A stretch of 64,000 nt of DNA from Escherichia coli. GTDB taxonomy: Bacteria > Pseudomonadota > Gammaproteobacteria > Enterobacterales > Enterobacteriaceae. The stretch is taken from NCBI RefSeq assembly GCF_003018255.1, contig NZ_CP027440.1, one strand, 5' to 3'. This document shows, one piece after another, positions 1-64,000 of this stretch. Under the pieces are notes generated by a model. The model worked only from the letters and a program-made list of their open reading frames with translations, did no database searches and was not told the origin of the DNA. Positions within the stretch are counted from its first letter, which is position 1. Each line of letters begins with the position of its first letter. Position numbers and translations under genes: made by a program.

Positions 1-52
1 TATAGAAAATCAGATACAACAAAAATGGCAGGTAGATGATGTGAAGATAAAT

Positions 53-126
53 TGGAGCGGGCGAAGGGAATCGAACCCTCGTATAGAGCTTGGGAAGCTC
101 TCGTTCTACCATTGAACTACGCCCGC
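53..126 (-). tRNA. glyU: tRNA-Gly (anticodon CCC)
   Basis: Reverse complement reads GCGGGCGTAGTTCAATGGTAGAACGAGAGCTTCCCAAGCTCTATACGAGGGTTCGATTCCCTTCGCCCGCTCCA: acceptor stem pairs, T-arm GGTTCGATTCC, anticodon loop CTTCCCAAG, encoded CCA. Confidence 0.9.
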
Positions 127-204
127 TTCGAGATGCGTAAGGCATTATAAACCTTACGCTCTCCTTAGCAAGTGCCGCGCTGCTGACTGCTGATTAATTC
201 GCCA

Positions 205-981
205 TCAGCATTTTGGCTTGCTGCCCTGAGGCGGCAAGTAACGTAGCGGATCAATTGCCGTTGCACGGTAACGAATCTGGAAATGCAGGCGAACCGATGC
301 CGCATCAGTGCTCCCCATAGTGGCGATTTTTTGCCCAGCCTTCACGCTTTGCCCATTATTTACCAGCATCGTGTCATTATGGGCGTAAGCCGTAATGTAA
401 TCTTCACTGTGTTTAATCATGATGAGATTACCGTAGCCACGCAGCTGGTTGCCCACATACACCACCTTTCCTGCACCCGCGGCGTAAATAGGTGTACCCC
501 GTGGAGCTGAGATATCAATCCCTTTATTGCCGCCATCAGCTGTCGAATACGGCATGATAACTTTCCCTGTCGTTGGCCATAACCAACAACGTTGCCCTAC
601 TGGCGGCCAGGAAGATTTCGGTACTGCTGATGACGGTGTAACCGATGCGGTTTTGGTCGTTGATTTGGCGGTTGATTTACGTGTACTACTATTTTTCGCC
701 CCACCCAGTTTTAGTTTCTGACCAACTTCAATGGTGTAAGGGGGGGAAATGCCGTTCAGTCGCGCCAGCTCTTTTACGCTAGTTCCCGTGGTGCGCGAAA
801 TACGATATAGCGTATCCCCCCGTTTCACGGTGTAAACGGAGCCGGAATACGTTCCTGTATCGGATGATTTGCTACCCGAGCAGCCCGCCAAAAGCAGTCC
901 AATCGATAACAACATCACGATACCCAGAGATTTTTTATTCAGGCGTCCCGCACTCAAAATCTTTCCTCGCTTAAAAAACAA
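205..981 (-). CDS. ygeR: LysM-domain / M23-peptidase family lipoprotein
   Basis: ORF 258 aa; lipobox LLAGCSG, LysM-like segment YTVKRGDTLYRISRTTG, C-terminal M23-like region; exact start uncertain (K-12 protein recalled as slightly shorter). Confidence 0.8.
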   Translation of the reverse strand: MFFKRGKILSAGRLNKKSLGIVMLLSIGLLLAGCSGSKSSDTGTYSGSVYTVKRGDTLYRISRTTGTSVKELARLNGISPPYTIEVGQKLKLGGAKNSSTRKSTAKSTTKTASVTPSSAVPKSSWPPVGQRCWLWPTTGKVIMPYSTADGGNKGIDISAPRGTPIYAAGAGKVVYVGNQLRGYGNLIMIKHSEDYITAYAHNDTMLVNNGQSVKAGQKIATMGSTDAASVRLHFQIRYRATAIDPLRYLPPQGSKPKC

Positions 982-1411
982 GACGCCATATCATAGCAGC
1001 CAGCCTCTTGATACCCAATCTCTTGCTTCTGGAAAAACGCGGTAATAGAGAAAGAGGTTAATTTCATTTGGCAAAGGGAAGTATCATCAGCAAAATATTC
1101 ACTGTAGATGTATCGAATTTTCTGACTCATTTACCCTATTTCCCATCCTGATGCGTAATAATCCCAATTTATCACATTGATTTTATCGCCACTCATATTG
1201 ATACGTATCACTGCCCCTATTCAGGGTCCTGTTTCGTATCATATCTGTGTTTTTTTAACATCATCACACTTCCTTCCTCCCTTAACGCTTATCGTCGTTT
1301 CTGGCGTAAATCTTGCCTGCTTAGACTAAATCTTTGCCATAAGAACCAAATGTTCAAATCGAGGGGATTTCTATGGAAGCGCGGGAAGCAACCGCTACAG
1401 GTGAATCATGC

Positions 1412-3670
1412 ATGCGCGTAGATGCCATTGCTAAGGTCACCGGGCGGGCACGATATACTGACGATTATGTTATGGCGGGCATGTGTTACGCGAAATATGT
1501 ACGTAGCCCTATCGCACATGGTTATGCCATAAGTATTAATGATGAACAAGCCAGAAGTTTACCGGGCGTACTGGCGATTTTTACCTGGGAAGATGTGCCT
1601 GATATCCCATTCGCTACAGCTGGGCATGCCTGGACACTTGACGAAAACAAGCGCGATACCGCCGATCGCGCACTGCTAACTCGCCATGTTCGTCATCATG
1701 GTGACGCCGTTGCCATCGTCGTGGCCCGTGATGAACTCACGGCAGAAAAAGCGGCGCAATTGGTCAGCATTGAGTGGCAAGAATTACCCGTTATCACCAC
1801 GCCAGAAGCGGCGCTGGCAGATGACGCTGCACCAATCCATAACGGCGGCAATTTACTAAAACAAAGCTCGATGTCGACGGGTAATGTCCAACAAACAATC
1901 GATGCCGCCGATTACCAGGTGCAGGGGCACTATCAGACTCCCGTTATTCAACATTGTCATATGGAAAGCGTGACATCGCTGGCATGGATGGAGGATGACT
2001 CGCGAATTACCATCGTTTCCAGCACCCAGATCCCGCACATTGTTCGCCGTGTGGTTGGTCAGGCGCTGAATATTCCCTGGTCATGCGTACGAGTCATCAA
2101 ACCGTTTGTCGGTGGCGGTTTTGGTAATAAACAGGATGTACTGGAAGAGCCAATGGCGGCATTCCTGACCAGCAAGCTTGGCGGCATTCCGGTGAAAGTT
2201 TCCCTTAGCCGTGAAGAGTGTTTCCTCGCAACCCGTACCCGCCACGCTTTTACTATTGACGGGCAAATGGGCGTGAACCGCGACGGAACATTGAAAGGTT
2301 ATAGTCTGGATGTTCTGTCTAACACCGGCGCTTATGCATCTCACGGGCACTCCATCGCTTCTGCGGGCGGAAATAAAGTCGCTTACCTTTATCCTCGTTG
2401 TGCCTACGCTTACAGTTCAAAGACCTGCTATACCAACCTCCCCTCGGCTGGTGCGATGCGTGGTTATGGCGCGCCACAAGTCGTATTTGCCGTTGAGTCT
2501 ATGCTTGATGACGCCGCGACAGCGTTAGGTATTGATCCTGTTGAAATTCGTTTACGCAACGCCGCCCGCGAAGGAGATGCTAATCCGCTCACGGGCAAAC
2601 GTATTTACAGCGCAGGGTTGCCGGAGTGTCTTGAAAAAGGCCGGAAAATCTTTGAATGGGAAAAACGCCGTGCAGAGTGCCAGAACCAGCAAGGCAATTT
2701 ACGCCGCGGCGTTGGCGTCGCCTGTTTTAGCTACACCTCTAACACCTGGCCTGTCGGCGTAGAAATAGCAGGCGCGCGCCTGTTGATGAATCAGGATGGA
2801 ACCATCAACGTGCAAAGCGGCGCGACAGAAATCGGTCAGGGGGCCGACACCGTCTTCTCGCAAATGGTAGCAGAAACCGTGGGGGTTCCGGTCAGCGACG
2901 TTCGCGTTATTTCAACCCAAGATACCGACGTTACGCCGTTCGATCCCGGTGCATTTGCCTCACGCCAGAGCTATGTTGCCGCGCCTGCGCTGCGCAGTGC
3001 GGCACTGTTATTAAAGGAGAAAATCATCGCTCATGCCGCTGTCATGCTACATCAGTCAGCGATGAATCTTACCCTGATAAAAGGCCATATCGTGCTGGTT
3101 GAACGACCGGAAGAGCCATTAATGTCGTTAAAAGATTTGGCGATGGACGCCTTCTACCACCCTGAACGCGGCGGGCAGCTCTCTGCCGAAAGCTCCATCA
3201 AAACCACCACTAACCCACCAGCGTTTGGCTGTACCTTTGTTGATCTGACGGTCGATATTGCGCTGTGTAAAGTCACCATCAACCGCATCCTCAACGTTCA
3301 TGATTCGGGCCATATTCTTAATCCGCTACTGGCAGAAGGTCAGGTACACGGCGGAATGGGAATGGGCATTGGCTGGGCGCTATTTGAAGAGATGATCATT
3401 GATGCGAAAAGCGGCGTGGTCCGTAACCCCAATCTGCTGGATTACAAAATGCCGACCATGCCGGATCTGCCACAACTGGAAAGCGCGTTCGTCGAAATCA
3501 ATGAGCCGCAATCCGCATACGGACATAAGTCACTGGGTGAGCCACCAATAATTCCTGTTGCCGCTGCTATTCGTAACGCGGTGAAGATGGCTACCGGTGT
3601 TGCAATCAATACACTGCCGCTGACGCCAAAACGGTTATATGAAGAGTTCCATCTGGCAGGATTGATTTGA
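1412..3670 (+). CDS. xdhA: xanthine dehydrogenase, molybdenum-binding large subunit
   Basis: ORF in track 1373..3670; start trimmed to Met giving 752 aa (MRVDAIAKVTGRARY...), the length I recall for K-12 XdhA; aldehyde oxidase/xanthine dehydrogenase family. Confidence 0.9.
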   Translation: MRVDAIAKVTGRARYTDDYVMAGMCYAKYVRSPIAHGYAISINDEQARSLPGVLAIFTWEDVPDIPFATAGHAWTLDENKRDTADRALLTRHVRHHGDAVAIVVARDELTAEKAAQLVSIEWQELPVITTPEAALADDAAPIHNGGNLLKQSSMSTGNVQQTIDAADYQVQGHYQTPVIQHCHMESVTSLAWMEDDSRITIVSSTQIPHIVRRVVGQALNIPWSCVRVIKPFVGGGFGNKQDVLEEPMAAFLTSKLGGIPVKVSLSREECFLATRTRHAFTIDGQMGVNRDGTLKGYSLDVLSNTGAYASHGHSIASAGGNKVAYLYPRCAYAYSSKTCYTNLPSAGAMRGYGAPQVVFAVESMLDDAATALGIDPVEIRLRNAAREGDANPLTGKRIYSAGLPECLEKGRKIFEWEKRRAECQNQQGNLRRGVGVACFSYTSNTWPVGVEIAGARLLMNQDGTINVQSGATEIGQGADTVFSQMVAETVGVPVSDVRVISTQDTDVTPFDPGAFASRQSYVAAPALRSAALLLKEKIIAHAAVMLHQSAMNLTLIKGHIVLVERPEEPLMSLKDLAMDAFYHPERGGQLSAESSIKTTTNPPAFGCTFVDLTVDIALCKVTINRILNVHDSGHILNPLLAEGQVHGGMGMGIGWALFEEMIIDAKSGVVRNPNLLDYKMPTMPDLPQLESAFVEINEPQSAYGHKSLGEPPIIPVAAAIRNAVKMATGVAINTLPLTPKRLYEEFHLAGLI

Positions 3671-3680
3671 GGATAACATC

Positions 3681-4559
3681 ATGTTTGATTTTGCTTCTTA
3701 CCATCGCGCAGCAACCCTTGCCGATGCCATCAACCTGCTGGCTGACAACCCGCAGGCCAAACTGCTCGCCGGTGGCACTGACGTACTGATTCAGCTCCAC
3801 CATCACAATGACCGTTATCGCCATATTGTTGATATTCATAATCTGGCGGAGCTGCGGGGAATTACGCTGGCGGAAGATGGCTCACTACGTATCGGCTCTG
3901 CAACGACATTTACCCAGCTCATTGAAGATCCTGTAACTCAACGTCATCTCCCGGCGTTATGTGCTGCGGCCTCATCCATTGCCGGACCGCAGATCCGTAA
4001 CGTCGCTACCTACGGTGGAAATATTTGCAACGGTGCCACCAGCGCAGATTCTGCCACGCCAACGCTAATTTATGACGCGAAACTGGAGATCCACTCCCCG
4101 CGCGGTGTTCGTTTCGTCCCGATTAATGGCTTTCACACCGGGCCGGGCAAAGTGTCTCTTGAGCATGACGAAATCCTTGTCGCCTTTCATTTTCCGCCCC
4201 AGCCGAAAGAACACGCGGGCAGCGCGCATTTTAAATATGCCATGCGCGACGCAATGGATATTTCAACGATTGGCTGCGCCGCACATTGCCAACTGGATAA
4301 CGGCAATTTCAGCGAATTACGCCTGGCATTTGGTGTTGCCGCGCCAACGCCAATTCGCTGCCAACATGCCGAACAGACTGCACAAAATGCGCCATTAAAC
4401 CTGCAAACGCTGGAAGCCATCAGCGAATCAGTCCTGCAAGATGTCGCCCCGCGTTCGTCATGGCGGGCCAGTAAAGAGTTTCGTCTGCATCTCATCCAGA
4501 CGATGACCAAAAAAGTGATTAGCGAAGCCGTCGCCGCGGCGGGGGGAAAATTGCAATGA
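3681..4559 (+). CDS. xdhB: xanthine dehydrogenase, FAD-binding subunit
   Basis: 292 aa ORF directly downstream of xdhA; CO dehydrogenase flavoprotein-like; stop overlaps xdhC start (ATGA). Confidence 0.9.
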
Positions 4560-5035
4560 ATCACAGCGAAACAATTACCATCGAATGCACCATTAACGGG
4601 ATACCTTTTCAGCTTCACGCCGCACCAGGCACGCCGCTCTCGGAATTACTCCGCGAACAAGGACTGCTAAGTGTCAAACAAGGGTGCTGCGTGGGTGAAT
4701 GTGGTGCCTGTACGGTGCTGGTCGACGGCACAGCAATAGACAGTTGCTTATACCTTGCCGCCTGGGCTGAAGGAAAAGAGATCCGCACGCTGGAAGGTGA
4801 AGCGAAAGGCGGAAAACTTTCTCATGTTCAGCAGGCTTATGCGAAATCCGGCGCAGTGCAGTGCGGGTTTTGTACGCCGGGCCTGATTATGGCTACCACG
4901 GCAATGCTGGCGAAACCACGCGAGAAGCCATTAACCATTACGGAAATTCGTCGTGGACTGGCGGGAAATCTTTGTCGCTGCACGGGGTATCAGATGATTG
5001 TAAATACAGTTCTGGATTGCGAGAAAACGAAGTAA
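4556..5035 (+). CDS. xdhC: xanthine dehydrogenase, [2Fe-2S] iron-sulfur subunit
   Basis: 159 aa; 2Fe-2S cysteine motifs [11 protein letters not shown] and CGFCTPG. Confidence 0.9.
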
Positions 5036-5041
5036 AAGGAT

Positions 5042-5065
5042 ATCCGGCCTGAATTCAGGCCGGAT
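5042..5065. terminator. perfect hairpin between convergent xdhC and ygeV (likely bidirectional terminator)
   Basis: ATCCGGCCTGAATTCAGGCCGGAT is a perfect palindrome between the two convergent stops. Confidence 0.55.
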
Positions 5066-5074
5066 TCACTGAGG

Positions 5075-6853
5075 TTATGTGTTTAACAACTCATATTTCT
5101 TAATCTTGCGATAGAGCGTAGCAATGCCGATGCCCAGTTCATCAGCAACTTCCTTCTTGCTGTTATGACGTGAAAGCGCCTCGCGGATCATTTGCTTTTC
5201 CATCTCCTCCAGCGCCGTGCCGCCCGCATCATCGAGTGCCAGGTGCGCCTCACTGACCTCTGTTACATCACTTTGCTCCGTTGTGCCATTATTCAGCAGA
5301 TTTGGCGGCAATAGCGTGCTGTCGATAACTTCACCTGAAGGAACCACGTTAACCAGATATTCCATCAAATTGCTTAACTCGCGCAGGTTTCCGGGCCAAC
5401 GATGCTTACGCAATATTTCGACGACATCGGGAGCAATGCCCGGATAAACCGATCCCAGACGACGGGTATGCAGATGTAAAAAGTAATGCACCAGTAGTTC
5501 AATATCTTCCTGACGTTCACGCAGCGGTGGCAGAGTTATCGGGATAACATTAAGTCGGTAGAAGAGATCTTCGCGGAATTTACCTTCGGAAATGAACTGG
5601 GCCAAATTCTGGTTAGTTGCAGAAATGATGCGAATGTCGACTTGTATTGGGCTACTGGCACCAATCGGCAGAATTTCACGTGCCTCAATAGCGCGCAGTA
5701 ATTTAGCCTGCAACATTAATGGCATATCACCTATTTCATCGAGAAACAGCGTGCCCGTATTCGCCGCCTGAATCAACCCTGTTTTACCGTTGGCAGAAGC
5801 GCCAGTAAATGCGCCTTTAACATAACCGAACAGTTCGCTCTCCAGAAGCTGCTCCGGAATCGCGGCACAGTTGATAGCAATAAAAGGTTTATTCCGTCTT
5901 CCGCTCAACTTATGGATTGCACGGGCGACGACTTCTTTACCCGTGCCGCTTTCGCCAACCACCATAACGCTGGATGGGCTGGGTGCAATACGGCTAATGA
6001 GTCGTTTTAATTGCCGCATAACACGGCACTCGCCAACCAATTGTTCAATATGCGGTTCATCAGGTGCATTTGCTACAGAAAAACTGGTATGCGATTGGTG
6101 AAACGCCATTAAAAATAATTGTCGGCCCTGAATGTTATGCAATTGACCAATGATTAATTCACTTTTATCGTCCCACGAAACAATATGCTGCATATGTCCA
6201 TGGGTAAAATTACTCTCAAATGTTAATGGTCTGAAACGAACAGGTTTCCCAATAATATTATTTTGCACAACACCGAGTGTTTTTAAGGCAGTCTGATTAA
6301 CAAACTGAACCCGATTTTCGTCATCAACAACTAAAACGCCCTGATCCATATTATCGATCATGGTCGCGAATATTTTACTGATGTTATCTCCTGGCCCCTG
6401 ATCCTCCAGAAGTTTCGAAACAAAAATGGTGGATATATGGCGAACGTAATCAGAAAATTCGCGTAAATTATCACTGATATGTTCTTGTTGCTCGTGGGTA
6501 ACGGCAATCAAACTTATCACCCCAACACAACGATCCTGTAAAATGACAGGCGTACCCAGAAATGCTTTTTCGCGGCAATTTTCTTTACTATCGCAACCTT
6601 CACAAAGGGGATCGAAGCGAGACTGTGTCACAACTTTTTCAGTTTTCGTTTCCAGGACGTGGCGGAGCAGGCGTGAGTTGCCGCTCAACTGGCGACCAAG
6701 AAACTTCCCATACGCGCCCGTTCCGGCGACGCGACACAAGTTTTCATCAACGATCTCAACCTCAAGCTGCAAAACGCTGGCAAGCATTCTGGCAAAACGC
6801 TGAATTGTCGGTTGAATTTGCATCAATACTGACTGCGTAGTAGCAAGCTCCAT
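5075..6853 (-). CDS. ygeV: sigma-54-dependent transcriptional activator (bacterial enhancer-binding protein)
   Basis: 592 aa; Walker A GESGTGKE, sigma-54 contact motif GAFTGA, C-terminal HTH (IATLYRKIKKY), N-terminal sensory region. Confidence 0.9.
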   Translation of the reverse strand: MELATTQSVLMQIQPTIQRFARMLASVLQLEVEIVDENLCRVAGTGAYGKFLGRQLSGNSRLLRHVLETKTEKVVTQSRFDPLCEGCDSKENCREKAFLGTPVILQDRCVGVISLIAVTHEQQEHISDNLREFSDYVRHISTIFVSKLLEDQGPGDNISKIFATMIDNMDQGVLVVDDENRVQFVNQTALKTLGVVQNNIIGKPVRFRPLTFESNFTHGHMQHIVSWDDKSELIIGQLHNIQGRQLFLMAFHQSHTSFSVANAPDEPHIEQLVGECRVMRQLKRLISRIAPSPSSVMVVGESGTGKEVVARAIHKLSGRRNKPFIAINCAAIPEQLLESELFGYVKGAFTGASANGKTGLIQAANTGTLFLDEIGDMPLMLQAKLLRAIEAREILPIGASSPIQVDIRIISATNQNLAQFISEGKFREDLFYRLNVIPITLPPLRERQEDIELLVHYFLHLHTRRLGSVYPGIAPDVVEILRKHRWPGNLRELSNLMEYLVNVVPSGEVIDSTLLPPNLLNNGTTEQSDVTEVSEAHLALDDAGGTALEEMEKQMIREALSRHNSKKEVADELGIGIATLYRKIKKYELLNT

Positions 6854-7222
6854 AGCTTTACCTTCCAGACTTACTTAAAAGTCGATCATTGAAGACGTTG
6901 ATGGTTCATAGATCATGATGATATTAACTCAGGCGAAATTGGCTTTGATAAAAACATAAGATTTTTATCACTTTCTAATGAAATTATGGAAGAGATATCA
7001 CATTTCTATATCAATATGAGAATTACGGCGGTGAGTTTATCAAACTGAAGAGAGATCGCCTGTCCCTTTATCTTATTTCTGATACTTAGCAGCAAATAAA
7101 TAACGCGATAAAAAAAGCCAAACGTTTTCGTATTTTACAAACAACCAGAAGCTGGCATCAATTTGTGATCAACCCCACACATTATCCGTCAAATTAGTCT
7201 TTTGCAGCCCCGTGGATAATTC

Positions 7223-7238
7223 TGGCACACTTATTGTT
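7223..7238 (+). promoter_or_regulatory. candidate sigma-54 -24/-12 promoter upstream of ygeW
   Basis: TGGCACacttaTTGTT: exact -24 TGGCAC, correct spacing, -12 TTGT instead of TTGC; about 90 nt upstream of the ygeW ATG. Confidence 0.35.
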
Positions 7239-7328
7239 AGTCCCAGGTATAGCTGTGAAAACACCAATCACGTTGGCAAGTCACAGTGAAATAAACCACT
7301 TTGCCTGTCATTCCACTACCGGGACTTT

Positions 7329-8519
7329 ATGATGAAAACTGTTAATGAGCTGATTAAGGATATCAATTCGCTGACCTCTCACCTTCACGAGAAAGATTTT
7401 TTGTTAACGTGGGAACAGACGCCAGATGAACTGAAACAAGTACTGGACGTTGCCGCAGCATTAAAAGCACTGCGTGCTGAAAACATCTCAACCAAAGTCT
7501 TTAATAGTGGATTAGGTATTTCCGTATTCCGCGACAACTCCACCCGTACCCGCTTCTCTTATGCTTCCGCGCTTAACCTGCTCGGCCTTGCACAGCAAGA
7601 TCTCGACGAAGGCAAATCACAAATCGCTCACGGCGAAACCGTGCGTGAAACCGCCAATATGATCTCCTTCTGCGCCGACGCTATTGGTATTCGCGACGAT
7701 ATGTATCTGGGCGCAGGCAACGCCTATATGCGTGAAGTTGGCGCTGCACTTGATGACGGTTACAAGCAGGGTGTGCTGCCGCAACGTCCGGCTTTAGTGA
7801 ACCTGCAATGCGATATTGACCACCCGACTCAGTCAATGGCTGACCTGGCATGGTTACGTGAACACTTTGGTTCACTGGAAAACCTGAAAGGTAAAAAAAT
7901 CGCCATGACCTGGGCCTACTCCCCAAGCTATGGCAAACCGCTCTCTGTACCACAAGGCATCATCGGTCTGATGACTCGCTTCGGTATGGATGTCACCCTG
8001 GCCCATCCGGAAGGCTACGACCTGATCCCGGATGTCGTTGAAGTCGCTAAAAACAATGCTAAAGCCTCCGGCGGTAGCTTCCGTCAGGTCACCAGCATGG
8101 AAGAAGCCTTCAAAGACGCAGACATCGTTTATCCGAAGTCATGGGCACCTTACAAAGTGATGGAAGAGCGTACTGAATTGCTGCGTGCGAACGATCACGA
8201 AGGCTTAAAAGCACTGGAAAAACAGTGTCTGGCACAGAACGCGCAACACAAAGACTGGCATTGTACTGAAGAGATGATGGAACTGACCCGTGATGGCGAA
8301 GCCCTGTACATGCACTGCCTGCCAGCTGATATCAGCGGCGTATCCTGCAAAGAAGGTGAAGTGACTGAAGGCGTATTCGAAAAATACCGTATCGCTACCT
8401 ACAAAGAAGCCAGCTGGAAGCCTTATATCATCGCCGCGATGATCCTGTCCCGTAAATACGCCAAACCAGGTGCACTGCTCGAGCAACTGCTGAAAGAAGC
8501 GCAAGAACGCGTGAAATAA
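7329..8519 (+). CDS. ygeW: carbamoyltransferase (ornithine/aspartate transcarbamylase fold; recalled as oxamate carbamoyltransferase)
   Basis: 396 aa; carbamoyl-phosphate binding motif STRTR (NSTRTRFSYASA). Confidence 0.85.
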   Translation: MMKTVNELIKDINSLTSHLHEKDFLLTWEQTPDELKQVLDVAAALKALRAENISTKVFNSGLGISVFRDNSTRTRFSYASALNLLGLAQQDLDEGKSQIAHGETVRETANMISFCADAIGIRDDMYLGAGNAYMREVGAALDDGYKQGVLPQRPALVNLQCDIDHPTQSMADLAWLREHFGSLENLKGKKIAMTWAYSPSYGKPLSVPQGIIGLMTRFGMDVTLAHPEGYDLIPDVVEVAKNNAKASGGSFRQVTSMEEAFKDADIVYPKSWAPYKVMEERTELLRANDHEGLKALEKQCLAQNAQHKDWHCTEEMMELTRDGEALYMHCLPADISGVSCKEGEVTEGVFEKYRIATYKEASWKPYIIAAMILSRKYAKPGALLEQLLKEAQERVK

Positions 8520-8525
8520 CCCCTC

Positions 8526-8547
8526 GGGCCGATCAGCTGGTCGGCCC
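8526..8547 (+). terminator. hairpin downstream of ygeW (weak terminator or mRNA stabiliser)
   Basis: GGGCCGA-tcagctgg-TCGGCCC stem-loop right after the ygeW stop; weak T tract. Confidence 0.35.
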
Positions 8548-8576
8548 TCTATTTCCAGAGGCCAAAAGGATAGGAT

Positions 8577-9773
8577 ATGTCCGTTTTCTCATTGAAGATT
8601 GATATCGCCGATAACAAATTTTTCAACGGCGAAACATCACCGCTTTTTTCGCAAAGCCAGGCAAAACTGGCACGCCAGTTCCACCAGAAAATTGCTGGTT
8701 ATCACCCAACACCGCTTTGTGCGCTGGACGATCTCGCAAACCTGTTTGGTGTAAAGAAAATTCTCGTCAAAGACGAATCAAAACGATTCGGTCTGAACGC
8801 CTTCAAAATGCTTGGCGGTGCGTACGCCATCGCTCAATTATTGTGTGAAAAATATCATCTTGATATCGAAACGCTGTCATTTGAGCACCTGAAAAATGCC
8901 ATCGGCGAAAAAATGACTTTCGCGACTACCACCGACGGCAACCACGGGCGCGGTGTGGCATGGGCAGCACAGCAACTCGGACAGAATGCGGTGATTTACA
9001 TGCCGAAAGGTTCTGCTCAGGAACGCGTTGACGCCATTCTAAACCTCGGTGCCGAGTGCATCGTCACGGATATGAACTATGACGATACCGTTCGCCTGAC
9101 CATGCAACACGCGCAGCAGCACGGCTGGGAAGTGGTACAGGACACGGCATGGGAAGGTTACACCAAAATCCCAACCTGGATCATGCAAGGCTACGCAACA
9201 CTGGCGGATGAAGCCGTCGAGCAAATGCGTGAAATGGGCGTCACCCCGACACACGTTCTGCTGCAAGCCGGTGTCGGTGCAATGGCCGGTGGTGTGCTGG
9301 GTTATCTGGTCGACGTCTATAGCCCGCAAAATCTGCACAGCATTATTGTTGAACCTGACAAAGCTGACTGTATTTATCGCTCCGGCGTCAAAGGCGACAT
9401 CGTCAACGTTGGCGGTGATATGGCCACCATCATGGCGGGCCTGGCCTGCGGCGAACCTAACCCACTGGGCTGGGAAATCCTACGTAACTGCGCCACCCAA
9501 TTCATCTCCTGCCAGGACAGCGTTGCCGCATTAGGTATGCGCGTGCTGGGTAATCCGTATGGCAACGACCCGCGCATCATCTCCGGTGAATCCGGCGCTG
9601 TCGGTTTGGGCGTTCTCGCAGCGGTTCATTATCACCCGCAACGTCAAAGCCTGATGGAAAAACTGGCGCTGAACAAAGATGCCGTGGTGCTGGTTATCAG
9701 CACTGAAGGCGACACCGACGTGAAGCACTACCGCGAAGTTGTCTGGGAAGGCAAACACGCTGTAGCACCTTAA
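8577..9773 (+). CDS. ygeX: PLP-dependent 2,3-diaminopropionate ammonia-lyase
   Basis: 398 aa; fold-type II PLP enzyme lysine motif (NAFKMLGGAY). Confidence 0.85.
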   Translation: MSVFSLKIDIADNKFFNGETSPLFSQSQAKLARQFHQKIAGYHPTPLCALDDLANLFGVKKILVKDESKRFGLNAFKMLGGAYAIAQLLCEKYHLDIETLSFEHLKNAIGEKMTFATTTDGNHGRGVAWAAQQLGQNAVIYMPKGSAQERVDAILNLGAECIVTDMNYDDTVRLTMQHAQQHGWEVVQDTAWEGYTKIPTWIMQGYATLADEAVEQMREMGVTPTHVLLQAGVGAMAGGVLGYLVDVYSPQNLHSIIVEPDKADCIYRSGVKGDIVNVGGDMATIMAGLACGEPNPLGWEILRNCATQFISCQDSVAALGMRVLGNPYGNDPRIISGESGAVGLGVLAAVHYHPQRQSLMEKLALNKDAVVLVISTEGDTDVKHYREVVWEGKHAVAP

Positions 9774-9830
9774 TCACCCTATTGGAACTGCTCCCTGCAA
9801 AACGGGGAGTAAAAAATCTGGAGAAAAATA

Positions 9831-11042
9831 ATGGCTAAGAATATTCCATTCAAACTGATTCTTGAAAAAGCAAAAGATTACCAGGCAGACATGACTCGCT
9901 TCCTGCGCGATATGGTTGCTATTCCCAGTGAAAGCTGCGACGAGAAACGCGTAGTACATCGTATTAAAGAAGAGATGGAAAAAGTCGGCTTCGATAAAGT
10001 TGAAATCGACCCGATGGGCAACGTTCTCGGTTATATCGGCCACGGCCCGCGTCTGGTGGCAATGGACGCTCATATCGATACCGTCGGCATTGGCAACATC
10101 AAAAACTGGGACTTCGATCCGTACGAAGGCATGGAAACTGATGAGCTGATCGGTGGTCGCGGTACTTCCGACCAGGAAGGCGGCATGGCATCTATGGTTT
10201 ATGCCGGTAAAATCATTAAAGACCTCGGTCTGGAAGATGAATATACCCTGCTGGTTACCGGTACTGTGCAGGAAGAAGACTGCGACGGCCTGTGCTGGCA
10301 GTACATTATTGAACAATCCGGCATTCGCCCGGAATTTGTGGTCAGTACCGAACCAACCGACTGCCAGGTATACCGTGGTCAGCGCGGTCGTATGGAAATT
10401 CGTATTGATGTTCAGGGTGTGAGCTGCCACGGTTCTGCACCAGAACGCGGTGACAACGCCATTTTCAAAATGGGTCCGATTCTTGGCGAATTACAAGAAC
10501 TCTCCCAACGTCTGGGTTATGACGAATTCCTCGGCAAAGGCACCCTCACCGTTTCTGAAATCTTCTTCACATCCCCAAGCCGTTGCGCTGTAGCAGATAG
10601 CTGCGCCGTCTCTATTGACCGCCGTCTGACCTGGGGCGAAACCTGGGAAGGCGCGCTGGACGAAATCCGCGCCCTGCCTGCAGTACAGAAAGCTAACGCG
10701 GTTGTTTCTATGTACAACTACGACCGTCCGTCCTGGACTGGCCTGGTTTACCCAACCGAATGCTACTTCCCGACCTGGAAAGTGGAAGAAGATCACTTCA
10801 CCGTTAAAGCACTGGTGAATGCCTACGAAGGTCTGTTTGGCAAAGCGCCGGTTGTTGATAAGTGGACCTTCTCAACTAACGGCGTATCTATCATGGGCCG
10901 TCACGGCATTCCGGTGATCGGCTTTGGCCCGGGTAAAGAACCTGAAGCGCATGCACCTAACGAAAAAACCTGGAAATCTCACCTGGTGACCTGTGCCGCG
11001 ATGTACGCTGCAATCCCGTTAAGCTGGCTGGCAACCGAATAA
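9831..11042 (+). CDS. ygeY: M20-family metallopeptidase / amidohydrolase (ArgE/DapE-like)
   Basis: 403 aa; M20-type metal-ligand pattern. Confidence 0.8.
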
Positions 11043-11094
11043 TTACTCTTCACTTATTCCCCTCCGGTTCGCCGGAGGGTTTTTGGAGTTTGCT

Positions 11095-12480
11095 ATGCGC
11101 GTATTGATCAAAAACGGCACTGTCGTTAACGCAGATGGACAAGCCAAACAAGATTTGCTGATTGAGAGCGGGATTGTTCGCCAATTGGGCAGCAATATTT
11201 CGCCGCAGGTCCCGTATGAAGAAATTGATGCCACTGGCTGTTACGTTTTCCCTGGCGGCGTGGATGTCCATACGCATTTCAATATTGATGTCGGCATCGC
11301 GCGCAGTTGTGATGATTTTTTTACCGGTACCCGCGCAGCTGCGTGTGGCGGTACAACAACCATTATTGACCATATGGGATTTGGCCCGAATGGCTGCCGG
11401 TTACGCCATCAACTGGAAGTTTATCGCGGTTATGCCGCCCACAAAGCAGTCATCGACTACAGCTTTCACGGTGTCATTCAACATATCAATCACGCTATCC
11501 TCGACGAAATTCCGATGATGGTTGAGGAAGGACTGAGCAGTTTTAAACTCTATTTAACCTATCAATATAAACTCAACGATGATGAAGTGTTGCAGGCATT
11601 ACGCCGCTTGCATGAATCCGGCGCGCTGACCACCGTGCACCCGGAAAATGACGCAGCTATCGCCAGCAAGCGGGCGGAGTTTATCGCCGCAGGGTTAACC
11701 GCGCCGCGTTATCATGCCTTGAGTCGACCTCTGGAATGCGAAGCGGAAGCCATCGCCCGCATGATTAACCTGGCACAAATTGCCGGTAACGCCCCGCTCT
11801 ATATCGTGCACCTGTCTAACGGCTTAGGTCTGGATTATCTGCGTCTTGCCCGTGCGAATCACCAGCCAGTCTGGGTTGAAACCTGCCCACAATATCTCCT
11901 GTTGGACGAACGCAGTTACGATACAGAAGATGGCATGAAGTTCATTCTTAGCCCACCGCTGCGTAACGTACGCGAGCAGGACAAACTGTGGTGTGGCATC
12001 AGCGATGGTGCGATTGACGTGGTAGCGACCGATCACTGCACATTCTCGATGGCTCAACGCCTGCAAATTTCTAAAGGCGATTTCAGTCGCTGCCCAAATG
12101 GCTTACCCGGTGTGGAAAACCGCATGCAGTTACTGTTTTCCAGTGGCGTTATGACGGGACGTATAACACCGGAACGTTTTGTTGAATTAACCAGCGCGAT
12201 GCCCGCCAGGCTGTTTGGCCTGTGGCCGCAAAAAGGATTATTAGCGCCCGGTTCCGATGGCGACGTGGTGATTATCGACCCACGTCAGAGTCAACAAATT
12301 CAGCATCGCCATCTCCACGACAACGCCGACTACTCGCCATGGGAGGGTTTTACCTGTCAGGGCGCGATTGTCAGAACTTTATCCCGTGGTGAAACGATTT
12401 TCTGTGACGGCACCTTTACAGGCAAAGCCGGGCGAGGTCGTTTCCTGCGACGCAAACCGTTTGTCCCTCCCGTGCTCTAA
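11095..12480 (+). CDS. hyuA: cyclic amidohydrolase (D-hydantoinase/dihydropyrimidinase family)
   Basis: Track ORF 11083..12480; start trimmed to MRVLIKNG (461 aa); metal-binding HxH motif GGVDVHTHF. Confidence 0.85.
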   Translation: MRVLIKNGTVVNADGQAKQDLLIESGIVRQLGSNISPQVPYEEIDATGCYVFPGGVDVHTHFNIDVGIARSCDDFFTGTRAAACGGTTTIIDHMGFGPNGCRLRHQLEVYRGYAAHKAVIDYSFHGVIQHINHAILDEIPMMVEEGLSSFKLYLTYQYKLNDDEVLQALRRLHESGALTTVHPENDAAIASKRAEFIAAGLTAPRYHALSRPLECEAEAIARMINLAQIAGNAPLYIVHLSNGLGLDYLRLARANHQPVWVETCPQYLLLDERSYDTEDGMKFILSPPLRNVREQDKLWCGISDGAIDVVATDHCTFSMAQRLQISKGDFSRCPNGLPGVENRMQLLFSSGVMTGRITPERFVELTSAMPARLFGLWPQKGLLAPGSDGDVVIIDPRQSQQIQHRHLHDNADYSPWEGFTCQGAIVRTLSRGETIFCDGTFTGKAGRGRFLRRKPFVPPVL

Positions 12481-12527
12481 CCACTGCCAGGGATCTATAC
12501 ACAATCAAGAATGATGAGTGAGGAAAA

Positions 12528-13460
12528 ATGAGTAAGAAAATTGTTCTCGCCCTGGGCGGGAATGCGCTGGGCGATGACCTGGCCGGACAAATGAAAGCGG
12601 TAAAAATTACTTCTCAGGCAATTGTTGATTTAATTGCCCAGGGACATGAAGTTATCGTCACTCACGGTAACGGGCCACAGGTGGGCATGATTAACCAGGC
12701 CTTTGAAGCTGCCGCAAAAACTGAAGCGCACTCGCCAATGCTGCCGATGTCTGTCTGTGTTGCCTTAAGCCAGGGTTATATTGGTTACGATCTACAAAAC
12801 GCATTAAGAGAAGAACTGCTTTCTCGTGGCATTAATAAACCTGTAGCAACGCTGGTTACCCAGGTCGAAGTCGATGCTAACGACCCGGCATTCCTCAACC
12901 CGACCAAGCCGATCGGTTCGTTCTTTACCGAGCAGGAAGCAGAGCAACTGACAAAACAGGGTTACACTCTGAAAGAAGATGCTGGTCGCGGCTATCGCCG
13001 TGTTGTTGCCTCGCCGAAACCGGTTGATATTATTGAAAAAGAGACGGTAAAAGCGCTGGTAGAAGCAGGCCAGGTAGTGATCACCGTTGGCGGTGGTGGC
13101 ATTCCCGTTATTCGTGAAGGGAACCATCTGCGCGGTGCCAGTGCGGTTATCGATAAAGACTGGGCCAGCGCCCGTTTAGCAGAAATGATTGATGCCGATA
13201 TGCTGATCATTCTGACTGCGGTAGAAAAAGTGGCCATTAACTTCGGTAAAGAGAATGAACAGTGGCTCGATCGCCTGTCATTAAGTGATGCTGAACGCTT
13301 TATCGAAGAAGGTCATTTTGCGAAAGGTTCTATGCTGCCTAAAGTGGAAGCTGCCGCCTCGTTTGCTCGCTCTCGCGCAGGTCGTGAAGCACTGATTACC
13401 GTATTGAGCAAAGCGAAAGAAGGGATTGAAGGCAAAACCGGAACGGTGATTTGTCAGTAA
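12528..13460 (+). CDS. yqeA: carbamate kinase-like protein
   Basis: 310 aa; amino-acid kinase family N-terminus KIVLALGGNALG. Confidence 0.85.
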   Translation: MSKKIVLALGGNALGDDLAGQMKAVKITSQAIVDLIAQGHEVIVTHGNGPQVGMINQAFEAAAKTEAHSPMLPMSVCVALSQGYIGYDLQNALREELLSRGINKPVATLVTQVEVDANDPAFLNPTKPIGSFFTEQEAEQLTKQGYTLKEDAGRGYRRVVASPKPVDIIEKETVKALVEAGQVVITVGGGGIPVIREGNHLRGASAVIDKDWASARLAEMIDADMLIILTAVEKVAINFGKENEQWLDRLSLSDAERFIEEGHFAKGSMLPKVEAAASFARSRAGREALITVLSKAKEGIEGKTGTVICQ

Positions 13461-13466
13461 TTTAAA

Positions 13467-13497
13467 GGCCGGGTGGGTAATACCATCCGGCCATTTT
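13467..13497 (+). terminator. intrinsic terminator after yqeA
   Basis: GGCCGGGTGG-gtaata-CCATCCGGCC hairpin followed by ATTTTC. Confidence 0.5.
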
Positions 13498-13500
13498 CAT

Positions 13501-15126
13501 TTAAGCCACTTCCAGCACTTCTTTCGTCGCTTTAACGCCCTGATGCATCAACATCATTAACGCCTCAAGTACGCCGCCGCCAATCGCCCGGGCTTTATCA
13601 GAAACGCTGGTGAAATCAGCCGTTTCACCACGAGGATCGATATCACCAATTTTAAAACCACCGACCACTGCCAGTCCGTCGTTCAACAAGCCACGCACCA
13701 TCCCCGTCAACGGTGCTTTAATTTCATGCTCACCAATCCAGGCAATCACATCGCCCTCTTTCACCAGATCGCCTAATTTCACGTTGGATCGCATAATGCC
13801 TGCAGCAGGAGCACGGATCACCCGTCGGGTGGTATGCCCCATAATATTGCCAGGAACACCGGTATTCTCCTGCGCACAACCAGAGTAAATCACCTGACCG
13901 AGCCAGTGCCCGCGATTTGTTTCAATTACCGCATGACAATCCTTCCCTGCAGTAAAGCCCGGCCCAAGCGCGATTGTTACTGGTGCCATATCTGCCCGCG
14001 TCCCCAAATTCTGTTTCGCCAGAATAGCGTCCACCACGCAAAGCGGTTTCAGTTCATCAAGCAATGAACAGGCGGGATCTACTATCACAGGGATGAATCC
14101 GCATTCGGTAAGTTTCATCGCCTCCGCAGAGCTGGTTGCCAGGCGGGCGGTGACGCCTTCGACCGTCATTTCGCCATCGAACACGGCCTGGGCAAATGCC
14201 ACGGTACAACGAATCACTGTCGGTTTTTCCACTTCCAGCATGATCACTTTAAAACCCGCATGATACAGACGTAGCGCTACACCACTGGCGATATCCCCCG
14301 CACCACGAATCACCACCAGCTGGTGTCCGGAAGGATGAGAAGGCTTCATCATCAGCCCACCCGGCGCGTTATTTTTCACCTGTAATATTTCTGCCAGCAC
14401 GCTGATGGCGATCTCCTGCGGCGTTTCCGCACCTATGTTGTAACCAACGGGCGCATGTAAACGGGCAATATGTTCTTCAGCCACGCCTTTCTCACGCAAT
14501 TGGCGCAGGAAAAGCTGAACCTTGCGGCGACTTGCCAGCAACCCCAGCCATGCAATGGGTTGTTCAATGAGTTTGTCGAGGGCTTCACGATCCTGATTAT
14601 TCGTGGCAATCAGGACAAAATTATCAGGGCGAATATCCAGTGCTTCCACTGCCGCACCAAACGACTCAGCATGGAGAAGCGTGGTTGATGGTGGGAATAG
14701 TTCAGGATTGAGGCTTTCGCGATAAATATCGGCAACGGCGATATCAAATCCTAATAGCGCCGCACTCTGGGCTATCGCCCGGTTGACATGCCCCGCGCCA
14801 ATCAACACCAGACGTGGACGCATACCATGGACGCTGATAAATACTGACATTGCACCTCCACAATCTGACCCGACAGCATCCGCACCGTTACGAGCCATAC
14901 GTCCATGGAATAATCGCGGCTTACGTTCCTGCAATGCCTGAAGCGACTCTTCAATCACCTTCCGCTCAACCATTCCGCCACCAATTGTACCGACGATAGA
15001 GCCATCGGCGCGCACTAACATTTGTGCAGAATGGCGGGGGGTTGAGCCTCGGCTATCAACAATTTGCGCCATCGCAAACGGACAATTTTGCTCTTCGAGT
15101 TTTGCAGCCTCTGTGAAAATATTCAT
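13501..15126 (-). CDS. yqeB: XdhC/CoxI-family molybdenum-hydroxylase accessory protein
   Basis: 541 aa; Rossmann-like LVLIGAGHV; family recalled as selenium-dependent molybdenum hydroxylase system protein YqeB. Confidence 0.8.
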   Translation of the reverse strand: MNIFTEAAKLEEQNCPFAMAQIVDSRGSTPRHSAQMLVRADGSIVGTIGGGMVERKVIEESLQALQERKPRLFHGRMARNGADAVGSDCGGAMSVFISVHGMRPRLVLIGAGHVNRAIAQSAALLGFDIAVADIYRESLNPELFPPSTTLLHAESFGAAVEALDIRPDNFVLIATNNQDREALDKLIEQPIAWLGLLASRRKVQLFLRQLREKGVAEEHIARLHAPVGYNIGAETPQEIAISVLAEILQVKNNAPGGLMMKPSHPSGHQLVVIRGAGDIASGVALRLYHAGFKVIMLEVEKPTVIRCTVAFAQAVFDGEMTVEGVTARLATSSAEAMKLTECGFIPVIVDPACSLLDELKPLCVVDAILAKQNLGTRADMAPVTIALGPGFTAGKDCHAVIETNRGHWLGQVIYSGCAQENTGVPGNIMGHTTRRVIRAPAAGIMRSNVKLGDLVKEGDVIAWIGEHEIKAPLTGMVRGLLNDGLAVVGGFKIGDIDPRGETADFTSVSDKARAIGGGVLEALMMLMHQGVKATKEVLEVA

Positions 15127-15173
15127 ACCAACCTCAATGGATATCCTTTCAGTAACCCGGAATACCCGGGCCG

Positions 15174-15944
15174 CTAATTCACAAATCTGCGCGCGATTGC
15201 AGGATGTTCTTGTATATCGCCCAGCCAGATTGCCTCTACGTCGTGTTGTTGCAGCGGTTGAAGGAGCTCGCTTTGCGCAATCGCATTCTCACATTGAGAA
15301 AAACGGTTAATGAACCAGACTCGCCGACAACCTTGCGGTACGTTTTTAAACGCCCCCTGAGGGTGGCGAACCAGCGCAACGAGATCGCTCAGTTGCAAGG
15401 TTGCATCAGGTGTTAACCCGGTAATATCAGCAAACTGCGACCAGCGATGGACATTTTCTGTGCTCACTTTCGCACCCAAAATATGTCCTCCCATCACAGC
15501 AATCACGCAGCAACTGCTTTTAGGTATGCAAGGTTCGTGCTCATCAGGCGCTTTTAACGGCATTCCACGCGAGCCATCTGCCTCAATGAGAATTACGTCA
15601 CACTCTGATCGTTGTACCAGTGCATCAATCGCTTCTGGCGTAAATCCCTGCACTTTTCCCTGGTTCGCTTTCCAGCTGTGAAAACAAAATGAAATGGGGG
15701 ATATAAAAGACGCATGAGGAAGCATGGCGGGATCACGACAGAAAACCACGGGCCAGTGAGATGTTGGCATAAACATATGTGTCGTCGTAGTGATTAATAC
15801 ACGCCTGCCGCTCGCCTGGAACAGTTCTGCCAGCCAAAAAAGCAAGCTGGTTTTCCCCCCAGCACCAACAACAGAAATCACAGTGGGACGTTTCTGCGCG
15901 CCTAAATCAATGAATAATGCCGATGGGTCAATTATACTTTTCAC
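15174..15944 (-). CDS. yqeC: putative selenium-dependent molybdenum hydroxylase accessory protein (P-loop)
   Basis: 256 aa; P-loop-like VVGAGGKTSLLFWL. Confidence 0.75.
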   Translation of the reverse strand: MKSIIDPSALFIDLGAQKRPTVISVVGAGGKTSLLFWLAELFQASGRRVLITTTTHMFMPTSHWPVVFCRDPAMLPHASFISPISFCFHSWKANQGKVQGFTPEAIDALVQRSECDVILIEADGSRGMPLKAPDEHEPCIPKSSCCVIAVMGGHILGAKVSTENVHRWSQFADITGLTPDATLQLSDLVALVRHPQGAFKNVPQGCRRVWFINRFSQCENAIAQSELLQPLQQHDVEAIWLGDIQEHPAIARRFVN

Positions 15945-16047
15945 GCGTCTTTATGGACCTCTCTGGGATAAATTACCCTCAACTTAATCCATCAGGAAGT
16001 AACGCAATTATCAGGCGTTATTAGCTCCTGTAAATAATGGAATCACT

Positions 16048-16626
16048 ATGTCAGCCATCGACTGTATAATTACCGCCGCAGGATTATCATCAAGAATGGG
16101 GCAATGGAAAATGATGTTACCCTGGCAACAGGGAACAATTCTTGATACAAGTATCAAAAATGCGTTGCAGTTTTGTAGCCGAATTATTTTAGTCACCGGC
16201 TATCGTGGTAATGAACTGCACGAACGTTATGCGAACCAGAGCAATATCACTATTATCCACAACCCAGATTATGCGCAGGGTTTACTGACATCAGTAAAGG
16301 CCGCAGTACCCGCGGTGCAAACAGAACATTGTTTTCTCACCCACGGAGATATGCCAACCCTCACCATCGATATTTTTAGAAAAATCTGGTCGTTACGAAA
16401 TGATGGCGCAATACTGCCACTCCATAATGGCATCCCCGGCCATCCGATTTTAGTGTCAAAACCATGCCTGATGCAGGCAATCCAGCGACCCAATGTCACC
16501 AATATGCGTCAGGCACTCCTTATGGGAGAACATTATTCCGTCGAAATAGAAAATGCAGAAATAATTTTAGATATTGATACTCCTGACGACTTTATTACAG
16601 CGAAGAAAAGGTATACTGAAATTTAG
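16048..16626 (+). CDS. mocA: molybdenum cofactor cytidylyltransferase
   Basis: 192 aa; nucleotidyltransferase N-terminal motif ITAAGLSSRMG; divergent from yqeC. Confidence 0.85.
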   Translation: MSAIDCIITAAGLSSRMGQWKMMLPWQQGTILDTSIKNALQFCSRIILVTGYRGNELHERYANQSNITIIHNPDYAQGLLTSVKAAVPAVQTEHCFLTHGDMPTLTIDIFRKIWSLRNDGAILPLHNGIPGHPILVSKPCLMQAIQRPNVTNMRQALLMGEHYSVEIENAEIILDIDTPDDFITAKKRYTEI

Positions 16627-16677
16627 AAAACGTAGTTAAACGATTGCGTTCAAATATTTAATCCCTCCAGCACTCTT

Positions 16678-16692
16678 TATCATAATGATAAG
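16678..16692. promoter_or_regulatory. perfect 7-1-7 palindrome TTATCAT-A-ATGATAA upstream of ygfK
   Basis: Read directly from the sequence; further TGATAA/TTATCAC-type half-sites nearby (16723-16730 GTGATAAA). Confidence 0.3.
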
Positions 16693-16859
16693 GAATCACT
16701 GATTTTGAGAAAAGAGAAAAAGTGATAAATGGGCTGGCAATAATAATTTTCAGGAGTGATTTTAATTCTCATTTGGCACCTGTGAGTTCATTCACAAAAA
16801 GCCATTAAGTTTCGAGCCGCCTCACATTTTTTTATATTTCCCGCCAAACCTGGCAAGAG

Positions 16860-16875
16860 TGGTGCGATTGTTGCT
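16860..16875 (+). promoter_or_regulatory. candidate sigma-54 -24/-12 promoter upstream of ygfK
   Basis: TGGtgCGattgTTGCT: GG-N10-GC spacing with TTGC -12 element; about 75 nt upstream of the ygfK ATG. Confidence 0.35.
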
Positions 16876-16947
16876 CTATCCCCCTAAACCACCGGATTTC
16901 TCAACACCGGTCACTCAATGATATCTGTATAAGCTAAGGAGAGGGTT

Positions 16948-19900
16948 ATGGGGGATATTATGCGTCCCATTCCGTTTGAGGAACTTTTGACGCGCATATT
17001 TGATGAATACCAACAACAACGCTCAATCTTTGGTATTCCCGAGCAACAGTTTTACTCACCCGTAAAAGGTAAAACTGTTAGCGTCTTCGGTGAAACCTGT
17101 GCCACTCCCGTCGGCCCTGCCGCTGGCCCGCACACGCAGCTCGCGCAAAATATTGTCACTTCCTGGCTGACTGGCGGACGCTTCATCGAACTAAAAACCG
17201 TCCAAATTCTTGACCGCCTGGAGCTGGAAAAGCCCTGTATCGATGCCGAAGACGAGTGCTTTAACACCGAATGGTCTACCGAATTTACCCTGCTTAAAGC
17301 CTGGGATGAATACCTCAAAGCCTGGTTTGCCCTGCACCTTCTCGAAGCGATGTTCCAGCCTTCTGATTCCTGTAAATCGTTCATCTTTAATATGAGCGTC
17401 GGTTACAACCTCGAAGGTATTAAGCAACCGCCGATGCAGCAGTTCATCGACAATATGATGGACGCATCTGACCATCCGAAATTCGCTCAATACCGCGATG
17501 CACTTAATAAGCTACTCCAGGATGACGCATTTTTAGCCCGCCACGGCTTACAGGAAAAACGCGAAAGCTTGCAAGCCTTACCCGCTCGCATCCCCACCAG
17601 CATGGTACAAGGGGTTACCCTCTCCACCATGCACGGCTGTCCTCCGCATGAAATCGAAGCCATTTGCCGCTACATGCTGGAAGAAAAAGGGCTCAACACC
17701 TTTGTGAAACTCAACCCGACCTTACTGGGGTACGCGCGTGTTCGTGAGATCCTCGATGTCTGCGGTTTCGGTTACATCGGCTTAAAAGAAGAGTCATTTG
17801 ATCACGACCTCAAGCTGACGCAAGCACTGGAAATGCTGGAACGCCTGATGGCACTGGCAAAAGAAAAATCACTCGGCTTTGGCGTAAAACTGACTAACAC
17901 TCTCGGCACCATTAATAACAAAGGCGCACTGCCCGGTGAAGAGATGTATATGTCAGGCCGTGCGCTGTTCCCGCTCTCCATCAACGTTGCAGCAGTTCTC
18001 TCTCGCGCCTTTGACGGCAAACTGCCCATTTCTTATTCCGGTGGTGCCAGTCAGCTGACTATCCGCGATATTTTTGATACTGGTATTCGCCCTATTACTA
18101 TGGCAACCGACCTGCTGAAACCTGGCGGCTATCTGCGCTTAAGTGCCTGCATGCGCGAGCTGGAAGGCTCAGATGCCTGGGAGCTTAACCACGTTGACGT
18201 CGAACGACTGAACAGACTGGCAGCAGACGCGTTAACCATGGAATACACCCAGAAACACTGGAAGCCAGAAGAGCGTATTGAAGTGGCTGAAGACCTGCCG
18301 CTGACCGATTGCTACGTTGCCCCCTGTGTTACTGCCTGCGCTATCAAGCAAGATATTCCGGAATACATCCGTCTGCTTGGCGAACACCGCTATGCCGACG
18401 CGCTGGAACTCATCTATCAACGCAACGCCCTGCCCGCCATTACCGGTCATATTTGCGATCACCAGTGCCAATACAACTGTACCCGCCTGGATTACGACAG
18501 TGCGCTGAATATCCGCGAACTGAAAAAAGTCGCGCTGGAAAAAGGTTGGGATGAATATAAGCAACGCTGGCACAAACCAGCCGGTTCTGGTTCACGCCAT
18601 CCGGTTGCCGTGATTGGTGCAGGTCCGGCGGGTCTGGCAGCAGGTTACTTCCTTGCCAGAGCGGGCCATCCGGTTACGCTGTTTGAACGCGAAGCCAATG
18701 CGGGCGGCGTGGTGAAAAATATCATTCCTCAGTTCCGTATTCCTGCAGAGTTAATTCAGCACGATATCGATTTTGTTGCCGCTCACGGCGTAAAATTTGA
18801 GTATGGCTGCTCACCGGATCTGACCGTTGAACAGTTAAAAAATCAGGGCTTCCACTATGTTCTGATTGCCACCGGCACTGATAAAAATAGCGGTGTGAAA
18901 CTGGCGGGCGACAACCAAAATGTCTGGAAATCACTCCCCTTCCTGCGTGAATACAACAAGGGCACAGCGCTCAAGCTGGGCAAACATGTGGTCGTTGTCG
19001 GGGCGGGTAACACGGCAATGGACTGCGCTCGTGCGGCGTTACGCGTTCCAGGCGTAGAAAAAGCAACGGTCGTTTACCGTCGTTCACTGCAAGAGATGCC
19101 AGCATGGCGCGAAGAGTATGAAGAAGCGTTGCACGACGGCGTGGAGTTCCGTTTCCTGAATAATCCGGAACGTTTCGATGCTGATGGCACCTTAACCTTG
19201 CGCGTTATGTCGCTTGGCGAACCTGATGAGAAAGGTCGTCGCCGTCCGGTTGAAACCAACGAAACAGTAACACTGCATGTAGACAGCCTGATCACCGCCA
19301 TTGGTGAACAGCAGGATACTGAAGCCCTGAATGCGATGGGCGTGCCGCTGGACAAAAACGGCTGGCCAGACGTCGACCATAATGGCGAAACGCGTCTGAG
19401 TGACGTCTTTATGATCGGCGACGTACAGCGCGGACCATCCTCCATTGTCGCTGCTGTCGGAACCGCGCGTCGGGCGACCGATGCCATCCTGAGTCGGGAA
19501 AATATCCGTTCCCACCAGAACGATAAATACTGGAATAACGTCAATCCGGCGGAAATCTATCAACGTAAAGGCGATATCTCTGTCACTCTGGTGAACAGTG
19601 ACGATCGTGACGCGTTTGTCGCGCAGGAAGCCGCTCGCTGCCTTGAATGTAACTACGTTTGCAGCAAGTGTGTGGATGTCTGCCCGAACCGCGCCAACGT
19701 ATCCATTGCGGTCCCAGGCTTCCAGAACCGTTTCCAGACGCTGCATCTCGACGCCTACTGCAACGAATGCGGCAACTGCGCCCAATTCTGCCCGTGGAAC
19801 GGTAAACCGTACAAAGACAAAATCACCGTCTTCAGCCTGTCGCAAGACTTTGATAACAGCAGCAACCCAGGCTTCCTTGTGGAAGATTGCCGGGTACGCG

Positions 19901-20046
19901 TACGTCTGAATAACCAAAGCTGGGTGTTAAACATCGACAGCGAAGGTCAGTTCAACAACGTACCACCGGAGCTGAACGATATGTGCCGCATCATTAGCCA
20001 TGTCCACCAGCATCATCATTATCTGCTGGGCCGTGTGGAGGTGTAA
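16948..20046 (+). CDS. ygfK: large Fe-S flavoprotein oxidoreductase (glutamate synthase beta-like domain plus 4Fe-4S ferredoxin domains)
   Basis: 1032 aa; dinucleotide-binding [14 protein letters not shown]; Cys clusters CLECNYVCSKCVDVCP and CNECGNCAQFCP. Confidence 0.85.
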   Translation: MGDIMRPIPFEELLTRIFDEYQQQRSIFGIPEQQFYSPVKGKTVSVFGETCATPVGPAAGPHTQLAQNIVTSWLTGGRFIELKTVQILDRLELEKPCIDAEDECFNTEWSTEFTLLKAWDEYLKAWFALHLLEAMFQPSDSCKSFIFNMSVGYNLEGIKQPPMQQFIDNMMDASDHPKFAQYRDALNKLLQDDAFLARHGLQEKRESLQALPARIPTSMVQGVTLSTMHGCPPHEIEAICRYMLEEKGLNTFVKLNPTLLGYARVREILDVCGFGYIGLKEESFDHDLKLTQALEMLERLMALAKEKSLGFGVKLTNTLGTINNKGALPGEEMYMSGRALFPLSINVAAVLSRAFDGKLPISYSGGASQLTIRDIFDTGIRPITMATDLLKPGGYLRLSACMRELEGSDAWELNHVDVERLNRLAADALTMEYTQKHWKPEERIEVAEDLPLTDCYVAPCVTACAIKQDIPEYIRLLGEHRYADALELIYQRNALPAITGHICDHQCQYNCTRLDYDSALNIRELKKVALEKGWDEYKQRWHKPAGSGSRHPVAVIGAGPAGLAAGYFLARAGHPVTLFEREANAGGVVKNIIPQFRIPAELIQHDIDFVAAHGVKFEYGCSPDLTVEQLKNQGFHYVLIATGTDKNSGVKLAGDNQNVWKSLPFLREYNKGTALKLGKHVVVVGAGNTAMDCARAALRVPGVEKATVVYRRSLQEMPAWREEYEEALHDGVEFRFLNNPERFDADGTLTLRVMSLGEPDEKGRRRPVETNETVTLHVDSLITAIGEQQDTEALNAMGVPLDKNGWPDVDHNGETRLSDVFMIGDVQRGPSSIVAAVGTARRATDAILSRENIRSHQNDKYWNNVNPAEIYQRKGDISVTLVNSDDRDAFVAQEAARCLECNYVCSKCVDVCPNRANVSIAVPGFQNRFQTLHLDAYCNECGNCAQFCPWNGKPYKDKITVFSLSQDFDNSSNPGFLVEDCRVRVRLNNQSWVLNIDSEGQFNNVPPELNDMCRIISHVHQHHHYLLGRVEV

Positions 20047-20048
20047 TC

Positions 20049-21377
20049 ATGTTGATTCTGAAGAATGTCACCGCAGTGCAGTTACACCCAGCGAAAGTGC
20101 AGGAAGGCGTTGATATCGCCATCGAAAATGATGTGATTGTCGCTATCGGCGATGCCCTGACGCAACGCTACCCCGATGCCAGCTACAAAGAGATGCATGG
20201 TCGGATTGTGATGCCAGGAATTGTCTGCTCGCACAACCATTTTTACTCGGGGCTGTCCCGCGGAATTATGGCAAACATCGCCCCCTGCCCGGATTTCATC
20301 TCAACGCTGAAAAATCTCTGGTGGCGACTCGATCGCGCCCTTGATGAAGAGTCGCTCTATTACAGCGGACTGATTTGTTCCCTGGAAGCGATTAAGGGCG
20401 GATGTACATCGGTTATCGATCACCATGCCTCTCCGGCGTATATCGACGGGTCGCTCTCCACATTGCGCAACGCATTTTTAAAAGTTGGCCTGCGCGCGAT
20501 GACCTGTTTTGAAACTACTGACCGTAACAACGGTATCAAAGAGTTGCAGGAAGGTGTAGAAGAAAACATCCGCTTCGCCCGTCAGATTGATGATGCGAAG
20601 AAAGCGGCAACTGAACCGTATCTGGTAGAGGCTCATATTGGTGCTCACGCGCCGTTTACTGTGCCGGATGCCGGTCTGGAAATGCTGCGTGAGGCCGTGA
20701 AAGCCACAGGCCGTGGTTTACATATTCACGCTGCGGAAGACCTTTACGATGTTTCCCATAGTCATCACTGGTACGGCAAAGATCTGCTGGCACGATTAGC
20801 GCAATTCGATCTCATCGACAGCAAAACGCTGGTCGCTCATGGGCTTTATCTGTCTAAAGACGACATCGCGTTGCTCAATCAGCGTGATGCATTCCTGGTG
20901 CATAACGCCCGTTCAAACATGAACAACCATGTCGGCTACAACCATCATCTTTGCGACATCCGCAATCTGGCGTTGGGTACGGACGGTATTGGTTCAGATA
21001 TGTTTGAAGAGATGAAATTTGCCTTCTTTAAACATCGCGATGCGGGTGGTCCGCTGTGGCCTGACAGCTTTGCCAAAGCTCTGGCTAACGGCAACGAACT
21101 GATGAGCCGCAACTTTGGCGCGAAATTTGGCCTTCTGGAAGCCGGTTACAAAGCCGATTTAACCATTTGCGATTACAACTCGCCGACGCCGCTGCTGGCA
21201 GACAATATCGCCGGGCATATCGCTTTCGGTATGGGCTCAGGCAGCGTTCACAGCGTGATGGTCAATGGTGTGATGGTCTATGAAGACCGTCAGTTTAACT
21301 TCGATTGCGATTCCATTTATGCGCAAGCCAGAAAAGCCGCTGCCAGTATGTGGCGTCGGATGGATGCGCTGGCATAA
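20049..21377 (+). CDS. ssnA: amidohydrolase-superfamily aminohydrolase (chlorohydrolase-like)
   Basis: 442 aa; metal-binding HxH (CSHNHF); starts 3 nt after the ygfK stop. Confidence 0.85.
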   Translation: MLILKNVTAVQLHPAKVQEGVDIAIENDVIVAIGDALTQRYPDASYKEMHGRIVMPGIVCSHNHFYSGLSRGIMANIAPCPDFISTLKNLWWRLDRALDEESLYYSGLICSLEAIKGGCTSVIDHHASPAYIDGSLSTLRNAFLKVGLRAMTCFETTDRNNGIKELQEGVEENIRFARQIDDAKKAATEPYLVEAHIGAHAPFTVPDAGLEMLREAVKATGRGLHIHAAEDLYDVSHSHHWYGKDLLARLAQFDLIDSKTLVAHGLYLSKDDIALLNQRDAFLVHNARSNMNNHVGYNHHLCDIRNLALGTDGIGSDMFEEMKFAFFKHRDAGGPLWPDSFAKALANGNELMSRNFGAKFGLLEAGYKADLTICDYNSPTPLLADNIAGHIAFGMGSGSVHSVMVNGVMVYEDRQFNFDCDSIYAQARKAAASMWRRMDALA

Positions 21378-21427
21378 ATAACAGCTCCCCTCTTCTTTCA
21401 GAGAAGAGGGGAAATTAAGGAAAGACG

Positions 21428-22207
21428 ATGATTGAACAATTTTTCAGACCCGACTCTGTCGAACAGGCGCTGGAACTGAAGCGCCGCTACCAGGATGAAG
21501 CCGTCTGGTTCGCCGGGGGCAGCAAACTCAACGCTACACCAACCCGTACCGATAAAAAGATTGCCATTTCCTTACAGGATCTGGAACTGGACTGGGTTGA
21601 CTGGGATAACGGTGCACTGCGGATTGGCGCGATGTCTCGCTTGCAAACACTGCGTGATGCGCGATTTATTCCTGCAGCACTGCGTGAAGCTCTCGGTTTT
21701 GTTTACTCACGCCATGTTCGTAATCAGTCGACCATTGGTGGTGAAATTGCCGCCCGGCAAGAAGAGTCAGTGCTGCTTCCCGTCCTGCTGGCACTGGATG
21801 CTGAACTGGTTTTTGGCAACGGCGAAACTCTGTCAATTGAGGAGTACCTGGCCTGCCCATGCGATCGCCTGCTAACCGAAATCATCATTAAAGATCCGTA
21901 TCGCACCTGTGCGACTCGCAAAATTAGCCGTTCTCAGGCAGGTTTAACCGTCGTGACGGCAGCCGTTGCAATAACAGACCACGACGGTATGCGAATTGCG
22001 CTGGATGGCGTAGCCAGTAAAGCACTGCGTCTGCACGATGTTGAAAAACAAAACCTGGAAGGTGATGCCCTTGAACAGGCTGTCGCCAACGCCATTTTCC
22101 CGCAGGAAGATTTGCGGGGCAGCGTGGCCTATAAACGCTATATCACGGGAGTTCTGGTAGCCGACCTTTATGCCGACTGCCAACAGGCTGGGGAGGAAGC
22201 CGTATGA
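21428..22207 (+). CDS. ygfM: FAD-binding molybdopterin dehydrogenase subunit-like protein
   Basis: 259 aa; CO dehydrogenase flavoprotein-like; stop overlaps xdhD start. Confidence 0.8.
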   Translation: MIEQFFRPDSVEQALELKRRYQDEAVWFAGGSKLNATPTRTDKKIAISLQDLELDWVDWDNGALRIGAMSRLQTLRDARFIPAALREALGFVYSRHVRNQSTIGGEIAARQEESVLLPVLLALDAELVFGNGETLSIEEYLACPCDRLLTEIIIKDPYRTCATRKISRSQAGLTVVTAAVAITDHDGMRIALDGVASKALRLHDVEKQNLEGDALEQAVANAIFPQEDLRGSVAYKRYITGVLVADLYADCQQAGEEAV

Positions 22208-25074
22208 TCATCCACTTTACTTTAAATGGCACGCCCCAGGAGCTAACCGTTAATCCTGGTGAAAACGTGCAAAAGCTGTTGTTTAACATGGGAATGCACT
22301 CTGTACGCAACAGCGATGATGGCTTTGGGTTTGCCGGTTCTGACGCAATTATCTTTAACGGTAATATCGTTAACGCGTCCTTGCTTATCGCCGCACAGTT
22401 AGAGAAGGCAGATATTCGTACCGCAGAATCTCTGGGCAAATGGAATGAGTTAAGTCTGGTTCAACAGGCCATGGTTGATGTTGGCGTGGTGCAGTCTGGT
22501 TATAACGATCCAGCTGCGGCTCTGATTATCACCGATCTTCTCGATCGCATCGACGCACCTACCCGCGAAGAGATCGACGACGCGCTCTCAGGTCTGTTTA
22601 GCCGCGATGCTGGCTGGCAGCAATACTATCAGGTCATTGAACTGGCGGTTGCACGTAAAAATAATCCGCAGGCCACCATTGATATCGCTCCGACTTTCCG
22701 TGACGACCTTGAAGTCATTGGCAAGCATTATCCTAAAACTGATGCCGCGAAAATGGTGCAGGCGAAACCCTGCTATGTTGAAGATCGCGTAACGGCTGAC
22801 GCCTGCGTCATTAAAATGTTACGTAGCCCACACGCTCACGCACTGATTACTCATCTGGATGTCAGCAAAGCTGAAGCCTTACCGGGCGTCGTTCACGTTA
22901 TTACTCACCTGAATTGCCCGGATATTTACTATACCCCGGGTGGTCAGAGCGCACCGGAACCGTCACCGCTTGACCGCCGAATGTTCGGCAAGAAAATGCG
23001 TCACGTCGGCGATCGCGTTGCTGCGGTCGTCGCTGAAAGTGAAGACATTGCGCTCGAAGCACTGAAGCTCATCGACGTTGAATATGAAGTGCTTAAGCCG
23101 GTAATGTCGATTGACGAGGCAATGGCGGAAGATGCGCCTGTCGTGCACGATGAACCGGTGGTGTATGTTGCTGGTGCACCAGATACTCTGGAGGAAGATA
23201 ACTGTCATGCAGCCCAGCGCGGCGAGCATATGATCATCAACTTCCCGATCGGTTCTCGCCCACGCAAAAATATCGCTGCCAGTATTCATGGTCATATTGG
23301 TGATATGGACAAAGGCTTTGCCGATGCCGATGTGATCATTGAGCGAACCTATAACTCAACGCAGGCGCAGCAGTGCCCGACTGAAACACATATCTGCTTT
23401 ACCCGTATGGACGGCGATCGTCTGGTGATCCACGCCTCCACCCAGGTACCATGGCACTTACGCCGCCAGGTCGCGCGCCTCGTGGGCATGAAACAACATA
23501 AAGTTCATGTCATTAAAGAACGTGTAGGCGGCGGTTTTGGCTCTAAACAGGACATCCTGCTGGAAGAAGTGTGCGCCTGGGCAACTTGCGTGACCGGGCG
23601 TCCGGTACTTTTCCGCTACACCCGTGAAGAAGAGTTTATTGCTAACACCTCTCGTCACGTAGCGAAAGTCACCGTCAAACTGGGCGCGAAAAAAGATGGT
23701 CGCCTGACGGCAGTGAAGATGGATTTCCGCGCCAACACTGGTCCTTACGGTAACCACTCACTCACCGTACCGTGTAACGGACCGGCGCTGTCGCTGCCGT
23801 TATATCCATGCGATAACGTCGATTTCCAGGTCACCACCTACTACAGCAACATTTGCCCAAATGGTGCTTATCAGGGTTATGGCGCACCGAAAGGTAACTT
23901 CGCTATCACCATGGCGTTAGCGGAACTGGCGGAACAATTGCAGATCGACCAACTGGAAATTATTGAACGTAATCGTGTACACGAAGGGCAGGAGTTGAAA
24001 ATTCTCGGTGCGATTGGTGAAGGTAAAGCGCCGACATCCGTTCCTTCCGCCGCCAGCTGCGCACTGGAAGAGATCCTGCGTCAGGGTCGCGAGATGATCC
24101 AATGGTCTTCACCAAAACCGCAAAATGGTGACTGGCACATCGGTCGCGGCGTCGCCATTATCATGCAGAAATCAGGGATCCCAGATATCGATCAGGCTAA
24201 CTGCATGATCAAACTGGAATCAGACGGTACCTTTATCGTTCATTCTGGCGGTGCGGATATTGGTACTGGTTTGGATACTGTGGTGACGAAACTGGCAGCA
24301 GAAGTGCTGCACTGCCCCCCGCAGGACGTGCATGTTATCTCCGGTGATACCGATCATGCGTTGTTTGATAAAGGCGCATATGCCTCGTCCGGTACTTGCT
24401 TCTCGGGTAACGCTGCGCGTTTGGCAGCGGAAAATCTGCGGGAGAAAATCCTGTTCCACGGCGCGCAAATGTTGGGTGAGCCAGTGGCAGATGTTCAACT
24501 AGCAACGCCGGGCGTCGTTCGCGGCAAGAAAGGCGAAGTTAGTTTCGGAGAGATAGCCCATAAAGGCGAAACCGGCACCGGCTTTGGTTCACTGGTGGGA
24601 ACTGGCAGTTATATCACGCCTGATTTCGCCTTCCCGTATGGCGCAAACTTCGCTGAAGTTGCCGTCAACACGCGTACGGGTGAAATCCGCCTGGATAAAT
24701 TCTACGCCTTGCTGGACTGCGGTACACCGGTCAATCCAGAGTTAGCGCTGGGACAAATCTACGGTGCCACCCTGCGTGCTATCGGCCACAGTATGAGCGA
24801 AGAGATCATTTATGACGCCGAAGGTCACCCGTTAACGCGTGATTTACGCAGTTACGGCGCACCGAAAATTGGTGACATTCCGCGTGATTTCCGCGCTGTG
24901 CTGGTGCCGAGCGACGATAAAGTCGGCCCATTCGGGGCGAAATCGATCTCGGAAATCGGTGTAAATGGCGCCGCTCCGGCGATTGCTACCGCAATTCACG
25001 ATGCCTGCGGCATCTGGTTACGCGAATGGCATTTCACACCGGAGAAAATACTCACCGCGCTGGAAAAAATATAA
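22204..25074 (+). CDS. xdhD: molybdenum hydroxylase large subunit (xanthine dehydrogenase family) with N-terminal extension
   Basis: 956 aa; Mo-pterin hydroxylase family with a Cys-poor ferredoxin-like N-terminal region. Confidence 0.85.
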   Translation: MIIHFTLNGTPQELTVNPGENVQKLLFNMGMHSVRNSDDGFGFAGSDAIIFNGNIVNASLLIAAQLEKADIRTAESLGKWNELSLVQQAMVDVGVVQSGYNDPAAALIITDLLDRIDAPTREEIDDALSGLFSRDAGWQQYYQVIELAVARKNNPQATIDIAPTFRDDLEVIGKHYPKTDAAKMVQAKPCYVEDRVTADACVIKMLRSPHAHALITHLDVSKAEALPGVVHVITHLNCPDIYYTPGGQSAPEPSPLDRRMFGKKMRHVGDRVAAVVAESEDIALEALKLIDVEYEVLKPVMSIDEAMAEDAPVVHDEPVVYVAGAPDTLEEDNCHAAQRGEHMIINFPIGSRPRKNIAASIHGHIGDMDKGFADADVIIERTYNSTQAQQCPTETHICFTRMDGDRLVIHASTQVPWHLRRQVARLVGMKQHKVHVIKERVGGGFGSKQDILLEEVCAWATCVTGRPVLFRYTREEEFIANTSRHVAKVTVKLGAKKDGRLTAVKMDFRANTGPYGNHSLTVPCNGPALSLPLYPCDNVDFQVTTYYSNICPNGAYQGYGAPKGNFAITMALAELAEQLQIDQLEIIERNRVHEGQELKILGAIGEGKAPTSVPSAASCALEEILRQGREMIQWSSPKPQNGDWHIGRGVAIIMQKSGIPDIDQANCMIKLESDGTFIVHSGGADIGTGLDTVVTKLAAEVLHCPPQDVHVISGDTDHALFDKGAYASSGTCFSGNAARLAAENLREKILFHGAQMLGEPVADVQLATPGVVRGKKGEVSFGEIAHKGETGTGFGSLVGTGSYITPDFAFPYGANFAEVAVNTRTGEIRLDKFYALLDCGTPVNPELALGQIYGATLRAIGHSMSEEIIYDAEGHPLTRDLRSYGAPKIGDIPRDFRAVLVPSDDKVGPFGAKSISEIGVNGAAPAIATAIHDACGIWLREWHFTPEKILTALEKI

Positions 25075-25083
25075 GTAATAAAT

Positions 25084-25113
25084 GGCCGCTTCGGCGGCCT
25101 GTTTCTCTGTTTG
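25084..25113 (+). terminator. intrinsic terminator after xdhD
   Basis: GGCCGC-ttcg-GCGGCC hairpin followed by TGTTTCTCTGTTT. Confidence 0.6.
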
Positions 25114-25238
25114 AACGATGACTAAATAGTGACTGCGAAAATGAGATAAGCCGTTCTCAAGGCGTCCTGCGCCCCAAATTCGTGGGAATTTATTTTACTA
25201 ATTCAGATGATCAAATTTACTTTAAAAGGAGTGAAGGG

Positions 25239-26639
25239 ATGTCTGATATAAACCATGCAGGTTCTGACCTTATATTTGAACTGGAGGATCGCCCTCCCTT
25301 TCATCAGGCTCTCGTAGGTGCCATTACCCATCTGTTGGCAATTTTCGTTCCGATGGTAACCCCCGCGTTAATCGTGGGTGCGACCTTACAGCTTTCCGCT
25401 GAAACAACTGCCTATCTTGTTTCTATGGCGATGATCGCCTCTGGTATTGGTACCTGGTTACAAGTAAACCGCTACGGCATCGTCGGTTCTGGTCTTCTCT
25501 CAATTCAGTCAGTCAATTTTTCATTTGTTACGGTCATGATTGCGCTGGGCAGCAGCATGAAAAGCGACGGTTTTCACGAAGAGTTAATCATGTCGTCGCT
25601 CCTCGGCGTCTCCTTCGTTGGCGCATTTCTGGTTGTCGGCTCTTCTTTTATCCTGCCCTATTTACGTCGGGTTATTACGCCTACCGTCAGCGGTATTGTG
25701 GTACTGATGATCGGCTTAAGCCTGATTAAAGTCGGCATTATCGATTTTGGTGGAGGATTTGCAGCCAAAAGCAGCGGTACGTTCGGCAATTACGAACATC
25801 TCGGCGTTGGTTTATTGGTTTTAATTGTGGTGATCGGCTTTAACTGCTGTCGCAGTCCGTTGCTACGCATGGGAGGGATCGCCATTGGGCTATGTGTCGG
25901 CTATATCGCATCGTTATGCCTGGGCATGGTGGATTTCAGCAGTATGCGCAATTTGCCGTTAATCACCATCCCGCATCCGTTCAAATACGGCTTTAGTTTT
26001 AGCTTCCATCAGTTCCTGGTGGTTGGCACGATTTATCTGCTTAGCGTGCTGGAAGCAGTCGGCGATATCACCGCCACGGCAATGGTTTCCCGCCGCCCCA
26101 TTCAGGGGGAAGAGTATCAGTCCCGACTGAAAGGCGGCGTGCTGGCAGATGGTCTGGTTTCTGTTATCGCCTCCGCTGTCGGTTCATTACCATTAACCAC
26201 GTTTGCGCAAAATAATGGGGTTATTCAGATGACTGGCGTCGCTTCACGTTATGTCGGGCGAACCATCGCGGTAATGCTGGTTATCCTCGGCTTATTTCCG
26301 ATGATTGGCGGCTTCTTCACGACCATTCCCTCGGCAGTTCTGGGAGGCGCAATGACGTTGATGTTTTCCATGATTGCCATCGCTGGGATTCGCATCATCA
26401 TCACCAACGGATTAAAGCGCCGAGAAACACTTATTGTCGCCACGTCTTTAGGTTTAGGGCTTGGCGTCTCCTACGATCCCGAAATTTTTAAAATATTGCC
26501 AGCCTCTATTTATGTATTAGTTGAAAACCCTATTTGTGCTGGCGGGTTAACTGCGATTTTATTAAATATTATCCTCCCTGGTGGCTACCGACAGGAAAAC
26601 GTTCTGCCTGGTATTACCTCAGCGGAAGAGATGGATTAA
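25239..26639 (+). CDS. xanQ: xanthine permease (NCS2/NAT family)
   Basis: Track ORF 25182..26639; start trimmed to MSDINHAG (466 aa); multi-span hydrophobic transporter. Confidence 0.85.
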   Translation: MSDINHAGSDLIFELEDRPPFHQALVGAITHLLAIFVPMVTPALIVGATLQLSAETTAYLVSMAMIASGIGTWLQVNRYGIVGSGLLSIQSVNFSFVTVMIALGSSMKSDGFHEELIMSSLLGVSFVGAFLVVGSSFILPYLRRVITPTVSGIVVLMIGLSLIKVGIIDFGGGFAAKSSGTFGNYEHLGVGLLVLIVVIGFNCCRSPLLRMGGIAIGLCVGYIASLCLGMVDFSSMRNLPLITIPHPFKYGFSFSFHQFLVVGTIYLLSVLEAVGDITATAMVSRRPIQGEEYQSRLKGGVLADGLVSVIASAVGSLPLTTFAQNNGVIQMTGVASRYVGRTIAVMLVILGLFPMIGGFFTTIPSAVLGGAMTLMFSMIAIAGIRIIITNGLKRRETLIVATSLGLGLGVSYDPEIFKILPASIYVLVENPICAGGLTAILLNIILPGGYRQENVLPGITSAEEMD

Positions 26640-26653
26640 CAGTAAAGGAGTCA

Positions 26654-27973
26654 ATGATGTCAGGAGAACACACGTTAAAAGCGGTACGAGGCAGTTTTAT
26701 TGATGTCACCCGTACGGTCGATAACCCGGAAGAAATTGCCTCTGCGCTGCGGTTTATTGAGGATGGTTTATTACTCATTAAACAGGGAAAAGTGGAATGG
26801 TTTGGCGAATGGGAAGACGGAAAGCATCAAATTCCTGACACCATTCGCGTGCGCGACTATCGCGGCAAACTGATAGTACCGGGCTTTGTCGATACACATA
26901 TCCATTATCCGCAAAGTGAAATGGTGGGGGCCTATGGTGAACAATTGCTGGAGTGGTTGAATAAACACACCTTCCCTACTGAACGTCGTTATGAGGATTT
27001 AGAGTACGCCCGCGAGATGTCAGCGTTCTTCATCAAGCAGCTTTTACGTAACGGAACCACCACGGCGCTGGTGTTTGGCACTGTTCATCCACAATCCGTT
27101 GATGCGCTGTTTGAAGCCGCCAGTCATATCAATATGCGTATGATTGCCGGTAAGGTGATGATGGACCGAAACGCACCGGATTATCTGCTCGACACTGCCG
27201 AAAGCAGCTATCACCAAAGCAAAGAACTGATTGAACGCTGGCACAAAAATGGTCGTCTGTTGTATGCGATTACGCCACGCTTCGCCCCTACCTCATCTCC
27301 TGAACAGATGGCGATGGCGCAACGCCTGAAAGAAGAATATCCGGATACGTGGGTACATACCCATCTCTGTGAAAACAAAGATGAAATTGCCTGGGTCAAA
27401 TCGCTTTATCCTGACCATGATGGTTATCTGGATGTTTACCATCAGTACGGTCTGACCGGTAAAAACTGTGTCTTTGCTCACTGCGTCCATCTCGAAGAAA
27501 AAGAGTGGGATCGTCTCAGCGAAACCAAATCCAGCATTGCTTTCTGTCCGACCTCCAACCTTTACCTCGGCAGCGGCTTATTCAACTTGAAAAAAGCATG
27601 GCAGAAGAAAGTCAAAGTGGGCATGGGAACGGATATCGGTGCCGGAACAACTTTTAACATGCTGCAAACGCTGAACGAAGCCTACAAGGTATTGCAATTA
27701 CAAGGCTATCGCCTCTCGGCATATGAAGCGTTTTACCTAGCCACGCTCGGCGGAGCGAAATCTCTGGGCCTTGACGATTTGATTGGCAACTTTTTACCTG
27801 GCAAAGAGGCTGATTTCGTGGTGATGGAACCCACTGCCACTCCGCTACAGCAGCTGCGCTATGACAACTCTGTTTCTTTAGTCGACAAATTGTTCGTGAT
27901 GATGACGTTGGGCGATGACCGTTCGATCTACCGCACCTACGTTGATGGTCGTCTGGTGTACGAACGCAACTAA
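26654..27973 (+). CDS. guaD: guanine deaminase
   Basis: Track ORF 26534..27973 has a spurious 40-aa extension overlapping xanQ; true start MMSGEHTLK (439 aa) preceded by AGGAG; HxH motif FVDTHIHYP. Confidence 0.9.
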   Translation: MMSGEHTLKAVRGSFIDVTRTVDNPEEIASALRFIEDGLLLIKQGKVEWFGEWEDGKHQIPDTIRVRDYRGKLIVPGFVDTHIHYPQSEMVGAYGEQLLEWLNKHTFPTERRYEDLEYAREMSAFFIKQLLRNGTTTALVFGTVHPQSVDALFEAASHINMRMIAGKVMMDRNAPDYLLDTAESSYHQSKELIERWHKNGRLLYAITPRFAPTSSPEQMAMAQRLKEEYPDTWVHTHLCENKDEIAWVKSLYPDHDGYLDVYHQYGLTGKNCVFAHCVHLEEKEWDRLSETKSSIAFCPTSNLYLGSGLFNLKKAWQKKVKVGMGTDIGAGTTFNMLQTLNEAYKVLQLQGYRLSAYEAFYLATLGGAKSLGLDDLIGNFLPGKEADFVVMEPTATPLQQLRYDNSVSLVDKLFVMMTLGDDRSIYRTYVDGRLVYERN

Positions 27974-28008
27974 TAATAAAACTTTAACATCCTCGTGAGG
28001 ACATCATT

Positions 28009-29376
28009 ATGTCTGGAGACATCCTACAAACACCGGACGCACCAAAGCCACAGGGCGCGCTGGATAATTATTTTAAAATTACCGCTCGTGGCAGTACCAT
28101 TCGTCAGGAAGTACTGGCTGGCTTAACGACCTTTCTGGCCATGGTTTATTCCGTTATCGTCGTTCCGGGAATGCTGGGCAAAGCAGGTTTTCCTCCCGCA
28201 GCTGTGTTTGTTGCCACCTGTCTGGTCGCGGGCTTCGGCTCGTTGCTGATGGGGTTATGGGCCAATTTGCCAATGGCGATTGGTTGCGCTATTTCCTTGA
28301 CGGCGTTTACCGCATTCAGTCTGGTACTCGGGCAACAAATTAGCGTTCCTGTCGCACTGGGCGCAGTCTTTCTGATGGGCGTCATCTTCACCGCTATTTC
28401 CGTAACCGGTGTGCGTACCTGGATCTTACGTAATTTGCCGATGGGGATCGCTCACGGTACAGGTATCGGTATCGGCCTGTTTCTGCTGCTGATTGCTGCT
28501 AACGGTGTGGGAATGGTTATCAAAAACCCGATTGAAGGCTTGCCAGTGGCGCTCGGTGCGTTTACCTCCTTCCCGGTGATGATGAGCTTACTGGGGCTGG
28601 CGGTCATCTTCGGTCTGGAGAAGTGTCGCGTACCCGGCGGGATCTTGTTGGTGATTATTGCAATTTCGATCATCGGCTTAATCTTTGACCCAGCGGTGAA
28701 GTACCACGGTCTGGTGGCGATGCCAAGCCTGACTGGCGAAGATGGTAAGTCTCTGATTTTCAGCCTCGATATTATGGGCGCACTCCAGCCAACTGTACTT
28801 CCGAGTGTACTGGCATTGGTGATGACCGCAGTGTTCGACGCCACTGGCACCATCCGTGCCGTCGCCGGTCAGGCGAATTTGTTGGATAAAGACAACCAGA
28901 TCATCAACGGCGGCAAAGCCCTGACCAGTGACTCAGTAAGTTCAATATTCTCCGGCCTGGTGGGCGCAGCGCCCGCGGCGGTTTATATCGAATCAGCGGC
29001 AGGAACCGCCGCCGGGGGGAAAACCGGTTTAACCGCAGCCGTTGTTGGTGCGTTGTTCCTGATGATTCTGTTTTTATCACCGTTGTCGTTTCTGATCCCC
29101 GGTTATGCTACTGCCCCCGCTCTGATGTACGTGGGTTTGCTGATGTTAAGCAACGTCTCGAAGCTGGATTTCAACGATTTTATTGACGCAATGGCTGGCC
29201 TGGTGTGTGCCGTGTTCATCGTTCTGACTTGTAATATCGTTACCGGTATTATGCTGGGCTTTGTAACATTGGTGGTGGGTCGCGTCTTTGCGCGCGAATG
29301 GCAAAAGCTGAATATTGGTACGGTGATCATTACTGCCGCACTGGTCGCGTTTTACGCGGGTGGTTGGGCAATCTAA
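28009..29376 (+). CDS. ghxQ: guanine/hypoxanthine permease (NCS2, AzgA-like)
   Basis: 455 aa; polytopic membrane protein. Confidence 0.85.
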
Positions 29377-29382
29377 TAGATC

Positions 29383-29404
29383 CTCCGCGCCTTTCAGCGC
29401 GGAG
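29383..29404. terminator. hairpin between convergent ghxQ and ygfS (probable bidirectional terminator)
   Basis: CTCCGCGC-ctttca-GCGCGGAG, followed by ATTTCTTTC on the + strand. Confidence 0.5.
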
Positions 29405-29411
29405 ATTTCTT

Positions 29412-29903
29412 TCACAGAGGATTCTCACCGCTGGCAACAATACGCTGCTGGCGGACTCGCCTGAGTTCTCTTTCAGTAAGCAACTGCAGCGCCTGTGTTG
29501 GGCAAGATTCAACGCAGGCTGGCCCCTCTTCCCGCTGTTCACAGAGATCGCATTTCACGATTTGTTGCCGGGTATCCCCCGGCAACGACTGAATGGTGAT
29601 CATTCCAAACGGGCACGCACTGACGCAACTCTGACAGCCAATACAACGGGCAGAATTGGTCTGCACCACCTGCTCGCCCATCGTCAGCGCCCCCACGGGG
29701 CAAGCGCTAACACAAGGGGCGTTTTCACACTGATGGCACATCACCGGCGCACTGATGCTGTCCAGTCGCTGTACCTTCAGCCGGGGTAAAAAGACATCGG
29801 CATTCAACTCCTGTTCTGAAGGGTGAGCGACCACACAGGCTACTTCACAAGTACGGCAGCCAATACAGTCAGCCGGATTAACGATAATTAACGATTTCAT
29901 CAC
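29412..29903 (-). CDS. ygfS: 4Fe-4S ferredoxin-type electron-transfer protein
   Basis: 163 aa (possibly 162 from the second Met); multiple CxxCxxCxxxCP motifs. Confidence 0.85.
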
Positions 29904-31819
29904 GATGCCTTCGTATCAAACAGAGTTAACATATCGCGCGCCGCCTGCCTTCCTGCGGCCATTGCAGTGACAACCAGATCCGCGCCATGAACAGCATCAC
30001 CACCAGCAAAGACTTTTTTCAGATGCGTCTGGGTAGGTAAATACCCGACGTCACCGGTTTGAATCAGGCCCCATTTATCGAGTTTAATTCCGCTGCCCTG
30101 CAACCACGGCATGGCATGCGCCTGGAAACCAAAGGCCATAATGAGAACATCGGCGGGCAATTCAAACTCTGAACCCGCTACCGGACGAGGACGACGGCGA
30201 CCATCCGGCCCCGGCTCACCCATGGCGGTACGAATCAGGCCCACCGCAGTTAAACGCCCATCTTCGTCACAAGCGATATATTGCGGCTGAACATTGAACT
30301 GAAACTTGACACCTTCCTCGCGCGCATTGACCACCTCTTTGCGCGAGCCCGGCATACTGACTTCATCACGACGATACGCGCAGGTCACGCTGGCGGCATT
30401 GAGGCGGATGGAAGTCCGCAAACAATCCATGGTCGTATCGCCACCGCCCAATACCACGACTCGCTTACCTTCCACATCCGTCAGCGGATACTCTTCAGAC
30501 TCCGGCAACCCCATGAGCTGGCGGGTATGGGCAGTCAGGAACGGTAGAGCCTGAATGACACCGGGCGCATCTTCATGCGGCAGATCTGCTCGCATCATCC
30601 CGTAAGTCCCCACGCCGATGAAAACTGCATCATATTCAGAAGTTAAATCGCTAAAGGTAATATCGCGGCCAATTTCACAGTTAAGATGAAAGTCGATTCC
30701 CATTGCGGTGAATATCTCTCGCCGCTGGCTTAATACCGTTTTATCGAGTTTGAAAGGAGGTATGCCAAAAGTCAGCATACCGCCAATTTCTGGATGGCGA
30801 TCAAAGACATCAACCTGAACTCCTGCGCGCGCCAAAATATCAGCACACCCTAACCCTGCAGGCCCTGCGCCAATCACCGCCACTTTTTCGATACGGGGAA
30901 CAACTTTGCTGACATCGGGACGCCAGCCCATCGCCAGCGCGGTATCGGTAATGTAGCGTTCCAGATTCCCGATAGAGACTGCGCCAGAGTGATCTTTCAA
31001 AGTACATGCGCCTTCACAAAGACGGTCCTGTGGACATACCCTGCCGCAGATTTCTGGCAAGGAACTGGTCTGGTGGCAAAGTTCTGCCGCTTCAATAATC
31101 TTTCCTTCCTGCACCAGACGGATGTAATCCGGAATAGCGTTATGCAGCGGGCAATGCCAGTTGCAGTTAGCTTTTTCGGCGCAATAAACACAGCGGTCAC
31201 TCTCATAAGTCGCTTGTTGTGGATCCAGCCCGTAATAGATTTCGCCAAAGTGGGTTTTCCGTTCACTCGCTGAAATTTTATCTGCGCCTTTACGCGAGTT
31301 AACGGGGAGCAACGCTGCACTGCGAGATGGCTGAGCGTCTGATGACGCTTTTCCTGCTGCCGTTTTGCGCTGGCGGGCCACCTTTATCTGCTGCAACCCT
31401 TTATCGTCCATCAGCCGTAACGCCTGTGTTGGGCAGACTTCAATACAGGCTTGCGTGCCGGAACTGCGCTGGTTACAAAGGTCGCATTTCTGCGCAATCG
31501 TATCGACCATCTCAACGACGCCAAAGGGGCAAGCGATTGCGCATCTTTTACAACCAATACATTTTTGCTCGTCCAGTTGTACGCTATCGGGCTGGAAAGT
31601 CAGAGCATTAACCGGACAAGCCGTAACGCAAGGGGCATTGTTGCAGTGATGGCAGGCCACCGGATTCGCAGCCTGGCCTTTCCCTACAACGTGGATACGC
31701 GGTCGAAAGTCACTGTGACTCAGCGGCCAGTTTTCTTGATTATGTGCCATCGCACAGGCAATTTCACAAGCATGACAGCCTATACATTCCGCAGCTTCAG
31801 CAGCGATAAACTTATTCAT
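29900..31819 (-). CDS. ygfT: Fe-S flavoprotein oxidoreductase (N-terminal 4Fe-4S ferredoxin domain plus glutamate synthase beta-like FAD/NAD(P) domain)
   Basis: Track ORF to 31834; start trimmed to [15 protein letters not shown] (639 aa); [14 protein letters not shown] dinucleotide-binding motif. Confidence 0.8.
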
Positions 31820-32101
31820 TTGCATCCCTTTCATTTAATGAGTTATGTCTTCTCAAATTTCGCGATGCAATAAATGGGCATGTATTAGGTAGCATGGCCG
31901 ATTTAATTATAATTTTGCGACTGAGTTCAAATTATTGCCCCTCAATCTATGCAGCTTTCATTATTTCAACATTGCCGATCAAAAGAATGCTATCCAGATA
32001 AAAACGATTAAATGCGAGAGTGCGACATGCCAGAATGATTAATGAAATATCAATATGAGAAAATTACAGATAATTCCATTGTCAGGTTCTCTTCTCATTT
32101 T

Positions 32102-32116
32102 CGTGGTTTAACCACG
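32102..32116. promoter_or_regulatory. palindrome CGTGGTT-T-AACCACG in the ygfT-uacT divergent region
   Basis: 7-bp arms with 1-nt centre, read directly from the sequence; about 140 nt upstream of the uacT start. Confidence 0.3.
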
Positions 32117-32169
32117 ATTATGTGATTACCTCCGCAATTCCTGTCTCTAACTCCCCTTCCTCGCAAAAC

Positions 32170-32185
32170 TGGCACTCCACGAGCA
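32170..32185 (+). promoter_or_regulatory. weak candidate sigma-54 -24/-12 element upstream of uacT
   Basis: TGGCACtccacgaGCA: exact -24, correct GG-N10-GC spacing, -12 lacks the TT. Confidence 0.25.
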
Positions 32186-32253
32186 TGTATTTAGACAGTT
32201 TCATGAACGTAAACGGTTGCTTTTTACTCTGGCGGGCGAAAGGAGAAACACTG

Positions 32254-33702
32254 ATGAGCGCCATAGATTCCCAACTTCCCTCATCTTCTGGGCAAGACCG
32301 CCCAACTGATGAGGTTGACCGCATATTATCACCAGGAAAGCTGATCATACTCGGTCTGCAACACGTCCTTGTCATGTACGCAGGTGCAGTCGCTGTTCCT
32401 CTTATGATTGGCGACCGACTGGGCCTCTCAAAAGAAGCTATTGCGATGCTCATTAGCTCGGATCTCTTTTGCTGCGGGATCGTCACATTATTGCAATGTA
32501 TCGGTATCGGCCGCTTTATGGGGATCCGCCTGCCGGTGATTATGTCGGTGACCTTCGCCGCTGTAACACCAATGATAGCCATTGGGATGAACCCGGATAT
32601 CGGCCTGCTGGGGATATTTGGTGCCACTATCGCCGCGGGTTTTATCACCACATTATTAGCGCCACTTATCGGTCGCTTGATGCCTTTATTCCCGCCACTG
32701 GTTACCGGTGTGGTTATTACTTCTATCGGACTTAGCATCATTCAGGTGGGTATTGACTGGGCCGCAGGAGGTAAAGGGAATCCGCAATATGGTAATCCCG
32801 TTTATTTAGGTATCTCCTTTGCCGTCTTAATTTTTATCTTGCTCATTACTCGCTATGCGAAAGGATTTATGTCCAACGTCGCCGTATTACTGGGGATTGT
32901 ATTTGGCTTTTTACTTTCGTGGATGATGAATGAAGTCAATTTATCCGGGCTACATGATGCCTCGTGGTTTGCGATTGTCACCCCGATGTCGTTTGGTATG
33001 CCGATTTTTGATCCCGTTTCCATTCTGACCATGACTGCCGTGTTAATCATCGTGTTTATCGAGTCGATGGGGATGTTCCTGGCACTGGGTGAAATAGTTG
33101 GTCGTAAACTCTCTTCACACGATATTATTCGCGGGCTGCGTGTCGATGGCGTAGGGACAATGATAGGCGGAACGTTTAACAGCTTCCCCCATACGTCATT
33201 TTCACAAAACGTTGGCCTGGTTAGCGTGACGCGCGTTCATAGCCGCTGGGTGTGTATTTCTTCGGGAATTATATTAATCCTGTTTGGCATGGTGCCAAAA
33301 ATGGCGGTGCTGGTCGCCTCCATTCCGCAATTTGTGCTGGGCGGTGCTGGGCTGGTGATGTTCGGCATGGTACTGGCGACAGGGATTCGAATTCTGTCGC
33401 GCTGTAACTACACCACCAACCGTTACAACCTCTATATTGTGGCGATCAGTCTCGGCGTTGGCATGACGCCAACGCTCTCTCACGATTTCTTTTCTAAGTT
33501 ACCGGCCGTACTGCAACCGTTGCTGCATAGCGGCATTATGCTCGCAACCCTTAGCGCCGTTGTGCTGAACGTCTTCTTTAATGGCTATCAGCATCATGCT
33601 GATCTGGTGAAGGAATCCGTCTCTGATAAAGATTTAAAAGTCAGGACAGTACGTATGTGGCTTCTGATGCGCAAGCTGAAGAAAAATGAGCATGGAGAAT
33701 AA
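32254..33702 (+). CDS. uacT: uric acid (urate) transporter, NCS2/NAT family
   Basis: Track ORF 32122..33702; start trimmed to MSAIDSQLP (482 aa) preceded by AGGAGAAA. Confidence 0.85.
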   Translation: MSAIDSQLPSSSGQDRPTDEVDRILSPGKLIILGLQHVLVMYAGAVAVPLMIGDRLGLSKEAIAMLISSDLFCCGIVTLLQCIGIGRFMGIRLPVIMSVTFAAVTPMIAIGMNPDIGLLGIFGATIAAGFITTLLAPLIGRLMPLFPPLVTGVVITSIGLSIIQVGIDWAAGGKGNPQYGNPVYLGISFAVLIFILLITRYAKGFMSNVAVLLGIVFGFLLSWMMNEVNLSGLHDASWFAIVTPMSFGMPIFDPVSILTMTAVLIIVFIESMGMFLALGEIVGRKLSSHDIIRGLRVDGVGTMIGGTFNSFPHTSFSQNVGLVSVTRVHSRWVCISSGIILILFGMVPKMAVLVASIPQFVLGGAGLVMFGMVLATGIRILSRCNYTTNRYNLYIVAISLGVGMTPTLSHDFFSKLPAVLQPLLHSGIMLATLSAVVLNVFFNGYQHHADLVKESVSDKDLKVRTVRMWLLMRKLKKNEHGE

Positions 33703-33703
33703 T

Positions 33704-33829
33704 ATGAATCTTTTAATGCGCGCTATATTCAGTCTGCTGTTGATTTTTACTCTCTCTATTCCTGTCATTTCTGATTGTGTTGCAATGGCCATTGAAAGTC
33801 GCTTCAAATATATGATGCTGCTTTTTTAA
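33704..33829 (+). CDS. yqfG: small hydrophobic protein (41 aa)
   Basis: ATG 1 nt after the uacT stop; translation MNLLMRAIFSLLLIFTLSIPVISDCVAMAIESRFKYMMLLF; below the ORF-track size cutoff; identification from memory of a K-12 small protein at this position. Confidence 0.5.
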   Translation: MNLLMRAIFSLLLIFTLSIPVISDCVAMAIESRFKYMMLLF

Positions 33830-33951
33830 ATGGTTTTTACCTGTCGACATCCGCTCAAAACGGGCGGTTGTCGATAAACGCTCACTTGGTTAATCATTTC
33901 ACTCTTCTATTATCTATAATGATGAGTGATCAGAATTACATGTGAGATATT

Positions 33952-34500
33952 ATGCAAACGGAACACGTCATTTTATTGAATGCACAGGGAGTTCCCACGG
34001 GTACGCTGGAAAAGTATGCCGCACACACGGCAGACACCCTCTTACATCTCGCGTTTTCCAGTTGGCTGTTTAATGCCAAAGGGCAATTATTAGTTACCCG
34101 CCGCGCCCTTAGCAAAAAAGCGTGGCCTGGCGTGTGGACTAACTCGGTTTGTGGGCACCCACAACTGGGAGAAAGCAACGAAGACGCGGTGATCCGCCGT
34201 TGCCGTTATGAGCTTGGCGTGGAAATTACGCCTCCTGAATCTATCTATCCTGACTTCTACTATCGCGCCACCGATCCGAATGGCATTGTGGAAAATGAAG
34301 TGTGTCCGGTATTTGCCGCACGCACCACCAGTGCGTTACAGATCAACGATGATGAAGTGATGGATTATCAATGGTGTGATTTAGCAGATGTATTACACGG
34401 TATTGATGCCACGCCGTGGGCGTTCAGTCCGTGGATGGTGATGCAGGCAGCCAATAGTGAAGCAAGAAAATTGTTGTCTGCTTTCGCGCAGCACAATTAA
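33952..34500 (+). CDS. idi: isopentenyl-diphosphate delta-isomerase (type 1)
   Basis: 182 aa; Nudix-like IPP isomerase. Confidence 0.9.
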
Positions 34501-34524
34501 AAAACCCCGACATTTGCCGGGGTT
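34495..34524 (-). terminator. intrinsic terminator of lysS (hairpin shared with the idi 3' end)
   Basis: AACCCCG-acatttgc-CGGGGTT hairpin; minus strand reads hairpin then TTTTTAAT. Confidence 0.6.
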
Positions 34525-34542
34525 GTGAGCATAACGTAATGC

Positions 34543-36060
34543 TTATTTCACCGGACGCATCGCCGGGAACAGAATAACGTCGCGGATGGTATGACTGTTG
34601 GTGAACAGCATTACCATACGGTCGATACCAATTCCCAGACCTGCTGTCGGCGGTAAGCCGTGTTCCAGTGCGGTGACGTAATCTTCGTCGTAGAACATCG
34701 CTTCGTCGTCACCTGCATCTTTCGCGGCAACCTGATCCAGGAAGCGCTGCGCCTGATCTTCCGCGTCATTCAGCTCGCTAAAGCCGTTACCGATTTCACG
34801 CCCACCAATGAAGAACTCAAAGCGGTCTGTGATTTCCGGGTTAACGTCGTTACGACGCGCCAGAGGAGAAACTTCTGCCGGATATTCAGTAATGAAGGTC
34901 GGCTGGATCAGATGTGCTTCTGCCACTTCTTCGAAGATCTCGGTAACGATACGGCCCAGACCCCAGCTCTTCTCAACGTGGATGCCGATAGATTCAGCAA
35001 TCGCTTTCGCAGAGTCGAAGTTGTCCAGATCCGCCATGTCGGTTTCCGGGCGATATTTCTTGATCGCTTCACGCATGGTCAGTTTTTCGAACGGTTTACC
35101 GAAGTCCAGCGTTACGTCGCCGTAGGTCACTTCCGTCTTACCGAGAATATCCTGTGCCAGAGTACGGAACAGCGATTCGGTCAGCTCGATCAGATCTTTG
35201 TAATCTGCGTAAGCCATATAGAGTTCCATCATGGTGAACTCTGGGTTATGACGTACGGAAATACCTTCGTTACGGAAGTTACGGTTGATTTCGAATACAC
35301 GCTCGAAGCCACCGACCACCAGACGCTTGAGGTACAGTTCCGGCGCGATACGCAGGTACATGTCGAGATCCAGCGCATTATGGTGGGTGATGAACGGACG
35401 CGCAGCGGCACCGCCAGGGATCACCTGCATCATCGGCGTTTCAACTTCCATAAAGCCGCGGTTCACCATGAACTGGCGAATACCAGAGAGGATCTGCGAG
35501 CGCACTTTAAAGGTGTTGCGGGATTCATCGTTAGAGATGAGATCCAGATAACGCTGACGATAGCGCGCTTCCTGATCCTGCAAGCCGTGGAATTTATCCG
35601 GCAGCGGACGCAGTGCTTTGGTCAGCAGACGCAGCTCGGTACAGTGGATAGACAGTTCGCCGGTTTTGGTTTTGAACAGTTTACCTTTCGCGCCGAGGAT
35701 ATCGCCGAGGTCCCATTTTTTGAACTGCTCGTTGTAAACGCCTTCCGGCAGATCGTCACGGGCAACGTACAGCTGAATGCGGCCCCCCACGTCCTGCAGG
35801 GTAACGAAAGACGCTTTACCCATAATACGACGGGTCATCATGCGGCCGGCAACGGCGACTTCGATGTTCAGCGCTTCCAGTTCTTCGTTCTCTTTACCGT
35901 CGAATTCTGCGTGCAATTGGTCAGAGGTATGATCGCGACGGAAATCGTTCGGGAAGGCAATCCCCTGCTCGCGCAGGTTCGCCAGCTTCTCACGACGCGT
36001 TTTCAGTTCATTGTTAAGATCGACTACCGCGTCAGCGCCCTGTGCGTGTTGTTCAGACAT
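34543..36060 (-). CDS. lysS: lysyl-tRNA synthetase (class II)
   Basis: 505 aa; class II aaRS. Confidence 0.95.
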
Positions 36061-36069
36061 GTTGGTTCC

Positions 36070-37168
36070 TCATAACCCTGCTTTCAAACTTGCTTCGATA
36101 AATTGATCCAGGCTGCCGTCCAGCACGGCCTGCGTGTTACGGGTTTCTACCCCGGTACGCAGATCTTTAATGCGGGAGTCATCAAGGACATAAGAACGAA
36201 TCTGGCTGCCCCAGCCGATGTCGGATTTGTTATCTTCCATCGCCTGCTTCTCGGCATTTTTCTTCTGCATCTCCAGTTCATAAAGCTTCGCTTTCATCTG
36301 CTTCATGGCCTGGTCTTTGTTCTTGTGCTGGGAACGGTCGTTCTGGCACTGGGTCACGATCCCAGTTGGGATGTGAGTAATACGCACCGCAGATTCGGTA
36401 CGGTTAACGTGCTGACCGCCCGCGCCGGACGCGCGATAAACGTCAATGCGCAGATCCGCCGGGTTGATTTCGATATCAATATCATCATCAACTTCCGGGT
36501 AAACAAACGCAGAGCTGAACGACGTGTGGCGACGACCGCCGGAGTCAAACGGGCTCTTACGCACCAGGCGGTGAACGCCAGTTTCTGTACGCAGCCAGCC
36601 GTAAGCGTAATCGCCGGAGATTTTGATCGTCACGGATTTAATACCCGCCACTTCACCTTCCGACTCTTCGATGATTTCAGTTTTGAAACCACGCGATTCT
36701 GCCCAGCGCAGATACATACGCTCAAGCATGCTCGCCCAGTCCTGTGCTTCCGTACCGCCAGACCCCGCCTGAATATCGAGGTAGCAGTCGGCGCTGTCAT
36801 ATTCGCCAGAGAACATACGGCGGAACTCAAGCTGCGCCAGTTTTTCTTCCAGAGCGTCGAGTTCAGCAACGGCTTCGTTAAAGGTTTCTTCGTCGTCAGC
36901 TTCTACAGCCAGTTCCAGCAGACCAGAAACATCTTCCAGCCCCTGTTTCATTTGGTCGAGGGTATCGACAACGGCTTCGAGAGAGGAACGCTCTTTACCC
37001 AGCGCCTGTGCGCGTTCGGGTTCGTTCCAGACATCCGGCTGTTCCAGCTCGGCGTTTACTTCTTCCAGACGCTCTTTCTTGGCGTCATAGTCAAAGATAC
37101 CCCCTAAGAACGTCGGAGCGTTCCGTGAGGTCCTGAATGCGATTATTTACCGGATTAATTTCAAACAT
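36070..37168 (-). CDS. prfB: peptide chain release factor 2 (requires programmed +1 ribosomal frameshift)
   Basis: Frame 0 reads [25 protein letters not shown] then in-frame TGA at the CTT TGA C shift site; +1 frame continues DYDA... into the 293-aa track ORF; total 365 codons. Confidence 0.95.
37088..37106 (-). other. prfB +1 frameshift site with internal Shine-Dalgarno-like element
   Basis: Minus strand reads AGGGGGTATCTTTGAC: SD-like AGGGGG three nt upstream of the CTT-TGA-C slippery/stop context. Confidence 0.9.
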
Positions 37169-37258
37169 GGTCTGATTTCTTTTATTGAGCTAGTCAAAAT
37201 GCGGTGATAAGAGCGGGATTGTACCCAATCCACGCTCTTTTTTATAGAGAAGATGACG

Positions 37259-38992
37259 CTAAATTGGCCAGATATTGTCGATGATAATTTGCAGGCTGCG
37301 GTTGCCGCGAAACTCGTTGATATCGAGCTTGTAAGCCAGTTGCACTTCGCGCACGCCGTTATCCGGCCAGAGGGCGGTATCGACATTAAAAGCAATACCA
37401 TCCAGCAGCGGACCGCCGCCGACCGGCTCGACCATGACTTTCAAATGACGCTCGCCCACCAGCCGCTGTTGCAGCAGACGGAAATGACCGTCAAACAGCG
37501 GCTCCGGGAACATCTGCCCCCACGGGCCAGCATCGCGCAGCAGCTGCGCCACTTCCATAGTCATTTCGGCCGGGCTTAACGGACCGTCTGACACCACTTC
37601 GCCTTGCAATAGTGAAGGATCCAGCCACTCGGTAACCAGCTCGCCAAACCGTTGTTGAAAGAGTTCGAATTTATCCTCTTCCAGCGACAAACCCGCCGCC
37701 ATCGCATGGCCGCCAAACTTGAGCATCATGCCGGGGTAGAGTGTGTCTAATCGCTCCAGCGCATCACGCATATGCAGCCCCTGAATGGAGCGACCGGAAC
37801 CTTTCAGCGTACCGTCACCTGCTGGCGCAAACGCGATAACCGGACGGTGAAAACGCTCTTTGATGCGCGAAGCCAGAATACCGACAACGCCCTGATGCCA
37901 TTCGGGGTGGTACATTGCCAGCCCGCCGGGTAACGTGTCGCGGCTGCGCTCCAGTTTCTCGCACAGGGTCAGGGCTTCAATCTGCATTCCTTGTTCGATC
38001 TCTTTTCGCGTCTGGTTTAGCGCATCGAGTTCATTTGCCAGCACGCGCGCTTCGCCGATGTTGTCGCACAGCAACAGCGCCACACCGACGGACATATCGT
38101 CCAGTCGCCCGGCAGCATTGAGACGTGGCCCCAGCGCAAAACCTAAATCGCTGGCGGCGAGTTTTAGTGCATCACGGTTTGCCACTTCCAGCAGCGCTTT
38201 AATCCCTGGACGGCACTTTCCGGCACGGATGCGACTCATCCCCTGCCAGGTGAGGATGCGGTTATTGGCGTCCAGCGGCACGACGTCCGCCACTGTCCCC
38301 AACGCTACCAGATCCAGCAGTTCTGCCAGGTTAGGAATTGCGACGCCGCGCTCATCAAACCAGCCCTGATCGCGCAAAAAGGTGCGCAGCGCCAGCATCA
38401 GATAAAACGCCACACCCACGCCTGCCAGTGATTTCGACGGAAAATTACAGTCGCGCAAGTTAGGGTTAATGATCGCTTCCGCCGCGGGTAATGTTTCGCC
38501 CGGCAAATGGTGATCGGTAACAATAACCGGAATGCCCAACGAGCGAGCGTGTTCAACGCCCGAATGGGAGGAAATACCGTTATCCACCGTGACAATTAAC
38601 TGCGCGCCACGGGCATGGGCCTGATCGACCACTTCCGGGCTTAAGCCGTAACCGTCTTCGAAACGGTTTGGAACCAGGTAGTCGATATTGCTGCAACCAA
38701 GCGAGCGCATCGCCAGCACGCTTAGAGCCGTGCTGGTCGCACCGTCGGCGTCGAAATCACCGACCACAATAATCCGCGTTCCTTCGCGAAAAGCGTTGTA
38801 AAGGATCTCAACGGCCTTTTCGACGCCGCTCAGTTGCTGCCAGGGCAGCATGCCTTTAACACTGCGTTCCAGTTCCTGCGCGCTACGCACACCCCGGCTG
38901 GCATATAAACGGCGCAGCAAGGGAGGCAATTCAGCGGGCAAGTCGGCCGTTTCATCGACTTCTCGGCGACGAAGTTGTATCTGTTGTTTCAC
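37259..38992 (-). CDS. recJ: single-stranded-DNA-specific 5'-3' exonuclease RecJ
   Basis: 577 aa; DHH phosphoesterase motifs (DFDADGATS, VTDHHLPG). Confidence 0.95.
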   Translation of the reverse strand: MKQQIQLRRREVDETADLPAELPPLLRRLYASRGVRSAQELERSVKGMLPWQQLSGVEKAVEILYNAFREGTRIIVVGDFDADGATSTALSVLAMRSLGCSNIDYLVPNRFEDGYGLSPEVVDQAHARGAQLIVTVDNGISSHSGVEHARSLGIPVIVTDHHLPGETLPAAEAIINPNLRDCNFPSKSLAGVGVAFYLMLALRTFLRDQGWFDERGVAIPNLAELLDLVALGTVADVVPLDANNRILTWQGMSRIRAGKCRPGIKALLEVANRDALKLAASDLGFALGPRLNAAGRLDDMSVGVALLLCDNIGEARVLANELDALNQTRKEIEQGMQIEALTLCEKLERSRDTLPGGLAMYHPEWHQGVVGILASRIKERFHRPVIAFAPAGDGTLKGSGRSIQGLHMRDALERLDTLYPGMMLKFGGHAMAAGLSLEEDKFELFQQRFGELVTEWLDPSLLQGEVVSDGPLSPAEMTMEVAQLLRDAGPWGQMFPEPLFDGHFRLLQQRLVGERHLKVMVEPVGGGPLLDGIAFNVDTALWPDNGVREVQLAYKLDINEFRGNRSLQIIIDNIWPI

Positions 38993-38997
38993 GCGAA

Positions 38998-39708
38998 TTA
39001 TTTACCGCTGGTCATTTTTTGGTGTTCGTCGAGGAATTCTTTCATCTCTTTCGGCGGCTGGTAACCCGGAACAAGTGTGCCATTGCTCAGCACAATTGCC
39101 GGAGTGCCGCTAACGCCAAGCTGGACGCCAAGTGCGTAATGATCGGCAATATCCACGTCGCAGCTGGCTGGTGCGACGCTTTTACCTGCCATCACATCAT
39201 CAAACGCTTTGTTTTTATCTTTCGCACACCAGATAGCTTTCATTTCTTTCTCTGCATCGCTGTCCAGCCCCTGGCGCGGGAAAGCAAGATAACGCACGGT
39301 GATCCCCAGCGCGTTATAGTCTGCCATTTGCTCATGCAGTTTGTGGCAGTAACCACAGGTAATATCAGTAAACACGGTGATGACGTGTTTTTCCTGCGGC
39401 GCTTTATAAACGATCATCTCTTTTTCAAGCGCATTCAACTGCTTTAACAGCATCTTATTGGTGACATTGACCGGAGCCGTGCCACTAACGTCATACATTG
39501 GCCCCTGAATGATATGTTTACCATCATCGGTGATGTACAACACACCGCTGTTAGTCAGAACTGTCTTCATGCCAGCTACGGGCGCGGGCTGAATATCGCT
39601 GCTTTTGATGCCCATTTTGGCTAACGTTTGTTGAATTGCCGCGTCATCAGCCTGAACAAAGCCTGAAAACGCTGCCAACAAGGTAAATAACATAAAACCT
39701 TTCTTCAT
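38998..39708 (-). CDS. dsbC: periplasmic disulfide isomerase DsbC
   Basis: 236 aa; signal peptide; thioredoxin active site CGYC. Confidence 0.95.
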   Translation of the reverse strand: MKKGFMLFTLLAAFSGFVQADDAAIQQTLAKMGIKSSDIQPAPVAGMKTVLTNSGVLYITDDGKHIIQGPMYDVSGTAPVNVTNKMLLKQLNALEKEMIVYKAPQEKHVITVFTDITCGYCHKLHEQMADYNALGITVRYLAFPRQGLDSDAEKEMKAIWCAKDKNKAFDDVMAGKSVAPASCDVDIADHYALGVQLGVSGTPAIVLSNGTLVPGYQPPKEMKEFLDEHQKMTSGK

Positions 39709-39732
39709 AAATTTTCCTGTTCTTTTCAGACA

Positions 39733-40629
39733 TCACGCCCGCGGGTGATGCTGTTGATGAAGTTGCCGCAGACGCTCGGTAGCGACATGCGTATAAATTT
39801 GCGTGGTGGAGAGATCGCTGTGGCCCAGTAGCATCTGCACCACGCGTAAATCCGCACCATGATTTAATAAGTGAGTGGCAAAAGCGTGACGCAACACATG
39901 CGGTGACAGCTTTTCGCTGTCGATACCCGCCAGCACGGCATAATGTTTAATGCGGTGCCAGAAGGTCTGTCGCGTCATCTGCTGCGCACGCTGGCTGGGA
40001 AACAACACGTCAATTGACACACCATTCAACAGCCACGGACGCCCATGTTCCAGATAGGTTTCCAGCCAGTAAACCGCCTCTTCACCTAACGGCACCAGGC
40101 GCTCTTTGTTGCCTTTACCAATGACCCGCACTACGCCCTGACGCAGGCTGATATCACTCATTGTCAGCCCGACCAGTTCAGAGACACGCAGTCCGGTAGC
40201 ATACAACACTTCAAGCATGGCTTTATCGCGTAGCTCCAGTGGCTGATCAATTAATGGTGCCTGTAATAAACGTTCGACCTGCGCTTCGCTTAAATCTTTT
40301 GGCAAACGCTGGGGCAATTTCGGTGAAGCGAGATGCGCACTGGGATCATCTTCACGAAACTTTTCGCGATAAAGATACTGGAACAATCGGCGCACTGCAC
40401 TCAGCAAACGCGCTGAGCTGGTGGCTTTATACCCGCCCTCCAGCCGTTCTGCCAGTAATGCCTGCAAATCGTCACTTTGCGCCGTCGCCAGCGTCAACCC
40501 GCGGTGATGCAACCACTCCACCATCATTGACAGATCGCGACGGTAAGCGTTCAACGTATTTTCAGCCAGATTTTTTTCCAGCCACAGAGCATCAAGAAAC
40601 TGCTCGATGCGTGCCAGATCCTGTTTCAC
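39733..40629 (-). CDS. xerD: site-specific tyrosine recombinase XerD (chromosome dimer resolution)
   Basis: 298 aa; tyrosine recombinase catalytic region (RHAFATHLL, LGHSDLSTTQIYTHV). Confidence 0.95.
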   Translation of the reverse strand: MKQDLARIEQFLDALWLEKNLAENTLNAYRRDLSMMVEWLHHRGLTLATAQSDDLQALLAERLEGGYKATSSARLLSAVRRLFQYLYREKFREDDPSAHLASPKLPQRLPKDLSEAQVERLLQAPLIDQPLELRDKAMLEVLYATGLRVSELVGLTMSDISLRQGVVRVIGKGNKERLVPLGEEAVYWLETYLEHGRPWLLNGVSIDVLFPSQRAQQMTRQTFWHRIKHYAVLAGIDSEKLSPHVLRHAFATHLLNHGADLRVVQMLLGHSDLSTTQIYTHVATERLRQLHQQHHPRA

Positions 40630-40740
40630 TTGCGCCCCTTATGGTCACTCATTTGATCCATTATGCCTTATTGTGCCGTGACTAAAGCGATTCTGATACA
40701 CTAGCCGCAAAAGCCACAGCAGAATCGAGAAGCTTACGTT

Positions 40741-41262
40741 ATGAATATGGGTCTTTTTTACGGTTCCAGCACCTGTTACACCGAAATGGCGGCAGAAAAA
40801 ATCCGCGATATTATCGGCCCAGAACTGGTGACCTTACATAACCTCAAGGACGACTCCCCGAAATTAATGGAGCAGTACGATGTGCTCATTCTGGGTATCC
40901 CGACCTGGGATTTTGGCGAAATCCAGGAAGACTGGGAAGCCGTCTGGGATCAGCTCGACGACCTGAACCTCGAAGGTAAAATTGTTGCGCTGTATGGGCT
41001 TGGCGATCAACTGGGATACGGCGAGTGGTTCCTCGATGCGCTCGGTATGCTGCATGACAAGCTCTCGACCAAAGGCGTGAAGTTCGTCGGCTACTGGCCA
41101 ACGGAAGGATATGAGTTTACCAGCCCGAAACCGGTGATTGCTGACGGGCAACTGTTCGTGGGTCTGGCGCTGGACGAAACTAACCAATATGACCTTAGCG
41201 ACGAGCGTATTCAGAACTGGTGCGAGCAAATCCTCAACGAAATGGCAGAGCATTACGCCTGA
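40741..41262 (+). CDS. fldB: flavodoxin 2
   Basis: 173 aa; FMN-binding N-terminus [11 protein letters not shown]. Confidence 0.9.
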
Positions 41263-41301
41263 TGTCACTGACGGCTTAGCGCATATGCTTTGCCGTCATC
41301 T

Positions 41302-41968
<667 letters not shown>

Positions 41969-42198
41969 TCACGAAAATCCAGTACCTGGCTATTGTAACG
42001 TGTTTTTCGACTTCTTTTGCGGGAATATCAGTAAACACAATCGCGATCGCGAAATTAATTCACAACAATTCAAGGGCTTCATTTTTTTGGAAGTCGCCTC
42101 GCAGAAGGCACAGATCGCGTAGTGAAAGCACTTGCATTGCCTCATAGCTCTTTTACCATTAGTCATTAATACGCCGTTAAGCAACTCAGGACTCTATT

Positions 42199-43179
42199 AT
42201 GGCTTTTACACCTTTTCCTCCCCGTCAGCCTACGGCGTCTGCCCGTTTACCGCTGACGCTGATAACGCTTGATGACTGGGCGCTTGCCACCATTACTGGC
42301 GCGGACAGCGAAAAATATATGCAGGGTCAGGTGACAGCAGATGTCAGCCAGATGACAGAAAATCAGCATCTGCTCGCCGCCCATTGCGACGCCAAAGGTA
42401 AAATGTGGAGCAATTTACGTCTGTTCCGCGACGGCGATGGCTTTGCATGGATTGAACGGCGCAGTGTGCGTGAACCGCAGCTGACTGAACTGAAAAAATA
42501 TGCGGTGTTCTCTAAAGTGACCATCGCGCCGGACGATGAGCGTGTGCTGCTTGGTGTTGCCGGTTTTCAGGCGCGCGCCGCGCTGGCAAATATCTTTAGT
42601 GAACTGCCTTCGAAAGAAAAACAGGTAGTTAAAGAAGGCGCGACCACTTTGCTATGGTTTGAACACCCTGCAGAACGTTTCCTGATCGTAACCGATGAAG
42701 CCACTGCCAATATGCTGACCGATAAACTGCGCGGTGAAGCGGAACTGAACAATAGCCAACAGTGGCTGGCATTAAACATTGAAGCGGGTTTCCCGGTGAT
42801 TGATGCCGCCAACAGCGGGCAGTTTATCCCACAGGCGACCAACCTCCAGGCGCTGGGCGGCATTAGCTTTAAAAAAGGCTGCTATACCGGACAAGAGATG
42901 GTGGCGCGAGCAAAATTCCGTGGTGCCAACAAACGCGCGCTCTGGTTGCTGAAGGGTAGCGCCAGCCGACTGCCGGAAGCGGGTGAAGACTTAGAGCTGA
43001 AAATGGGCGAGAACTGGCGTCGTACCGGTACGGTGCTGGCTGCGGTCAAACTGGAAGATGGTCAGGTTGTGGTGCAGGTTGTCATGAATAACGATATGGA
43101 ACCGGACAGCATCTTCCGCGTGCGTGACGATGCGAATACATTGCGTATCGAGCCACTGCCATATTCGCTGGAAGAGTAA
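42199..43179 (+). CDS. ygfZ: folate-binding protein YgfZ (Fe-S cluster repair / tRNA modification associated)
   Basis: 326 aa; conserved KGCYTGQE motif. Confidence 0.9.
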
Positions 43180-43186
43180 ATCTCTG

Positions 43187-43243
43187 TATCGCATCAGGCA
43201 TTTATCGCCTGATGCGACACTGGTGTGTCTTTTCAGGCCTACA
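43187..43243. repeat. REP/BIME-type extragenic palindromic element
   Basis: GCCTGATGCGACactggtgtgtcTTTTCAGGCCTAC preceded by the inverted partial copy TCGCATCAGGC. Confidence 0.65.
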
Positions 43244-43255
43244 ACGACGCACCAA

Positions 43256-43918
<663 letters not shown>

Positions 43919-44078
43919 TTACTCCGGAAAAACGTACACGCACATGTATACCTCTCCAGCGTAACTGAGAATAGTTCCAGTGAACACCTGTTAGCTAAAA
44001 TAAATTCTGATTTGAGATTAATCTCCGAAAAATCATGAAATTAAATGCGAAATTTCAACTAACAGGCGTGAGTTCAAT

Positions 44079-44390
44079 TTAAAGGCATTTAAATTCAATC
44101 ACATAAAACTGTGTCTGGTCGGGATAGATGTCGGCAATGACCTTTTTCAGTTCAGTCAGGGTCATATTTTCCTGCTTTGCATGTTTTTCCGTCAGCGTAT
44201 CCAGCGTTACGGTTGAGGTTGCGGTGACTTCAATCGTGCAAAAATAACTGTCATCTTCAAACCGTCCGACACGAAGCACATCACCCGTTTTGAAGTGCGA
44301 TTCAGACTCGTCGCGGATGGTGATGGTTTTACGCCCAGCCAGAATGTCATCCTGGAAACGTTGAAAAAAAGTGATGTCGTTTGGCTGCAT
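44079..44390 (-). CDS. yqfB: ASCH-domain protein
   Basis: 103 aa. Confidence 0.85.
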
Positions 44391-44407
44391 GGTACTATTT
44401 CCTGTAA

Positions 44408-45868
<1,461 letters not shown>

Positions 45869-45877
45869 TTAGCCGAT

Positions 45878-45912
45878 GTGCCTGATGTGCTCCGCTCATC
45901 AGGCCTGGCACT
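45878..45912. repeat. REP-like palindromic element downstream of bglA
   Basis: TGCCTGATGtgctccgctCATCAGGCCTGGCA. Confidence 0.5.
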
Positions 45913-46032
45913 CTTTTAATATATTGAGCTCGCAATATTTTATATTACGCCTCAGTCGAAACACACAAAGCGCACTTTATTAACAAGCTAAAAGGCGCCG
46001 AAGCGCCTTTAGAAAATAGTCGAATCAGTGAA

Positions 46033-48906
46033 TTACTGGTATTCGCTAATCGGTACGCAGGAGCAGAACAGGTTACGGTCGCCGTAAACATCATCCAGAC
46101 GTTTCACTGTCGGCCAGTATTTGTCTGCCACGCCTGCCGGGAATACCGCAACTTCACGGCTGTACGGATGCGCCCACTCGGCGACCAGTTCGCTCTGAAT
46201 GTGCGGCGCGTTCACCAGCGGGTTATCTTCCAGCGGCCAGACACCGGCTTTCACCTGGTTAATTTCTGCGCGGATAGCCAGCATCGCGTCGATAAAGCGA
46301 TCCAGTTCCACTTTGCTTTCGGATTCGGTCGGTTCAACCATCAGCGTACCCGCCACCGGGAATGACATGGTCGGCGCGTGGAAACCGTAGTCGATCAGAC
46401 GCTTGGCAATATCCAGTTCGCTGATGCCGGTTTCTTCTTTCAGCGGACGAATATCAAGAATACATTCGTGCGCCACGCGACCGTCGCGACCGGTATACAG
46501 CACCGGGAAAGCATCCTGCAGGCGGCTGGCAATATAGTTGGCGTTAAGAATTGCCACCTGGCTTGCTTTTTTCAGCCCTTCTGCGCCCATCATGCGGATG
46601 TACATCCAGCTGATTGGCAGGATAGAGGCACTACCGAACGGTGCCGCAGAAACCGCGCCCTGACGGGTTAACATGCCTTCGATTTGCACCACGCTATGAC
46701 CCGGTACAAACGGTGCCAAATGCGCTTTCACACCGATCGGTCCCATACCTGGGCCGCCGCCACCGTGCGGAATGCAGAAAGTTTTATGCAGGTTAAGGTG
46801 CGAGACGTCCGCGCCAATAAAGCCCGGTGAGGTGATGCCGACCTGGGCGTTCATGTTCGCGCCATCAAGGTAAACCTGACCGCCGAACTGATGCACGACT
46901 TCACACACTTCACGGATCGTTTCTTCGTACACGCCGTGGGTGGAAGGATAAGTCACCATGATGCAGGAGAGATTATCGCCCGCCTGTTCCGCTTTCGCGC
47001 GCAGGTCAGTCAGATCGATGTTGCCATTTTTATCACATGCCACAACCACCACCTGCATTCCTGCCATATGTGCAGAAGCGGGGTTAGTTCCGTGCGCAGA
47101 AGCCGGGATCAGGCAGATATCGCGATGCCCTTCGTTGCGGCTTTCATGATAATGACGAATCGCCAGCAGGCCCGCATATTCGCCCTGTGCACCAGAGTTC
47201 GGCTGCATACAAACGGCGTCGTAACCGGTCAGTTTCACCAGCCAGTCAGCCAACTGCGCAATCATCTGCTGATAACCTTCTGCCTGTTCCGGCGGGCAGA
47301 ACGGGTGCAGTTCGGCAAATTCCGGCCAGGTGATGGGGATCATCTCGGCGGCGGCGTTCAGTTTCATGGTGCAGGAACCCAGCGGGATCATCGCCTGATT
47401 CAGCGCCAGATCTTTACGCTCCAGCGAGTGCATATAGCGCATCATTTCGGTTTCGCTGTGGTAGCGATTAAACACCGGATGGGTGAGGATTTCGTCGTCG
47501 CGCAACATTGCAGGCTGAATAGAGCGGCTATCGTGAGCCACGTCTTTGTCCAGCGTGTCGATGTCCAGTCCGTGGTTATCGCCCAGCAGTACGCTGAAAA
47601 GCTGCATCACGTTTTCACGCGTGGTGGTTTCATCAAGGGTGATCCCAACCGCGTTCAGAATATCGCTACGCAGGTTGATTTCAGCCGCTTCGGCACGCGC
47701 CAGTACGCCCGCTTTGTCGGCCACTTCCACACACAAAGTGTCGAAATAGTGCGCATGACGCAGTTTCAGACCTTTTTGTTGCAGGCCCGCCGCCAGGATA
47801 TCGGTCAGACGGTGGATGCGGTTAGCGATACGTTTCAGGCCCACCGGGCCGTGATAAACGGCATACAGGCTGGCGATGTTTGCCAGCAGTACCTGGGAAG
47901 TACAAATGTTGGAGTTCGCTTTCTCACGGCGAATATGTTGCTCGCGAGTCTGCATCGCCATGCGCAGAGCGGTATTGCCAGCTGCATCTTTCGATACACC
48001 GATAATACGGCCCGGCATTGAGCGTTTGTATTCATCTTTCGCCGCAAAGAATGCTGCGTGTGGGCCACCGTAGCCCATCGGCACACCGAAGCGTTGCGCC
48101 GAACCAAAGACAATATCCGCGCCCTGTTTACCAGGCGCAGTTAACAGCACCAGCGCCATAATATCGGCGGCGACACTGACCACAATTTTGCGTGATTTCA
48201 GTTCGCTGATGAGCGCAGTGTAGTCGTGGATTTCACCGGTTGTGCCAACCTGCTGTAACAGCACGCCGAAGACGTCCTGATGGTCGAGCACTTTTTGCGC
48301 GTCATCGACAATCACTTCAAAACCAAAGGTTTCGGCACGAGTACGTACCACATCCAACGTTTGCGGATGGACGTCAGAAGCAACAAAGAAGCGGTTGGCA
48401 TTTTTCAGTTTGCTGACGCGTTTAGCCATCGCCATTGCTTCGGCGGCAGCGGTGGCCTCGTCCAGAAGAGAAGCAGAGGCCATATCCAGTCCAGTCAAAT
48501 CCAGCGTTACCTGCTGGAAGTTGAGCAGTGCTTCAAGGCGGCCCTGGGAGACTTCAGGTTGATACGGAGTATACGCGGTATACCAGCCCGGATTTTCCAG
48601 CATGTTACGCAGAATAACCGGCGGTAGCTGCACGGCGGTGTAACCCATGCCGATGTAAGACGTGAAGCGTTTATTGCGACTGGCAATAGCCTTGAGTTCC
48701 GCCAGCGCGGCGTATTCGGTCGCCGGTGCGCCAACCTGCGGCGGGGTCGCAAGCTGAATATCTTTCGGCACAATCTGGCCGGTCAGCGCGTTTAACGATT
48801 GTGCGCCAACGGCATTCAGCATTTCTTGCTGTTGCGCGGCGTCCGGTCCGATATGGCGTTCAATAAAAGCGCCGCTGTTTTCAAGCTGGCTTAACGTCTG
48901 TGTCAT
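46033..48906 (-). CDS. gcvP: glycine dehydrogenase (decarboxylating), glycine cleavage P protein
   Basis: Track ORF extends to 48990; start trimmed to MTQTLSQLE (957 aa). Confidence 0.9.
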
Positions 48907-49024
48907 GAGCGATGGTTCCTGAAACGTGCAGTGAATTGTGAACCTCTCTCCTTGCGAAGAGAGTGAGGGTGAGGCGTAAAAGTTCCTCACCCTGATCCTC
49001 TCCCGCAGAAGAGGAATAAAGCCG

Positions 49025-49414
49025 TTACTCGTCTTCTAACAATGCTTCGTATGCGATCGCATCCAGCAGTGATTCCAGTTCGCTTTCATCGCTGGCTTTG
49101 ATTTTAAAGATCCAGCCACCTGCATACGGTTCGCTGTTCACCAGTTCCGGGGAATCGCTCAGTGCGTCGTTTACCGCCACGATTTCACCGCTTACTGGCG
49201 CATAAATGTCTGACGCCGCTTTTACTGACTCAGCAACCGCGCAGTCATCGCCCGCGCTAACCGTTGCGCCTACTTCCGGCAGGTCAACAAACACCATATC
49301 GCCTAACAGCTCCTGAGCGTGTTCGGTGATGCCAACGGTGTAAGTGCCGTCGGCTTCTTTACGCAGCCATTCGTGTTCTTTGCTGTATTTCAGTTCTGCT
49401 GGTACGTTGCTCAT
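49025..49414 (-). CDS. gcvH: glycine cleavage system H protein (lipoyl carrier)
   Basis: 129 aa from [10 protein letters not shown]; lipoyl-lysine region ESVKAASD. Confidence 0.95.
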
Positions 49415-49437
49415 CAATCAATCTCCAAAAAAGTAAA

Positions 49438-50532
49438 TCACGCGACGGCTTTGCCGTTACGCACAAAAACAGGTTTCGTCACTTTAACCGGCATTTCACG
49501 GTTGCGAATTTGCACAATCGCTGTTTCACCAATACCTTCCGGCACGCGCGCCAGCGCAATGCTGTAACCCAGCGTCGGGGAGAAAGTCCCGCTGGTGATA
49601 ATGCCTTCATGCTGGTTGCCCTGCGCATCAGTAAAACGTACCGGCAGTTCATTACGCAGCACGCCTTTTTCGGTCATCACCAGACCAACCAGTTTTTCTG
49701 TGCCATGCTCACGCTGCACTTCCAGGGCTTCACGACCGATGAAGTCACGATCTGCCGGTTCCCAGGCGATAGTCCAGCCCATATTGGCGGCTAAAGGAGA
49801 GATGGTTTCGTCCATCTCCTGACTATAAAGATTCATACCCGCTTCCAGACGCAGCGTGTCACGCGCGCCCAGGCCGCATGGCTTAACGCCCGCTTCCACC
49901 AGCGCGCGCCAGAAATCCGCCGCTTTTTCATTGGGCAGCGCAATTTCATAGCCCGCTTCACCGGTATAACCAGTGGTGGCAATAAACAGATCGCCCGCCT
50001 GCACGCCAAAGAACGGTTTCATCCCTTCCACCGCCTGACGCTGAGCGTCATTAAACAGTGTGGCAGCTTTTGCCTGCGCATTCGGCCCTTGCACGGCAAT
50101 CATGGAAAGGTCATCACGAACGGTAATTTCGATGCCGAAAGGTTCAGCGTGTTGGGTAATCCAGGAGAGGTCTTTTTCGCGGGTGGCGGAGTTTACAACG
50201 AGGCGGAAGAAATCTTCAGTAAAGTAGTAGACGATGAGGTCATCTATCACACCGCCAGAGGCATTCAACATCCCCGAGTAAAGGGCTTTGCCGCTTTTGG
50301 TGAGCTTCGCCACATCGTTCGCCAGCAGATAACGCAGAAACTCCCGGGTGCGGCTGCCGCGAAGATCGACGATGGTCATATGTGACACATCAAACATTCC
50401 GGCATCGGTACGTACCGCATGATGTTCGTCGATTTGCGAACCGTAATGCAGCGGCATCATCCAGCCGTGGAAATCTACCATGCGAGCGCCGCAAAGCGTG
50501 TGTTGTTCGTACAAAGGAGTCTGTTGTGCCAT
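49438..50532 (-). CDS. gcvT: aminomethyltransferase, glycine cleavage T protein
   Basis: 364 aa. Confidence 0.95.
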
Positions 50533-50870
50533 CTTGTCCTCATTGAATAAGCGGGGCTGACAACTTTTTCATGGTGAAATTATCACCACGAAACCCAGCA
50601 TCGGAGCCACTCCCGGTCCCCAACGCAATCGTTCTCTTTTGCCTGAACTTACCACCGAAACAGACTGTTAACCATAAGGTAAAATTGATCATCACATTAG
50701 CTTATGGTTAAAAAGCGCCAAAATCGCAACAGAATAAAAAACCAAAAAATGAACAAATCTCTATATAAAGATAAATAGATGAGAAAGTTAATTTGAATAA
50801 GACAACATTAAGAACTAAAAAAATGTCAAAAAACACTAAATAAAAAATTCGTAACATTAGAAAATATAAT
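50533..50870 (-). promoter_or_regulatory. gcvTHP promoter / upstream regulatory region (AT-rich)
   Basis: Strongly AT-rich tract with A-runs upstream of gcvT; known to carry GcvA, Lrp, PurR and CRP sites (individual sites not mapped here). Confidence 0.6.
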
Positions 50871-50902
50871 GCGAAATCGCAGGTGAAATTAGTTTATTTC
50901 AA

Positions 50903-50936
50903 ATGAGGAAAATCTCCCGGCGAAAAAACCGGGAGA
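50903..50936 (-). terminator. intrinsic terminator of the ubiH-ubiI transcript
   Basis: TCTCCCGG-cgaaaaaa-CCGGGAGA hairpin; minus strand follows with TTTTCCTCATTT. Confidence 0.6.
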
Positions 50937-50979
50937 TGAAAGTGTGATGGGTATCAAATAAACAGCAGAAGAGAAATTT

Positions 50980-52182
50980 TTAACGCAGCCATTCAGGCAA
51001 ATCGTTTAATCCCATTGCCTGGCGGATAAGTTGCGGCTTAACGCCTGGAAGCGTGTCGGCCAGTTTCAGACCAATATCACGCAGCAGTTTTTTCGCCGGA
51101 TTGGTACCGGAAAACAGATCGCGGAATCCCTGCATACCAGCCAGCATCAGCGCCGCACTGTGCTTACGGCTACGCTCATAGCGGCGTAGGTAAATGTACT
51201 GCCCGATGTCTTTCCCCTGACGATGCAACCGTTTCAGTTCAGCAATCAGCTCTGCAGCATCCATAAAGCCGAGATTTACCCCCTGCCCCGCGAGCGGGTG
51301 AATGGTATGCGCGGCGTCGCCCACCAGCGCCAGACGGTGCGCGGCAAACTGGCGCGCATAACGCCCCGTCAGTGGGAACACCTGACGTGCGCTCTCAACC
51401 TTGCATAAGCCCAGGCGATTATCAAAAGCGATATTTAACGCGCGATTAAATTCGTCTTCACTTGCCTGCTGCATCCGCTGCGCTTCCTCTGGCGACAGTG
51501 ACCAGACAATCGAGCAAAGATGCGGATCGCTAAGCGGTAAAAAGGCCAGAATGCCTTCGCCATGGAAAACCTGCCGCGCCACCGCATCATGCGGTTCTTC
51601 CGTGCGAATGGTCGCTACCAGCGCGTGATGCTGATAATCCCAGAAAGTCAGCGGAATATCGGCTTTGTTGCGCAACCAGGAATTAGCACCGTCCGCGCCA
51701 ATCACCAGACGCGCCGTTAACATGCTGCCATCTTTCAGCGTCAGGAAGGTTTCATTTTCTCCCCAGGCGACCTGCTGTAATTCTGCGGGGGCCAACAGAG
51801 TGATATCTGACGACTGCTGCGCTTTGTTCCACAGCGCGTAGTGAATCACTGAGTTTTCAACGATATGCCCAAGATGGCTATAGCCCATGCTTTGATCGTC
51901 AAACGAAATGTGACCAAAACTGTCTTTGTCCCACACTTCCATACCGTGATAACAACTGGCCCTACGAGAGAGAATGTCCTGCCAGACGCCAAGACGGGTG
52001 AGTAATTTTTCGCTGGCGGCATTGATAGCCGAAACGCGCAGTTGTGGTGGTGCATCCGCCGCCAGAGGTTCCGGTACGCGCTGCTCCAGTACGGCAACGC
52101 GTAAGCCGCTACCCTGCAAGCCGCAGGCAACCGCCAGCCCCACCATGCCGCCGCCAACAATGGCTACATCAACACTTTGCAT
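50980..52182 (-). CDS. ubiI: FAD-dependent monooxygenase (2-octaprenylphenol hydroxylase)
   Basis: 400 aa; VAIVGGGMVGLA FAD-binding fingerprint. Confidence 0.9.
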   Translation of the reverse strand: MQSVDVAIVGGGMVGLAVACGLQGSGLRVAVLEQRVPEPLAADAPPQLRVSAINAASEKLLTRLGVWQDILSRRASCYHGMEVWDKDSFGHISFDDQSMGYSHLGHIVENSVIHYALWNKAQQSSDITLLAPAELQQVAWGENETFLTLKDGSMLTARLVIGADGANSWLRNKADIPLTFWDYQHHALVATIRTEEPHDAVARQVFHGEGILAFLPLSDPHLCSIVWSLSPEEAQRMQQASEDEFNRALNIAFDNRLGLCKVESARQVFPLTGRYARQFAAHRLALVGDAAHTIHPLAGQGVNLGFMDAAELIAELKRLHRQGKDIGQYIYLRRYERSRKHSAALMLAGMQGFRDLFSGTNPAKKLLRDIGLKLADTLPGVKPQLIRQAMGLNDLPEWLR

Positions 52183-52204
52183 TGTTTATTCCTTAAAACC
52201 GCCT

Positions 52205-53383
52205 TCAACGCGCCACCCACCCGAGGGTGCGCTGCGCCAGCACATCGCGTGCTGGGGTGAATAATTCCATTGCCATCAGCCCGATGTTGCGCCCGACAAC
52301 CAGCGGCCCCCAACGGTTGGCAAAAAGATGTACAAGGCTGTCCGTGACGCCGATGGTTGCTTCGCGATCGCGCTGTCGACGCTGCTGATAACGGCACAAT
52401 ACGCCGTAATCACCCATGTCTTCTCCGCGCTCCTGCGCCTGAGTCAGGGTTTCCGCAAGGCTCATGACATCTCGCATACCGAGGTTGAACCCTTGCCCGG
52501 CAATCGGGTGCAGAGTTTGCGCCGCATTGCCCACCAGCACGGTACGATGGGTAATAGGTCTGGCGGCGCGGGTTAACGCCAGCGGATAAGCACTGCGTTT
52601 ACCAGCGTGGGTAATTTTCCCAAGTCGCCAACCAAAGGCCGACTGGAGTTCACGGCAAAACTTCTCGTCGCTCCAAGACAGTACCTCTTCGCGCCGTTCC
52701 AGTGGATGACACCAGACCAGCGAACAGCGTCCGTCAGACATCGGCAACATCGCCAGCGGGCCATATTGTGTAAAGCGTTCAAAAGCGCGCCCTTCATGCG
52801 CAACGGAAGTCGCAACGTTGGCAATCACAGCCAGTTGTTCGTAAGGCTCCTGCTGCCAGTCAACGCCGCACACGGTGGCTAACGCTGAATGGGTGCCATC
52901 AGCGGCTACCAGCACGCAGCCCGTCAGCGTCTCGCCACTCTCCAGCGTCACTTCAACGTGACTCTGAGTACGGGCAACGTTAGCCACGCGATCAGGACAA
53001 TGCAGCGTTACGCCAGGTGCTTTGCGCAGCAATGCAAACAGCCGTTGCCCGACATTATGCAATTCGACAACCTGCCCCAGCGCCGCCAGTTGGTAATCTT
53101 CTGCGGCGAGGGTGACGAATCCGGCATGACCACGATCGCTGACATGCACGGTAGTGATGGCGGTTGCGCAATCCGCCAGAGATTGCCAGACGCCGATGCG
53201 CGCCAGTTGCTGACAGGTACCCGCCGCCAGCGCTATCGCTCGTCCATCAAAGCCCGGATGAGCATGTGACTCTGGCGCAGTCGCTTCAATCAAATGTACC
53301 GGCAGCGCCCCGTGACTTAACCGGGAAATAGCCAGCGCCAGCGTCGCGCCCGCCATGCCGCCACCGACGATGATTACGCTCAT
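52205..53383 (-). CDS. ubiH: 2-octaprenyl-6-methoxyphenol hydroxylase (FAD-dependent)
   Basis: 392 aa; VIIVGGGMAGATLA. Confidence 0.9.
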   Translation of the reverse strand: MSVIIVGGGMAGATLALAISRLSHGALPVHLIEATAPESHAHPGFDGRAIALAAGTCQQLARIGVWQSLADCATAITTVHVSDRGHAGFVTLAAEDYQLAALGQVVELHNVGQRLFALLRKAPGVTLHCPDRVANVARTQSHVEVTLESGETLTGCVLVAADGTHSALATVCGVDWQQEPYEQLAVIANVATSVAHEGRAFERFTQYGPLAMLPMSDGRCSLVWCHPLERREEVLSWSDEKFCRELQSAFGWRLGKITHAGKRSAYPLALTRAARPITHRTVLVGNAAQTLHPIAGQGFNLGMRDVMSLAETLTQAQERGEDMGDYGVLCRYQQRRQRDREATIGVTDSLVHLFANRWGPLVVGRNIGLMAMELFTPARDVLAQRTLGWVAR

Positions 53384-54705
53384 TGCTTTCTCGCAGCAGC
53401 CATCAACGCTTCGATTTCTTCCGGCTTTTTCACCACGCTGGCGGTGAGGTTTTCGTTGCAGGTTTCGGTAATCACAATGTCGTCTTCAATACGAATGCCG
53501 ATACCGCGATATTGTTCTGGCACATCCGCATCCGGCGCGATATACAGACCAGGCTCTACGGTCAGTACCATCCCCGGTTCCAGAATGCGCGAGCGATCCT
53601 GACCATAAACGCCAACGTCATGGACATCCAGTCCTAACCAGTGGCTAAGGCCATGCATAAAGAAAGGACGATGGGCGTTCTGAGCGATCAGTTCATCAAC
53701 ATCACCCTTCAGGATGCCGAGTTTTACCAGGCCGCTAACCATGATACGCACCACTTCACCAGTGACTTCCTGCATGGAAGTTCCCGGACGATACAGGCGC
53801 AGGCTGGTTTCAAGAGACTCCAGCACAATGTCATAGATTTCACGCTGAGCCTGAGTGAATTTGCCGTTGACCGGGAAGGTGCGGGTAATGTCGCCAGCGT
53901 AACCTTTGTATTCACAACCCGCGTCAATCAACACCAGATCACCGTCACGCAGTTCACACTCGTTTTCGGTGTAGTGCAAAATGCAGCCGTTTTCACCGCT
54001 GCCAACAATGGTGTTATAGGAAGGGTAACGCGCACCGTGGCGGTTAAACTCGTGGTGAATTTCGCCTTCCAGATGGTACTCGAACATCCCCGGACGGCAT
54101 TTTTCCATCGCCCGGGTATGCGCCAGTGCGGTGATTTCACCCGCGCGGCGAAGTACGGCAATCTCTTCTGGTGATTTGAACAGGCGCATTTCATGAACAA
54201 CAGGACGCCAGTCGATCATCGTAGCCGGGGCAGTGAGATTCTGTCGCGAGCCTTTACGCAGCTTTTCCAGCGCGCTGTTCACGATTTCATCAGCATAGGT
54301 ATATTCGCCCTGAGCGTGATAAACCACATCCAGACCATTAAGCAGTTGATAAAGTTGCTGATTGATTTCGCTGAATGCCAGTGCGCGGTCAACGCCCAGT
54401 TTCTCTGGCGCGGCATCCTGGCCTAAGCGACGACCAAACCAGATCTCTGCCGTCAGGTCGCGAACGCGGTTAAACAAAACGCTGTGGTTATGAGTGTCGT
54501 CGCTTTTAATCAGCACCAGCACCGCTTCCGGTTCGTTAAAGCCGGTGAAGTACCAGAAGTCACTGTTCTGACGATAGGGGTATTCGCTGTCGGCGCTACG
54601 TGTTACTTCTGGTGCAGCAAAAATCAGCGCGGCGCTGCCGGGTTGCATTTGCTCCACCAGGGCCTGACGGCGACGCTGAAACTCTTGCCGGGATATCTCA
54701 CTCAT
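53380..54705 (-). CDS. pepP: Xaa-Pro aminopeptidase (M24)
   Basis: Track ORF extends to 54918 with a Lys/Arg-rich spurious extension; start trimmed to MSEISRQEF (441 aa). Confidence 0.9.
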   Translation of the reverse strand: MSEISRQEFQRRRQALVEQMQPGSAALIFAAPEVTRSADSEYPYRQNSDFWYFTGFNEPEAVLVLIKSDDTHNHSVLFNRVRDLTAEIWFGRRLGQDAAPEKLGVDRALAFSEINQQLYQLLNGLDVVYHAQGEYTYADEIVNSALEKLRKGSRQNLTAPATMIDWRPVVHEMRLFKSPEEIAVLRRAGEITALAHTRAMEKCRPGMFEYHLEGEIHHEFNRHGARYPSYNTIVGSGENGCILHYTENECELRDGDLVLIDAGCEYKGYAGDITRTFPVNGKFTQAQREIYDIVLESLETSLRLYRPGTSMQEVTGEVVRIMVSGLVKLGILKGDVDELIAQNAHRPFFMHGLSHWLGLDVHDVGVYGQDRSRILEPGMVLTVEPGLYIAPDADVPEQYRGIGIRIEDDIVITETCNENLTASVVKKPEEIEALMAAARKQ

Positions 54706-54730
54706 AACACTCTCCTTACGTTTTTTGTTT

Positions 54731-55309
54731 TTAGTGTAGAGTCGGTTTTTGTACTTCTGGCGCGGTCGGTTGCGGATGAGTAAAGGTGTCGTGGCATAAC
54801 AGCGCGGCAACACGAACGTATTCGATGATCTCTTCAAGCGACATTTCAAGCTCTTCCTGATCTTCGTCTTCGTCGTAGCCCAGCTGCGCGATGTTACGCA
54901 GATCGTCGATGGCTTCACCGGTTTCTCCGGTCACTTTGTCCAGCTTCGGTTGCGTAACGCCAAGACCAAGCAGGAAGTGATTGACCCAACCTGCCAGCGC
55001 ATCAGCCCGATCGAAAACGCTGACATCATCGCCATCAGGCAGATAAAGCTGAAAAAGGAAGCCGTCATCCTGCAGGGCATCGCTGGTGGCAGAGTGCATT
55101 TTACGCAGTGCCTGTGCCAGCTCATGACCGAAAGCCATGCCTTCGTTCGTCAGGTCGTGAAGTAGCGGCAGCCATGAGCTGTCATCGTTACCGCCACATA
55201 TCATCCCGCTGATTAAACCATGCATCTCAGCAGGGGTCAGACCCGTCCCTTGTTGGTTCAGATACTGGTTCATTTCGTTGTAACCAGGCATTTCGTTCTG
55301 TATAGACAT
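54731..55309 (-). CDS. ygfB: UPF0149-family protein YgfB
   Basis: 192 aa from [10 protein letters not shown]. Confidence 0.85.
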
Positions 55310-55410
55310 AAGCATTCGTCGTCAAAGGGAGGAATATTCATGATATGCTACCACTTTGGGCCCTGGTGGACCAGAAAAGGGCTTGTCTCTTCTCATCAGG
55401 GTAGCTATAG

Positions 55411-55806
<396 letters not shown>

Positions 55807-55847
55807 CACTTTTCGGTTTACTGTGGTAGAGTAACCGTGAAGACAAA

Positions 55848-56031
55848 ATTTCTCTGAGATGTTCGCAAGCGGGCCAGTCCCCTGAGCCGATATTTCATAC
55901 CACAAGAATGTGGCGCTCCGCGGTTGGTGAGCATGCTCGGTCCGTCCGAGAAGCCTTAAAACTGCGACGACACATTCACCTTGAACCAAGGGTTCAAGGG
56001 TTACAGCCTGCGGCGGCATCTCGGAGATTCC
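55848..56031 (+). ncRNA. ssrS: 6S RNA (RNA polymerase sigma-70 holoenzyme regulator)
   Basis: Matches my recollection of E. coli 6S RNA from ATTTCTCTGAGATGTTCGCAAGCGGGCCAG... to ...CATCTCGGAGATTCCCT; lies between zapA and fau; 3' end approximate to a few nt. Confidence 0.85.
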
Positions 56032-56105
56032 CTTCTTATCTGGCACCAGCCATGACGCAACTACCAGAACTCCCACTGACATTATCCCGACAAGAAATCC
56101 GCAAA

Positions 56106-56654
56106 ATGATTCGGCAACGTCGTCGTGCGTTAACGCCGGAACAACAGCAGGAAATGGGTCAACAAGCCGCTACCCGGATGATGACTTATCCCCCGGTGGT
56201 GATGGCACATACGGTCGCTGTATTCCTCTCTTTTGATGGCGAACTCGACACCCTGCCACTCATAGAACAACTCTGGCGCGCCGGTAAGCGCGTATATCTT
56301 CCAGTTTTGCATCCCTTCAGTGCCGGTAATTTGCTGTTCCTGAATTACCATCCGCAAAGCGAACTGGTGATGAACAGGTTGAAGATCCATGAGCCCAAAC
56401 TGGATGTGCGTGACGTGCTACCCCTTTCCCGATTAGACGTGTTGATCACACCGCTGGTCGCCTTTGATGAGTACGGTCAGCGCCTGGGAATGGGCGGTGG
56501 TTTTTATGATCGGACCTTACAAAACTGGCAGCACTATAAAATGCAACCGGTGGGTTATGCGCATGATTGTCAGTTGGTGGAAAAACTCCCCGTTGAAGAG
56601 TGGGATATCCCTCTTCCTGCGGTGGTTACACCGTCGAAAGTCTGGGAGTGGTGA
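56106..56654 (+). CDS. fau: 5-formyltetrahydrofolate cyclo-ligase
   Basis: Track ORF 55908..56654 runs through ssrS; start trimmed to MIRQRRRALTPEQ (182 aa). Confidence 0.85.
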   Translation: MIRQRRRALTPEQQQEMGQQAATRMMTYPPVVMAHTVAVFLSFDGELDTLPLIEQLWRAGKRVYLPVLHPFSAGNLLFLNYHPQSELVMNRLKIHEPKLDVRDVLPLSRLDVLITPLVAFDEYGQRLGMGGGFYDRTLQNWQHYKMQPVGYAHDCQLVEKLPVEEWDIPLPAVVTPSKVWEW

Positions 56655-56713
56655 GGGCGACACACCTGCATCGCCCTGATTGACATCGTTGATTCTTTAA
56701 CCTAATTTAGTGA

Positions 56714-56852
56714 GTAAGGGTAAGGGAGGATGACTCCTCCCCTGAGACTGACTGTTAATAAGCTGGGAAACTTATGAGTAACAGTACAATCAGTATGATG
56801 ACAAGTCGCATCATAACCCTTCTCCTTCAAGCCCTCGCTTCGGTGAGGGCTT
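56714..56852 (+). ncRNA. sibC: SibC antisense sRNA (type I antitoxin), approximate ends
   Basis: Fully overlaps ibsC on the opposite strand; candidate -35 TTGACA (56680-56685) and -10 TAATTT (56702-56707); 3' hairpin GCCCTC-gcttcggtg-AGGGCTTT at 56829-56852; length about 139 nt fits Sib RNAs. Confidence 0.55.
56754..56813 (-). CDS. ibsC: Ibs-family type I toxin, 19-aa hydrophobic peptide
   Basis: Minus-strand ORF ATGATGCGACTTGTCATCATACTGATTGTACTGTTACTCATAAGTTTCCCAGCTTATTAA = MMRLVIILIVLLLISFPAY; below the ORF-track size cutoff. Confidence 0.7.
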
Positions 56853-56995
56853 TACCGTTACAGCCCCATGCTGCCCTGCCATCGTAAATCCCCATTAAAT
56901 AAACACAACGCATTGATCTGACTTTGATTTATTTTCTGGAGCAGACTCGCAAAGTAGAATGCGCAATGCGGCAACGGTGTGGAGAAGGGATAAAA

Positions 56996-57029
56996 AAACG
57001 GGCAAGTCAGTGACCTGCCCGTTGATTTT
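56996..57029 (-). terminator. intrinsic terminator downstream of serA (T tracts on both sides)
   Basis: AACGGGCA-agtcagtgacc-TGCCCGTT hairpin flanked by AAAAAAA (minus-strand T run) and GATTTTCA. Confidence 0.55.
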
Positions 57030-57042
57030 CAGATAAGGGGAT

Positions 57043-58275
57043 TTAGTACAGCAGACGGGCGCGAATGGTACCCGGAATAGCTTTCATTGCCTGCAGCGCT
57101 TTTTCGGCAACGTCTTCGTCGGCTTCAATATCAATAACTACATAACCCATCTGGGCGGAAGTTTGCAGATATTGCGCGGCGATGTTGACGCCCTGCTCGG
57201 CAAAAATTTTGTTGAGCGCAGTCAGCACACCCGGACGGTTTTCGTGGATGTGCATCAGACGACGACCACCGTGCAGTGGCAGCGAGACTTCCGGGAAGTT
57301 CACCGCAGAGAGCGTTGAACCATTATCAGAATACTTGATCAATTTACCCGCAACTTCCAGACCGATATTCTCCTGCGCTTCCTGAGTCGAACCACCAATG
57401 TGTGGCGTCAGAAGGACATTGTCGAATTCACACAGCGGAGAGGTAAATGGATCGCTATTGGTCGCCGGTTCCGTCGGGAATACGTCGATTGCCGCCCCTG
57501 CCAGATGTTTGCTCGCCAGCGCGTCACACAGCGCTGGAATATCCACCACAGTACCGCGCGAAGCATTAATCAGCAGCGAGCCGGGCTTCATTAGCGAAAT
57601 CTCTTTCGCGCCCATCATATTTTTGGTGGACGGATTCTCTGGTACATGCAGACTCACCACATCGCTCATATTCAGCAGGTCAGAAAGATGCTGTACCTGA
57701 GTGGCGTTGCCCAGCGGCAGTTTGTTTTCAATATCATAAAAGTAAACATACATTCCCAGCGATTCAGCCAGAATGCCCAATTGCGTACCAATATGACCGT
57801 AGCCGATGATACCCAGCTTTTTGCCGCGCGCTTCAAAAGAACCCGCCGCCAGTTTGTTCCACACGCCACGATGCGCTTTAGCATTGGCTTCCGGCACGCC
57901 GCGCAATAGCAGCAGCAGTTCGCCAATCACCAGCTCCGCAACAGAGCGCGTATTTGAGAACGGTGCGTTAAATACCGGGATCCCGCGTTTTGCCGCCGCA
58001 TCCAGATCAACCTGGTTTGTTCCGATACAGAAACAGCCAATAGCGACCAGTTTTTCTGCGGCGTTGATCACGTCTTCAGTCAGATGGGTACGGGATCGCA
58101 GGCCGATGAAGTGGGCATCGCGGATGGATTCTTTTAATTGTTCATCATCCAGCGCGCCTTTGTGAAATTCGATGTTGGTGTAACCCGCTGCACGAAGGCT
58201 TTCCAGCGCCTTTTGGTGCACGCCTTCTACCAGCAGAAACTTAATCTTGTCTTTCTCCAGCGATACCTTTGCCAT
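57043..58275 (-). CDS. serA: D-3-phosphoglycerate dehydrogenase
   Basis: 410 aa; NAD-binding GIIGYGHIGTQLG; C-terminal ACT-like regulatory region. Confidence 0.95.
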   Translation of the reverse strand: MAKVSLEKDKIKFLLVEGVHQKALESLRAAGYTNIEFHKGALDDEQLKESIRDAHFIGLRSRTHLTEDVINAAEKLVAIGCFCIGTNQVDLDAAAKRGIPVFNAPFSNTRSVAELVIGELLLLLRGVPEANAKAHRGVWNKLAAGSFEARGKKLGIIGYGHIGTQLGILAESLGMYVYFYDIENKLPLGNATQVQHLSDLLNMSDVVSLHVPENPSTKNMMGAKEISLMKPGSLLINASRGTVVDIPALCDALASKHLAGAAIDVFPTEPATNSDPFTSPLCEFDNVLLTPHIGGSTQEAQENIGLEVAGKLIKYSDNGSTLSAVNFPEVSLPLHGGRRLMHIHENRPGVLTALNKIFAEQGVNIAAQYLQTSAQMGYVVIDIEADEDVAEKALQAMKAIPGTIRARLLY

Positions 58276-58530
58276 TTACCCAATCCTGTCTTTTGAAATG
58301 TTGTGTGCGGATTTGCATCCGCCTTTCAACATATCAAAAAATAATATTGCGGCAATATGAACGTTTGCGTCACGATATTGAGGAAATATCACGCAAAGGT
58401 ATTTCTTGGATGAATATGCTGGTTTAGAGGGTTTATTTAGAGCAATCGACAATAGCCAGGTAAAAACGTGACACATGTCACCAAATTTAATGAAGAGAAT
58501 TTTTTTAACGGGGGAGGTTCCCCCGTCAGA

Positions 58531-59190
58531 TCATTTCACAATGGTTTTGACACCGTCAGGTGTGCCAATCAGCGCAACGTCCGCGCCACGGTTAGCAAAC
58601 AAGCCAACAGTCACCACGCCAGGAATCGCATTTATGGCGTTTTCCATCGCTATCGGGTCAAGGATTTCCATGCCGTGGACGTCGAGGATCACGTTGCCGT
58701 TATCGGTCACCACGCCCTGACGGTATTCCGGACGACCGCCCAGTTTCACCAGCTGGCGCGCCACTGCACTACGTGCCATCGGGATAACTTCTACTGGCAG
58801 CGGGAATTTGCCCAGAATATCAACCTGCTTGGAGGCGTCGGCAATACAGATAAATTTTTCCGCAACCGAAGCAATGATTTTTTCACGGGTCAGCGCCGCG
58901 CCGCCGCCTTTGATCATTTGCATGTGGCCGTTGATTTCATCTGCGCCATCAACGTAGATGCCAAGGCTGTCGACTTCGTTGAGATCAAAAACGTGAATGC
59001 CGAGGCTTTTCAGTTTTTCAGTGGAAGCATCTGAACTGGAAACGGCCCCTTCAATCTGGCCTTTCATCGTGCCGAGCGCGTCAATAAAGTGTGCGGCGGT
59101 GGAACCTGTACCTACACCAACAATGGTGCCGGGCTGAACATACTGAAGTGCCGCCCATCCTACTGCTTTTTTCAATTCATCCTGCGTCAT
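58531..59190 (-). CDS. rpiA: ribose-5-phosphate isomerase A
   Basis: Track ORF to 59262; start trimmed to [18 protein letters not shown] (219 aa). Confidence 0.9.
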
Positions 59191-59571
59191 GATCGTTTCG
59201 CCTGTGGTATGAAATTTCACACGCATTATATACAAAAAAAGCGATTCAGACCCCGTTGGCAAGCCGGGTGGTTAACTCATCCATAAAATATCGCGCAATG
59301 GCGGGCATCCCCTTTCGCCCCGCAAATAAAGCATACAACGGTCTGGGTATGCCGCTCCACGATGCGAACAGAGGCAATAACGCCACGCCATTCAACACAA
59401 CCAGGGCGCGAACTCGCTGAGCGAAATGCATTAGCGCAAATCCCTGATCTTTTAAGCTGCGCGTTAACCACTGATACAAATGTTACCCGCCAACGACTTC
59501 GGTATATGCAACCTGACACAAAATTGTGTCATAGTGCAGGAAAAAGCATTTACCAGGAGCAGACAACAGCA

Positions 59572-60465
59572 ATGAAACGCCCGGACTACAGAACATTACA
59601 GGCACTGGATGCGGTGATACGTGAACGAGGATTTGAGCGCGCGGCACAAAAGCTGTGCATTACACAATCAGCCGTCTCACAGCGCATTAAGCAACTGGAA
59701 AATATGTTCGGGCAGCCGCTGTTGGTGCGTACCGTACCACCGCGCCCGACAGAACAAGGGCAAAAACTGCTGGCACTGCTACGCCAGGTGGAGTTACTGG
59801 AAGAAGAGTGGCTGGGCGATGAACAAACCGGTTCAACTCCGCTGCTGCTTTCACTGGCGGTCAACGCTGACAGTCTGGCGACGTGGTTGCTTCCGGCGCT
59901 GGCTCCTGTGTTAGCTGATTCGCCTATCCGCCTCAACTTGCAGGTAGAAGATGAAACCCGCACTCAGGAACGTCTGCGCCGCGGCGAAGTGGTCGGCGCG
60001 GTGAGTATTCAACATCAGGCGCTGCCGAGTTGCCTTGTCGATAAGCTCGGTGCGCTCGACTATCTGTTCGTCAGCTCAAAACCGTTTGCCGAAAAATATT
60101 TCCCTAACGGCGTAACGCGTTCGGCATTATTGAAAGCACCTGTGGTCGCTTTTGACCATCTTGACGATATGCACCAGGCCTTTTTGCAGCAAAACTTCGA
60201 TCTGCCTCCTGGCAGCGTACCCTGCCATATCGTTAATTCTTCGGAAGCGTTCGTGCAACTTGCTCGTCAGGGCACCACCTGCTGTATGATCCCGCACCTG
60301 CAAATCGAGAAAGAGCTGGCCAGCGGTGAACTGATTGACTTAACGCCAGGGCTATTTCAACGACGGATGCTCTACTGGCACCGCTTTGCTCCTGAAAGCC
60401 GCATGATGCGTAAAGTCACTGATGCGTTGCTCGATTATGGTCACAAAGTCCTTCGTCAGGATTAA
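59572..60465 (+). CDS. argP: LysR-type transcriptional regulator ArgP (IciA)
   Basis: Track ORF 59362..60465; start trimmed to [15 protein letters not shown] (297 aa); N-terminal HTH. Confidence 0.9.
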
Positions 60466-60478
60466 TCCATCAAATAAT

Positions 60479-60500
60479 GCCTGATAGCACATATCAGGCG
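60479..60500. repeat. hairpin / REP-like palindrome downstream of argP
   Basis: GCCTGATAGCACATATCAGGCG. Confidence 0.4.
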
Positions 60501-60668
60501 TTATCCTCACTTCTTTTTGTATTCCTTGAATCACATCACAAAATAGACAAATCTCAGGCGGCAAAAAACGACGTCTGAATGCATTTTTTTTGCTGGCGAC
60601 AAACCCACGTAAAAAGCTCACCGTAAGCGCAAATACCCTCATTTTGATTGCGTTTTACGGAGCAAATA

Positions 60669-62813
60669 ATGTCTAAGGTGCAGGAGTGGCAACAGCTTGC
60701 CAACAAGGAATTGAGCCGTCGGGAGAAAACTGTCGACTCGCTGGTTCAGCAAACCGCGGAAGGGATCGCCATCAAGCCGCTGTATACCGAAGCCGATCTC
60801 GATAATCTGGAGGTGACAGGTACCCTTCCTGGTTTGCCTCCCTACGTTCGTGGCCCGCGTGCCACTATGTATACCGCCCAACCGTGGACCATCCGTCAGT
60901 ATGCTGGTTTTTCAACAGCAAAAGAGTCCAACGCTTTTTATCGCCGTAACCTGGCCGCCGGGCAAAAAGGTCTTTCCGTTGCGTTTGACCTTGCCACCCA
61001 CCGAGGCTACGACTCCGATAACCCACGCGTGGCGGGCGACGTCGGCAAAGCGGGCGTTGCTATCGACACCGTGGAAGATATGAAAGTCCTGTTCGACCAG
61101 ATCCCGCTGGATAAAATGTCGGTTTCGATGACCATGAATGGCGCAGTACTACCAGTACTGGCGTTTTATATTGTCGCCGCAGAAGAGCAAGGTGTTACAC
61201 CCGATAAACTGACCGGCACCATTCAAAACGATATCCTCAAAGAGTATCTTTGCCGCAACACCTATATTTACCCGCCAAAACCGTCAATGCGTATTATCGC
61301 AGACATCATCGCCTGGTGTTCCGGCAACATGCCGCGATTTAATACCATCAGTATCAGCGGTTACCACATGGGTGAAGCGGGTGCCAACTGCGTGCAGCAG
61401 GTAGCATTTACGCTCGCCGATGGGATTGAGTACATCAAAGCAGCAATCTCCGCCGGGCTGAAAATTGATGACTTCGCTCCTCGTCTGTCGTTCTTCTTCG
61501 GCATTGGCATGGATCTGTTTATGAACGTCGCCATGTTGCGTGCGGCACGTTATTTATGGAGCGAAGCGGTCAGTGGATTTGGCGCACAGGATCCGAAATC
61601 ACTGGCGCTGCGTACCCACTGCCAGACCTCAGGCTGGAGCCTGACTGAACAGGATCCGTATAACAACGTTATCCGCACCACCATTGAAGCACTGGCTGCA
61701 ACGCTGGGCGGTACTCAGTCACTGCATACCAACGCCTTTGATGAAGCGCTTGGTTTGCCTACCGATTTCTCAGCACGCATTGCCCGCAATACCCAGATCA
61801 TCATTCAGGAAGAATCAGAACTCTGCCGCACCGTCGATCCACTGGCCGGATCCTATTACATTGAGTCGCTGACCGATCAAATCGTCAAACAAGCCAGAGC
61901 TATTATCCAACAGATCGACGAAGCCGGTGGCATGGCGAAAGCGATCGAAGCAGGTCTGCCAAAACGAATGATCGAAGAGGCCTCAGCGCGCGAACAGTCG
62001 CTGATCGACCAGGGCAAGCGTGTCATCGTTGGTGTCAACAAGTACAAACTGGATCACGAAGACGAAACCGATGTACTTGAGATCGACAACGTGATGGTGC
62101 GTAACGAGCAAATTGCTTCGCTGGAACGCATTCGCGCCACCCGTGATGATGCCGCCGTAACCGCCGCGTTGAACGCCCTGACTCACGCCGCACAGCATAA
62201 CGAAAACCTGCTGGCTGCCGCTGTTAATGCTGCTCGCGTTCGCGCCACCCTGGGTGAAATTTCCGATGCGCTGGAAGCCGCTTTCGACCGTTATCTGGTG
62301 CCAAGCCAGTGTGTTACCGGCGTGATTGCGCAAAGCTATCATCAGTCTGAGAAATCGGCCGCCGAGTTCGATGCCATTGTTGCGCAAACGGAGCAGTTCC
62401 TTGCCGACAATGGTCGTCGCCCGCGCATTCTGATCGCCAAAATGGGCCAGGATGGGCACGATCGCGGCGCGAAAGTGATCGCCAGCGCCTATTCCGATCT
62501 CGGTTTCGACGTAGATTTAAGCCCGATGTTCTCTACACCTGAAGAGATCGCCCGCCTGGCCGTAGAAAACGACGTTCACGTAGTGGGCGCATCCTCACTG
62601 GCTGCCGGTCATAAAACGCTGATCCCGGAACTGGTCGAAGCGCTGAAAAAATGGGGACGCAAAGATATCTGCGTGGTCGCGGGTGGCGTCATTCCGCCGC
62701 AGGATTACGCCTTCCTGCAAGAGCGCGGCGTGGCGGCGATTTATGGTCCAGGTACACCTATGCTCGACAGCGTGCGCGACGTACTGAATCTGATAAGCCA
62801 GCATCATGATTAA
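60669..62813 (+). CDS. scpA: cobalamin-dependent methylmalonyl-CoA mutase
   Basis: Track ORF 60648..62813; start trimmed to [10 protein letters not shown] (714 aa); B12-binding DxHxxG motif ([10 protein letters not shown]). Confidence 0.9.
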
Positions 62814-63801
62814 TGAAGCCAAGCTAGCAGAAAGTATTCGCCGCTTACGTCAGGGTGAGCGTGCCACGCTCGCCCAGGCCATGACGTTGGTGGAAAGCCG
62901 TCACCCGCGTCATCAGGCGCTAAGTACACAGCTGCTTGACGCCATTATGCCGTTCTGTGGTAACGCCCTGCGACTGGGCGTTACCGGCACACCCGGCGCG
63001 GGGAAAAGTACCTTTCTTGAAGCCTTTGGCATGTTGTTGATTCGTGAGGGATTAAAGGTTGCGGTTATTGCGGTCGATCCCAGCAGCCCGGTCACTGGCG
63101 GTAGCATTCTCGGGGATAAAACCCGCATGAATGACCTTGCGCGTGCCGAGGCGGCGTTTATTCGCCCGGTACCCTCCTCCGGCCATCTGGGCGGTGCCAG
63201 TCAGCGAGCGCGGGAATTAATGCTGTTATGCGAAGCGGCGGGTTATGACGTAGTGATTGTCGAAACGGTTGGCGTCGGGCAGTCAGAAACGGAAGTCGCC
63301 CGCATGGTGGACTGTTTTATCTCGTTGCAAATTGCCGGTGGCGGCGATGACCTGCAGGGCATTAAAAAGGGGCTGATGGAAGTGGCAGATCTGATCGTTA
63401 TCAACAAAGACGATGGCGATAACCATACCAATGTCGCCATTGCCCGGCATATGTACGAGAGTGCCCTGCATATTCTGCGACGTAAATACGACGAATGGCA
63501 GCCACGGGTTCTGACTTGTAGCGCACTGGAAAAACGTGGAATCGATGAGATCTGGCACGCCATCATCGACTTCAAAACCGCGCTAACTGCCAGTGGTCGT
63601 TTGCAACAAGTGCGGCAACAACAATCGGTGGAATGGCTGCGTAAACAAACCGAAGAAGAAGTACTGAATCACCTGTTCGCGAATGAAGATTTCGATCGCT
63701 ATTACCACCAGACGCTTTTAGCGGTCAAAAACAATACGCTCTCACCGCGCACCGGCCTGCGGCAGCTCAGTGAATTTATCCAGACGCAATATTTTGATTA
63801 A
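62806..63801 (+). CDS. argK: G3E-family P-loop GTPase (methylmalonyl-CoA mutase chaperone MeaB/ArgK)
   Basis: 331 aa; Walker [10 protein letters not shown]; overlaps the scpA stop by 8 nt. Confidence 0.9.
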
Positions 63802-63811
63802 AGGAATTTTT

Positions 63812-64000
63812 ATGTCTTATCAGTATGTGAACGTTGCCACTATCAACAAAGTGGCGGTCATTGAGTTTAACTATGGCCGAAAACTTAATGCCTTAAGTAA
63901 AGTCTTTATTGATGATCTTATGCAGGCGTTAAGCGATCTCAACCGGCCGGAAATTCGCTGTATCATTTTGCGCGCGCCGAGTGGATCCAAAGTCTTCTCC
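63812..64000 (+). CDS. scpB: methylmalonyl-CoA decarboxylase (crotonase fold), 5' partial at window edge
   Basis: ATG at 63812 after AAGGAA; MSYQYVNVATINKVAVIEFNYGRKLNAL...; runs off the window. Confidence 0.8.
   Translation, partial: MSYQYVNVATINKVAVIEFNYGRKLNALSKVFIDDLMQALSDLNRPEIRCIILRAPSGSKVFS

Follow-up and report, generated by a model that had tools for sequence, protein, structure and literature searches.

The yqeB-yqeC locus and its genomic setting

The window that we analyzed, a stretch of 64 kb, carries yqeB and yqeC on the same strand and separated by 47 nucleotides, within the xdh/yge/ygf purine and uric-acid cluster of Escherichia coli (Table 1). Over the 2.7 kb that contain the pair, identity to an E. 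coli chromosome is 100%. Of 5426 complete E. coli genomes, 5173 have this stretch, annotated as yqeB plus yqeC, and RefSeq names both products selenium cofactor biosynthesis proteins. The pair is a real, ordinary, and already known case. selD is also present in E. coli.

Table 1. Positions in the window of the genes, protein domains, and regulatory features discussed in the text
Feature	Position	Strand	Basis or description
sigma-54 site at xdhA	1301-1317		Exact match to ChIP-seq motif (PMC4591121)
xdhABC	1373..5035	+	NCBIfam; xanthine dehydrogenase, possible second client
ygeV	5075..6853	-	RefSeq; NCBIfam sigma-54 activator families; sigma-54-dependent activator of the cluster
sigma-54 site at ygeW	7222-7238		Exact match to ChIP-seq motif (PMC4591121)
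Hairpin between yqeA and yqeB	13467..13492	.	G+C rich; 10-pair stem with 8 G-C pairs, T-rich tail
yqeB	13501..15126	-	541 aa, ATG start; complete ORF, RefSeq, NCBIfam, Pfam
TIGR03309 domain (YqeB residues 271-526)	13549..14316	-	Rossmann-like subdomain plus biotinyl/lipoyl-like barrel
XdhC_C Rossmann domain (YqeB residues 106-247)	14386..14811	-	Pfam PF13478, E 1e-32
XdhC_CoxI domain (YqeB residues 12-74)	14905..15093	-	Pfam PF02625, E 1e-19; aligns with 2we7 and 3on5
yqeC	15174..15944	-	256 aa, GTG start; predicted SIMIBI-class P-loop NTPase
sigma-54 promoter inside yqeC, driving yqeB	15527..15543	-	Exact match to published site TGAGCACGAACCTTGCA
Walker A of YqeC (G27-A-G-G-K-T32)	15849..15866	-	Read from sequence
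sigma-70-like promoter candidate 5' of yqeC	16007..16034	-	TTTACA-16-GATAAT, 10/12; region shared with mocA
mocA (ygfJ), molybdenum cofactor cytidylyltransferase	16048..16626	+	TIGR03310, 215.9 bits (cut-off 186); RefSeq; divergent from yqeC
sigma-54 site 5' of ygfK	16859..16875	+	Exact match to ChIP-seq motif (PMC4591121)
ygfM-xdhD	21428..25074	+	NCBIfam TIGR03312, TIGR03313; FAD subunit and Fe-S/Mo subunit
sigma-54 site of ygfT	31866-31882	-	2 mismatches

The two protein families had been put forward as markers of selenium-dependent molybdenum hydroxylase systems, and this is borne out by the RefSeq names, by published work, and by NCBIfam scores far above the cut-offs. YqeB scores 414.5 bits against TIGR03309 (curated equivalog cut-off, 220), covering profile positions 1 to 256 of 256, and YqeC scores 237.6 bits against TIGR03172 (cut-off, 73.05) and matches Pfam PF19842 at 5e-42. 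The labile-selenium hypothesis of Haft & Self (2008) was derived in part from the 23-gene purine locus of E. coli, and TIGR03309 was reported solely in selD-positive genomes (PMC2276186). In later comparative work, the "Se-cofactor trait" has as its signature the combination of E. coli YqeB, YqeC, and SelD (PMC5029168), and the E. coli SelD protein was the marker query in a study of Clostridium sporogenes (bioRxiv 2025.04.24.650524). Because the link between yqeB/yqeC and selenium dates in print from 2008 and is present in current annotation, it adds nothing new by itself.

A sigma-54 promoter inside yqeC drives yqeB. When this promoter was mutated, YqeB protein was no longer detectable (PMC4591121), and in both E. 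coli and Clostridioides difficile the sigma-54 promoter serves yqeB and not yqeC (PMC4591121; PMC11448449). Sigma-70-like matches in the region between yqeC and mocA are no commoner than in shuffled sequence, and the candidate listed there is a consensus match only. The published sigma-54 site of ygfT does not occur in its exact form in the window, which holds a version with two mismatches. The hairpin that separates yqeB from its convergent neighbor yqeA is likely a bidirectional terminator.

YqeB combines an XdhC-like half with the selenium marker

Pfam and NCBIfam assignments show the yqeB product to be a fusion of an XdhC-like Moco chaperone half with a TIGR03309 selenium-marker half. The N-terminal half matches PDB entry 2we7 with an overall E value of 3.6e-27; Pfam and PDB comparison both make it XdhC-like, and yet it is not classed as an XdhC equivalog, as YqeB stays below the cut-offs of the NCBIfam equivalog models TIGR02964 (110.6 versus 161.6) and NF045664 (201.7 versus 350). 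The description of YqeB as XdhC/CoxI-like in the original prediction therefore holds for the N-terminal half only, because the XdhC Pfam domains cover residues 12 to 247, and it does not extend to the C-terminal half. It is this C-terminal TIGR03309 domain, and not the XdhC-like half, that is the selenium marker.

The TIGR03309 half has no family in Pfam and no solved relative by profile search of the PDB, in which its profile returned generic Rossmann and lipoyl-domain matches and nothing further. It is 50 to 76% identical to homologs across phyla. In YqeB this half is cysteine free and rich in Arg, Lys, and Asp; at 26 positions of the family alignment, 95% or more of the sequences share a polar residue, and no cysteine is conserved. 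Conserved residues in this half of YqeB include R306, K371, H407, K492, D495, and R499. A cysteine relay within TIGR03309 was rejected, since no cysteine column in that alignment exceeds 57%.

YqeC is predicted to be a SIMIBI-class P-loop NTPase

YqeC had been described as a P-loop protein, which agrees with its intact Walker A motif and its above-cut-off matches to TIGR03172 and PF19842. Residues G27, G29, G30, and K31 of the P-loop are invariant across 105 diverse homologs, and the protein also contains E121-A-D-G124, a putative Walker B of the ExxG type. About 70% of the family carries an NKxD guanine motif, at the position of which E. coli YqeC has N-R-F-S. Searched as a single sequence, YqeC matched nothing in the PDB, even at an E value of 10; as a profile, it gave only weak matches to SIMIBI P-loop proteins (FtsY and ArsA), and no significant sequence match between YqeC and G3E proteins was found. 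We predict that YqeC adopts the SIMIBI-class NTPase fold. As deletion of yqeC in C. difficile produced no phenotype (PMC11448449), YqeC may be dispensable or may not be selenium specific.

Gene fusions and neighborhoods in other organisms

Fusions connect the three proteins in other organisms. YqeC is fused to MocA, in both orders, in 14 of 150 YqeC cluster representatives and to TIGR03309 in 2 of the 150, one of which also carries MocA, while 20 of 120 TIGR03309 matches are fused to XdhC and 1 of 120 is fused to MocA. With TIGR03309 as the anchor, neighborhoods were counted at 28 genus-level loci. YqeC lies within 10 kb of the anchor at 24 of the 28 loci, within 300 nucleotides at 23, and on the same strand at 23; an XdhC-like gene is found at 23 loci, an XdhD-like gene at 11, SelD at 4, and MocA at 11, the last by a single-sequence query of lower sensitivity. 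One metagenomic operon has the order TusA-like, Csd/SCL, Se_S_carrier, SelD, YqeC-MocA-YqeB fusion, and XdhD-like. At the E. coli locus, the XdhC-like module belongs to the same polypeptide as TIGR03309, and xdhABC, xdhD-ygfM, and mocA are all located in the cluster.

Client enzymes and labile selenium

XdhD (2117 bits against TIGR03313) and XdhA (1484 bits against PRK09970) are assigned by NCBIfam models and are xanthine-oxidase-family Mo subunits lacking a selenocysteine codon. Formate-dependent urate degradation in E. coli was reportedly described by Iwadate and Kato in 2019. In E. coli, XdhD-YgfM acts as a urate reductase and yields 2,8-dioxopurine (PMC12507026). xdhABC lacks a dedicated gene for an XdhC-type chaperone, and YqeB was proposed as a chaperone common to XdhD and XdhABC (PMC2997495). 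Choosing the selenium-using hydroxylase by sequence proved uninformative, as XdhD and XdhA are about equally similar to the selenium-containing enzyme 3hrd and to sulfur enzymes; judged by such comparison, selenium-dependent and sulfur-dependent hydroxylases could not be separated. Neither YgfK nor YgfT is a good candidate for carrying a selenium ligand.

Experiments in relatives bear on the nature of the selenium. The C. sporogenes 2,8-dioxopurine dehydrogenase (DOPDH) purified from a selD mutant had no measurable activity (bioRxiv 2025.04.24.650524), and C. difficile lost growth on xanthine and urate in both yqeB and selD mutants (PMC11448449). The literature searched yielded no test in E. 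coli of the selenium content of XdhD or XdhA or of their dependence on selD, yqeB, or yqeC. The original prediction of a labile selenium ligand instead of selenocysteine matches the hypothesis of Haft & Self (2008) and agrees with the clostridial orthologs, and we regard it as supported. We consider it likely that yqeB and yqeC, with mocA, encode the accessory machinery that supplies a selenium-bearing molybdenum cofactor of the cytidine-dinucleotide type (MCD) to a Mo hydroxylase of the cluster, the selenium being a labile Mo ligand derived from SelD selenophosphate. XdhD-YgfM is the most likely client enzyme, and XdhABC is perhaps a second one.

Alternative explanations

That one of the enzymes of the cluster should be a genuine selenoprotein, its selenocysteine encoded by UGA, is so improbable as to be negligible. 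The machinery for selenocysteine exists in E. coli, and nothing in the sequence speaks for its use here. The absence of in-frame TGA codons, noted originally for the hydroxylase and Fe-S flavoprotein ORFs, extends to all 18 CDS of the cluster, which contain no internal stop codon (xdhA, xdhD, ygfK, ygfM, and ygfT included). Read-through of the TGA-terminated cluster genes gives at most 36 codons, and cryptic selenocysteine was rejected because no extension across TGA was found upstream or downstream. A search of the entire window at Rfam gathering thresholds gave no SECIS element; among the structured RNAs sought, riboswitches included, it returned 6S RNA, Sib RNA, and a tRNA and nothing else, and in this neighborhood TGA occurs in frame only at the frameshift site of prfB. 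[quoted passage not shown] The enzymology argues against such a role. Purified YgfK, active as the recombinant protein from BL21, proved to be an NADPH:2,8-dioxopurine oxidoreductase for which selenate is neither required nor stimulatory, and the substrate reduced by XdhD-YgfM is urate (PMC12507026).

The E. coli pair might instead mature a plain sulfur-bearing MCD, with YqeB acting as a shared XdhC-type chaperone of XdhABC and XdhD and selenium being irrelevant here. The N-terminal half of YqeB is genuinely XdhC-like, the proposal of a shared chaperone did not mention selenium (PMC2997495), and active XdhD-YgfM has been obtained from E. coli in ordinary medium (PMC12507026). We nevertheless think this improbable, since the TIGR03309 half is so well conserved across phyla, is reported only in selD-positive genomes, and occurs in operons alongside SelD and genes for selenium carriers, and since the clostridial enzyme with XdhD activity depends on selD. 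Ordinary growth media, moreover, contain trace selenium. Less improbable, although we still hold it to be unlikely, is that YqeC is not selenium specific but assists MocA, as an NTPase, in the synthesis or delivery of MCD, comparable to MobB with MobA, so that the selenium step belongs to the TIGR03309 half of YqeB only. The YqeC-MocA fusions in both orders, the divergent arrangement of yqeC and mocA here, and the sigma-54 promoter that serves yqeB and not yqeC in E. coli and C. difficile are all consistent with this, as are the contrasting deletions in C. difficile, where loss of yqeB had a phenotype and loss of yqeC had none (PMC11448449), and the suggestion of Peng et al. that YqeB or YqeC singly may serve selenium-unrelated processes (PMC5029168). 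However, YqeC adjoins TIGR03309 at 23 of the 28 diverse loci, and the two are in some cases fused. The less sensitive single-sequence search placed MocA at just 11 of these loci.

Proposed mechanism

Under the reading that we prefer, in which yqeB, yqeC, and mocA supply a selenium-bearing MCD, MocA would form MCD from Mo-MPT and CTP, and nucleotide binding or hydrolysis by YqeC would either move the cofactor on to YqeB once MocA has made it or gate that transfer, in parallel with MobB and MobA or with UreG, HypB, CooC, and MeaB and their metal centers. The XdhC-like half of YqeB would then hold the cofactor while the TIGR03309 half exchanged the equatorial oxo (or sulfido) ligand for selenium taken straight from selenophosphate, with release of phosphate, and YqeB would finally place the finished cofactor into the apo-enzyme. 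Expression is coupled to nitrogen and purine catabolism through the sigma-54 promoters, including the yqeC-internal one for yqeB. We infer the sequence in which the cofactor is handed on, selenophosphate as the direct donor, and the exchange chemistry. We suggest only tentatively, and with more doubt than confidence, that MocA, YqeC, and YqeB constitute a single assembly line for MCD and that the cysteine-free TIGR03309 domain represents a new kind of selenotransferase, taking selenium from selenophosphate without a persulfide- or perselenide-type relay.

Significance and comparison with known systems

The entry of selenium into molybdenum hydroxylases is, according to workers in the field, the least understood route of selenium incorporation (PMC11448449), and through these enzymes gut bacteria degrade urate and purines anaerobically, a process relevant to gout and to the urate load of the host (bioRxiv 2025.04.24.650524; PMC12507026). 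E. coli has all of the parts in one sigma-54-controlled cluster, together with a client enzyme of known activity, and the fusion and fold data provide concrete, mutable hypotheses for YqeC and for each half of YqeB. If the proposal is true, E. coli would be a tractable system in which to reconstitute the last uncharacterized route of selenium use, because the substrate of XdhD is now defined.

Among the accessory families of Haft & Self (TIGR03309, the EF2563 family; TIGR03172/PF19842), the E. coli proteins are reference members and show no difference. The nearest likeness of YqeC is to the SIMIBI-class NTPases that serve metal centers or cofactor synthesis (UreG, HypB, CooC, and MeaB; MobB with MobA). 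YqeB shares with the chaperones XdhC of Rhodobacter capsulatus and PaoD of E. coli both XdhC Pfam domains, and with them the expected role of binding Moco, presenting it for ligand exchange, and inserting it. It differs from them in its additional 280-residue TIGR03309 module, for which comparison with XdhC_C shows no specific relationship (hhalign probability, 5%), and the donor would be selenophosphate rather than the persulfide of a cysteine desulfurase. The proven Se-Mo hydroxylases are the nicotinate dehydrogenase of Eubacterium barkeri (3hrd), clostridial XDH and purine hydroxylase, and the DOPDH of C. sporogenes. The last of these catalyzes the same reaction as E. coli XdhD, although the E. 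coli enzyme works with NADH and an FAD subunit, YgfM, both of which its clostridial counterpart lacks (PMC12507026).

Identity of the pair and its neighborhood

The window is E. coli chromosome; positions 13401-16100 match strain JNE23-011 at 100% identity, and of the 5426 complete E. coli genomes, 5173 carry this stretch. Two complete minus-strand ORFs lie exactly where the yqeB-yqeC pair had been placed, with a 47-nt gap between them. RefSeq names their products [quoted passage not shown] and "selenium cofactor biosynthesis protein YqeC" and sets them inside a purine and urate cluster, with xdhABC, ygeV, ygeW, ygeX (dpaL), ygeY, hyuA, and yqeA on one flank and mocA (divergent from yqeC), ygfK, ssnA, ygfM, xdhD, xanQ, guaD, ghxQ, ygfS, ygfT, and uacT on the other. 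MocA, YgfK, SsnA, YgfM, XdhD, YgeW, and YgeY score above the cutoffs of their own cluster-specific NCBIfam models; the "selenium metabolism-linked" names of YgeY and SsnA are based on co-occurrence, not chemistry.

Features in and around the yqeB-yqeC locus (window positions unless stated)
Feature	Position	Strand	Remark
tRNA	56-126	-	tRNA-Gly per matching RefSeq record; ordinary E. coli feature
Sigma-54 site before xdhA	1301-1317	+	exact copy of ChIP-seq site
Sigma-54 site before ygeW	7222-7238	+	exact copy of ChIP-seq site
yqeB	13501-15126	-	complete ORF, 541 aa
XdhC_CoxI	YqeB residues 12-74		N-terminal half; Pfam
XdhC_C	YqeB residues 106-247		N-terminal half; Pfam
yqeC-yqeB spacer	15127-15173	-	short inverted repeat CCCGG-GTATT-CCGGG directly past yqeC stop codon
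yqeC	15174-15944	-	complete ORF, 256 aa, GTG start
YqeC residues 213-216	15296-15307	-	N-R-F-S
Sigma-54 site inside yqeC	15527-15543	-	drives yqeB; exact match to published site
Sigma-54 site before ygfK	16859-16875	+	exact copy of ChIP-seq site
ygfK	16948-20046	+	still "putative selenate reductase subunit" in RefSeq and NCBIfam
Sigma-54 site before ygfT	31866-31882	-	2-mismatch version of ChIP-seq site
prfB frameshift site	37090-37105	-	AGGGGG..CTTTGAC; prfB start 37168
6S RNA (ssrS)	55848-56031	+	ordinary E. coli feature
Sib antitoxin RNA	56680-56830	+	ordinary E. coli feature

Probable selenium dependence

The original prediction took the pair as markers of selenium-dependent molybdenum hydroxylase systems, and both proteins scored far above the relevant cutoffs: YqeC, a PF19842 member in Pfam, reached 237.6 bits against TIGR03172 (cutoff, 73), and YqeB residues 271-526 reached 414.5 bits against TIGR03309 (cutoff, 220). 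Haft and Self (2008; PMC2276186) had already proposed labile selenium in molybdenum hydroxylases, reporting that TIGR03309 occurs only where the genome also has selD, that it is often joined to XdhC, that 10 of the 11 best E. coli phylogenetic-profile partners lie inside this 23-gene locus, and that YqeC and YgfJ (MocA) are candidate further accessory proteins. The selenium link is thus not a discovery, having been published since 2008 and built into annotation.

Likewise, the hydroxylase and Fe-S flavoprotein ORFs were correctly described as free of in-frame TGA: none of the 18 cluster coding sequences contains an internal stop codon. Beyond the terminal TGA of xdhA, xdhB, ygfM, ygfS, and ygfT, read-through stays open for 1, 36, 5, 5, and 0 further codons, respectively, and no long open stretch extends 5' of any start across a TGA in the cluster genes. 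No SECIS element was detected in the 64 kb at Rfam gathering thresholds, the sole Rfam matches being 6S RNA, Sib RNA, and a tRNA. Together, the absence of internal stops, the short read-through, and the lack of SECIS exclude selenocysteine with near certainty. A single in-frame TGA occurs close to the cluster, at codon 26 of prfB; it belongs to the classical +1 frameshift site and is unrelated to selenocysteine.

In E. coli, XdhD and YgfM copurify and convert urate to 2,8-dioxopurine with NADH (PMC12507026). Recent biochemistry assigns the following step to YgfK, showing it to be an NADPH:2,8-dioxopurine oxidoreductase indifferent to selenate, which makes its reading as a selenate reductase very improbable. 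The Clostridium sporogenes 2,8-dioxopurine dehydrogenase purified from a selD mutant was intact but showed no measurable activity; YqeB/C and SelD were present in all urate-degrading gut strains examined (bioRxiv 2025.04.24.650524). Our literature search found no E. coli study that had measured selenium content or dependence on selD, yqeB, or yqeC. As far as current knowledge goes, the labile-selenium reading is right, with the client's selenium dependence suggested by orthologues.

Domain architecture and conserved motifs

The description of YqeB as XdhC/CoxI-like holds for half of the protein, since the Pfam XdhC domains are confined to the N-terminal half; the C-terminal half had no significant Pfam match. 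The N-terminal half can be aligned to the XdhC-family structures 2we7 and 3on5, yet it does not reach the XdhC equivalog cutoffs. The selenium marker is the TIGR03309 half, not the XdhC-like half. It is unusually conserved: 96 homologues are 50 to 76% identical to the E. coli form, 26 polar residues are kept in 95% or more of the aligned sequences, and cysteine does not exceed 57% in any column.

For YqeC, we aligned 105 diverse single-domain homologues drawn from 4785 representative clusters. The P-loop assignment was upheld: G27-x-G-G-K-T32 is (near-)invariant, as are T52-T-T-T55, K97, G100, E121-A-D-G124, K131-A-P, H136-E-P138, R167, and N213. About 70% of family members carry the guanine-specificity motif N-K-x-D at positions 213 to 216. 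All 104 gammaproteobacterial relatives examined have N-R/Q-x-S, N-G-D-Y, or similar there, and nucleotide preference may therefore differ in that clade.

Fusions and conserved neighborhoods

Fusion to MocA, with either partner first, occurs in 14 of the best 150 YqeC cluster representatives and fusion to TIGR03309 in 2, one of the latter being a 777-aa YqeC-MocA-TIGR03309 triple fusion (metagenomic locus L003, 7638-9971); in one further representative, a ModE-type (DNA-binding) domain precedes YqeC at the N terminus. Fused YqeC representatives include P0147, P0149, P0162, P0175, P0188, P0203, P0216, P0238, P0184, and P0228. The best 120 TIGR03309 hits include 20 fusions to XdhC and 1 to MocA. 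These fusions of YqeC to MocA, to TIGR03309, and to both point to MocA, YqeC, and YqeB forming one physical unit.

Taking one genome per GTDB species gave 80 TIGR03309 loci, reduced to 26 at genus level and supplemented by the metagenomic operon and Moorella (n = 28); taxa include Enterobacterales, Vibrionaceae, Rhodocyclaceae, Endozoicomonas, Spirochaetota, Collinsella, several Bacillota, Anaerolineales, and an assembly labelled Lutibacter. YqeC lies within 10 kb of TIGR03309 in 24/28 loci, within 300 nt in 23/28, and on the same strand in 23/28. An XdhC-like gene occurs in 23 loci (fused to TIGR03309 in 13), MocA and an XdhD-like gene in 11 each, and SelD in 4. L003 (4338-12573) looks like a complete selenium-to-enzyme operon, encoding in order a TusA-like protein, a cysteine desulfurase/selenocysteine lyase, Se_S_carrier, SelD, the YqeC-MocA-YqeB fusion, and an XdhD-like hydroxylase. 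The Moorella locus holds XdhC in split form, YqeC fused to MocA, YqeB, and genes of the XdhD-like, YgeX, HyuA, and YgeW types.

Sigma-54 control

Nitrogen limitation induces the promoter inside yqeC, and mutating its sigma-54 site makes YqeB protein undetectable; the ChIP-seq authors saw nothing to connect YqeB with nitrogen starvation (PMC4591121). Purine nitrogen scavenging is that missing link. Given the sigma-54 sites and the presence within the cluster of ygeV, which encodes a sigma-54 activator (RefSeq, NCBIfam), the entire urate locus looks like a single sigma-54 regulon. Similarly, in Clostridioides difficile a SigL promoter precedes yqeB, not yqeC; that study credited neither protein with a recognizable domain or mechanism (PMC11448449).

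Proposed mechanism

This analysis itself shows only which genes these are, their folds, fusions, and adjacency, and that selenocysteine signals are absent; the selenium-exchange chemistry is our proposal, as is the following mechanism. MocA would make the cytidine-dinucleotide molybdenum cofactor, whose transfer YqeC, a predicted SIMIBI NTPase, would escort or gate. The XdhC-like half of YqeB would hold the cofactor while a molybdenum ligand is exchanged for selenium in the cysteine-free, Arg/Lys/Asp-rich TIGR03309 half, with selenophosphate as the donor and phosphate as the leaving group, and YqeB would then insert the selenium-bearing cofactor into apo-XdhD, perhaps also into apo-XdhA.

The main rival point concerns YqeC, which might be a MocA accessory with no selenium-specific role; this agrees with most of the data, and we regard it as possible, if doubtful. 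That yqeB and yqeC serve only sulfur in E. coli is unlikely, fitting poorly with the strong conservation of a domain otherwise reported only in selD-positive genomes. We favor YqeC as an escort or gate, which would account for both the fusions and a dispensable phenotype. Beyond the mechanism of selenium insertion, the locus is of low interest; for that mechanism, the fold, motif, and fusion data yield testable hypotheses. The role proposed for YqeC resembles those of other SIMIBI assembly NTPases, and that of MobB beside MobA.

Follow-up and report, generated by a model that had tools for sequence, protein, structure and literature searches.

A palindrome upstream of ygfK in Escherichia coli is very probably an enhancer site of the DioR/YgeV type

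Introduction

The spacer upstream of ygfK in Escherichia coli contains a perfect palindrome, and the question raised by this locus is which protein, if any, reads it. We approached this question in a 64,000-nucleotide stretch of E. coli DNA, referred to here as the window, in which the genes lie in the order ygeR-xdhABC-ygeV/ygeWXY-hyuA-yqeA-yqeBC-mocA-ygfK-ssnA-ygfM-xdhD-xanQ-guaD-ghxQ-ygfST/uacT. The mocA-ygfK junction, searched with an 801-bp query, is found at 95 to 100% identity in 5171 of 5426 complete E. coli genomes. A preliminary description of this DNA had raised the possibility that the palindrome belongs to a common operator for a shared regulator, also present upstream of xdhA and ygeW, and had left room for chance in AT-rich DNA and for a resemblance to Fur-type repeats.

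One regulator encoded within the cluster is YgeV, also called IsrR, whose clostridial counterpart has been named DioR. Later papers cite Iwadate and Kato (2019) for a link between YgeV and anaerobic uric-acid consumption. A ygeV mutant is reported to express less ygfT, and the YgeV iModulon comprises the operons xdhABC, ygeWXY-hyuA, ygfK-ssnA-ygfM-xdhD, ygfT, and uacT; ybiY is another member. The protein has been linked as well to a gut-bacterial urate-degrading gene cluster relevant to gout and, as IsrR, to virulence genes in EHEC and Citrobacter rodentium, where direct action is an open question according to the IsrR paper. In recent papers on the urate pathway, the treatment of regulation is limited to noting a CRP site, and current engineering of probiotic urate strains replaces the ygeV-ygeW intergenic region wholesale. 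Within the literature searched, we found no binding site for E. coli YgeV/IsrR and no binding or mutational data, although an inverted repeat at these promoters may have been mentioned by Reitzer and Schneider in 2001.

Results

The palindrome, TTATCATAATGATAA, occupies positions 16677 to 16691 (no strand assigned), inside the 321-bp spacer between the mocA stop codon (16626) and the ygfK start (16948). It is a perfect 7-1-7 palindrome, as had been described, but it lies one base to the left of the position first given for it (16678 to 16692). Split as 6-3-6, it reads TTATCA-TAA-TGATAA, a dyad symmetry that suits a helix-turn-helix dimer. The neighboring elements that had been described are present as well, AATCACTGATTTT at 16694 to 16706 and GTGATAAA at 16722 to 16729. 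These half-site-like elements (16694 to 16729 overall, no strand assigned) are weak, reaching only 4.8 to 6.3 bits with the matrix introduced below, and may serve as putative auxiliary contacts 3′ of the palindrome. In a metagenomic gammaproteobacterial locus, the ygfK palindrome is likewise followed by an AATCACT element, at a different spacing, and in GTGATAAA the G varies between G and T among E. coli strains, with TGATAA kept. The palindrome itself is unchanged in all seven E. coli strains compared. Only 11 of the 321 spacer columns vary among these strains, however, and by simple arithmetic a 15-bp block would be spared by chance about 59% of the time; invariance within E. coli is therefore uninformative.

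The case for a shared operator had first been made from a 9-mer, TATCACATT, common to the upstream regions of xdhA and ygeW. Its xdhA copy is exactly where it had been placed (1170 to 1178), but the ygeW copy lies at 6996 to 7004 rather than at 6995 to 7003. At least one shared 9-mer was found in 84% of Markov-1 random sets for the xdhA and ygeV/ygeW spacers. Sharing of this kind is expected by chance, so TATCACATT carries no evidential weight; only its xdhA copy falls within a full site.

When the four sigma-54 regulatory regions in the window (xdhA, ygeW, ygfK, and ygfT/uacT) were compared in an unbiased k-mer search, a single 12-mer proved common to at least three of them, TATCAATATGAG, and none of 2000 random sets contained such a word. 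It is present exactly at 1192 to 1203 on the minus strand and at 7009 to 7020 and 32048 to 32059 on the plus strand, in three of the four regions. Counted by inspection, the ygfK palindrome agrees with it at 9 of 12 positions, and the two have a 5-3-5 core in common. What the regions truly share is T[A/C]TCA-N3-TGA[T/G]A, and TATCAATATGAG is the 12-mer that recurs exactly. There are 11 occurrences of the core pattern TATCANNNTGA in the window, compared to 1.44 expected, and 0 of 100 shuffles reached 11, so that the motif is enriched over shuffled background. With a threshold of 9 of the 10 core positions of T[AC]TCA-N3-TGA[TG]A, the window has twelve sites, and half of them (6/12) fall in the 2.1% of the window that lies 40 to 400 bp upstream of sigma-54 start sites. 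The window contains five perfect cores, all of them within the cluster. Together with the matrix results below, the enrichment and the 12-mer strongly support the idea of a common operator for a shared regulator upstream of xdhA, ygeW, and ygfK, and they extend it to a fourth region, ygfT/uacT.

This same unit has been predicted in another phylum. Nie et al. 2019 (BMC Genomics 20:565, PMC6615313) computationally predicted an upstream activating sequence (UAS), T[A/C]TCA-N3-TGA[T/G]A, for a clostridial sigma-54 activator, "DioR," with a regulon comprising dpaL-pyrC-argE, ygeW-ygfK-ssnA-ygeY, yqeB, yqeC-ygfJ-yqeB-xdhC, xdhABC, and pbuX and a function listed as "unknown." That study is computational and covers Clostridiales only, and ygeV is absent from its main text. 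Its UAS and the E. coli sites are alike in half-sites and spacing (TTATCA-N3-TGATAA), in placement upstream of -24/-12 promoters, and in the genes that they accompany (dpaL/ygeX, ygeW-ygfK-ssnA-ygeY, yqeB, yqeC-ygfJ, xdhABC, and pbuX). In C. difficile, the variant TTCTCA-N3-TGAGAA is found, and these half-sites explain the TGAGA half of the E. coli 12-mer. The E. coli promoters differ in having one or two strong sites, compared to two or three in Clostridia, and in mixing TGATA and TGAGA half-sites. The 19-mer at the ygfK palindrome, CTTTATCATAATGATAAGG (16675 to 16693), is identical at 18 of 19 positions to the UAS ATTTATCATAATGATAAGG of C. botulinum CBO2885 (ygeW-ygfK-ssnA-ygeY).

A symmetrised weight matrix was built from 19 clean published clostridial sites only, and the 64-kb E. 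coli window was scanned with it. The highest scores were those at 32045 (20.7 bits, ygfT/uacT), 7006 (17.9 bits, ygeW), 16675 (17.1 bits, ygfK), 15284 (15.4 bits, yqeC), and 1167 (13.0 bits, xdhA), which makes the ygfK site the third best of about 64,000 positions. A matrix derived from AT-rich genomes inflates scores in AT-rich DNA, and the shuffle controls keep composition: of 2000 dinucleotide shuffles, the observed score was reached by 1 for 32045, 16 for 7006, 19 for 16675, and 86 for 1167. Other AT-rich control windows of 350 bp peaked at no more than 7.1 bits.

A generic sigma-54 consensus scan of the window gave as many matches as in shuffles. We therefore took promoters from published ChIP-seq, in which sigma-54 sites were mapped upstream of xdhA, ygeW, ygfK, and ygfT (Bonocora et al. 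2015, PMC4591121). The ygfK promoter, GTGGTGCGATTGTTGCT (16859 to 16875, plus strand; ChIP-seq site OS31, 62 nt upstream of ygfK), has -24/-12 elements and a start site near 16886, which puts the center of the ygfK 19-mer at about -202. Upstream of the xdhABC promoter, CTGGCGTAAATCTTGCC (1301 to 1317, plus strand; OS29), there are two sites 21 bp apart. The first, ATTTATCACATTGATTTTA (1167 to 1185, plus strand), contains TATCACATT and is centered at -152; the second reads ACGTATCAATATGAGTGGC on the minus strand (1188 to 1206) and is centered at -131. The ygeWXY promoter, CTGGCACACTTATTGTT (7222 to 7238, plus strand; OS30), is preceded by CTATATCAATATGAGAATT (7006 to 7024, plus strand), centered at -234, and a genomic SELEX peak for the RpoN holoenzyme has been reported between ygeV and ygeW. 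A weaker site, ATAGATCATGATGATATTA (6908 to 6926, no strand assigned), with 9 of 10 core positions and 6.3 bits, lies near the ygeV start; this putative site may belong to ygeV itself or be a distal site for ygeW.

The best site in the window, AAATATCAATATGAGAAAA (32045 to 32063, plus strand), is common to the divergent genes ygfT and uacT. Its center lies at -199 from the ygfT start site and at -142 from a candidate uacT start site. The sigma-54 site upstream of ygfT is CATGCCCATTTATTGCA (31866 to 31882, minus strand; OS32), which reads TATGCCCGTTTATTGCA in K-12. The promoters of this cluster were reportedly first listed in a review by Reitzer and Schneider in 2001. At all four regions, sites lie 131 to 234 bp upstream of promoters mapped by ChIP-seq, within the UAS-to-promoter distances of about 70 to 240 bp implied by the published clostridial table, and the operons with sites are those of the YgeV iModulon.

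For uacT, a good -24/-12 match, CTGGCACTCCACGAGCA (32169 to 32185, plus strand), lies 70 bp upstream of the ATG (32255) and 142 bp downstream of the shared site. There is no mention of uacT/ygfU in the main text of the sigma-54 ChIP-seq paper (PMC4591121) or in the searched portion of its table text. This match, found by sequence, may be an unreported sigma-54 promoter.

Two of the mapped promoters depart from the consensus. At the ygfT site, the -24 element is without its canonical GG (C/TATGCCC...TTGCA), and two of its positions differ between this strain and K-12. The same odd form, TGTGCATCTTTTTTGCA or AATGCGCACGCTTATTGCA, is found upstream of the ygfT orthologues of Buttiauxella (locus L080, 16442 to 16458) and of the metagenomic gammaproteobacterium (L081, 16493 to 16511), so that the deviation appears to be conserved and not an accident. 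In the ygeW promoter, TTGT takes the place of TTGC at -12, and this form, TGGCAC/T-N5-TTGTT, is likewise a conserved departure, seen at 7222 to 7238 in the window, 9710 to 9726 (minus strand) in Buttiauxella L080, 9868 to 9884 (minus strand) in L081, and 452 to 468 in Endozoicomonas (L083). As for coordinates, a single offset aligns the published K-12 positions for xdhA and ygeW promoters with the window, and for the ygfK promoter the offset must be 179 bp larger, which implies that K-12 has about 179 bp more between ygeW and ygfK (window positions 7238 to 16859).

The ygeV gene (5075 to 6853, minus strand) encodes the proposed cognate activator. [quoted passage not shown] The domain search found no receiver domain.

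We then asked how far the arrangement is kept in other bacteria. A homologous-protein search with YgeV returned mostly E. coli variants 99 to 100% identical to it, which offer nothing for comparison, and the matches listed from a scan of public genomes were relatives at 33 to 50% identity, with no Escherichia or near relatives among them. A representative search yielded orthologues in Buttiauxella selenatireducens (53% identity), the metagenomic gammaproteobacterium (51%), and Endozoicomonas (45%), and all three loci contain ygeW-ygeX-ygeY-hyuA-yqeA, xdh, ygfT, and ygfK genes. More distant full-length relatives, at 36 to 38% identity among the matches listed, come from Sedimentibacter, Clostridium thailandense, and Propionigenium maris, and they too adjoin ygeX-, ygeW-, ygeY-, ygfK-, ssnA-, or xdh-like genes.

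Every sigma-54 promoter identified in these six loci has one to four sites with 9 or all 10 of the core positions, at -135 to -304. The promoters covered are those of ygfK (Buttiauxella and Endozoicomonas), ygeW/ygeX, xdh, ygfT, and one unnamed operon in C. thailandense. For ygfK, the Buttiauxella locus has GTCTCATTACGATAA at -160 from the promoter GTGGCGCGGTTGTTGCT, the Endozoicomonas locus has TTATCAGATTGATAG at -268, and the metagenomic locus has a perfect palindrome, TTCTCATAGTGAGAA, upstream of ygfK, with no ygfK promoter identified in that locus. The ygeW, xdh, and ygfT promoters of these three loci have one or two sites each, at -140 to -221. In the three distant loci, the spacer that follows each regulator gene holds three or four copies of TTATCA-N3-TGATAA, 135 to 304 bp upstream of a TTGGCA(C/T)AA...TTGCT promoter.

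The helix expected to read the DNA is kept as well. Despite low overall identity, the YgeV orthologues share LGIGIATLYRK (LGIGVATLYRK in L081), and all three intermediate ones end in ELGIGIATLYRKIKKY, with I replaced by V in L081. Among full-length YgeV-like representatives, LGIGIATLYRK is the form seen most often; in place of the G-I-A-T of YgeV, other activators have S-R-x-T. The persistence of this segment together with the layout of sites and promoters indicates that regulator, reading helix, site, and promoter travel together. On comparison with the clostridial and fusobacterial proteins encoded next to the cluster, which have an identical LGIGIATLYRK, YgeV is probably orthologous to DioR, with a conserved DNA-reading helix. 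When motif clusters were compared with the helix-turn-helix signature in 79 loci among the matches listed, the association was only partly clean. Few strong sites lie within the fetched flanks of two loci that encode the same helix, that of Eubacterium yurii and one from C. thailandense, and isolated motif matches also occur in unrelated loci among these 79.

Discussion

We propose that the palindrome upstream of ygfK is a UAS, or enhancer, for YgeV, acting as the sigma-54 activator of the genes for anaerobic purine and uric-acid degradation, and we put the probability of this reading at roughly 0.85. We imagine that a YgeV dimer would bind TTATCA and TGATAA, 3 bp apart, through its C-terminal Fis-type helix-turn-helix and that, upon activation of the sensor region by a presumed signal, YgeV would assemble into an AAA+ ring. 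By looping of the DNA, the ring could then contact the closed sigma-54 holoenzyme complex at the ygfK -24/-12 elements, about 200 bp downstream, and ATP hydrolysis would open the promoter and turn on ygfK-ssnA-ygfM-xdhD. Sites of the same type at the xdhA, ygeW, and ygfT/uacT promoters could co-ordinate the whole cluster for anaerobic purine and urate degradation.

[quoted passage not shown] The two systems also differ. NtrC is a phosphorylated response regulator with the consensus TGCACC-N5-GGTGCA, unrelated in sequence to the sites described here, whereas the sensor region of YgeV contains a PAS match and the protein gave no match to a receiver domain. In addition, glnAp2 has two adjacent strong NtrC sites, compared to one at ygfK.

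That single site speaks against an enhancer at ygfK. Activator rings normally assemble on several dimer sites; xdhA has its pair and clostridial promoters usually have two or three, whereas ygfK has one strong site plus the weak half-sites. So does the distance between site and promoter, which at about 200 bp is at the long end. Between them, at 16692 to 16858, no match to the IHF consensus WATCAANNNNTTR with at most one mismatch was found.

Among the alternatives, the one that survives best is that the motif is the operator of a different cluster-specific protein, such as a purine-responsive repressor or a nucleoid-associated protein, and travels with the cluster without being bound by YgeV. 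It is true that the motif is linked to YgeV only by co-occurrence and that copies are found inside ygeX and yqeC, where an enhancer role is less obvious. Yet of the regulator genes, only ygeV recurs in all the loci compared (E. coli, Buttiauxella, Endozoicomonas, Clostridium, Sedimentibacter, and Propionigenium), its recognition segment is conserved alongside the motif, and the sites lie at distances typical of a UAS from sigma-54 promoters rather than overlapping them. We consider a different protein improbable.

Less probable still is that the palindrome is a Fur box or the site of a similar iron-dependent repressor, a resemblance that the preliminary description had pointed out. Both are AT-rich and palindromic, they share the 10-mer ATAATGATAA (16683 to 16692 here, positions 2 to 11 of the Fur consensus GATAATGATAATCATTATC), and the downstream enzymes carry iron-sulfur clusters (Pfam Fer4 families). 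However, the best 19-mer match, at 16681, is only 13/19, a background score for the window, where 12 positions, most of them in coding sequence, reach 13/19 or more. At xdhA, ygeW, and ygfT, the related sites combine TGAGA half-sites with the 6-3-6 DioR geometry and do not consist of Fur hexamer repeats. Position also fits an enhancer and not a repressor operator, in that the only mapped start site lies about 200 bp downstream of the palindrome, which overlaps no plus-strand sigma-70-like promoter; none was found in 16550 to 16960.

Could the palindrome simply be a functionless product of AT-rich intergenic DNA? The mocA-ygfK region is 65% A+T, and the ease with which random sets come to share a 9-mer shows how often short words recur in such DNA. 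This caution, voiced from the start, is countered by the enrichment and the shuffle statistics, by a top-three rank with a matrix trained in another phylum, and by conservation of the site upstream of the ygfK orthologues in Buttiauxella, the metagenomic locus, and Endozoicomonas; a chance origin now seems hardly credible.

That the inverted repeat forms a hairpin terminating mocA, as its place just after the mocA stop codon (16626), 50 bp downstream of the mocA end, might suggest, can practically be dismissed, given a stem of A-U and U-A pairs save for one G-C pair per arm, a 1-nt loop, the lack of a T-run, and a terminator scan of 16550 to 16960 that found nothing. As judged by inspection, the palindrome does not contain the DnaA box TTATNCACA.

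On the comparisons above, the ygfK palindrome is thus very probably an element of an ordinary kind, the DioR/YgeV enhancer motif as it occurs in E. coli. It provides the first candidate operator in E. coli for the poorly studied YgeV, the motif itself having already been predicted in Clostridia. With an operator consensus and at least four mapped instances, the direct YgeV regulon becomes testable by genome-wide scanning, including the LEE island; the sites can be footprinted and mutated in reporters, and rational rewiring of the probiotic urate pathway can be put to the test. The proposed pair of activator and operator would be nearly unchanged across at least three phyla.

Two of the perfect core sites lie inside genes, in ygeX (8853 to 8865) and yqeC (15287 to 15299), which implies that not every match need be a functional enhancer. 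The site within yqeC, a minus-strand gene, is CATTCTCACATTGAGAAAA (15284 to 15302), the fourth-best matrix match at 15.4 bits. The yqeB start is about 160 bp downstream of this site, and about 220 bp upstream of it is PyqeC, a validated intragenic sigma-54 promoter that drives yqeB (15526 to 15542, minus strand). In Clostridia, yqeB and yqeC-ygfJ-yqeB are members of the DioR regulon (Nie et al. 2019, PMC6615313). The copy in the ygeX coding sequence is a second perfect palindrome, TATCATCTTGATA, with a match to TGGCACGCCAGTTCCA upstream at 8668 to 8683 and no mapped sigma-54 promoter nearby. A bolder and rather unlikely reading is that the motif is a YgeV/IsrR recognition code, read by an identical helix from Enterobacteriaceae to Clostridia and Fusobacteria, and that both perfect intragenic copies are working enhancers. 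If so, the yqeC copy would be a natural enhancer acting from downstream, and YgeV would be named as the activator of PyqeC.

Other repeats built from related half-sites were seen. In the ygeV-ygeW spacer, at 6946 to 6970, TGATAAAAA-N7-TTTTTATCA forms a 9-bp inverted repeat with outward-facing half-sites (TGATAA...TTATCA, 13 bp apart), a geometry unlike that of the UAS. In Citrobacter werkmanii (locus L002, 9800 to 9980), a YgeV paralogue with 38% identity and the helix LGISIATLYRK is encoded divergently from ygeX- and ygeY-like genes. The spacer there holds TTATC...GATAA repeats with longer spacers, TTTATCGTTTCATTTTGATAAA, TTCTCACAATTGATAA, and TTTATCACTTTTCATGATAAA, which suggests a related activator with altered half-site spacing.

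Follow-up and report, generated by a model that had tools for sequence, protein, structure and literature searches.

A Conserved Sigma-54 Promoter Element Upstream of the ygfK-ssnA-ygfM-xdhD Genes of Escherichia coli and Its Candidate YgeV Enhancer

The ygfK transcription unit in the uric acid gene cluster

The window, that is, the whole 64,000-nucleotide (64-kb) stretch of Escherichia coli DNA that was analyzed, harbors a purine/uric acid gene cluster, here named according to the RefSeq annotation of an identical strain. The genes are arranged in the order xdhABC, ygeV, ygeW-dpaL-ygeY-hyuA-arcC, yqeB-yqeC, mocA (ygfJ), ygfK-ssnA-ygfM-xdhD, xanQ-guaD-ghxQ, ygfS-ygfT, and uacT. The features that define the transcription unit and its presumed regulator are as follows.

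16948..25074, plus strand: ygfK-ssnA-ygfM-xdhD transcription unit (open reading frames, RefSeq annotation, YgeV iModulon co-membership)
16948-20046, plus strand: ygfK (open reading frame, RefSeq annotation)
20049-21377, plus strand: ssnA (open reading frame, RefSeq annotation)
21428-22207, plus strand: ygfM (open reading frame, RefSeq annotation)
22204-25074, plus strand: xdhD (open reading frame, RefSeq annotation)
25084..25099, plus strand: terminator-like G+C-rich hairpin GGCCGCttcgGCGGCC, 10 nt past the xdhD stop
5075..6853, minus strand: ygeV, encoding a bacterial enhancer-binding protein (Pfam and annotation)

The products of ygfK-ssnA-ygfM-xdhD carry out the 2,8-dioxopurine branch of anaerobic uric acid breakdown, with YgfK being the 2,8-dioxopurine oxidoreductase. 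The four genes are part of the pathway by which gut bacteria remove uric acid, which is of current interest for gout, hyperuricaemia, and engineered probiotics. The original prediction had grouped them into a single unit, and the data agree: the genes are separated by gaps of 2, 50, and −4 nt, a hairpin follows xdhD, and all four belong to the “YgeV iModulon” together with xdhABC, ygeWXY-hyuA, and ygfT (Lamoureux et al. 2023, PMC10602906). The hairpin at 25084-25099 is bidirectional (GGCCGC/GCGGCC) and probably constitutes the end of the unit; because the T tract that follows it (TGTTTCTCTG) is weak, read-through into xanQ may occur. A hairpin with a 12-bp stem is also present in the 50-nt ssnA-ygfM gap (21385-21413), its T tract being on the minus strand only.

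Among the genes of the cluster, ygeV alone encodes an enhancer-binding protein. The Pfam matches of YgeV are Sigma54_activat (2.5e-70), AAA_lid_14, HTH_8 (5.7e-13), and PAS_8 (1.7e-6).

The -24/-12 element and its occupancy by sigma-54

The 16 bases originally flagged, TGGTGCGATTGTTGCT at 16860-16875 on the plus strand, lie on the sense strand of the 321-nt mocA-ygfK spacer and form part of a 17-nt element.

16859..16875, plus strand: sigma-54 -24/-12 promoter element GTGGTGCGATTGTTGCT (sequence, PWM, ChIP-seq identity, conservation)
16886, plus strand: predicted transcription start of ygfK (motif centre + 19, the rule of Table 1 in Bonocora 2015), 62 nt before the ATG

The element employs GG at 16861-16862 and GC at 16873-16874, so that the GG-N10-GC spacing and the TTGC -12 sequence of the original prediction are exact. 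The motif ends 72 nt 5′ of the ygfK ATG at 16948, in keeping with the earlier estimate of about 75 nt. The predicted start-to-ATG distance of 62 nt may be compared with those of the other intergenic sense sites of Table 1, most of which range from 18 to ~250 nt.

The motif by itself is not informative at the scale of the window. The consensus TGGCACG-N4-TTGCW, with at most two mismatches, is matched 11 times in 64 kb versus 15.9 ± 3.8 times in shuffled sequences, so that matching the consensus does not in itself exceed chance expectation. A position weight matrix (PWM) of 17 columns, derived from the 130 sigma-54 motifs that Bonocora et al. 2015 obtained by ChIP-seq outside the window, assigns 14.16 bits to the ygfK 17-mer, close to the true-site median of 14.39 bits. 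The site ranks second of ~128,000 window positions, with only the known xdhA promoter (1301-1317, 15.43 bits) scoring higher, and the ygeW promoter (7222-7238, 13.86 bits) ranks fourth. Scores of at least 14.16 bits are nevertheless expected once or twice per 64 kb on both strands, a level not above chance, while 0.0024 are expected on the sense strand of the 321-nt spacer. Since both consensus and PWM matches occur at chance level window-wide, motif statistics alone cannot validate the ygfK site. Two further PWM matches are intragenic, namely CTGGCGGAACAATTGCA in xdhD (23926-23942, plus strand, 14.06 bits) and CTGGCACGATTAGCGCA in ssnA (20787-20803, plus strand, 13.49 bits). Both are absent from the high-stringency ChIP-seq list and probably represent either weak intragenic sites or matches by chance.

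The decisive evidence for the ygfK site is instead a published ChIP-seq peak and conservation in 74 of 79 loci. These two observations refute the notion of a functionless chance match to GG-N10-GC, which draws on the frequency of comparable matches in the window and whose probability is now negligible. As reported by Bonocora, Smith, Lapierre and Wade (PLoS Genet 2015, PMC4591121), peak OS31 is assigned to ygfK (b2878), with its centre at 3014019, a FAT of 26, the motif GTGGTGCGATTGTTGCT on the plus strand, and 62 nt from the predicted start to the gene. OS31 and the site described here are the same object, with identical 17-mer, strand, gene, and distance; the window strain is an E. coli other than K-12, and the site itself is no different. 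The same source further states that the ChIP signal was lost in ΔrpoN at 13/13 sites tested, that the EcoCyc status of the ygfK site is “P” (predicted) while that of xdhA is experimentally confirmed, and that the conservation of the ygfK site is already scored in several other genera (S5 Table). The site is thus already known from the EcoCyc prediction, Zhao 2010, and Bonocora 2015, and, having been mapped by ChIP-seq in 2015, the promoter element adds no new knowledge. The additions made here concern the breadth of conservation, the choice of register, and an inferred architecture comprising a candidate YgeV enhancer, a CRP site at a fixed position, and a leader hairpin.

ygfK had been proposed to head a third enhancer-dependent unit of the cluster. 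The assignment as a sigma-54 unit is supported, but the count is too low, since the ChIP-seq study lists five sites in the cluster: ygfK, xdhA (OS29, FAT 11), ygeW (OS30, FAT 3), ygfT (OS32, FAT 3), and one inside yqeC (IS34, FAT 7) (PMC4591121). The IS34 site (15527-15543, minus strand) is directed toward yqeB, reads TGAGCACGAACCTTGCA, and scores 9.0 bits in the window; a palindrome-like sequence, TCTCACATTGAGA, is found ~240 nt downstream of it. The ygfT site (31866-31882, minus strand) reads CATGCCCATTTATTGCA in the window strain and TATGCCCGTTTATTGCA in K-12. It has TGCC where a GG dinucleotide would be expected and reaches no more than 5.4 bits, although it corresponds to the K-12 peak OS32. 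In a genomic SELEX experiment with the RpoN holoenzyme in vitro, the ygeV/ygeW spacer is listed, and neither ygfK nor ygfJ/mocA is mentioned (PMC8743547).

The breadth of conservation was assessed by comparing the first 400 residues of YgfK with species-representative genomes, which yielded 80 loci, 79 of them with enough upstream DNA. In 74 of the 79, the best sense-strand PWM match within 400 nt has a score of ≥11.5 bits and is located 57-154 nt upstream of the ygfK start codon; the antisense-strand maxima are mostly below 7 bits. The element is found in Escherichia, Citrobacter, Klebsiella, Trabulsiella, Edwardsiella, Serratia, Morganella, and Erwinia, as well as in Aeromonas, Vibrio, Photobacterium, Shewanella, and, among some beta-proteobacteria, metagenome-assembled genomes of Rhodocyclaceae and Comamonadaceae. 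Four Spirochaete loci of the 79, in which the upstream palindrome described below is absent as well, lack the element, as does one Ideonella locus. In an alignment of 16 Enterobacterales spacers upstream of ygfK (A1), GG and TTGC are invariant; across the loci, the other positions drift (TGGTGC, TGGCGT, TGGCCT, and TGGCTT). Of 5426 complete E. coli genomes, 5168 contain the mocA-ygfK spacer at ≥95% identity.

Conservation also bears on the register of the element. A second GG-N10-GC arrangement, CTGGCAAGAGTGGTGCG at 16850-16866 on the plus strand, begins 9 nt upstream and overlaps the ygfK site. This is the register that Zhao et al. 2010 gave to ygfK, listed as aaccTGGCAAGAGTGGTGCGATtgtt (PMC2831329), and the resolution of ChIP-seq cannot split sites that are 9 bp apart. 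It was rejected as the main element on the basis of its score (8.12 versus 14.16 bits), its -12 sequence (GTGC, not TTGC), and its TGGCAAG portion, which is not conserved beyond Escherichia whereas the downstream register is invariant. MEME likewise picked the downstream register in the ChIP-seq study (PMC4591121). It is therefore very unlikely that the upstream register is the functional one; judged from the alignments, the conserved register is 16859-16875, as in both the original prediction and Bonocora 2015.

Occupancy does not by itself establish promoter function. Bonocora et al. point out that sigma-54 binding is not proof of a productive promoter (PMC4591121), and, according to the literature, RNA polymerase-sigma-54 resides at the ygfK site in a closed complex also while the operon is not expressed. 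The holoenzyme could bind unproductively, with ygfK transcripts stemming from mocA read-through or an unrecognized sigma-70/sigma-38 promoter. A scan of the mocA-ygfK spacer revealed no terminator-like site after mocA, so that read-through could contribute to ygfK transcription. However, a simple consensus scan of the sense strand from 16000 to 17100, which includes the spacer, found no sigma-70-like promoter, and ygfK responds to the dose of rpoN, its microarray signal rising 2.1-fold when sigma-54 is overexpressed and falling 2.4-fold when rpoN is deleted, effects of only ~2-fold (Zhao et al. 2010, PMC2831329). In addition, ygfK shares its regulation with the remaining sigma-54 units of the cluster (PMC10602906). 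The site, its distance to ygfK, the upstream palindrome, and the leader hairpin are conserved across bacterial orders, and such conservation would not be maintained at a dead site. Unproductive binding is for these reasons improbable.

In MG1655, Liu et al. describe ygfK as “highly induced” by uric acid (bioRxiv 10.1101/2022.07.24.501321). A mapped ygfK transcription start and a reporter or mutant test of the promoter were sought in the openly accessible literature, and none was found. On the strength of OS31 at the identical 17-mer, the rpoN-dose response, and the YgeV iModulon, the sigma-54 reading of the original prediction is upheld, and 16859-16875 is very probably the -24/-12 element of a sigma-54 operon promoter that would be driven by YgeV in the manner proposed below.

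Conserved elements of the spacer and the leader

Several conserved elements accompany the promoter. Distances refer to the predicted start at 16886, and strand is left unassigned except for the leader hairpin.

16678..16690: palindrome TATCAtaaTGATA, centered at -202, a candidate enhancer (UAS) for YgeV (conservation)
16703..16712: conserved block TTTTGAGAAA (A1), at -177.5, in which TGAGAA is the inverted partner of TTCTCA at 16766-16771
16754..16773: conserved block GAGTGATTTTAATTCTCATT (A1), with TTCTCA centered at -117.5
16781..16796: perfect CRP consensus TGTGAgttcatTCACA, centered at -97.5, the sole zero-mismatch match in the window
16811..16826: conserved element TTCGAgccgccTCACA, TTnGA-N6-CTCACA at -67.5, half CRP-like
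16891..16911, plus strand: leader hairpin ACCGG-N11-CCGGT, +6 to +26, conserved in structure
1170-1182, 1191-1203, 6911-6923, 7009-7021, 8853-8865, 15287-15299, 16678-16690, and 32048-32060: TATCA-N3-TGATA-like palindromes of the cluster

The TATCA and TGATA half-sites of the palindrome are invariant in the 16 Enterobacterales of A1, while the central 3 nt differ among species. In nearly all gamma-proteobacterial loci, the palindrome is located at -181/-182, -202/-203, or -214/-215, positions that are one or two helical turns apart. TATCAN3TGATA with at most one mismatch occurs six times in the window versus 1.35 expected, and 0/100 shuffles reach six. When the window is scored with a symmetrised PWM from 62 distinct ygfK-orthologue sites, all eight best matches fall inside the cluster, six of the eight in the four spacers with sigma-54 ChIP sites. 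The spacer matches score 24.1 bits (ygfK), 20.2 bits (ygfT-uacT), 19.2 and 10.6 bits (ygeV-ygeW), and 13.5 and 9.8 bits (upstream of xdhA); the intragenic ones score 15.9 bits (dpaL, also termed ygeX) and 12.6 bits (yqeC). With respect to the predicted starts, the palindromes lie at -202 for ygfK, -199 for ygfT, -234/-332 for ygeW, and -152/-131 for xdhA. On the basis of this recurrence upstream of the xdhA, ygeW, and ygfT sigma-54 sites, TATCA-N3-TGATA is probably the enhancer to which YgeV binds.

The ygeV-ygeW and ygfT-uacT spacers share an identical 13-mer, TATCAATATGAGA. Outside the Enterobacterales, which are single-copy, a second and weaker palindrome (TATTAAATTGATA) is found 18-19 bp downstream of the main site in most Photobacterium loci, in the loci of Shewanella marina, Aliivibrio, and Psychromonas, and in that of one Vibrio MAG (among loci L053-L078). 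In Morganella (L045-L047, ~2479-2732) and Ferrimonas (L051, ~2461-2745), a divergent sigma-54-like site of 14.5-14.7 bits shares the ygfK palindrome, which suggests a single enhancer for two divergent sigma-54 promoters. Overall, the palindrome is located upstream of 4/52 other sigma-54-like matches in the loci versus ~1.3 expected; as all four are the ygfK palindrome at divergent promoters, this enrichment is weak as independent support for an enhancer.

The palindrome might instead bind another regulator, the promoter being sigma-54-dependent but served by an activator other than YgeV. The E. coli copy, TTATCATAATGATAA, superficially resembles a Fur-box core, a point in favor of this alternative; since the central 3 nt of the palindrome vary between species, only the E. 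coli sequence has this Fur-like appearance. Links of YgeV to the regulation of indole and LEE have been described too, and the openly accessible literature yielded no direct YgeV-DNA data, no demonstration of direct activation of the ygfK promoter by YgeV, and no described YgeV binding site. Against a different activator, YgeV is the sole enhancer-binding protein of the cluster, and, within the 64 kb, the palindrome is found with each of the four intergenic sigma-54 sites that the cluster contains and scarcely anywhere else. Furthermore, expression of ygfT, the one gene of the iModulon with demonstrated ygeV dependence, is lower in a ygeV mutant (cited in PMC10602906). A different activator is thus unlikely, and YgeV is retained as the candidate.

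Most Enterobacterales keep the CRP-consensus site, with 0-1 mismatches, at precisely -97.5/-98.5. A CRP-like site with one mismatch is also present near ygeW (7164-7179, -77.5), and the two distances differ by 20 bp, or approximately two helical turns. Uric acid degradation is repressed by glucose, and a “native Crp-binding site” in the ygeV-ygeW spacer has been described (2025 preprint, 10.1101/2025.05.19.654654). On the basis of this conservation, CRP is predicted to bind at -97.5 of ygfK, where a positive, DNA-bending role is plausible. Such a role is not the default, because CRP is a repressor at the sigma-54 promoters glnAp2 and dctA; if true, it would reverse the effect that CRP has at those two promoters and would account for the glucose repression of uric acid degradation.

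Strings similar to the block at 16754-16773 occur upstream of ygeW and ygfT (TTCTCATATTGATA) and of xdhA (CTCATATTGATA), and this block is possibly a second activator site. The -67.5 element reads TGCGA-N6-TCACG in Erwinia/Pantoea, and the Shine-Dalgarno block AAGGAGAGGGTTATG is also conserved in A1. Just past the mocA stop, GTTAAACGATTGCGTTCAAAT (16636-16653) is kept in Escherichia, Citrobacter, Klebsiella indica, and Edwardsiella; on the other strand, it presumably resembles a PurR operator (ACGCAAACGTTTGCGT). Inspection by eye gave no convincing match to an IHF site between the enhancer and the promoter.

The leader hairpin is conserved in structure, not in sequence, in Enterobacterales, Aeromonas, and Photobacterium, the stem being kept with altered bases (GCCGG/CCGGC, GTCGG/CCGAC, GGGGTA/TACCCC, and GGCTGA/TCAGCC). 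A hairpin of at least 5 bp that starts at +4 to +11 is present in 47/70 distinct leaders versus 7.2 ± 2.4 in shuffles (maximum 15). The E. coli leader is not unusually stable on folding (z = −0.38), and it is conservation across loci that argues for the putative hairpin. No Rfam family matched 16600-17050, so that ygfK carries no known riboswitch or leader in this region. As the hairpin fits a transcript that begins just upstream of it, the predicted start receives indirect support.

Proposed mechanism and comparison with known systems

In the proposed mechanism, YgeV would bind the conserved TATCA-N3-TGATA palindrome ~200 bp upstream of the promoter and would be activated when its N-terminal sensory region responds to uric acid or to a signal derived from it. 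The activator would then reach the closed complex by DNA looping, probably aided by CRP-cAMP at -97.5, and would open the promoter with ATP. The resulting transcript would start near 16886, carry the 5′ leader hairpin, and end at the hairpin past xdhD.

A more specific reading joins three of these elements: the palindrome would be the YgeV enhancer at phased positions of approximately -181/-202/-214, CRP-cAMP at -97.5 would be a positive, bending co-factor, and the hairpin at +6 would mark and stabilize the 5′ end of the transcript. As part of the same reading, the palindrome would extend across gamma- and some beta-proteobacteria and be common to all sigma-54 units of the uric acid cluster. 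Taken as a whole, this joint reading is tentative, with its chances falling a little short of even. The mode of switching on the operon, which is proposed to combine sigma-54, YgeV, and CRP, is relevant to the engineering of probiotics.

In its accessible part, the paper that defines OS31 does not take up the palindrome, the CRP site, or the leader hairpin (PMC4591121). Within the cluster, the closest relatives of the ygfK promoter are those of xdhA, ygeW, and ygfT, which share the iModulon, have ChIP peaks, and are preceded by palindromes 130-330 bp upstream; ygeW, like ygfK, also has a CRP-like site. The ygfK site gives the strongest ChIP signal of the four, with a FAT of 26 versus 11, 3, and 3, respectively (PMC4591121). 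Its -24 sequence is TGGTGC, in contrast to TGGCAC/TGGCGT in the sister promoters.

The classical counterpart is glnAp2 with NtrC, in which a -24/-12 element holds a closed complex that is poised without transcription until an AAA+ activator bound at upstream palindromes contacts it by looping, a system reportedly described by Ninfa, Reitzer and Magasanik in 1987. There are several differences between the two. NtrC is controlled through a phosphorylated receiver domain, whereas the ygfK activator is probably ligand-sensing (GAF/PAS N-terminus). The glnAp2 enhancers are located at -108/-140, while the candidate enhancer of ygfK is farther away, at -202, and, unlike glnAp2, ygfK harbors a consensus CRP site between enhancer and promoter. 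A further counterpart is prpBCDE with PrpR, a sigma-54 operon under positive CRP control; like the ygfK operon, it would be catabolic and repressed by glucose through CRP.

The pathway itself has a counterpart in Clostridiales, in which the DioR sigma-54 regulon comprises ygeW-ygfK-ssnA-ygeY, dpaL, yqeB/yqeC/ygfJ, and xdhC (Nie et al. 2019, PMC6615313). The same pathway genes are thus placed under sigma-54 and a dedicated enhancer-binding protein in another phylum and in another gene order.

Follow-up and report, generated by a model that had tools for sequence, protein, structure and literature searches.

[quoted passage not shown] For the published anaerobic, reductive urate pathway of E. 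coli, two 2025 studies show YgfK to be the NAD(P)H-dependent 2,8-dioxopurine reductase (DOPOR). In a direct assay the purified E. coli enzyme reduces 2,8-dioxopurine with NADPH, which is required, and of three xanthine isomers only 2,8-dioxopurine is converted (bioRxiv 10.1101/2025.04.24.650524). A coupled assay of YgfK and SsnA with NAD(P)H yields ureidomethyl-hydantoin (PMC12507026), and deletion of ygfK in vivo blocks the step after XdhD, with accumulation of 2,8-dioxopurine (bioRxiv 10.1101/2025.04.24.650524; PMC12507026). The gene ygfT (uacF) is known genetically, in summary accounts, as a formate-dependent urate-utilisation factor, and later summaries of Iwadate and Kato (2019) state that urate degradation dependent on formate and FDH-H requires aegA and ygfT. 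YgfS, YgfT and AegA cluster with HydN, YsaA and HycB; HydN and YsaA are partners of FDH-H, and HycB, HydN and YsaA are partners of AegA (PMC6004506). The same study found no AegA-FdhF interaction by two-hybrid, and FDH-H dye activity was unchanged by deletion of aegA (PMC6004506).

Locus and proposed pathway

The genes from ygfK to ygfT occupy 14.9 kb (positions 16948 to 31819) of a window of 64,000 nucleotides, the window being the whole stretch of DNA that was analysed. These 14.9 kb are E. coli chromosome with 99.2% identity to annotated genomes, and of the 5426 complete E. coli genomes, 5161 contain 80% or more of the stretch. They run from the ATG of ygfK at 16948 to the annotated ATG of ygfT at 31819 on the minus strand; the family model does not start at a second in-frame ygfT ATG that lies five codons further 5', at 31834. 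A survey of 68 loci in species other than E. coli, with neighbourhoods taken within 10 kb, found ygfK-ssnA-ygfM-xdhD to be near-universal. The aminohydrolase gene ssnA (20049..21377, plus strand), assigned to ring opening of the YgfK product, adjoins ygfK, an adjacency kept in almost all of the 68 loci. In the same survey ygfT was restricted to some Enterobacteriaceae, each time beside uacT (32254..33702, plus strand; urate/H+ symporter, divergent from ygfT), which locus comparison placed at every ygfT-bearing locus, and ygfS never occurred without ygfT. A sigma-54-type promoter motif 5' of ygfK (16859..16875, plus strand) matches a ChIP-seq site in PMC4591121 exactly; a weak motif of this type 5' of ygfT (31866..31882, minus strand) has two mismatches to the site in PMC4591121, whose own motif score is low.

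The sequence-only reading had joined YgfK, YgfT and YgfS into one electron module. On balance, we favour a model in which they are not one module and have two separate roles in the reductive urate pathway already published, which runs via 2,8-dioxopurine. In the first, YgfK is a catalytic reductase complete in itself: electrons pass from NADPH to the FAD of its GltD-like module, and on through [4Fe-4S] clusters to the DHODH/DPD-like flavin barrel at its N-terminus, where the 2,8-dioxopurine produced by XdhD-YgfM is dearomatised, a step for which published biochemistry exists, before SsnA opens the ring. In the second, YgfT-YgfS would be an accessory confined to certain lineages, added late between ghxQ and uacT, the gene for the urate importer. 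The N-terminal domain of YgfT and YgfS, with a predicted four [4Fe-4S] clusters each, belong to the HycB/HydN group, members of which take electrons from formate dehydrogenase H, and the C-terminal part of YgfT is a complete GltD-type NADPH:Fe-S flavoprotein. Most likely, we infer, electrons flow from formate via FDH-H and the clusters of YgfS and YgfT to FAD and NADP+, by which part of the four electrons required to convert urate to diaminopropionate would be supplied. XdhD would obtain its two electrons separately, in the published account from NADH via the FAD of YgfM.

XdhD and its electron supply

Family models, published activity and a deletion phenotype identify XdhD (22204..25074, plus strand) as the Mo subunit of urate 6-dehydroxylase, which converts urate to 2,8-dioxopurine. 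Its FAD subunit, YgfM (21428..22207, plus strand), carries the motifs AGGSxL and RNxSTIGG at 95% conservation or above. Residues 1-165 of XdhD (22204..22698, plus strand) form a 2Fe-2S-type double domain with none of the eight Cys ligands. The earlier remark that this N-terminus is devoid of Fe-S cysteines was accurate: the first 170 residues contain no Cys at all, and C44, C49, C52, C64, C103, C106, C140 and C142 of XdhC, encoded in the same window, are D39, A44, D47, S59, S98, N101, S133 and D135 in XdhD. Of 37 fused homologues examined, 32 keep all eight ligands, as does that XdhC. The conserved Cys-less domain is at odds with the product name given in RefSeq, 'Mo/Fe-S-binding subunit', and discussion of it was not found in the searchable literature.

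Since XdhD lacks Fe-S ligands, the published route from NADH through YgfM to Mo is hard to fit to the known geometry of the XOR family, and this poor fit would allow for an Fe-S protein as direct donor. The loss of all eight ligands beside a conserved FAD subunit would require some non-canonical electron entry, and it is conceivable, if rather unlikely, that YgfS and YgfT are the physiological wire into XdhD, offsetting the lost [2Fe-2S] clusters by passing electrons from formate or NADPH through their own clusters to the Mo cofactor. Such a wire would be consistent with the dependence of urate consumption itself, that is, of the XdhD step, on formate, aegA and ygfT, as summarised in later reports. 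It would also suit the location of ygfST in the same island and its induction by urate, which in published expression data is strong for ygfT and only modest for aegA, as well as the finding that the clostridial orthologue uses neither NADH nor NADPH (bioRxiv 10.1101/2025.04.24.650524). However, XdhD-YgfM has been reported to yield 2,8-dioxopurine with NADH alone, and the Cys-less domain still sits between the FAD and Mo sites. Further, Edwardsiella, Hafnia, Morganella, Serratia, Aeromonas, Vibrio and Rhodocyclaceae have XdhD-YgfM with the same DADSSNSD replacement and neither ygfT nor ygfS within 10 kb, the comparison covering these neighbourhoods. In most genera ygfST is absent beside a Cys-less XdhD, and locus comparison found ygfT without ygfS in some genera and uacT without either in others. 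Direct reduction of XdhD by YgfST is the weaker rival, and FDH-H and NADP(H) are more likely partners of YgfT/YgfS than the Mo hydroxylase itself.

YgfT and YgfS

The 639-aa product of ygfT (29900..31819, minus strand) fuses a HycB-like domain for four [4Fe-4S] clusters to a GltD-like NADPH flavoprotein with two more. It scores 1499.7 bits against the YgfT equivalog model NF009451 (cut-off 1154) and 846.8 bits against the GltD subfamily model TIGR01318 (cut-off 483), with Pfam matches to Fer4_20 (2.4e-37), Pyr_redox_2 (1.5e-20) and Fer4_11 (7.9e-12); GltS beta (2.5e-107) and the FHL subunit HycB (1.7e-30) are its best solved relatives in the PDB. Pfam, the PDB match and Cys motifs delimit a HycB/HydN-like four-cluster domain at residues 1-150 (31370..31819, minus strand), an N-terminus that also matches HydN in the family-model search, and Pfam and motifs place Fer4_20 and Pyr_redox_2, with the FAD and NADPH sites, at residues 188-623 (29951..31258, minus strand). 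Sixteen Cys lie in four ferredoxin motifs, followed by eight in the GltD-like region. YgfS (29412..29900, minus strand) is a 162-aa HydN/HycB-type ferredoxin, 49% identical to the N-terminal domain of YgfT. Its description as a poly-ferredoxin coupled to ygfT holds, as there are exactly 16 Cys in four motifs, for four [4Fe-4S] clusters, and the ygfT stop (TGA, 29902-29900) shares one base with the ygfS start (ATG, 29900-29898). The sequence AAGG lies about 8-11 nt 5' of this ATG.

YgfST is an optional, probably formate-linked electron-input accessory that most likely couples FDH-H to the NADP(H) pool. Fermenting E. coli has NADPH sources other than the formate route, and a dedicated formate:NADP+ route is therefore not obviously needed. 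Gene-fusion evidence speaks for the link: in Ferrimonas aestuarii, a 1374-aa GltD-like::FDH-alpha fusion is encoded divergently to ygfM-xdhD, scores 785.6 bits against TIGR01591 (cut-off 666) and keeps the motifs CARLCH and LRGQSNVQG; it is a single case, and ygfK is absent within 10 kb of that locus. A doubtful alternative is that YgfT is an NfnB-like bifurcating or confurcating flavoenzyme, or that it runs in reverse, from NADPH through Fe-S to YgfS, making low-potential reductant or dumping electrons via the FHL network. In NfnAB, one of the closest solved relatives (5jca_L, 1.1e-85; 9n5u_A), bifurcation takes place in the GltD-like module, a review raises the possibility for AegA (PMC8097209), and the ten YgfST clusters are reminiscent of HycB3/HycB4 in the HDCR complex (7qv7); however, the genes beside ygfST encode neither a second flavoprotein of NfnA type nor a [2Fe-2S] partner.

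YgfK

A family model, Pfam and published enzymology identify YgfK (16948..20046, plus strand; 1032 aa) as the 2,8-dioxopurine reductase, a permuted DPD-like Fe-S flavoenzyme. It scores 1779.5 bits against NCBIfam TIGR03315 (cut-off 835), with Pfam matches to Fer4_20 (3.3e-16) and Pyr_redox_2 (2.9e-42) and a weak C-terminal dicluster match. Residues 1-440 (16948..18267, plus strand) have no sequence match in Pfam or the PDB. The AF2 model of the N-terminal 450 aa (pLDDT 90.3) has pig DPD (E 3.5e-9) and DHODHs (target TM about 0.6) as top PDB folds, indicating a DHODH/DPD-like TIM barrel with a putative FMN and substrate site, and STMHGCP (residues 226-232) and other barrel residues are invariant across 56 homologues. 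The GltD-like module (residues 453-839; 18304..19464, plus strand) comprises a Fer4_20 region with six Cys (455, 460, 464, 503, 507 and 511), an FAD GxGxxG at 557-562 and an NADPH site. The C-terminus has nine Cys over two motifs, and motif and Pfam matches assign the 2x[4Fe-4S] motifs CLECNYVCSKCVDVCP and CNECGNCAQFCP to residues 894-955 (19627..19812, plus strand). YgfK and YgfT do both combine a dinucleotide-binding fold with Fe-S Cys clusters, as had been claimed: Fer4_20 and Pyr_redox_2 are present in each, with one identical 11-residue segment (residues 553-563 of YgfK and 313-323 of YgfT). The GxGxxG assignment is right for the first site; the second, with a YRR motif in both proteins, is GxGxxA/T in YgfK (VVVVGAGNTAMD) and YgfT, and a strict second GxGxxG was not found. 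Judging by HMM E-values, these features of YgfK, YgfT, YgfS and XdhD are far above chance.

As the N-terminal model best matches DPD and DHODH, YgfK is taken to be a DPD-like enzyme of permuted domain order that has a substrate site of its own, and this domain logic is confirmed; acting downstream of XdhD-YgfM, it catalyses a reaction itself and does not serve as a relay. That YgfK instead relays electrons between NAD(P)H and XdhD or XdhA, in either direction and with no purine chemistry of its own, is highly improbable and already contradicted. In nearly all loci ygfK lies close to ygfM-xdhD, YgfK has four clusters or more besides its GltD-like module, and Liu et al. (2022) once proposed analogous jobs for YgfK, AegA and YgfT, but YgfK reduces its substrate without any Mo enzyme, it has its own DPD/DHODH-type barrel, its deletion accumulates the XdhD product, so that XdhD must function without it, a PydA-type reductase replaces it in C. 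difficile (PMC12507026), and Kluyvera, in the locus survey, retains ygfM-xdhD with no ygfK nearby. A published pull-down with tagged XdhD gave only a protein of ~30 kDa, taken as YgfM, and the paper reports no co-purifying YgfK. Of the electron-transfer role proposed in the sequence-only reading, the relay part for YgfK falls with its own reductase activity, and YgfT/YgfS remain plausible electron-transfer proteins, with a Mo hydroxylase the less likely partner.

Comparison with known systems

YgfK shares with DPD (the mammalian enzyme and E. coli PreT-PreA) a GltD-like NADPH/FAD module that begins with an Fe-S region, a DHODH-type flavin TIM barrel, a C-terminal 2x[4Fe-4S] ferredoxin and the chemistry of C=C bond reduction in a uracil-like ring. 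However, its barrel is N-terminal, where that of DPD follows the NADPH domain and precedes the C-terminal ferredoxin, and is undetectable from sequence; its Fer4_20 region has six Cys rather than seven or eight, and its substrate is 2,8-dioxopurine. XdhD-YgfM resembles the xanthine oxidase family in domain order and FAD subunit, but XdhD has lost all eight cluster ligands. AegA, the E. coli paralogue of YgfT, likewise joins a HydN-like four-cluster domain to a GltD-like module and, in summary accounts, shares the formate-dependent urate phenotype; YgfT scores 953.5 bits against the AegA model, where 1003 is the cut-off it misses, and clears that of its own model, and ygfT, unlike aegA, lies in the purine island and is followed by a separate ferredoxin gene, ygfS. 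YgfS and the YgfT N-terminus have the four CxxCxxCxxxC-type motifs of the FDH-H partner ferredoxins HycB, HydN and YsaA, with YgfS reaching 137.9 bits against the HydN model, under its cut-off of 260. In GltD-like::FDH-like fusions (8oh5_C, 9bov_A and the Ferrimonas protein), a GltD-like NADPH module is wired via Fe-S to an FDH-type Mo/W-bisPGD domain. Such fusions would be the single-chain counterpart of the proposed FdhF-YgfS-YgfT chain, whereas E. coli makes the parts as separate proteins, with its fdhF gene at another locus.

Results

The purine island of the window is annotated in the order xdhABC, ygeV, ygeWXY-hyuA-arcC, yqeBC, mocA, ygfK-ssnA-ygfM-xdhD, xanQ-guaD-ghxQ, ygfS-ygfT (minus strand) and uacT. 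The island is chromosomal E. coli DNA: the submitted stretch matches annotated genomes at 99.2% identity, 5161 of the 5426 complete E. coli assemblies contain at least 80% of it, and the region shares 95-99% DNA identity with most complete E. coli genomes. A sequence-only reading had proposed that YgfK, YgfT and YgfS together form the electron module of the molybdenum hydroxylases, in a span beginning at the ygfK ATG (16948) and ending at the annotated ygfT ATG (31819). Published sigma-54 sites include a good one upstream of ygfK and a weak one upstream of ygfT (PMC4591121); upstream of ygfK, a sigma-54-type promoter motif at 16859-16875 on the plus strand matches the ChIP-seq site exactly, and upstream of ygfT a weak motif at 31866-31882 on the minus strand matches with two mismatches (PMC4591121). 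Both motifs agree with the view that the island forms a YgeV/sigma-54 regulon. Directly past the ygfS stop, where ghxQ and ygfS converge, a GC-rich hairpin (CTCCGCGC..GCGCGGAG, 29380-29411) resembles a terminator that would act in both directions.

YgfK matches the NCBIfam model for YgfK/DOPOR over its full length (TIGR03315, residues 2-1027, 1779.5 bits against a cut-off of 835.3), and NADPH-dependent reduction of 2,8-dioxopurine has been published for the E. coli K-12 protein in two studies that are independent of each other (10.1101/2025.04.24.650524, PMC12507026). E. coli YgfK that had been purified anaerobically requires NADPH, for which NADH is no substitute, and picks 2,8-dioxopurine for conversion from a mixture of three xanthine isomers; the enzyme was given the name DOPOR (Liu et al., bioRxiv 10.1101/2025.04.24.650524). 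With NAD(P)H, YgfK and SsnA yield ureidomethyl-hydantoin; deletion of ygfK stops this step, and deletion of xdhD stops the earlier one, from urate to 2,8-dioxopurine (Li et al., PMC12507026). These two 2025 enzymology studies thus make YgfK a catalyst that acts on the product of the molybdenum enzyme and not a relay that serves it. The proposal of an electron module therefore falls for YgfK; for YgfS and YgfT (YgfST) it remains plausible in spirit, probably with a different partner.

The sequence statements behind that proposal are borne out, as YgfK and YgfT share the same 11-residue segment, and both contain Fer4_20 and Pyr_redox_2 (Pfam). The two proteins also have a YRR motif at the second nucleotide site. 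In YgfK the Fer4_20 and Pyr_redox_2 domains belong to a GltD-like module (aa 453-839) that is accompanied by two C-terminal [4Fe-4S] motifs. The resemblance to the GltD family is confined to this module: YgfK scores 208.6 bits against the GltD model TIGR01318, under its cut-off of 482.95, and its Fer4_20 region has only six Cys. These six (aa 455-511, window 18310-18480) are arranged 3+3, compared with 4+4, or eight, in YgfT, and the 3+3 pattern recurs in a fusion protein of Ferrimonas. Residues 1-440 of YgfK gave no match in Pfam, by phmmer against the PDB, or with a 56-sequence profile against the PDB, and their fold was recognised by a structure model and Foldseek only, not by sequence. The AlphaFold2 model of this N-terminal part, built from the 56-sequence alignment (pLDDT 90.3), has DPD chains as all of its top 19 PDB matches (best pig DPD, E 3.5e-9, prob 1.00), followed by DHODHs at a target TM of 0.5-0.6, and is predicted to form a DHODH-like flavin TIM barrel with a substrate site, as DPD does. 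The motif STMHGCP (residues 226-232), invariant in 56 of 56 homologues, presumably resembles the catalytic-Cys loop of DPD and DHODH. In YgfK the barrel is N-terminal (aa 1-440), ahead of Fer4_20 at 453-532, which differs from the DPD order of Fe-S, FAD, NADPH, FMN barrel and 2x[4Fe-4S]. With its modelled N-terminal barrel, GltD-like module and two C-terminal [4Fe-4S] motifs, YgfK is thus predicted to be a circularly permuted DPD-like enzyme.

YgfT matches both its own equivalog model over the full length (NF009451, 1499.7 bits, cut-off 1154) and the GltD subfamily (TIGR01318, 846.8 bits, cut-off 482.95). Its Fer4_20 region contains eight Cys (210, 213, 219, 223, 258, 262, 268 and 272), its FAD site is GAGPAG, a segment of 11 residues marks its second nucleotide site, and an extra N-terminal domain carries 16 Cys in four ferredoxin motifs. 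The best solved match of this N-terminus is HycB of the formate hydrogenlyase complex. YgfS had been described as a poly-ferredoxin translationally coupled to ygfT. Its Cys number exactly 16 and fall into four motifs, its identity to the N-terminal domain of YgfT is 49%, and the ygfT TGA and the ygfS ATG overlap by one base. Both YgfS and the YgfT N-terminus match the HydN model; at 137.9 bits against a cut-off of 260 (NF007658), YgfS appears to be a HydN paralogue and not a HydN equivalog. The HydN/YsaA/HycB paralogue group takes in YgfS, YgfT and AegA; HydN and YsaA are partners of FDH-H, and AegA binds HycB, HydN and YsaA, with no detectable interaction with FdhF (PMC6004506). Urate is published to induce ygfT strongly, and formate- and FDH-H-dependent urate degradation reportedly needs aegA and ygfT (Iwadate and Kato, 2019, as summarised elsewhere). 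No biochemistry on YgfT or YgfS was found in the accessible literature.

A genome scan with one genome per species gave 68 loci, whose 10-kb flanks around xdhD were searched by tblastn with all island proteins. The ygfK-ssnA-ygfM-xdhD core is present in nearly all loci, across Enterobacterales, Aeromonas, Vibrio and Rhodocyclaceae; ygfK co-occurs with xdhD-ygfM, but has its own catalytic role. For the remainder of the supposed module, co-occurrence with xdhD-ygfM does not hold, ygfT lying within 10 kb of xdhD in about 19 of the 68 loci and ygfS in fewer. Near xdhD, ygfS, ygfT and uacT occur together in Escherichia, one Citrobacter, Trabulsiella, Pluralibacter, Yokenella and Buttiauxella; ygfT and uacT occur without ygfS in Atlantibacter and two Citrobacter-labelled genomes; uacT occurs without ygfST in C. 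amalonaticus, Klebsiella indica and one Citrobacter MAG; and all three are missing in Edwardsiella, Hafnia, Morganella, Serratia, Aeromonas and Vibrio. This distribution indicates that ygfST joined late, as an accessory linked to the urate importer, and does not belong to the cluster core. In Kluyvera spp. (loci L009, L010 and L016), ygfM-xdhD-xanQ-guaD-ghxQ comes directly after xdhABC, and neither ygfK nor ssnA lies within 10 kb; XdhD-YgfM is thus retained at loci with no downstream 2,8-dioxopurine pathway close by. The xdhD locus of Ferrimonas aestuarii (L050) likewise has no ygfK or ssnA within 10 kb; at 4640-8761 on its minus strand, divergent from ygfM-xdhD, it encodes a 1374-aa fusion protein comprising a 2Fe-2S domain, a GltD-like NADPH module, two [4Fe-4S] motifs and a Cys-type formate dehydrogenase alpha subunit (TIGR01591, 785.6 bits, cut-off 666) that retains the Cys-His and Arg active-site motifs. 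As a single case, this is gene-fusion evidence linking a GltD-like module to formate dehydrogenase. A locus labelled 'Flavobacterium paronense' (L068) was ruled out as a distant XdhD host: its ygfK-ssnA-ygfM-xdhD-xanQ contig consists of stretches 99-100% identical to E. coli, broken by frameshifts, and most likely stems from E. coli DNA contaminating a long-read assembly that is rich in errors.

The observation that XdhD lacks Fe-S cysteines was confirmed and can be extended. Residues 1-165 (window 22204-22698) are clearly homologous in fold to the xanthine-oxidase-family domains: their alignment with 2Fe-2S subunits is gap-free (3hrd_D, E 1.7e-17), and they match Fer2_2 at 5e-12. PF00111 was not detected in XdhD. 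In that family Fer2 and Fer2_2 bring eight Cys for two [2Fe-2S] clusters; XdhD has none of the eight, their places being taken by D39, A44, D47, S59, S98, N101, S133 and D135, compared with all eight in XdhC of the same window. About 60 species share the replacement pattern D-A-D-S-S-N-S/H-D (loci L005-L067; DADSSNHD in Aeromonas), and the segment RNSDDGFGFAGSD is nearly invariant. By this conservation, ligand loss in XdhD is not degeneration, and the constancy of the replacement residues points to a novel function for the former cluster sites. In a word-indexed search, every homologue retrieved was at least 75% identical; Cys-containing sister groups were found through 50%-identity cluster representatives. 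Among these, the Cys-less state is common to three, and all eight Cys are kept in the nearest sister groups (48-52% identity) and in the other 30 fused homologues. One relative of 39% identity from a metagenome assembly (P0126; L003 1479-4310, GCA_003358065.1) has lost only the first four Cys, which belong to the FAD-proximal cluster; the second four are still there, and an FAD-subunit gene lies upstream. This relative may represent an intermediate stage in losing the Fe-S wire. The FAD-subunit gene is upstream of Cys-less, half-lost and Cys-full forms alike (three representatives, 2-4 kb contigs). In YgfM itself the FAD motifs are at least 95% conserved, versus only 19% of its positions being that conserved, and the only published XdhD pull-down recovered a protein of about 30 kDa, putatively YgfM. 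A compensating Fe-S loop in YgfM, as in the beta subunit of 4-hydroxybenzoyl-CoA reductase, was considered and rejected, as its few Cys (a CPC motif) are not conserved. Ligand loss and the conserved FAD motifs of YgfM thus point to a conserved flavin subunit beside a molybdenum subunit with, as predicted from the residues present, nothing to carry electrons between them.

Discussion

The region is well studied and the main claim is already known; the remaining interest attaches to the role of YgfST and to the Fe-S-free XdhD. XdhD-YgfM reduces urate to 2,8-dioxopurine, which YgfK reduces with NADPH before the ring is opened by SsnA. FDH-H may pass electrons to YgfS and the N-terminus of YgfT, either directly or with HydN or YsaA in between; the electrons would travel through six to ten [4Fe-4S] clusters before reaching the FAD of YgfT, after which NADP+ would be reduced. 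NADPH made in this way by YgfST could supply YgfK, which is NADPH-specific, and draw the reversible first step onward. As a whole, this picture of a YgfK reductase step plus a formate-to-NADP+ supply by YgfST is rather probable; its YgfK part is close to certain, and for its YgfST part the chances are about even.

The main rival is that YgfST directly reduces XdhD, which would fit an XdhD devoid of an Fe-S wire. However, in most genera the same Cys-less XdhD has no ygfST next to it, and NADH activity has been reported for XdhD-YgfM, so that direct reduction seems unlikely. The missing XdhD ligands open a gap in the accepted course of the first step (NADH to YgfM to XdhD). It is possible, and is put forward tentatively, that proteobacterial XdhD-YgfM is a [2Fe-2S]-free xanthine-oxidase-family enzyme with a conserved FAD subunit, in which electrons reach molybdenum by another route, since the canonical wire from FAD through Fe-S to Mo would be impossible without such clusters. 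An external Fe-S protein (YgfS, YgfT, AegA or of HydN type) might dock near the XdhD Mo cofactor; alternatively, the Mo site might work by a ping-pong mechanism with a second reducing substrate such as xanthine, so that XdhD would effectively act as a xanthine/2,8-dioxopurine hydroxyl-shifting enzyme. The missing ligands are mentioned neither in the two 2025 studies (10.1101/2025.04.24.650524, PMC12507026) nor in the commentary, which labels YgfM 'the electron-transfer module', within a non-exhaustive literature search. In RefSeq the Cys-less XdhD clade still bears the misleading product name 'Mo/Fe-S-binding subunit'.

The island encodes the anaerobic urate pathway by which gut bacteria remove host uric acid, and is relevant to gout and to engineered probiotics. 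For transplanting or overexpressing the pathway, the distinction between catalyst and electron feeder matters: YgfK has to be regarded as an enzyme that makes its own demand on NADPH, and ygfST, which many natural versions of the cluster do without, may determine the formate dependence observed in E. coli. In comparison with known systems, YgfT and AegA are close paralogues. The clostridial orthologue, which does not use NAD(P)H (10.1101/2025.04.24.650524), is the mirror image of XdhD-YgfM, having Fe-S domains and no FAD subunit. YgfK works like DPD, but by its predicted architecture is a permuted relative and not a member of that family.

Follow-up and report, generated by a model that had tools for sequence, protein, structure and literature searches.

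A conserved, noncanonical −24/−12 element as the probable core of a σ54-dependent promoter for the urate transporter gene uacT of Escherichia coli

The sequence studied was a stretch of 64,000 nt (the window) from Escherichia coli (NCBI RefSeq assembly GCF_003018255.1, contig NZ_CP027440.1), a chromosome segment that carries the cluster for purine and uric-acid catabolism and shares ~99% identity with K-12 in the uacT region. The genes of the cluster are given below, with positions counted from the first base of the window.

1373-5035, plus strand: xdhABC (annotation)
5075-6853, minus strand: ygeV, encoding an enhancer-binding protein and presumed activator (ORF; Pfam PAS, σ54 AAA+, and Fis-type HTH [HTH_8] domains)
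7332-13460, plus strand: ygeW-dpaL-ygeY-hyuA-arcC (annotation)
Between the ygeW and ygfK operons in the cluster list: yqeBC, minus strand, and mocA (annotation)
16948-29376, plus strand: ygfK-ssnA-ygfM-xdhD-xanQ-guaD-ghxQ (annotation)
29412-31819, minus strand: ygfS-ygfT (annotation)
29900-31819, minus strand: ygfT, the gene divergent from uacT, for formate-dependent uric-acid utilization (annotation)
32254-33702, plus strand: uacT (ygfU), encoding a urate:H+ symporter (matching E. coli annotations and ORF listing)

The uacT gene is polymorphic in length, encoding 482 amino acids in the window and in K-12 and 457 in FDAARGOS_536 (L001, 32254-33627). The 75-bp difference lies inside the gene or at its end, and downstream coordinates are shifted by 75.

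Published expression data place uacT in the YgeV iModulon, a set of 13 genes that also includes ygfT, xdhABC, ygeW-ygeX-ygeY-hyuA, and ygfK-ssnA-ygfM-xdhD (PMC10602906, PMC12133099); membership of uacT in this set is correlative. Expression of ygfT is reportedly lower in a ygeV mutant, ygfT and ygfK are strongly induced by urate under anaerobic conditions, and uacT is upregulated in E. coli colonizing the mouse gut. A Crp site in the ygeV-ygeW region and glucose repression have been reported for the cluster or pathway. A search of the literature on uacT/ygfU regulation identified no promoter study, start site, or data on rpoN or ygeV dependence.

A σ54 position matrix was built from the 135 ChIP-seq sites in the 2015 table of Bonocora et al. 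(PMC4591121). The three top matches in the window were found upstream of xdhA, ygfK, and ygeW and correspond to ChIP sites OS29 to OS31, in agreement with an earlier note on this DNA, which had pointed to similar elements at three other operons of the cluster. These cores, together with the bound site upstream of ygfT, are as follows.

1301-1317, plus strand: xdhA σ54 core, CTGGCGTAAATCTTGCC (15.7 bits, best in the window; ChIP-seq OS29)
7222-7238, plus strand: ygeW σ54 core, CTGGCACACTTATTGTT (14.3 bits; ChIP-seq OS30)
16859-16875, plus strand: ygfK σ54 core, GTGGTGCGATTGTTGCT (14.5 bits; ChIP-seq OS31)
31866-31882, minus strand: ygfT σ54 site, CATGCCCATTTATTGCA (orthologous to ChIP-seq OS32 and ChIP-exo B83; predicted start, 31855)

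The ygfT core combines a good −12 (TTGCA) with a noncanonical −24, in which TG replaces GG, and scored 6.45 bits. Site OS32 scores 4.5 in the scoring of Bonocora et al. themselves, yet it was bound in ChIP-seq (PMC4591121). In nine syntenic species this core is retained as xxxGCC(C/T)-N4-TTGCA, with T or C in place of the first G of GG. Strong intragenic sense matches to the matrix were also present in xdhD (CTGGCGGAACAATTGCA; 23926-23942, plus strand; 14.0 bits) and in ssnA (CTGGCACGATTAGCGCA; 20787-20803, plus strand; 13.5 bits), and no peak was listed at their K-12 equivalents in the Bonocora supplements, a comparison made by K-12 coordinates. Matrix score and σ54 occupancy are thus only loosely related in this cluster.

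Other matches within the cluster genes were recorded. The sequence TGAGCACGAACCTTGCA (15527-15543, minus strand), inside yqeC and upstream of yqeB, is the intragenic sense site IS34 of Bonocora et al. (FAT, 7), for which those authors made promoter mutants and a YqeB-FLAG strain (PMC4591121); ChIP-exo site B81 falls at the same place (PMC9735260). The pattern TGGCAC-N7-GC occurred 11 times in the whole window against 3.4 expected, a count reached in none of 100 shuffles, and the matches were mostly intragenic, on the plus strand of the cluster genes.

The candidate uacT element lies within the 434-bp ygfT/uacT intergenic region. It was noticed as the 16-mer TGGCACtccacgaGCA (32170-32185, plus strand), and addition of the preceding C gives the 17-mer CTGGCACTCCACGAGCA. 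K-12 MG1655 carries the identical 17-mer (equivalent to ~3029312 in U00096.2 and to 3031282-98 in U00096.3). Between the ygfT site and uacT, the following elements were identified or predicted.

31916-31931, no strand assigned: second CRP-like site, TGCGA-N6-TCAAA, with its center at −68.5 relative to the ygfT start predicted above
32028-32040, no strand assigned: weaker second palindrome copy, TGCCAGAATGATT, with the core CA-GAA-TGAT, at −162 (20 bp 5′ of the main copy)
32048-32060, no strand assigned: palindrome TATCAATATGAGA, putative YgeV enhancer (UAS), at −142 relative to uacT and −199 relative to ygfT (predicted starts)
32121-32136, no strand assigned: CRP-like site on the uacT side, TGTGA-N6-CCGCA, with its center at −67.5 relative to the uacT start predicted below
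32169-32185, plus strand: candidate uacT core promoter, CTGGCAC-TCCACGA-GCA (sequence and orthologue comparison)
32195-32197 (~32196), plus strand: predicted uacT transcription start, 12 nt 3′ of the −12 C (from σ54 geometry)

The doublets GG (32171-72) and GC (32183-84) of the candidate are separated by the canonical N10, and positions −15 and −14 are G and A rather than the T and T of the consensus, so that both the correct spacing to GC and the missing TT of the −12 described in the earlier note are present in the sequence. The element is in the sense orientation, 85 bp upstream of the uacT ATG (32254). By the convention of Bonocora et al. (motif centre plus 19), the start would lie 58 nt 5′ of the ATG, implying a leader of ~58 nt. 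Distances from motif to ATG ranged from 71 to 149 bp across 13 species and are comparable with those at xdhA, ygeW, and ygfK.

As a sequence match the element is poor. Its matrix score of 5.2 bits is lower than that of all 135 ChIP-seq sites (minimum, 6.66; median, 14.5), a range under which the ChIP-verified ygfT site also falls, and orthologous uacT elements scored 4.4 to 9.4 bits on the same matrix. The candidate ranked 181st of 127,968 positions in the window, and ~0.6 equally good matches would therefore be expected per strand in the 434-bp intergenic region. Matches to TGGCAC-N5-TTGCW with at most two mismatches numbered 49 in the window against 43.7 expected. Among the 135 mapped sites, the base at −14 was T in 127 and A in 1, and G occurred at −15 in 5. 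Judged as a lone sequence match, the candidate is no better than chance; it rises above chance because of its conservation and not the quality of the match.

Conservation was assessed at uacT loci from one genome per species, together with contigs encoding more distant UacT proteins. Thirteen uacT upstream regions, 12 of them distinct, were compared, with UacT proteins 81 to 100% identical. They came from E. coli, E. albertii, Citrobacter sp. R56, Pseudocitrobacter, C. freundii M-21, Serratia oryzae, Kluyvera, Raoultella, and Pluralibacter, the remaining four being metagenomic or Logan contigs. Six syntenic intergenic regions could be aligned with a mean identity of only ~55%, yet they contained the invariant block AAAaCTGGCA-N8-GCATG. 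Across all 13 regions, motif positions 1 to 6 (CTGGCA) and 15 to 17 (GCA) and the next T were invariant, giving the pattern CTGGCA-Y-N7-GCA-T, and both doublets and their spacing were retained. Substitutions were confined to positions 7 to 14, and position 7 was C or T, as in real sites. Position 14, corresponding to −14, was A in 12 regions and C in one, and in none was it T, despite many changes in the spacer. Flanking DNA was ~55% identical or unalignable between lineages, and the leaders 3′ of the motif were unrelated. In shuffled 300-nt upstream regions, the core pattern occurred with a probability of 2e−4 to 1e−3 per species. The absence of TT at −12 is not decay; a non-T base at −14 is itself conserved. 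The −24 deviation of ygfT can in turn be viewed as the mirror image of the −12 deviation of uacT.

The element and its associated upstream sites were also retained in three regions in which uacT is not beside ygfT, those of Pluralibacter (L007), a Logan contig (L089), and an ENA contig (L088). The upstream neighbor of uacT is an OprD-like gene in Pluralibacter and a related contig, and in the ENA contig (L088, 3001-7449) uacT adjoins a ygeV homologue and ygeW. The module follows uacT rather than ygfT. No comparable element was found upstream of uacT homologues in Hafnia, Edwardsiella, Aeromonas, or betaproteobacteria (Burkholderiales), and the module therefore does not extend beyond closer enterobacterial orthologues, those with UacT at least ~78% identical. 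Upstream of the Morganella uacT homologue there is a canonical σ54 site (TTGGTCTGTATTTTGCT; 13.7 bits) together with the same palindrome. In Erwinia sp. CGal63 and a Logan contig (L085, 1-4446, and L086, 1-4437), uacT directly follows ygfK-ssnA, with gaps of 19 and 132 bp, and is the third gene of a σ54-driven ygfK-ssnA operon. The Morganella and Erwinia-type arrangements may represent other routes by which relatives place uacT under σ54 control. In Morganella psychrotolerans (L008, 925-960), a GC-rich hairpin with a T-run after it, resembling a terminator (AAAAAGCCGCATGCCGTCACGGAATGCGGCTTTTATTT), was seen directly 5′ of the canonical −24/−12, between the palindrome and the uacT core promoter. 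A Pfam scan of the ORFs adjoining uacT in Pluralibacter and Morganella was uninformative.

A CRP-like sequence, TGTGA-N6-xCxC(A/G), was present in all 13 regions, centered 40.5 to 41.5 bp 5′ of the motif start, which corresponds to −67.5 or −68.5. The 30 bp between this site and the −24 box are unconserved, though the spacing is fixed. In the window the site has two mismatches to TGTGA-N6-TCACA, and 13/13 species keep its TGTGA and, in the right half, its C-x-C; CRP-like sites with two mismatches numbered 37 in the window against 27 expected, i.e., they are individually near chance. On the ygfT side the corresponding site is centered at −67.5 in seven other syntenic species, for a total of eight species at −67.5 or −68.5. 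Similar sites are centered at −67.5 at xdhA, at −67.5 and −97.5 (a perfect match) at ygfK, and at −77.5 at ygeW. These positions differ between promoters by whole helical turns, ygeW being one turn from −67.5.

The palindrome TnTCA-N3-TGAnA was present in all 13 species examined, at −140 to −152 and, in Pluralibacter, at −176, and a second-copy block, (T/C)CA-NAA-TGATT, occurred at the same offset in most species. An exact copy of TATCAATATGAGA lies upstream of ygeW (7009), and related copies were identified upstream of xdhA (1170 and 1191, a pair spaced 21 bp) and ygfK (16678). The pattern TMTCANNNTGAKA matched 12 times in 64 kb against 4.6 expected, with 6 of the 12 matches in the four σ54 intergenic regions (2.6% of the window); the definitions of both the palindrome and the CRP-like geometry are post hoc, made after the data had been seen. 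The conserved pair at −142 and −162, common to the verified promoters of the cluster, has the character of an enhancer, and its presumptive binder would be YgeV. Because elements are paired on each side, the intergenic region is mirror-symmetric, in the order ygfT, −12/−24, CRP-like site, palindrome pair, CRP-like site, −24/−12, uacT. A perfect 15-bp palindrome, CGTGGTTTAACCACG (32103-32117), situated between the enhancer and the CRP-like site, was considered as an enhancer and rejected since it is unconserved even in E. albertii. It occurs in the window and K-12 and in no other species compared.

Two sequences in the leader region were also examined. An RNA element in the uacT leader was rejected, as no Rfam family matched except one at an E value of 0.5, and leaders are unrelated between lineages. 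The sequence ACGTAAACGGTTGCTT (32206-32221, +11 to +26 of the predicted leader) resembles a PurR operator (ACGCAAACGTTTGCGT) at 13 of 16 positions. Its conservation extends no further than Escherichia and Citrobacter sp. R56; Pseudocitrobacter and more distant species lack it.

Published σ54 maps were compared with these findings. In the K-12 ChIP-seq data the sole peak in the ygfT/uacT intergenic region is OS32, at the ygfT-proximal motif (PMC4591121). That motif, on the minus strand at window 31866-31882, precedes ygfT by 36 bp and is separated from the candidate by ~300 bp. No peak near the candidate appears in the high- or low-stringency lists, which derive from K-12 grown aerobically in M9-glycerol, a noninducing condition; the authors state that some known sites escape detection at high stringency (PMC4591121). 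In ChIP-exo data the only site in the region is B83 (3030971-85), which is the ygfT site, and the regulon list includes ygfS and ygfT without uacT (PMC9735260). In vitro gSELEX reported ygeV/ygeW and xdhB/xdhC and nothing in the ygfT/uacT intergenic region. These three K-12 data sets speak against a constitutive occupancy of the candidate by σ54. The earlier note had called the element weak and marginal by itself, which is borne out by a score under all 135 known sites and by the lack of a σ54 peak in ChIP-seq, ChIP-exo, and gSELEX. The Cappable-seq and SMRT-Cappable-seq start-site tables that were consulted contain no entry for ygfT or uacT, a blank that is uninformative because the gene was probably silent in those conditions.

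An A at −14 is compatible with σ54 binding. Site IS16, inside paaY (TTGGCATGGAAAAAGCA), is the sole site of the 135 with A at −14 (AGCA), like uacT, and was bound with a FAT (occupancy score) of 5 (PMC4591121); σ54 is therefore able to occupy an AGCA −12. Unlike the uacT element, IS16 is intragenic and without a known transcript. Since the ChIP cells were grown on glycerol, cAMP-CRP should have been active, and CRP dependence alone cannot account for the absent uacT peak. A further requirement must be assumed, such as YgeV, anaerobiosis, or removal of a silencer.

Other explanations for the conserved block were weighed. A chance match with no function would agree with the rank of 181 among 127,968 positions, a score under that of every known site, relaxed-consensus matches at chance level, and undetected binding. 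However, eleven key bases are invariant in 12 distinct lineages amid intergenic DNA that is ~55% identical or unalignable, and they stand at a fixed distance from two other conserved elements. Conservation excludes pure chance for practical purposes, and this explanation is very unlikely. If instead the σ54 holoenzyme bound here nonproductively, in a poised or competing state that modulates ygfT or occludes another promoter, uacT would be transcribed from elsewhere. Most of the 135 mapped E. coli σ54 sites are without a demonstrated transcript, and one enhancer region is common to both divergent sites, as such a role would allow. It is hard to reconcile with an element that follows uacT into new genomic contexts, remaining 71 to 149 bp upstream and in the sense orientation even where ygfT is not adjacent. 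In addition, uacT covaries with the regulon and no alternative promoter is visible, and nonproductive binding is considered decidedly improbable.

The block could also be a CRP-dependent σ70 promoter or the site of another protein, the −24/−12 likeness being coincidental, with CTGGCA, for example, serving as a −35-like hexamer (xTGxCA). CTGGCA matches TTGACA at 4/6 positions and has a conserved CRP-like site at a rigidly fixed upstream distance, glucose repression of the pathway and a Crp site in the ygeV-ygeW region have been reported, and σ54 ChIP signal is absent at the candidate. No −10-like hexamer, however, is conserved at any spacing 3′ of CTGGCA, the sequence past GCAT being unrelated between lineages, and a scan for σ70-like promoters identified none on the plus strand of the ygfT/uacT intergenic region. 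Manual σ70 readings, with CTGGCA as −35 and AAAACT or TATTTA as −10, were rejected for want of a conserved −10 and for a misfit in CRP spacing. The usual class I CRP positions are −61.5 and −72.5, and CTGGCA as −35 would put CRP at approximately −75.5, off these faces. A σ70 promoter would also leave unexplained why an invariant GCA follows GG by exactly 12 bp, and four promoters at which σ54 is proven to bind have this CRP-like spacing too. Overall, a σ70 promoter or an unrelated binding site appears unlikely.

The uacT region shares with the xdhA, ygeW, ygfK, and ygfT promoters the cluster, the iModulon, the TnTCA-N3-TGAnA palindrome, a similar distance to the start codon, and a CRP-like site whose positions (−67.5, −77.5, −97.5) put it on one helical face. 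It differs in the −12 region, where the four have TTG(C/T) and uacT has GAGCA (A at −14), and the four have σ54 ChIP peaks whereas uacT has none. The uacT element is 9 to 10 bits under those of xdhA, ygeW, and ygfK.

Back-to-back −24/−12 promoters around a central activator region, as proposed for ygfT/uacT, are known in E. coli at hycA/hypA, which share an FhlA enhancer, and at zraP/zraSR, which share a ZraR enhancer. Both pairs are adjacent divergent ChIP-seq sites (OS27/OS28 and OS38/OS39; PMC4591121). Their cores are of consensus quality (9 to 14 on the Bonocora scale), whereas ygfT has a poor −24 and uacT a poor −12, both conserved. The ygfT/uacT pair is also unlike them in that each arm has its own CRP-like site.

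The prpBCDE operon of E. coli and Salmonella has a catabolic σ54 promoter under PrpR that also needs CRP, and the proposed uacT promoter would resemble it in joining a pathway-specific enhancer-binding protein to catabolite control. We know of no description, for prpBCDE, of a fixed CRP position of −67.5 conserved over several promoters. The prpB promoter is ChIP-seq site OS01 (PMC4591121). Its core, GTGGCACACCCCTTGCT, is canonical at −12, unlike that of uacT. The Pu promoter of Pseudomonas putida and the nifH promoter of Klebsiella are weak σ54 promoters that need IHF for recruitment of polymerase. By analogy, the uacT promoter may share with them a subconsensus core, low unaided occupancy by the closed complex, and a site for a bending protein between enhancer and core. 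The helper at Pu and nifH is IHF, whereas the uacT region conserves a CRP-like site, shows no IHF consensus, and deviates specifically at −14/−15.

Taken together, the sequence at 32169-32185 is best read as the core of a YgeV/σ54-dependent uacT promoter with a conserved noncanonical −12, to which we assign a probability of roughly 70%. The observations behind this reading are the sequence itself, its pattern of conservation, its fixed geometry, and a palindrome and CRP-like site common to ChIP-verified promoters; the co-expression is taken from the literature. Judged from sequence comparison, the uacT promoter is probably an addition to the σ54 set of the cluster that published binding maps have overlooked.

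In the proposed mechanism, uacT would be transcribed from ~32196, with a leader of ~58 nt, from the core at 32169-32185, as the right arm of a divergent pair in which ygfT is the left arm and one enhancer serves both. σ54 RNA polymerase would dock with the invariant −24 sequence CTGGCAY and the −12 GC(A) as its chief contacts. YgeV would bind the tandem palindromes at 32028-32060 and reach the closed complex by DNA looping, aided by a bend from CRP, or a CRP-like protein, at the fixed −67.5, and would then open the promoter by ATP hydrolysis. The nonconsensus −12, with A or C rather than T at −14, may give a weak closed complex, which would explain the poor score, the invisibility in ChIP under noninducing conditions, and a heavy reliance on helpers.

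A more doubtful proposal, offered tentatively, is that the ygfT/uacT region holds a conserved pair of half-strength σ54 promoters with complementary defects, ygfT being without the GG and uacT without the T-tract, and each having a CRP-like site at −67.5. Such promoters could form a subclass in which the closed complex is conditional on an auxiliary protein, with CRP recruiting or positioning the holoenzyme. If so, the non-T at −14 would be kept by selection (T in 0/13 lineages versus 94% of known sites), matrix scans and ChIP under noninducing conditions would systematically miss promoters of this kind, and σ54 regulons would be larger than mapped. The deviations at the uacT −12 and the ygfT −24 could provide a natural system for studying the role of the −12 T-tract, and the pair would also allow stereospecific help from CRP to the σ54 holoenzyme to be tested.

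The uacT product is the urate importer of the anaerobic purine/uric-acid degradation cluster, which is under study as a route to controlling host urate in the gut, and probiotic strains are being engineered to carry it. If real, the promoter would offer a testable, concrete example of a σ54 promoter that functions yet is missed by three genome-wide binding maps and by matrix scanning. Urate uptake would then join the enzymes of the pathway in one YgeV/σ54 regulon under catabolite control, making that regulon complete.
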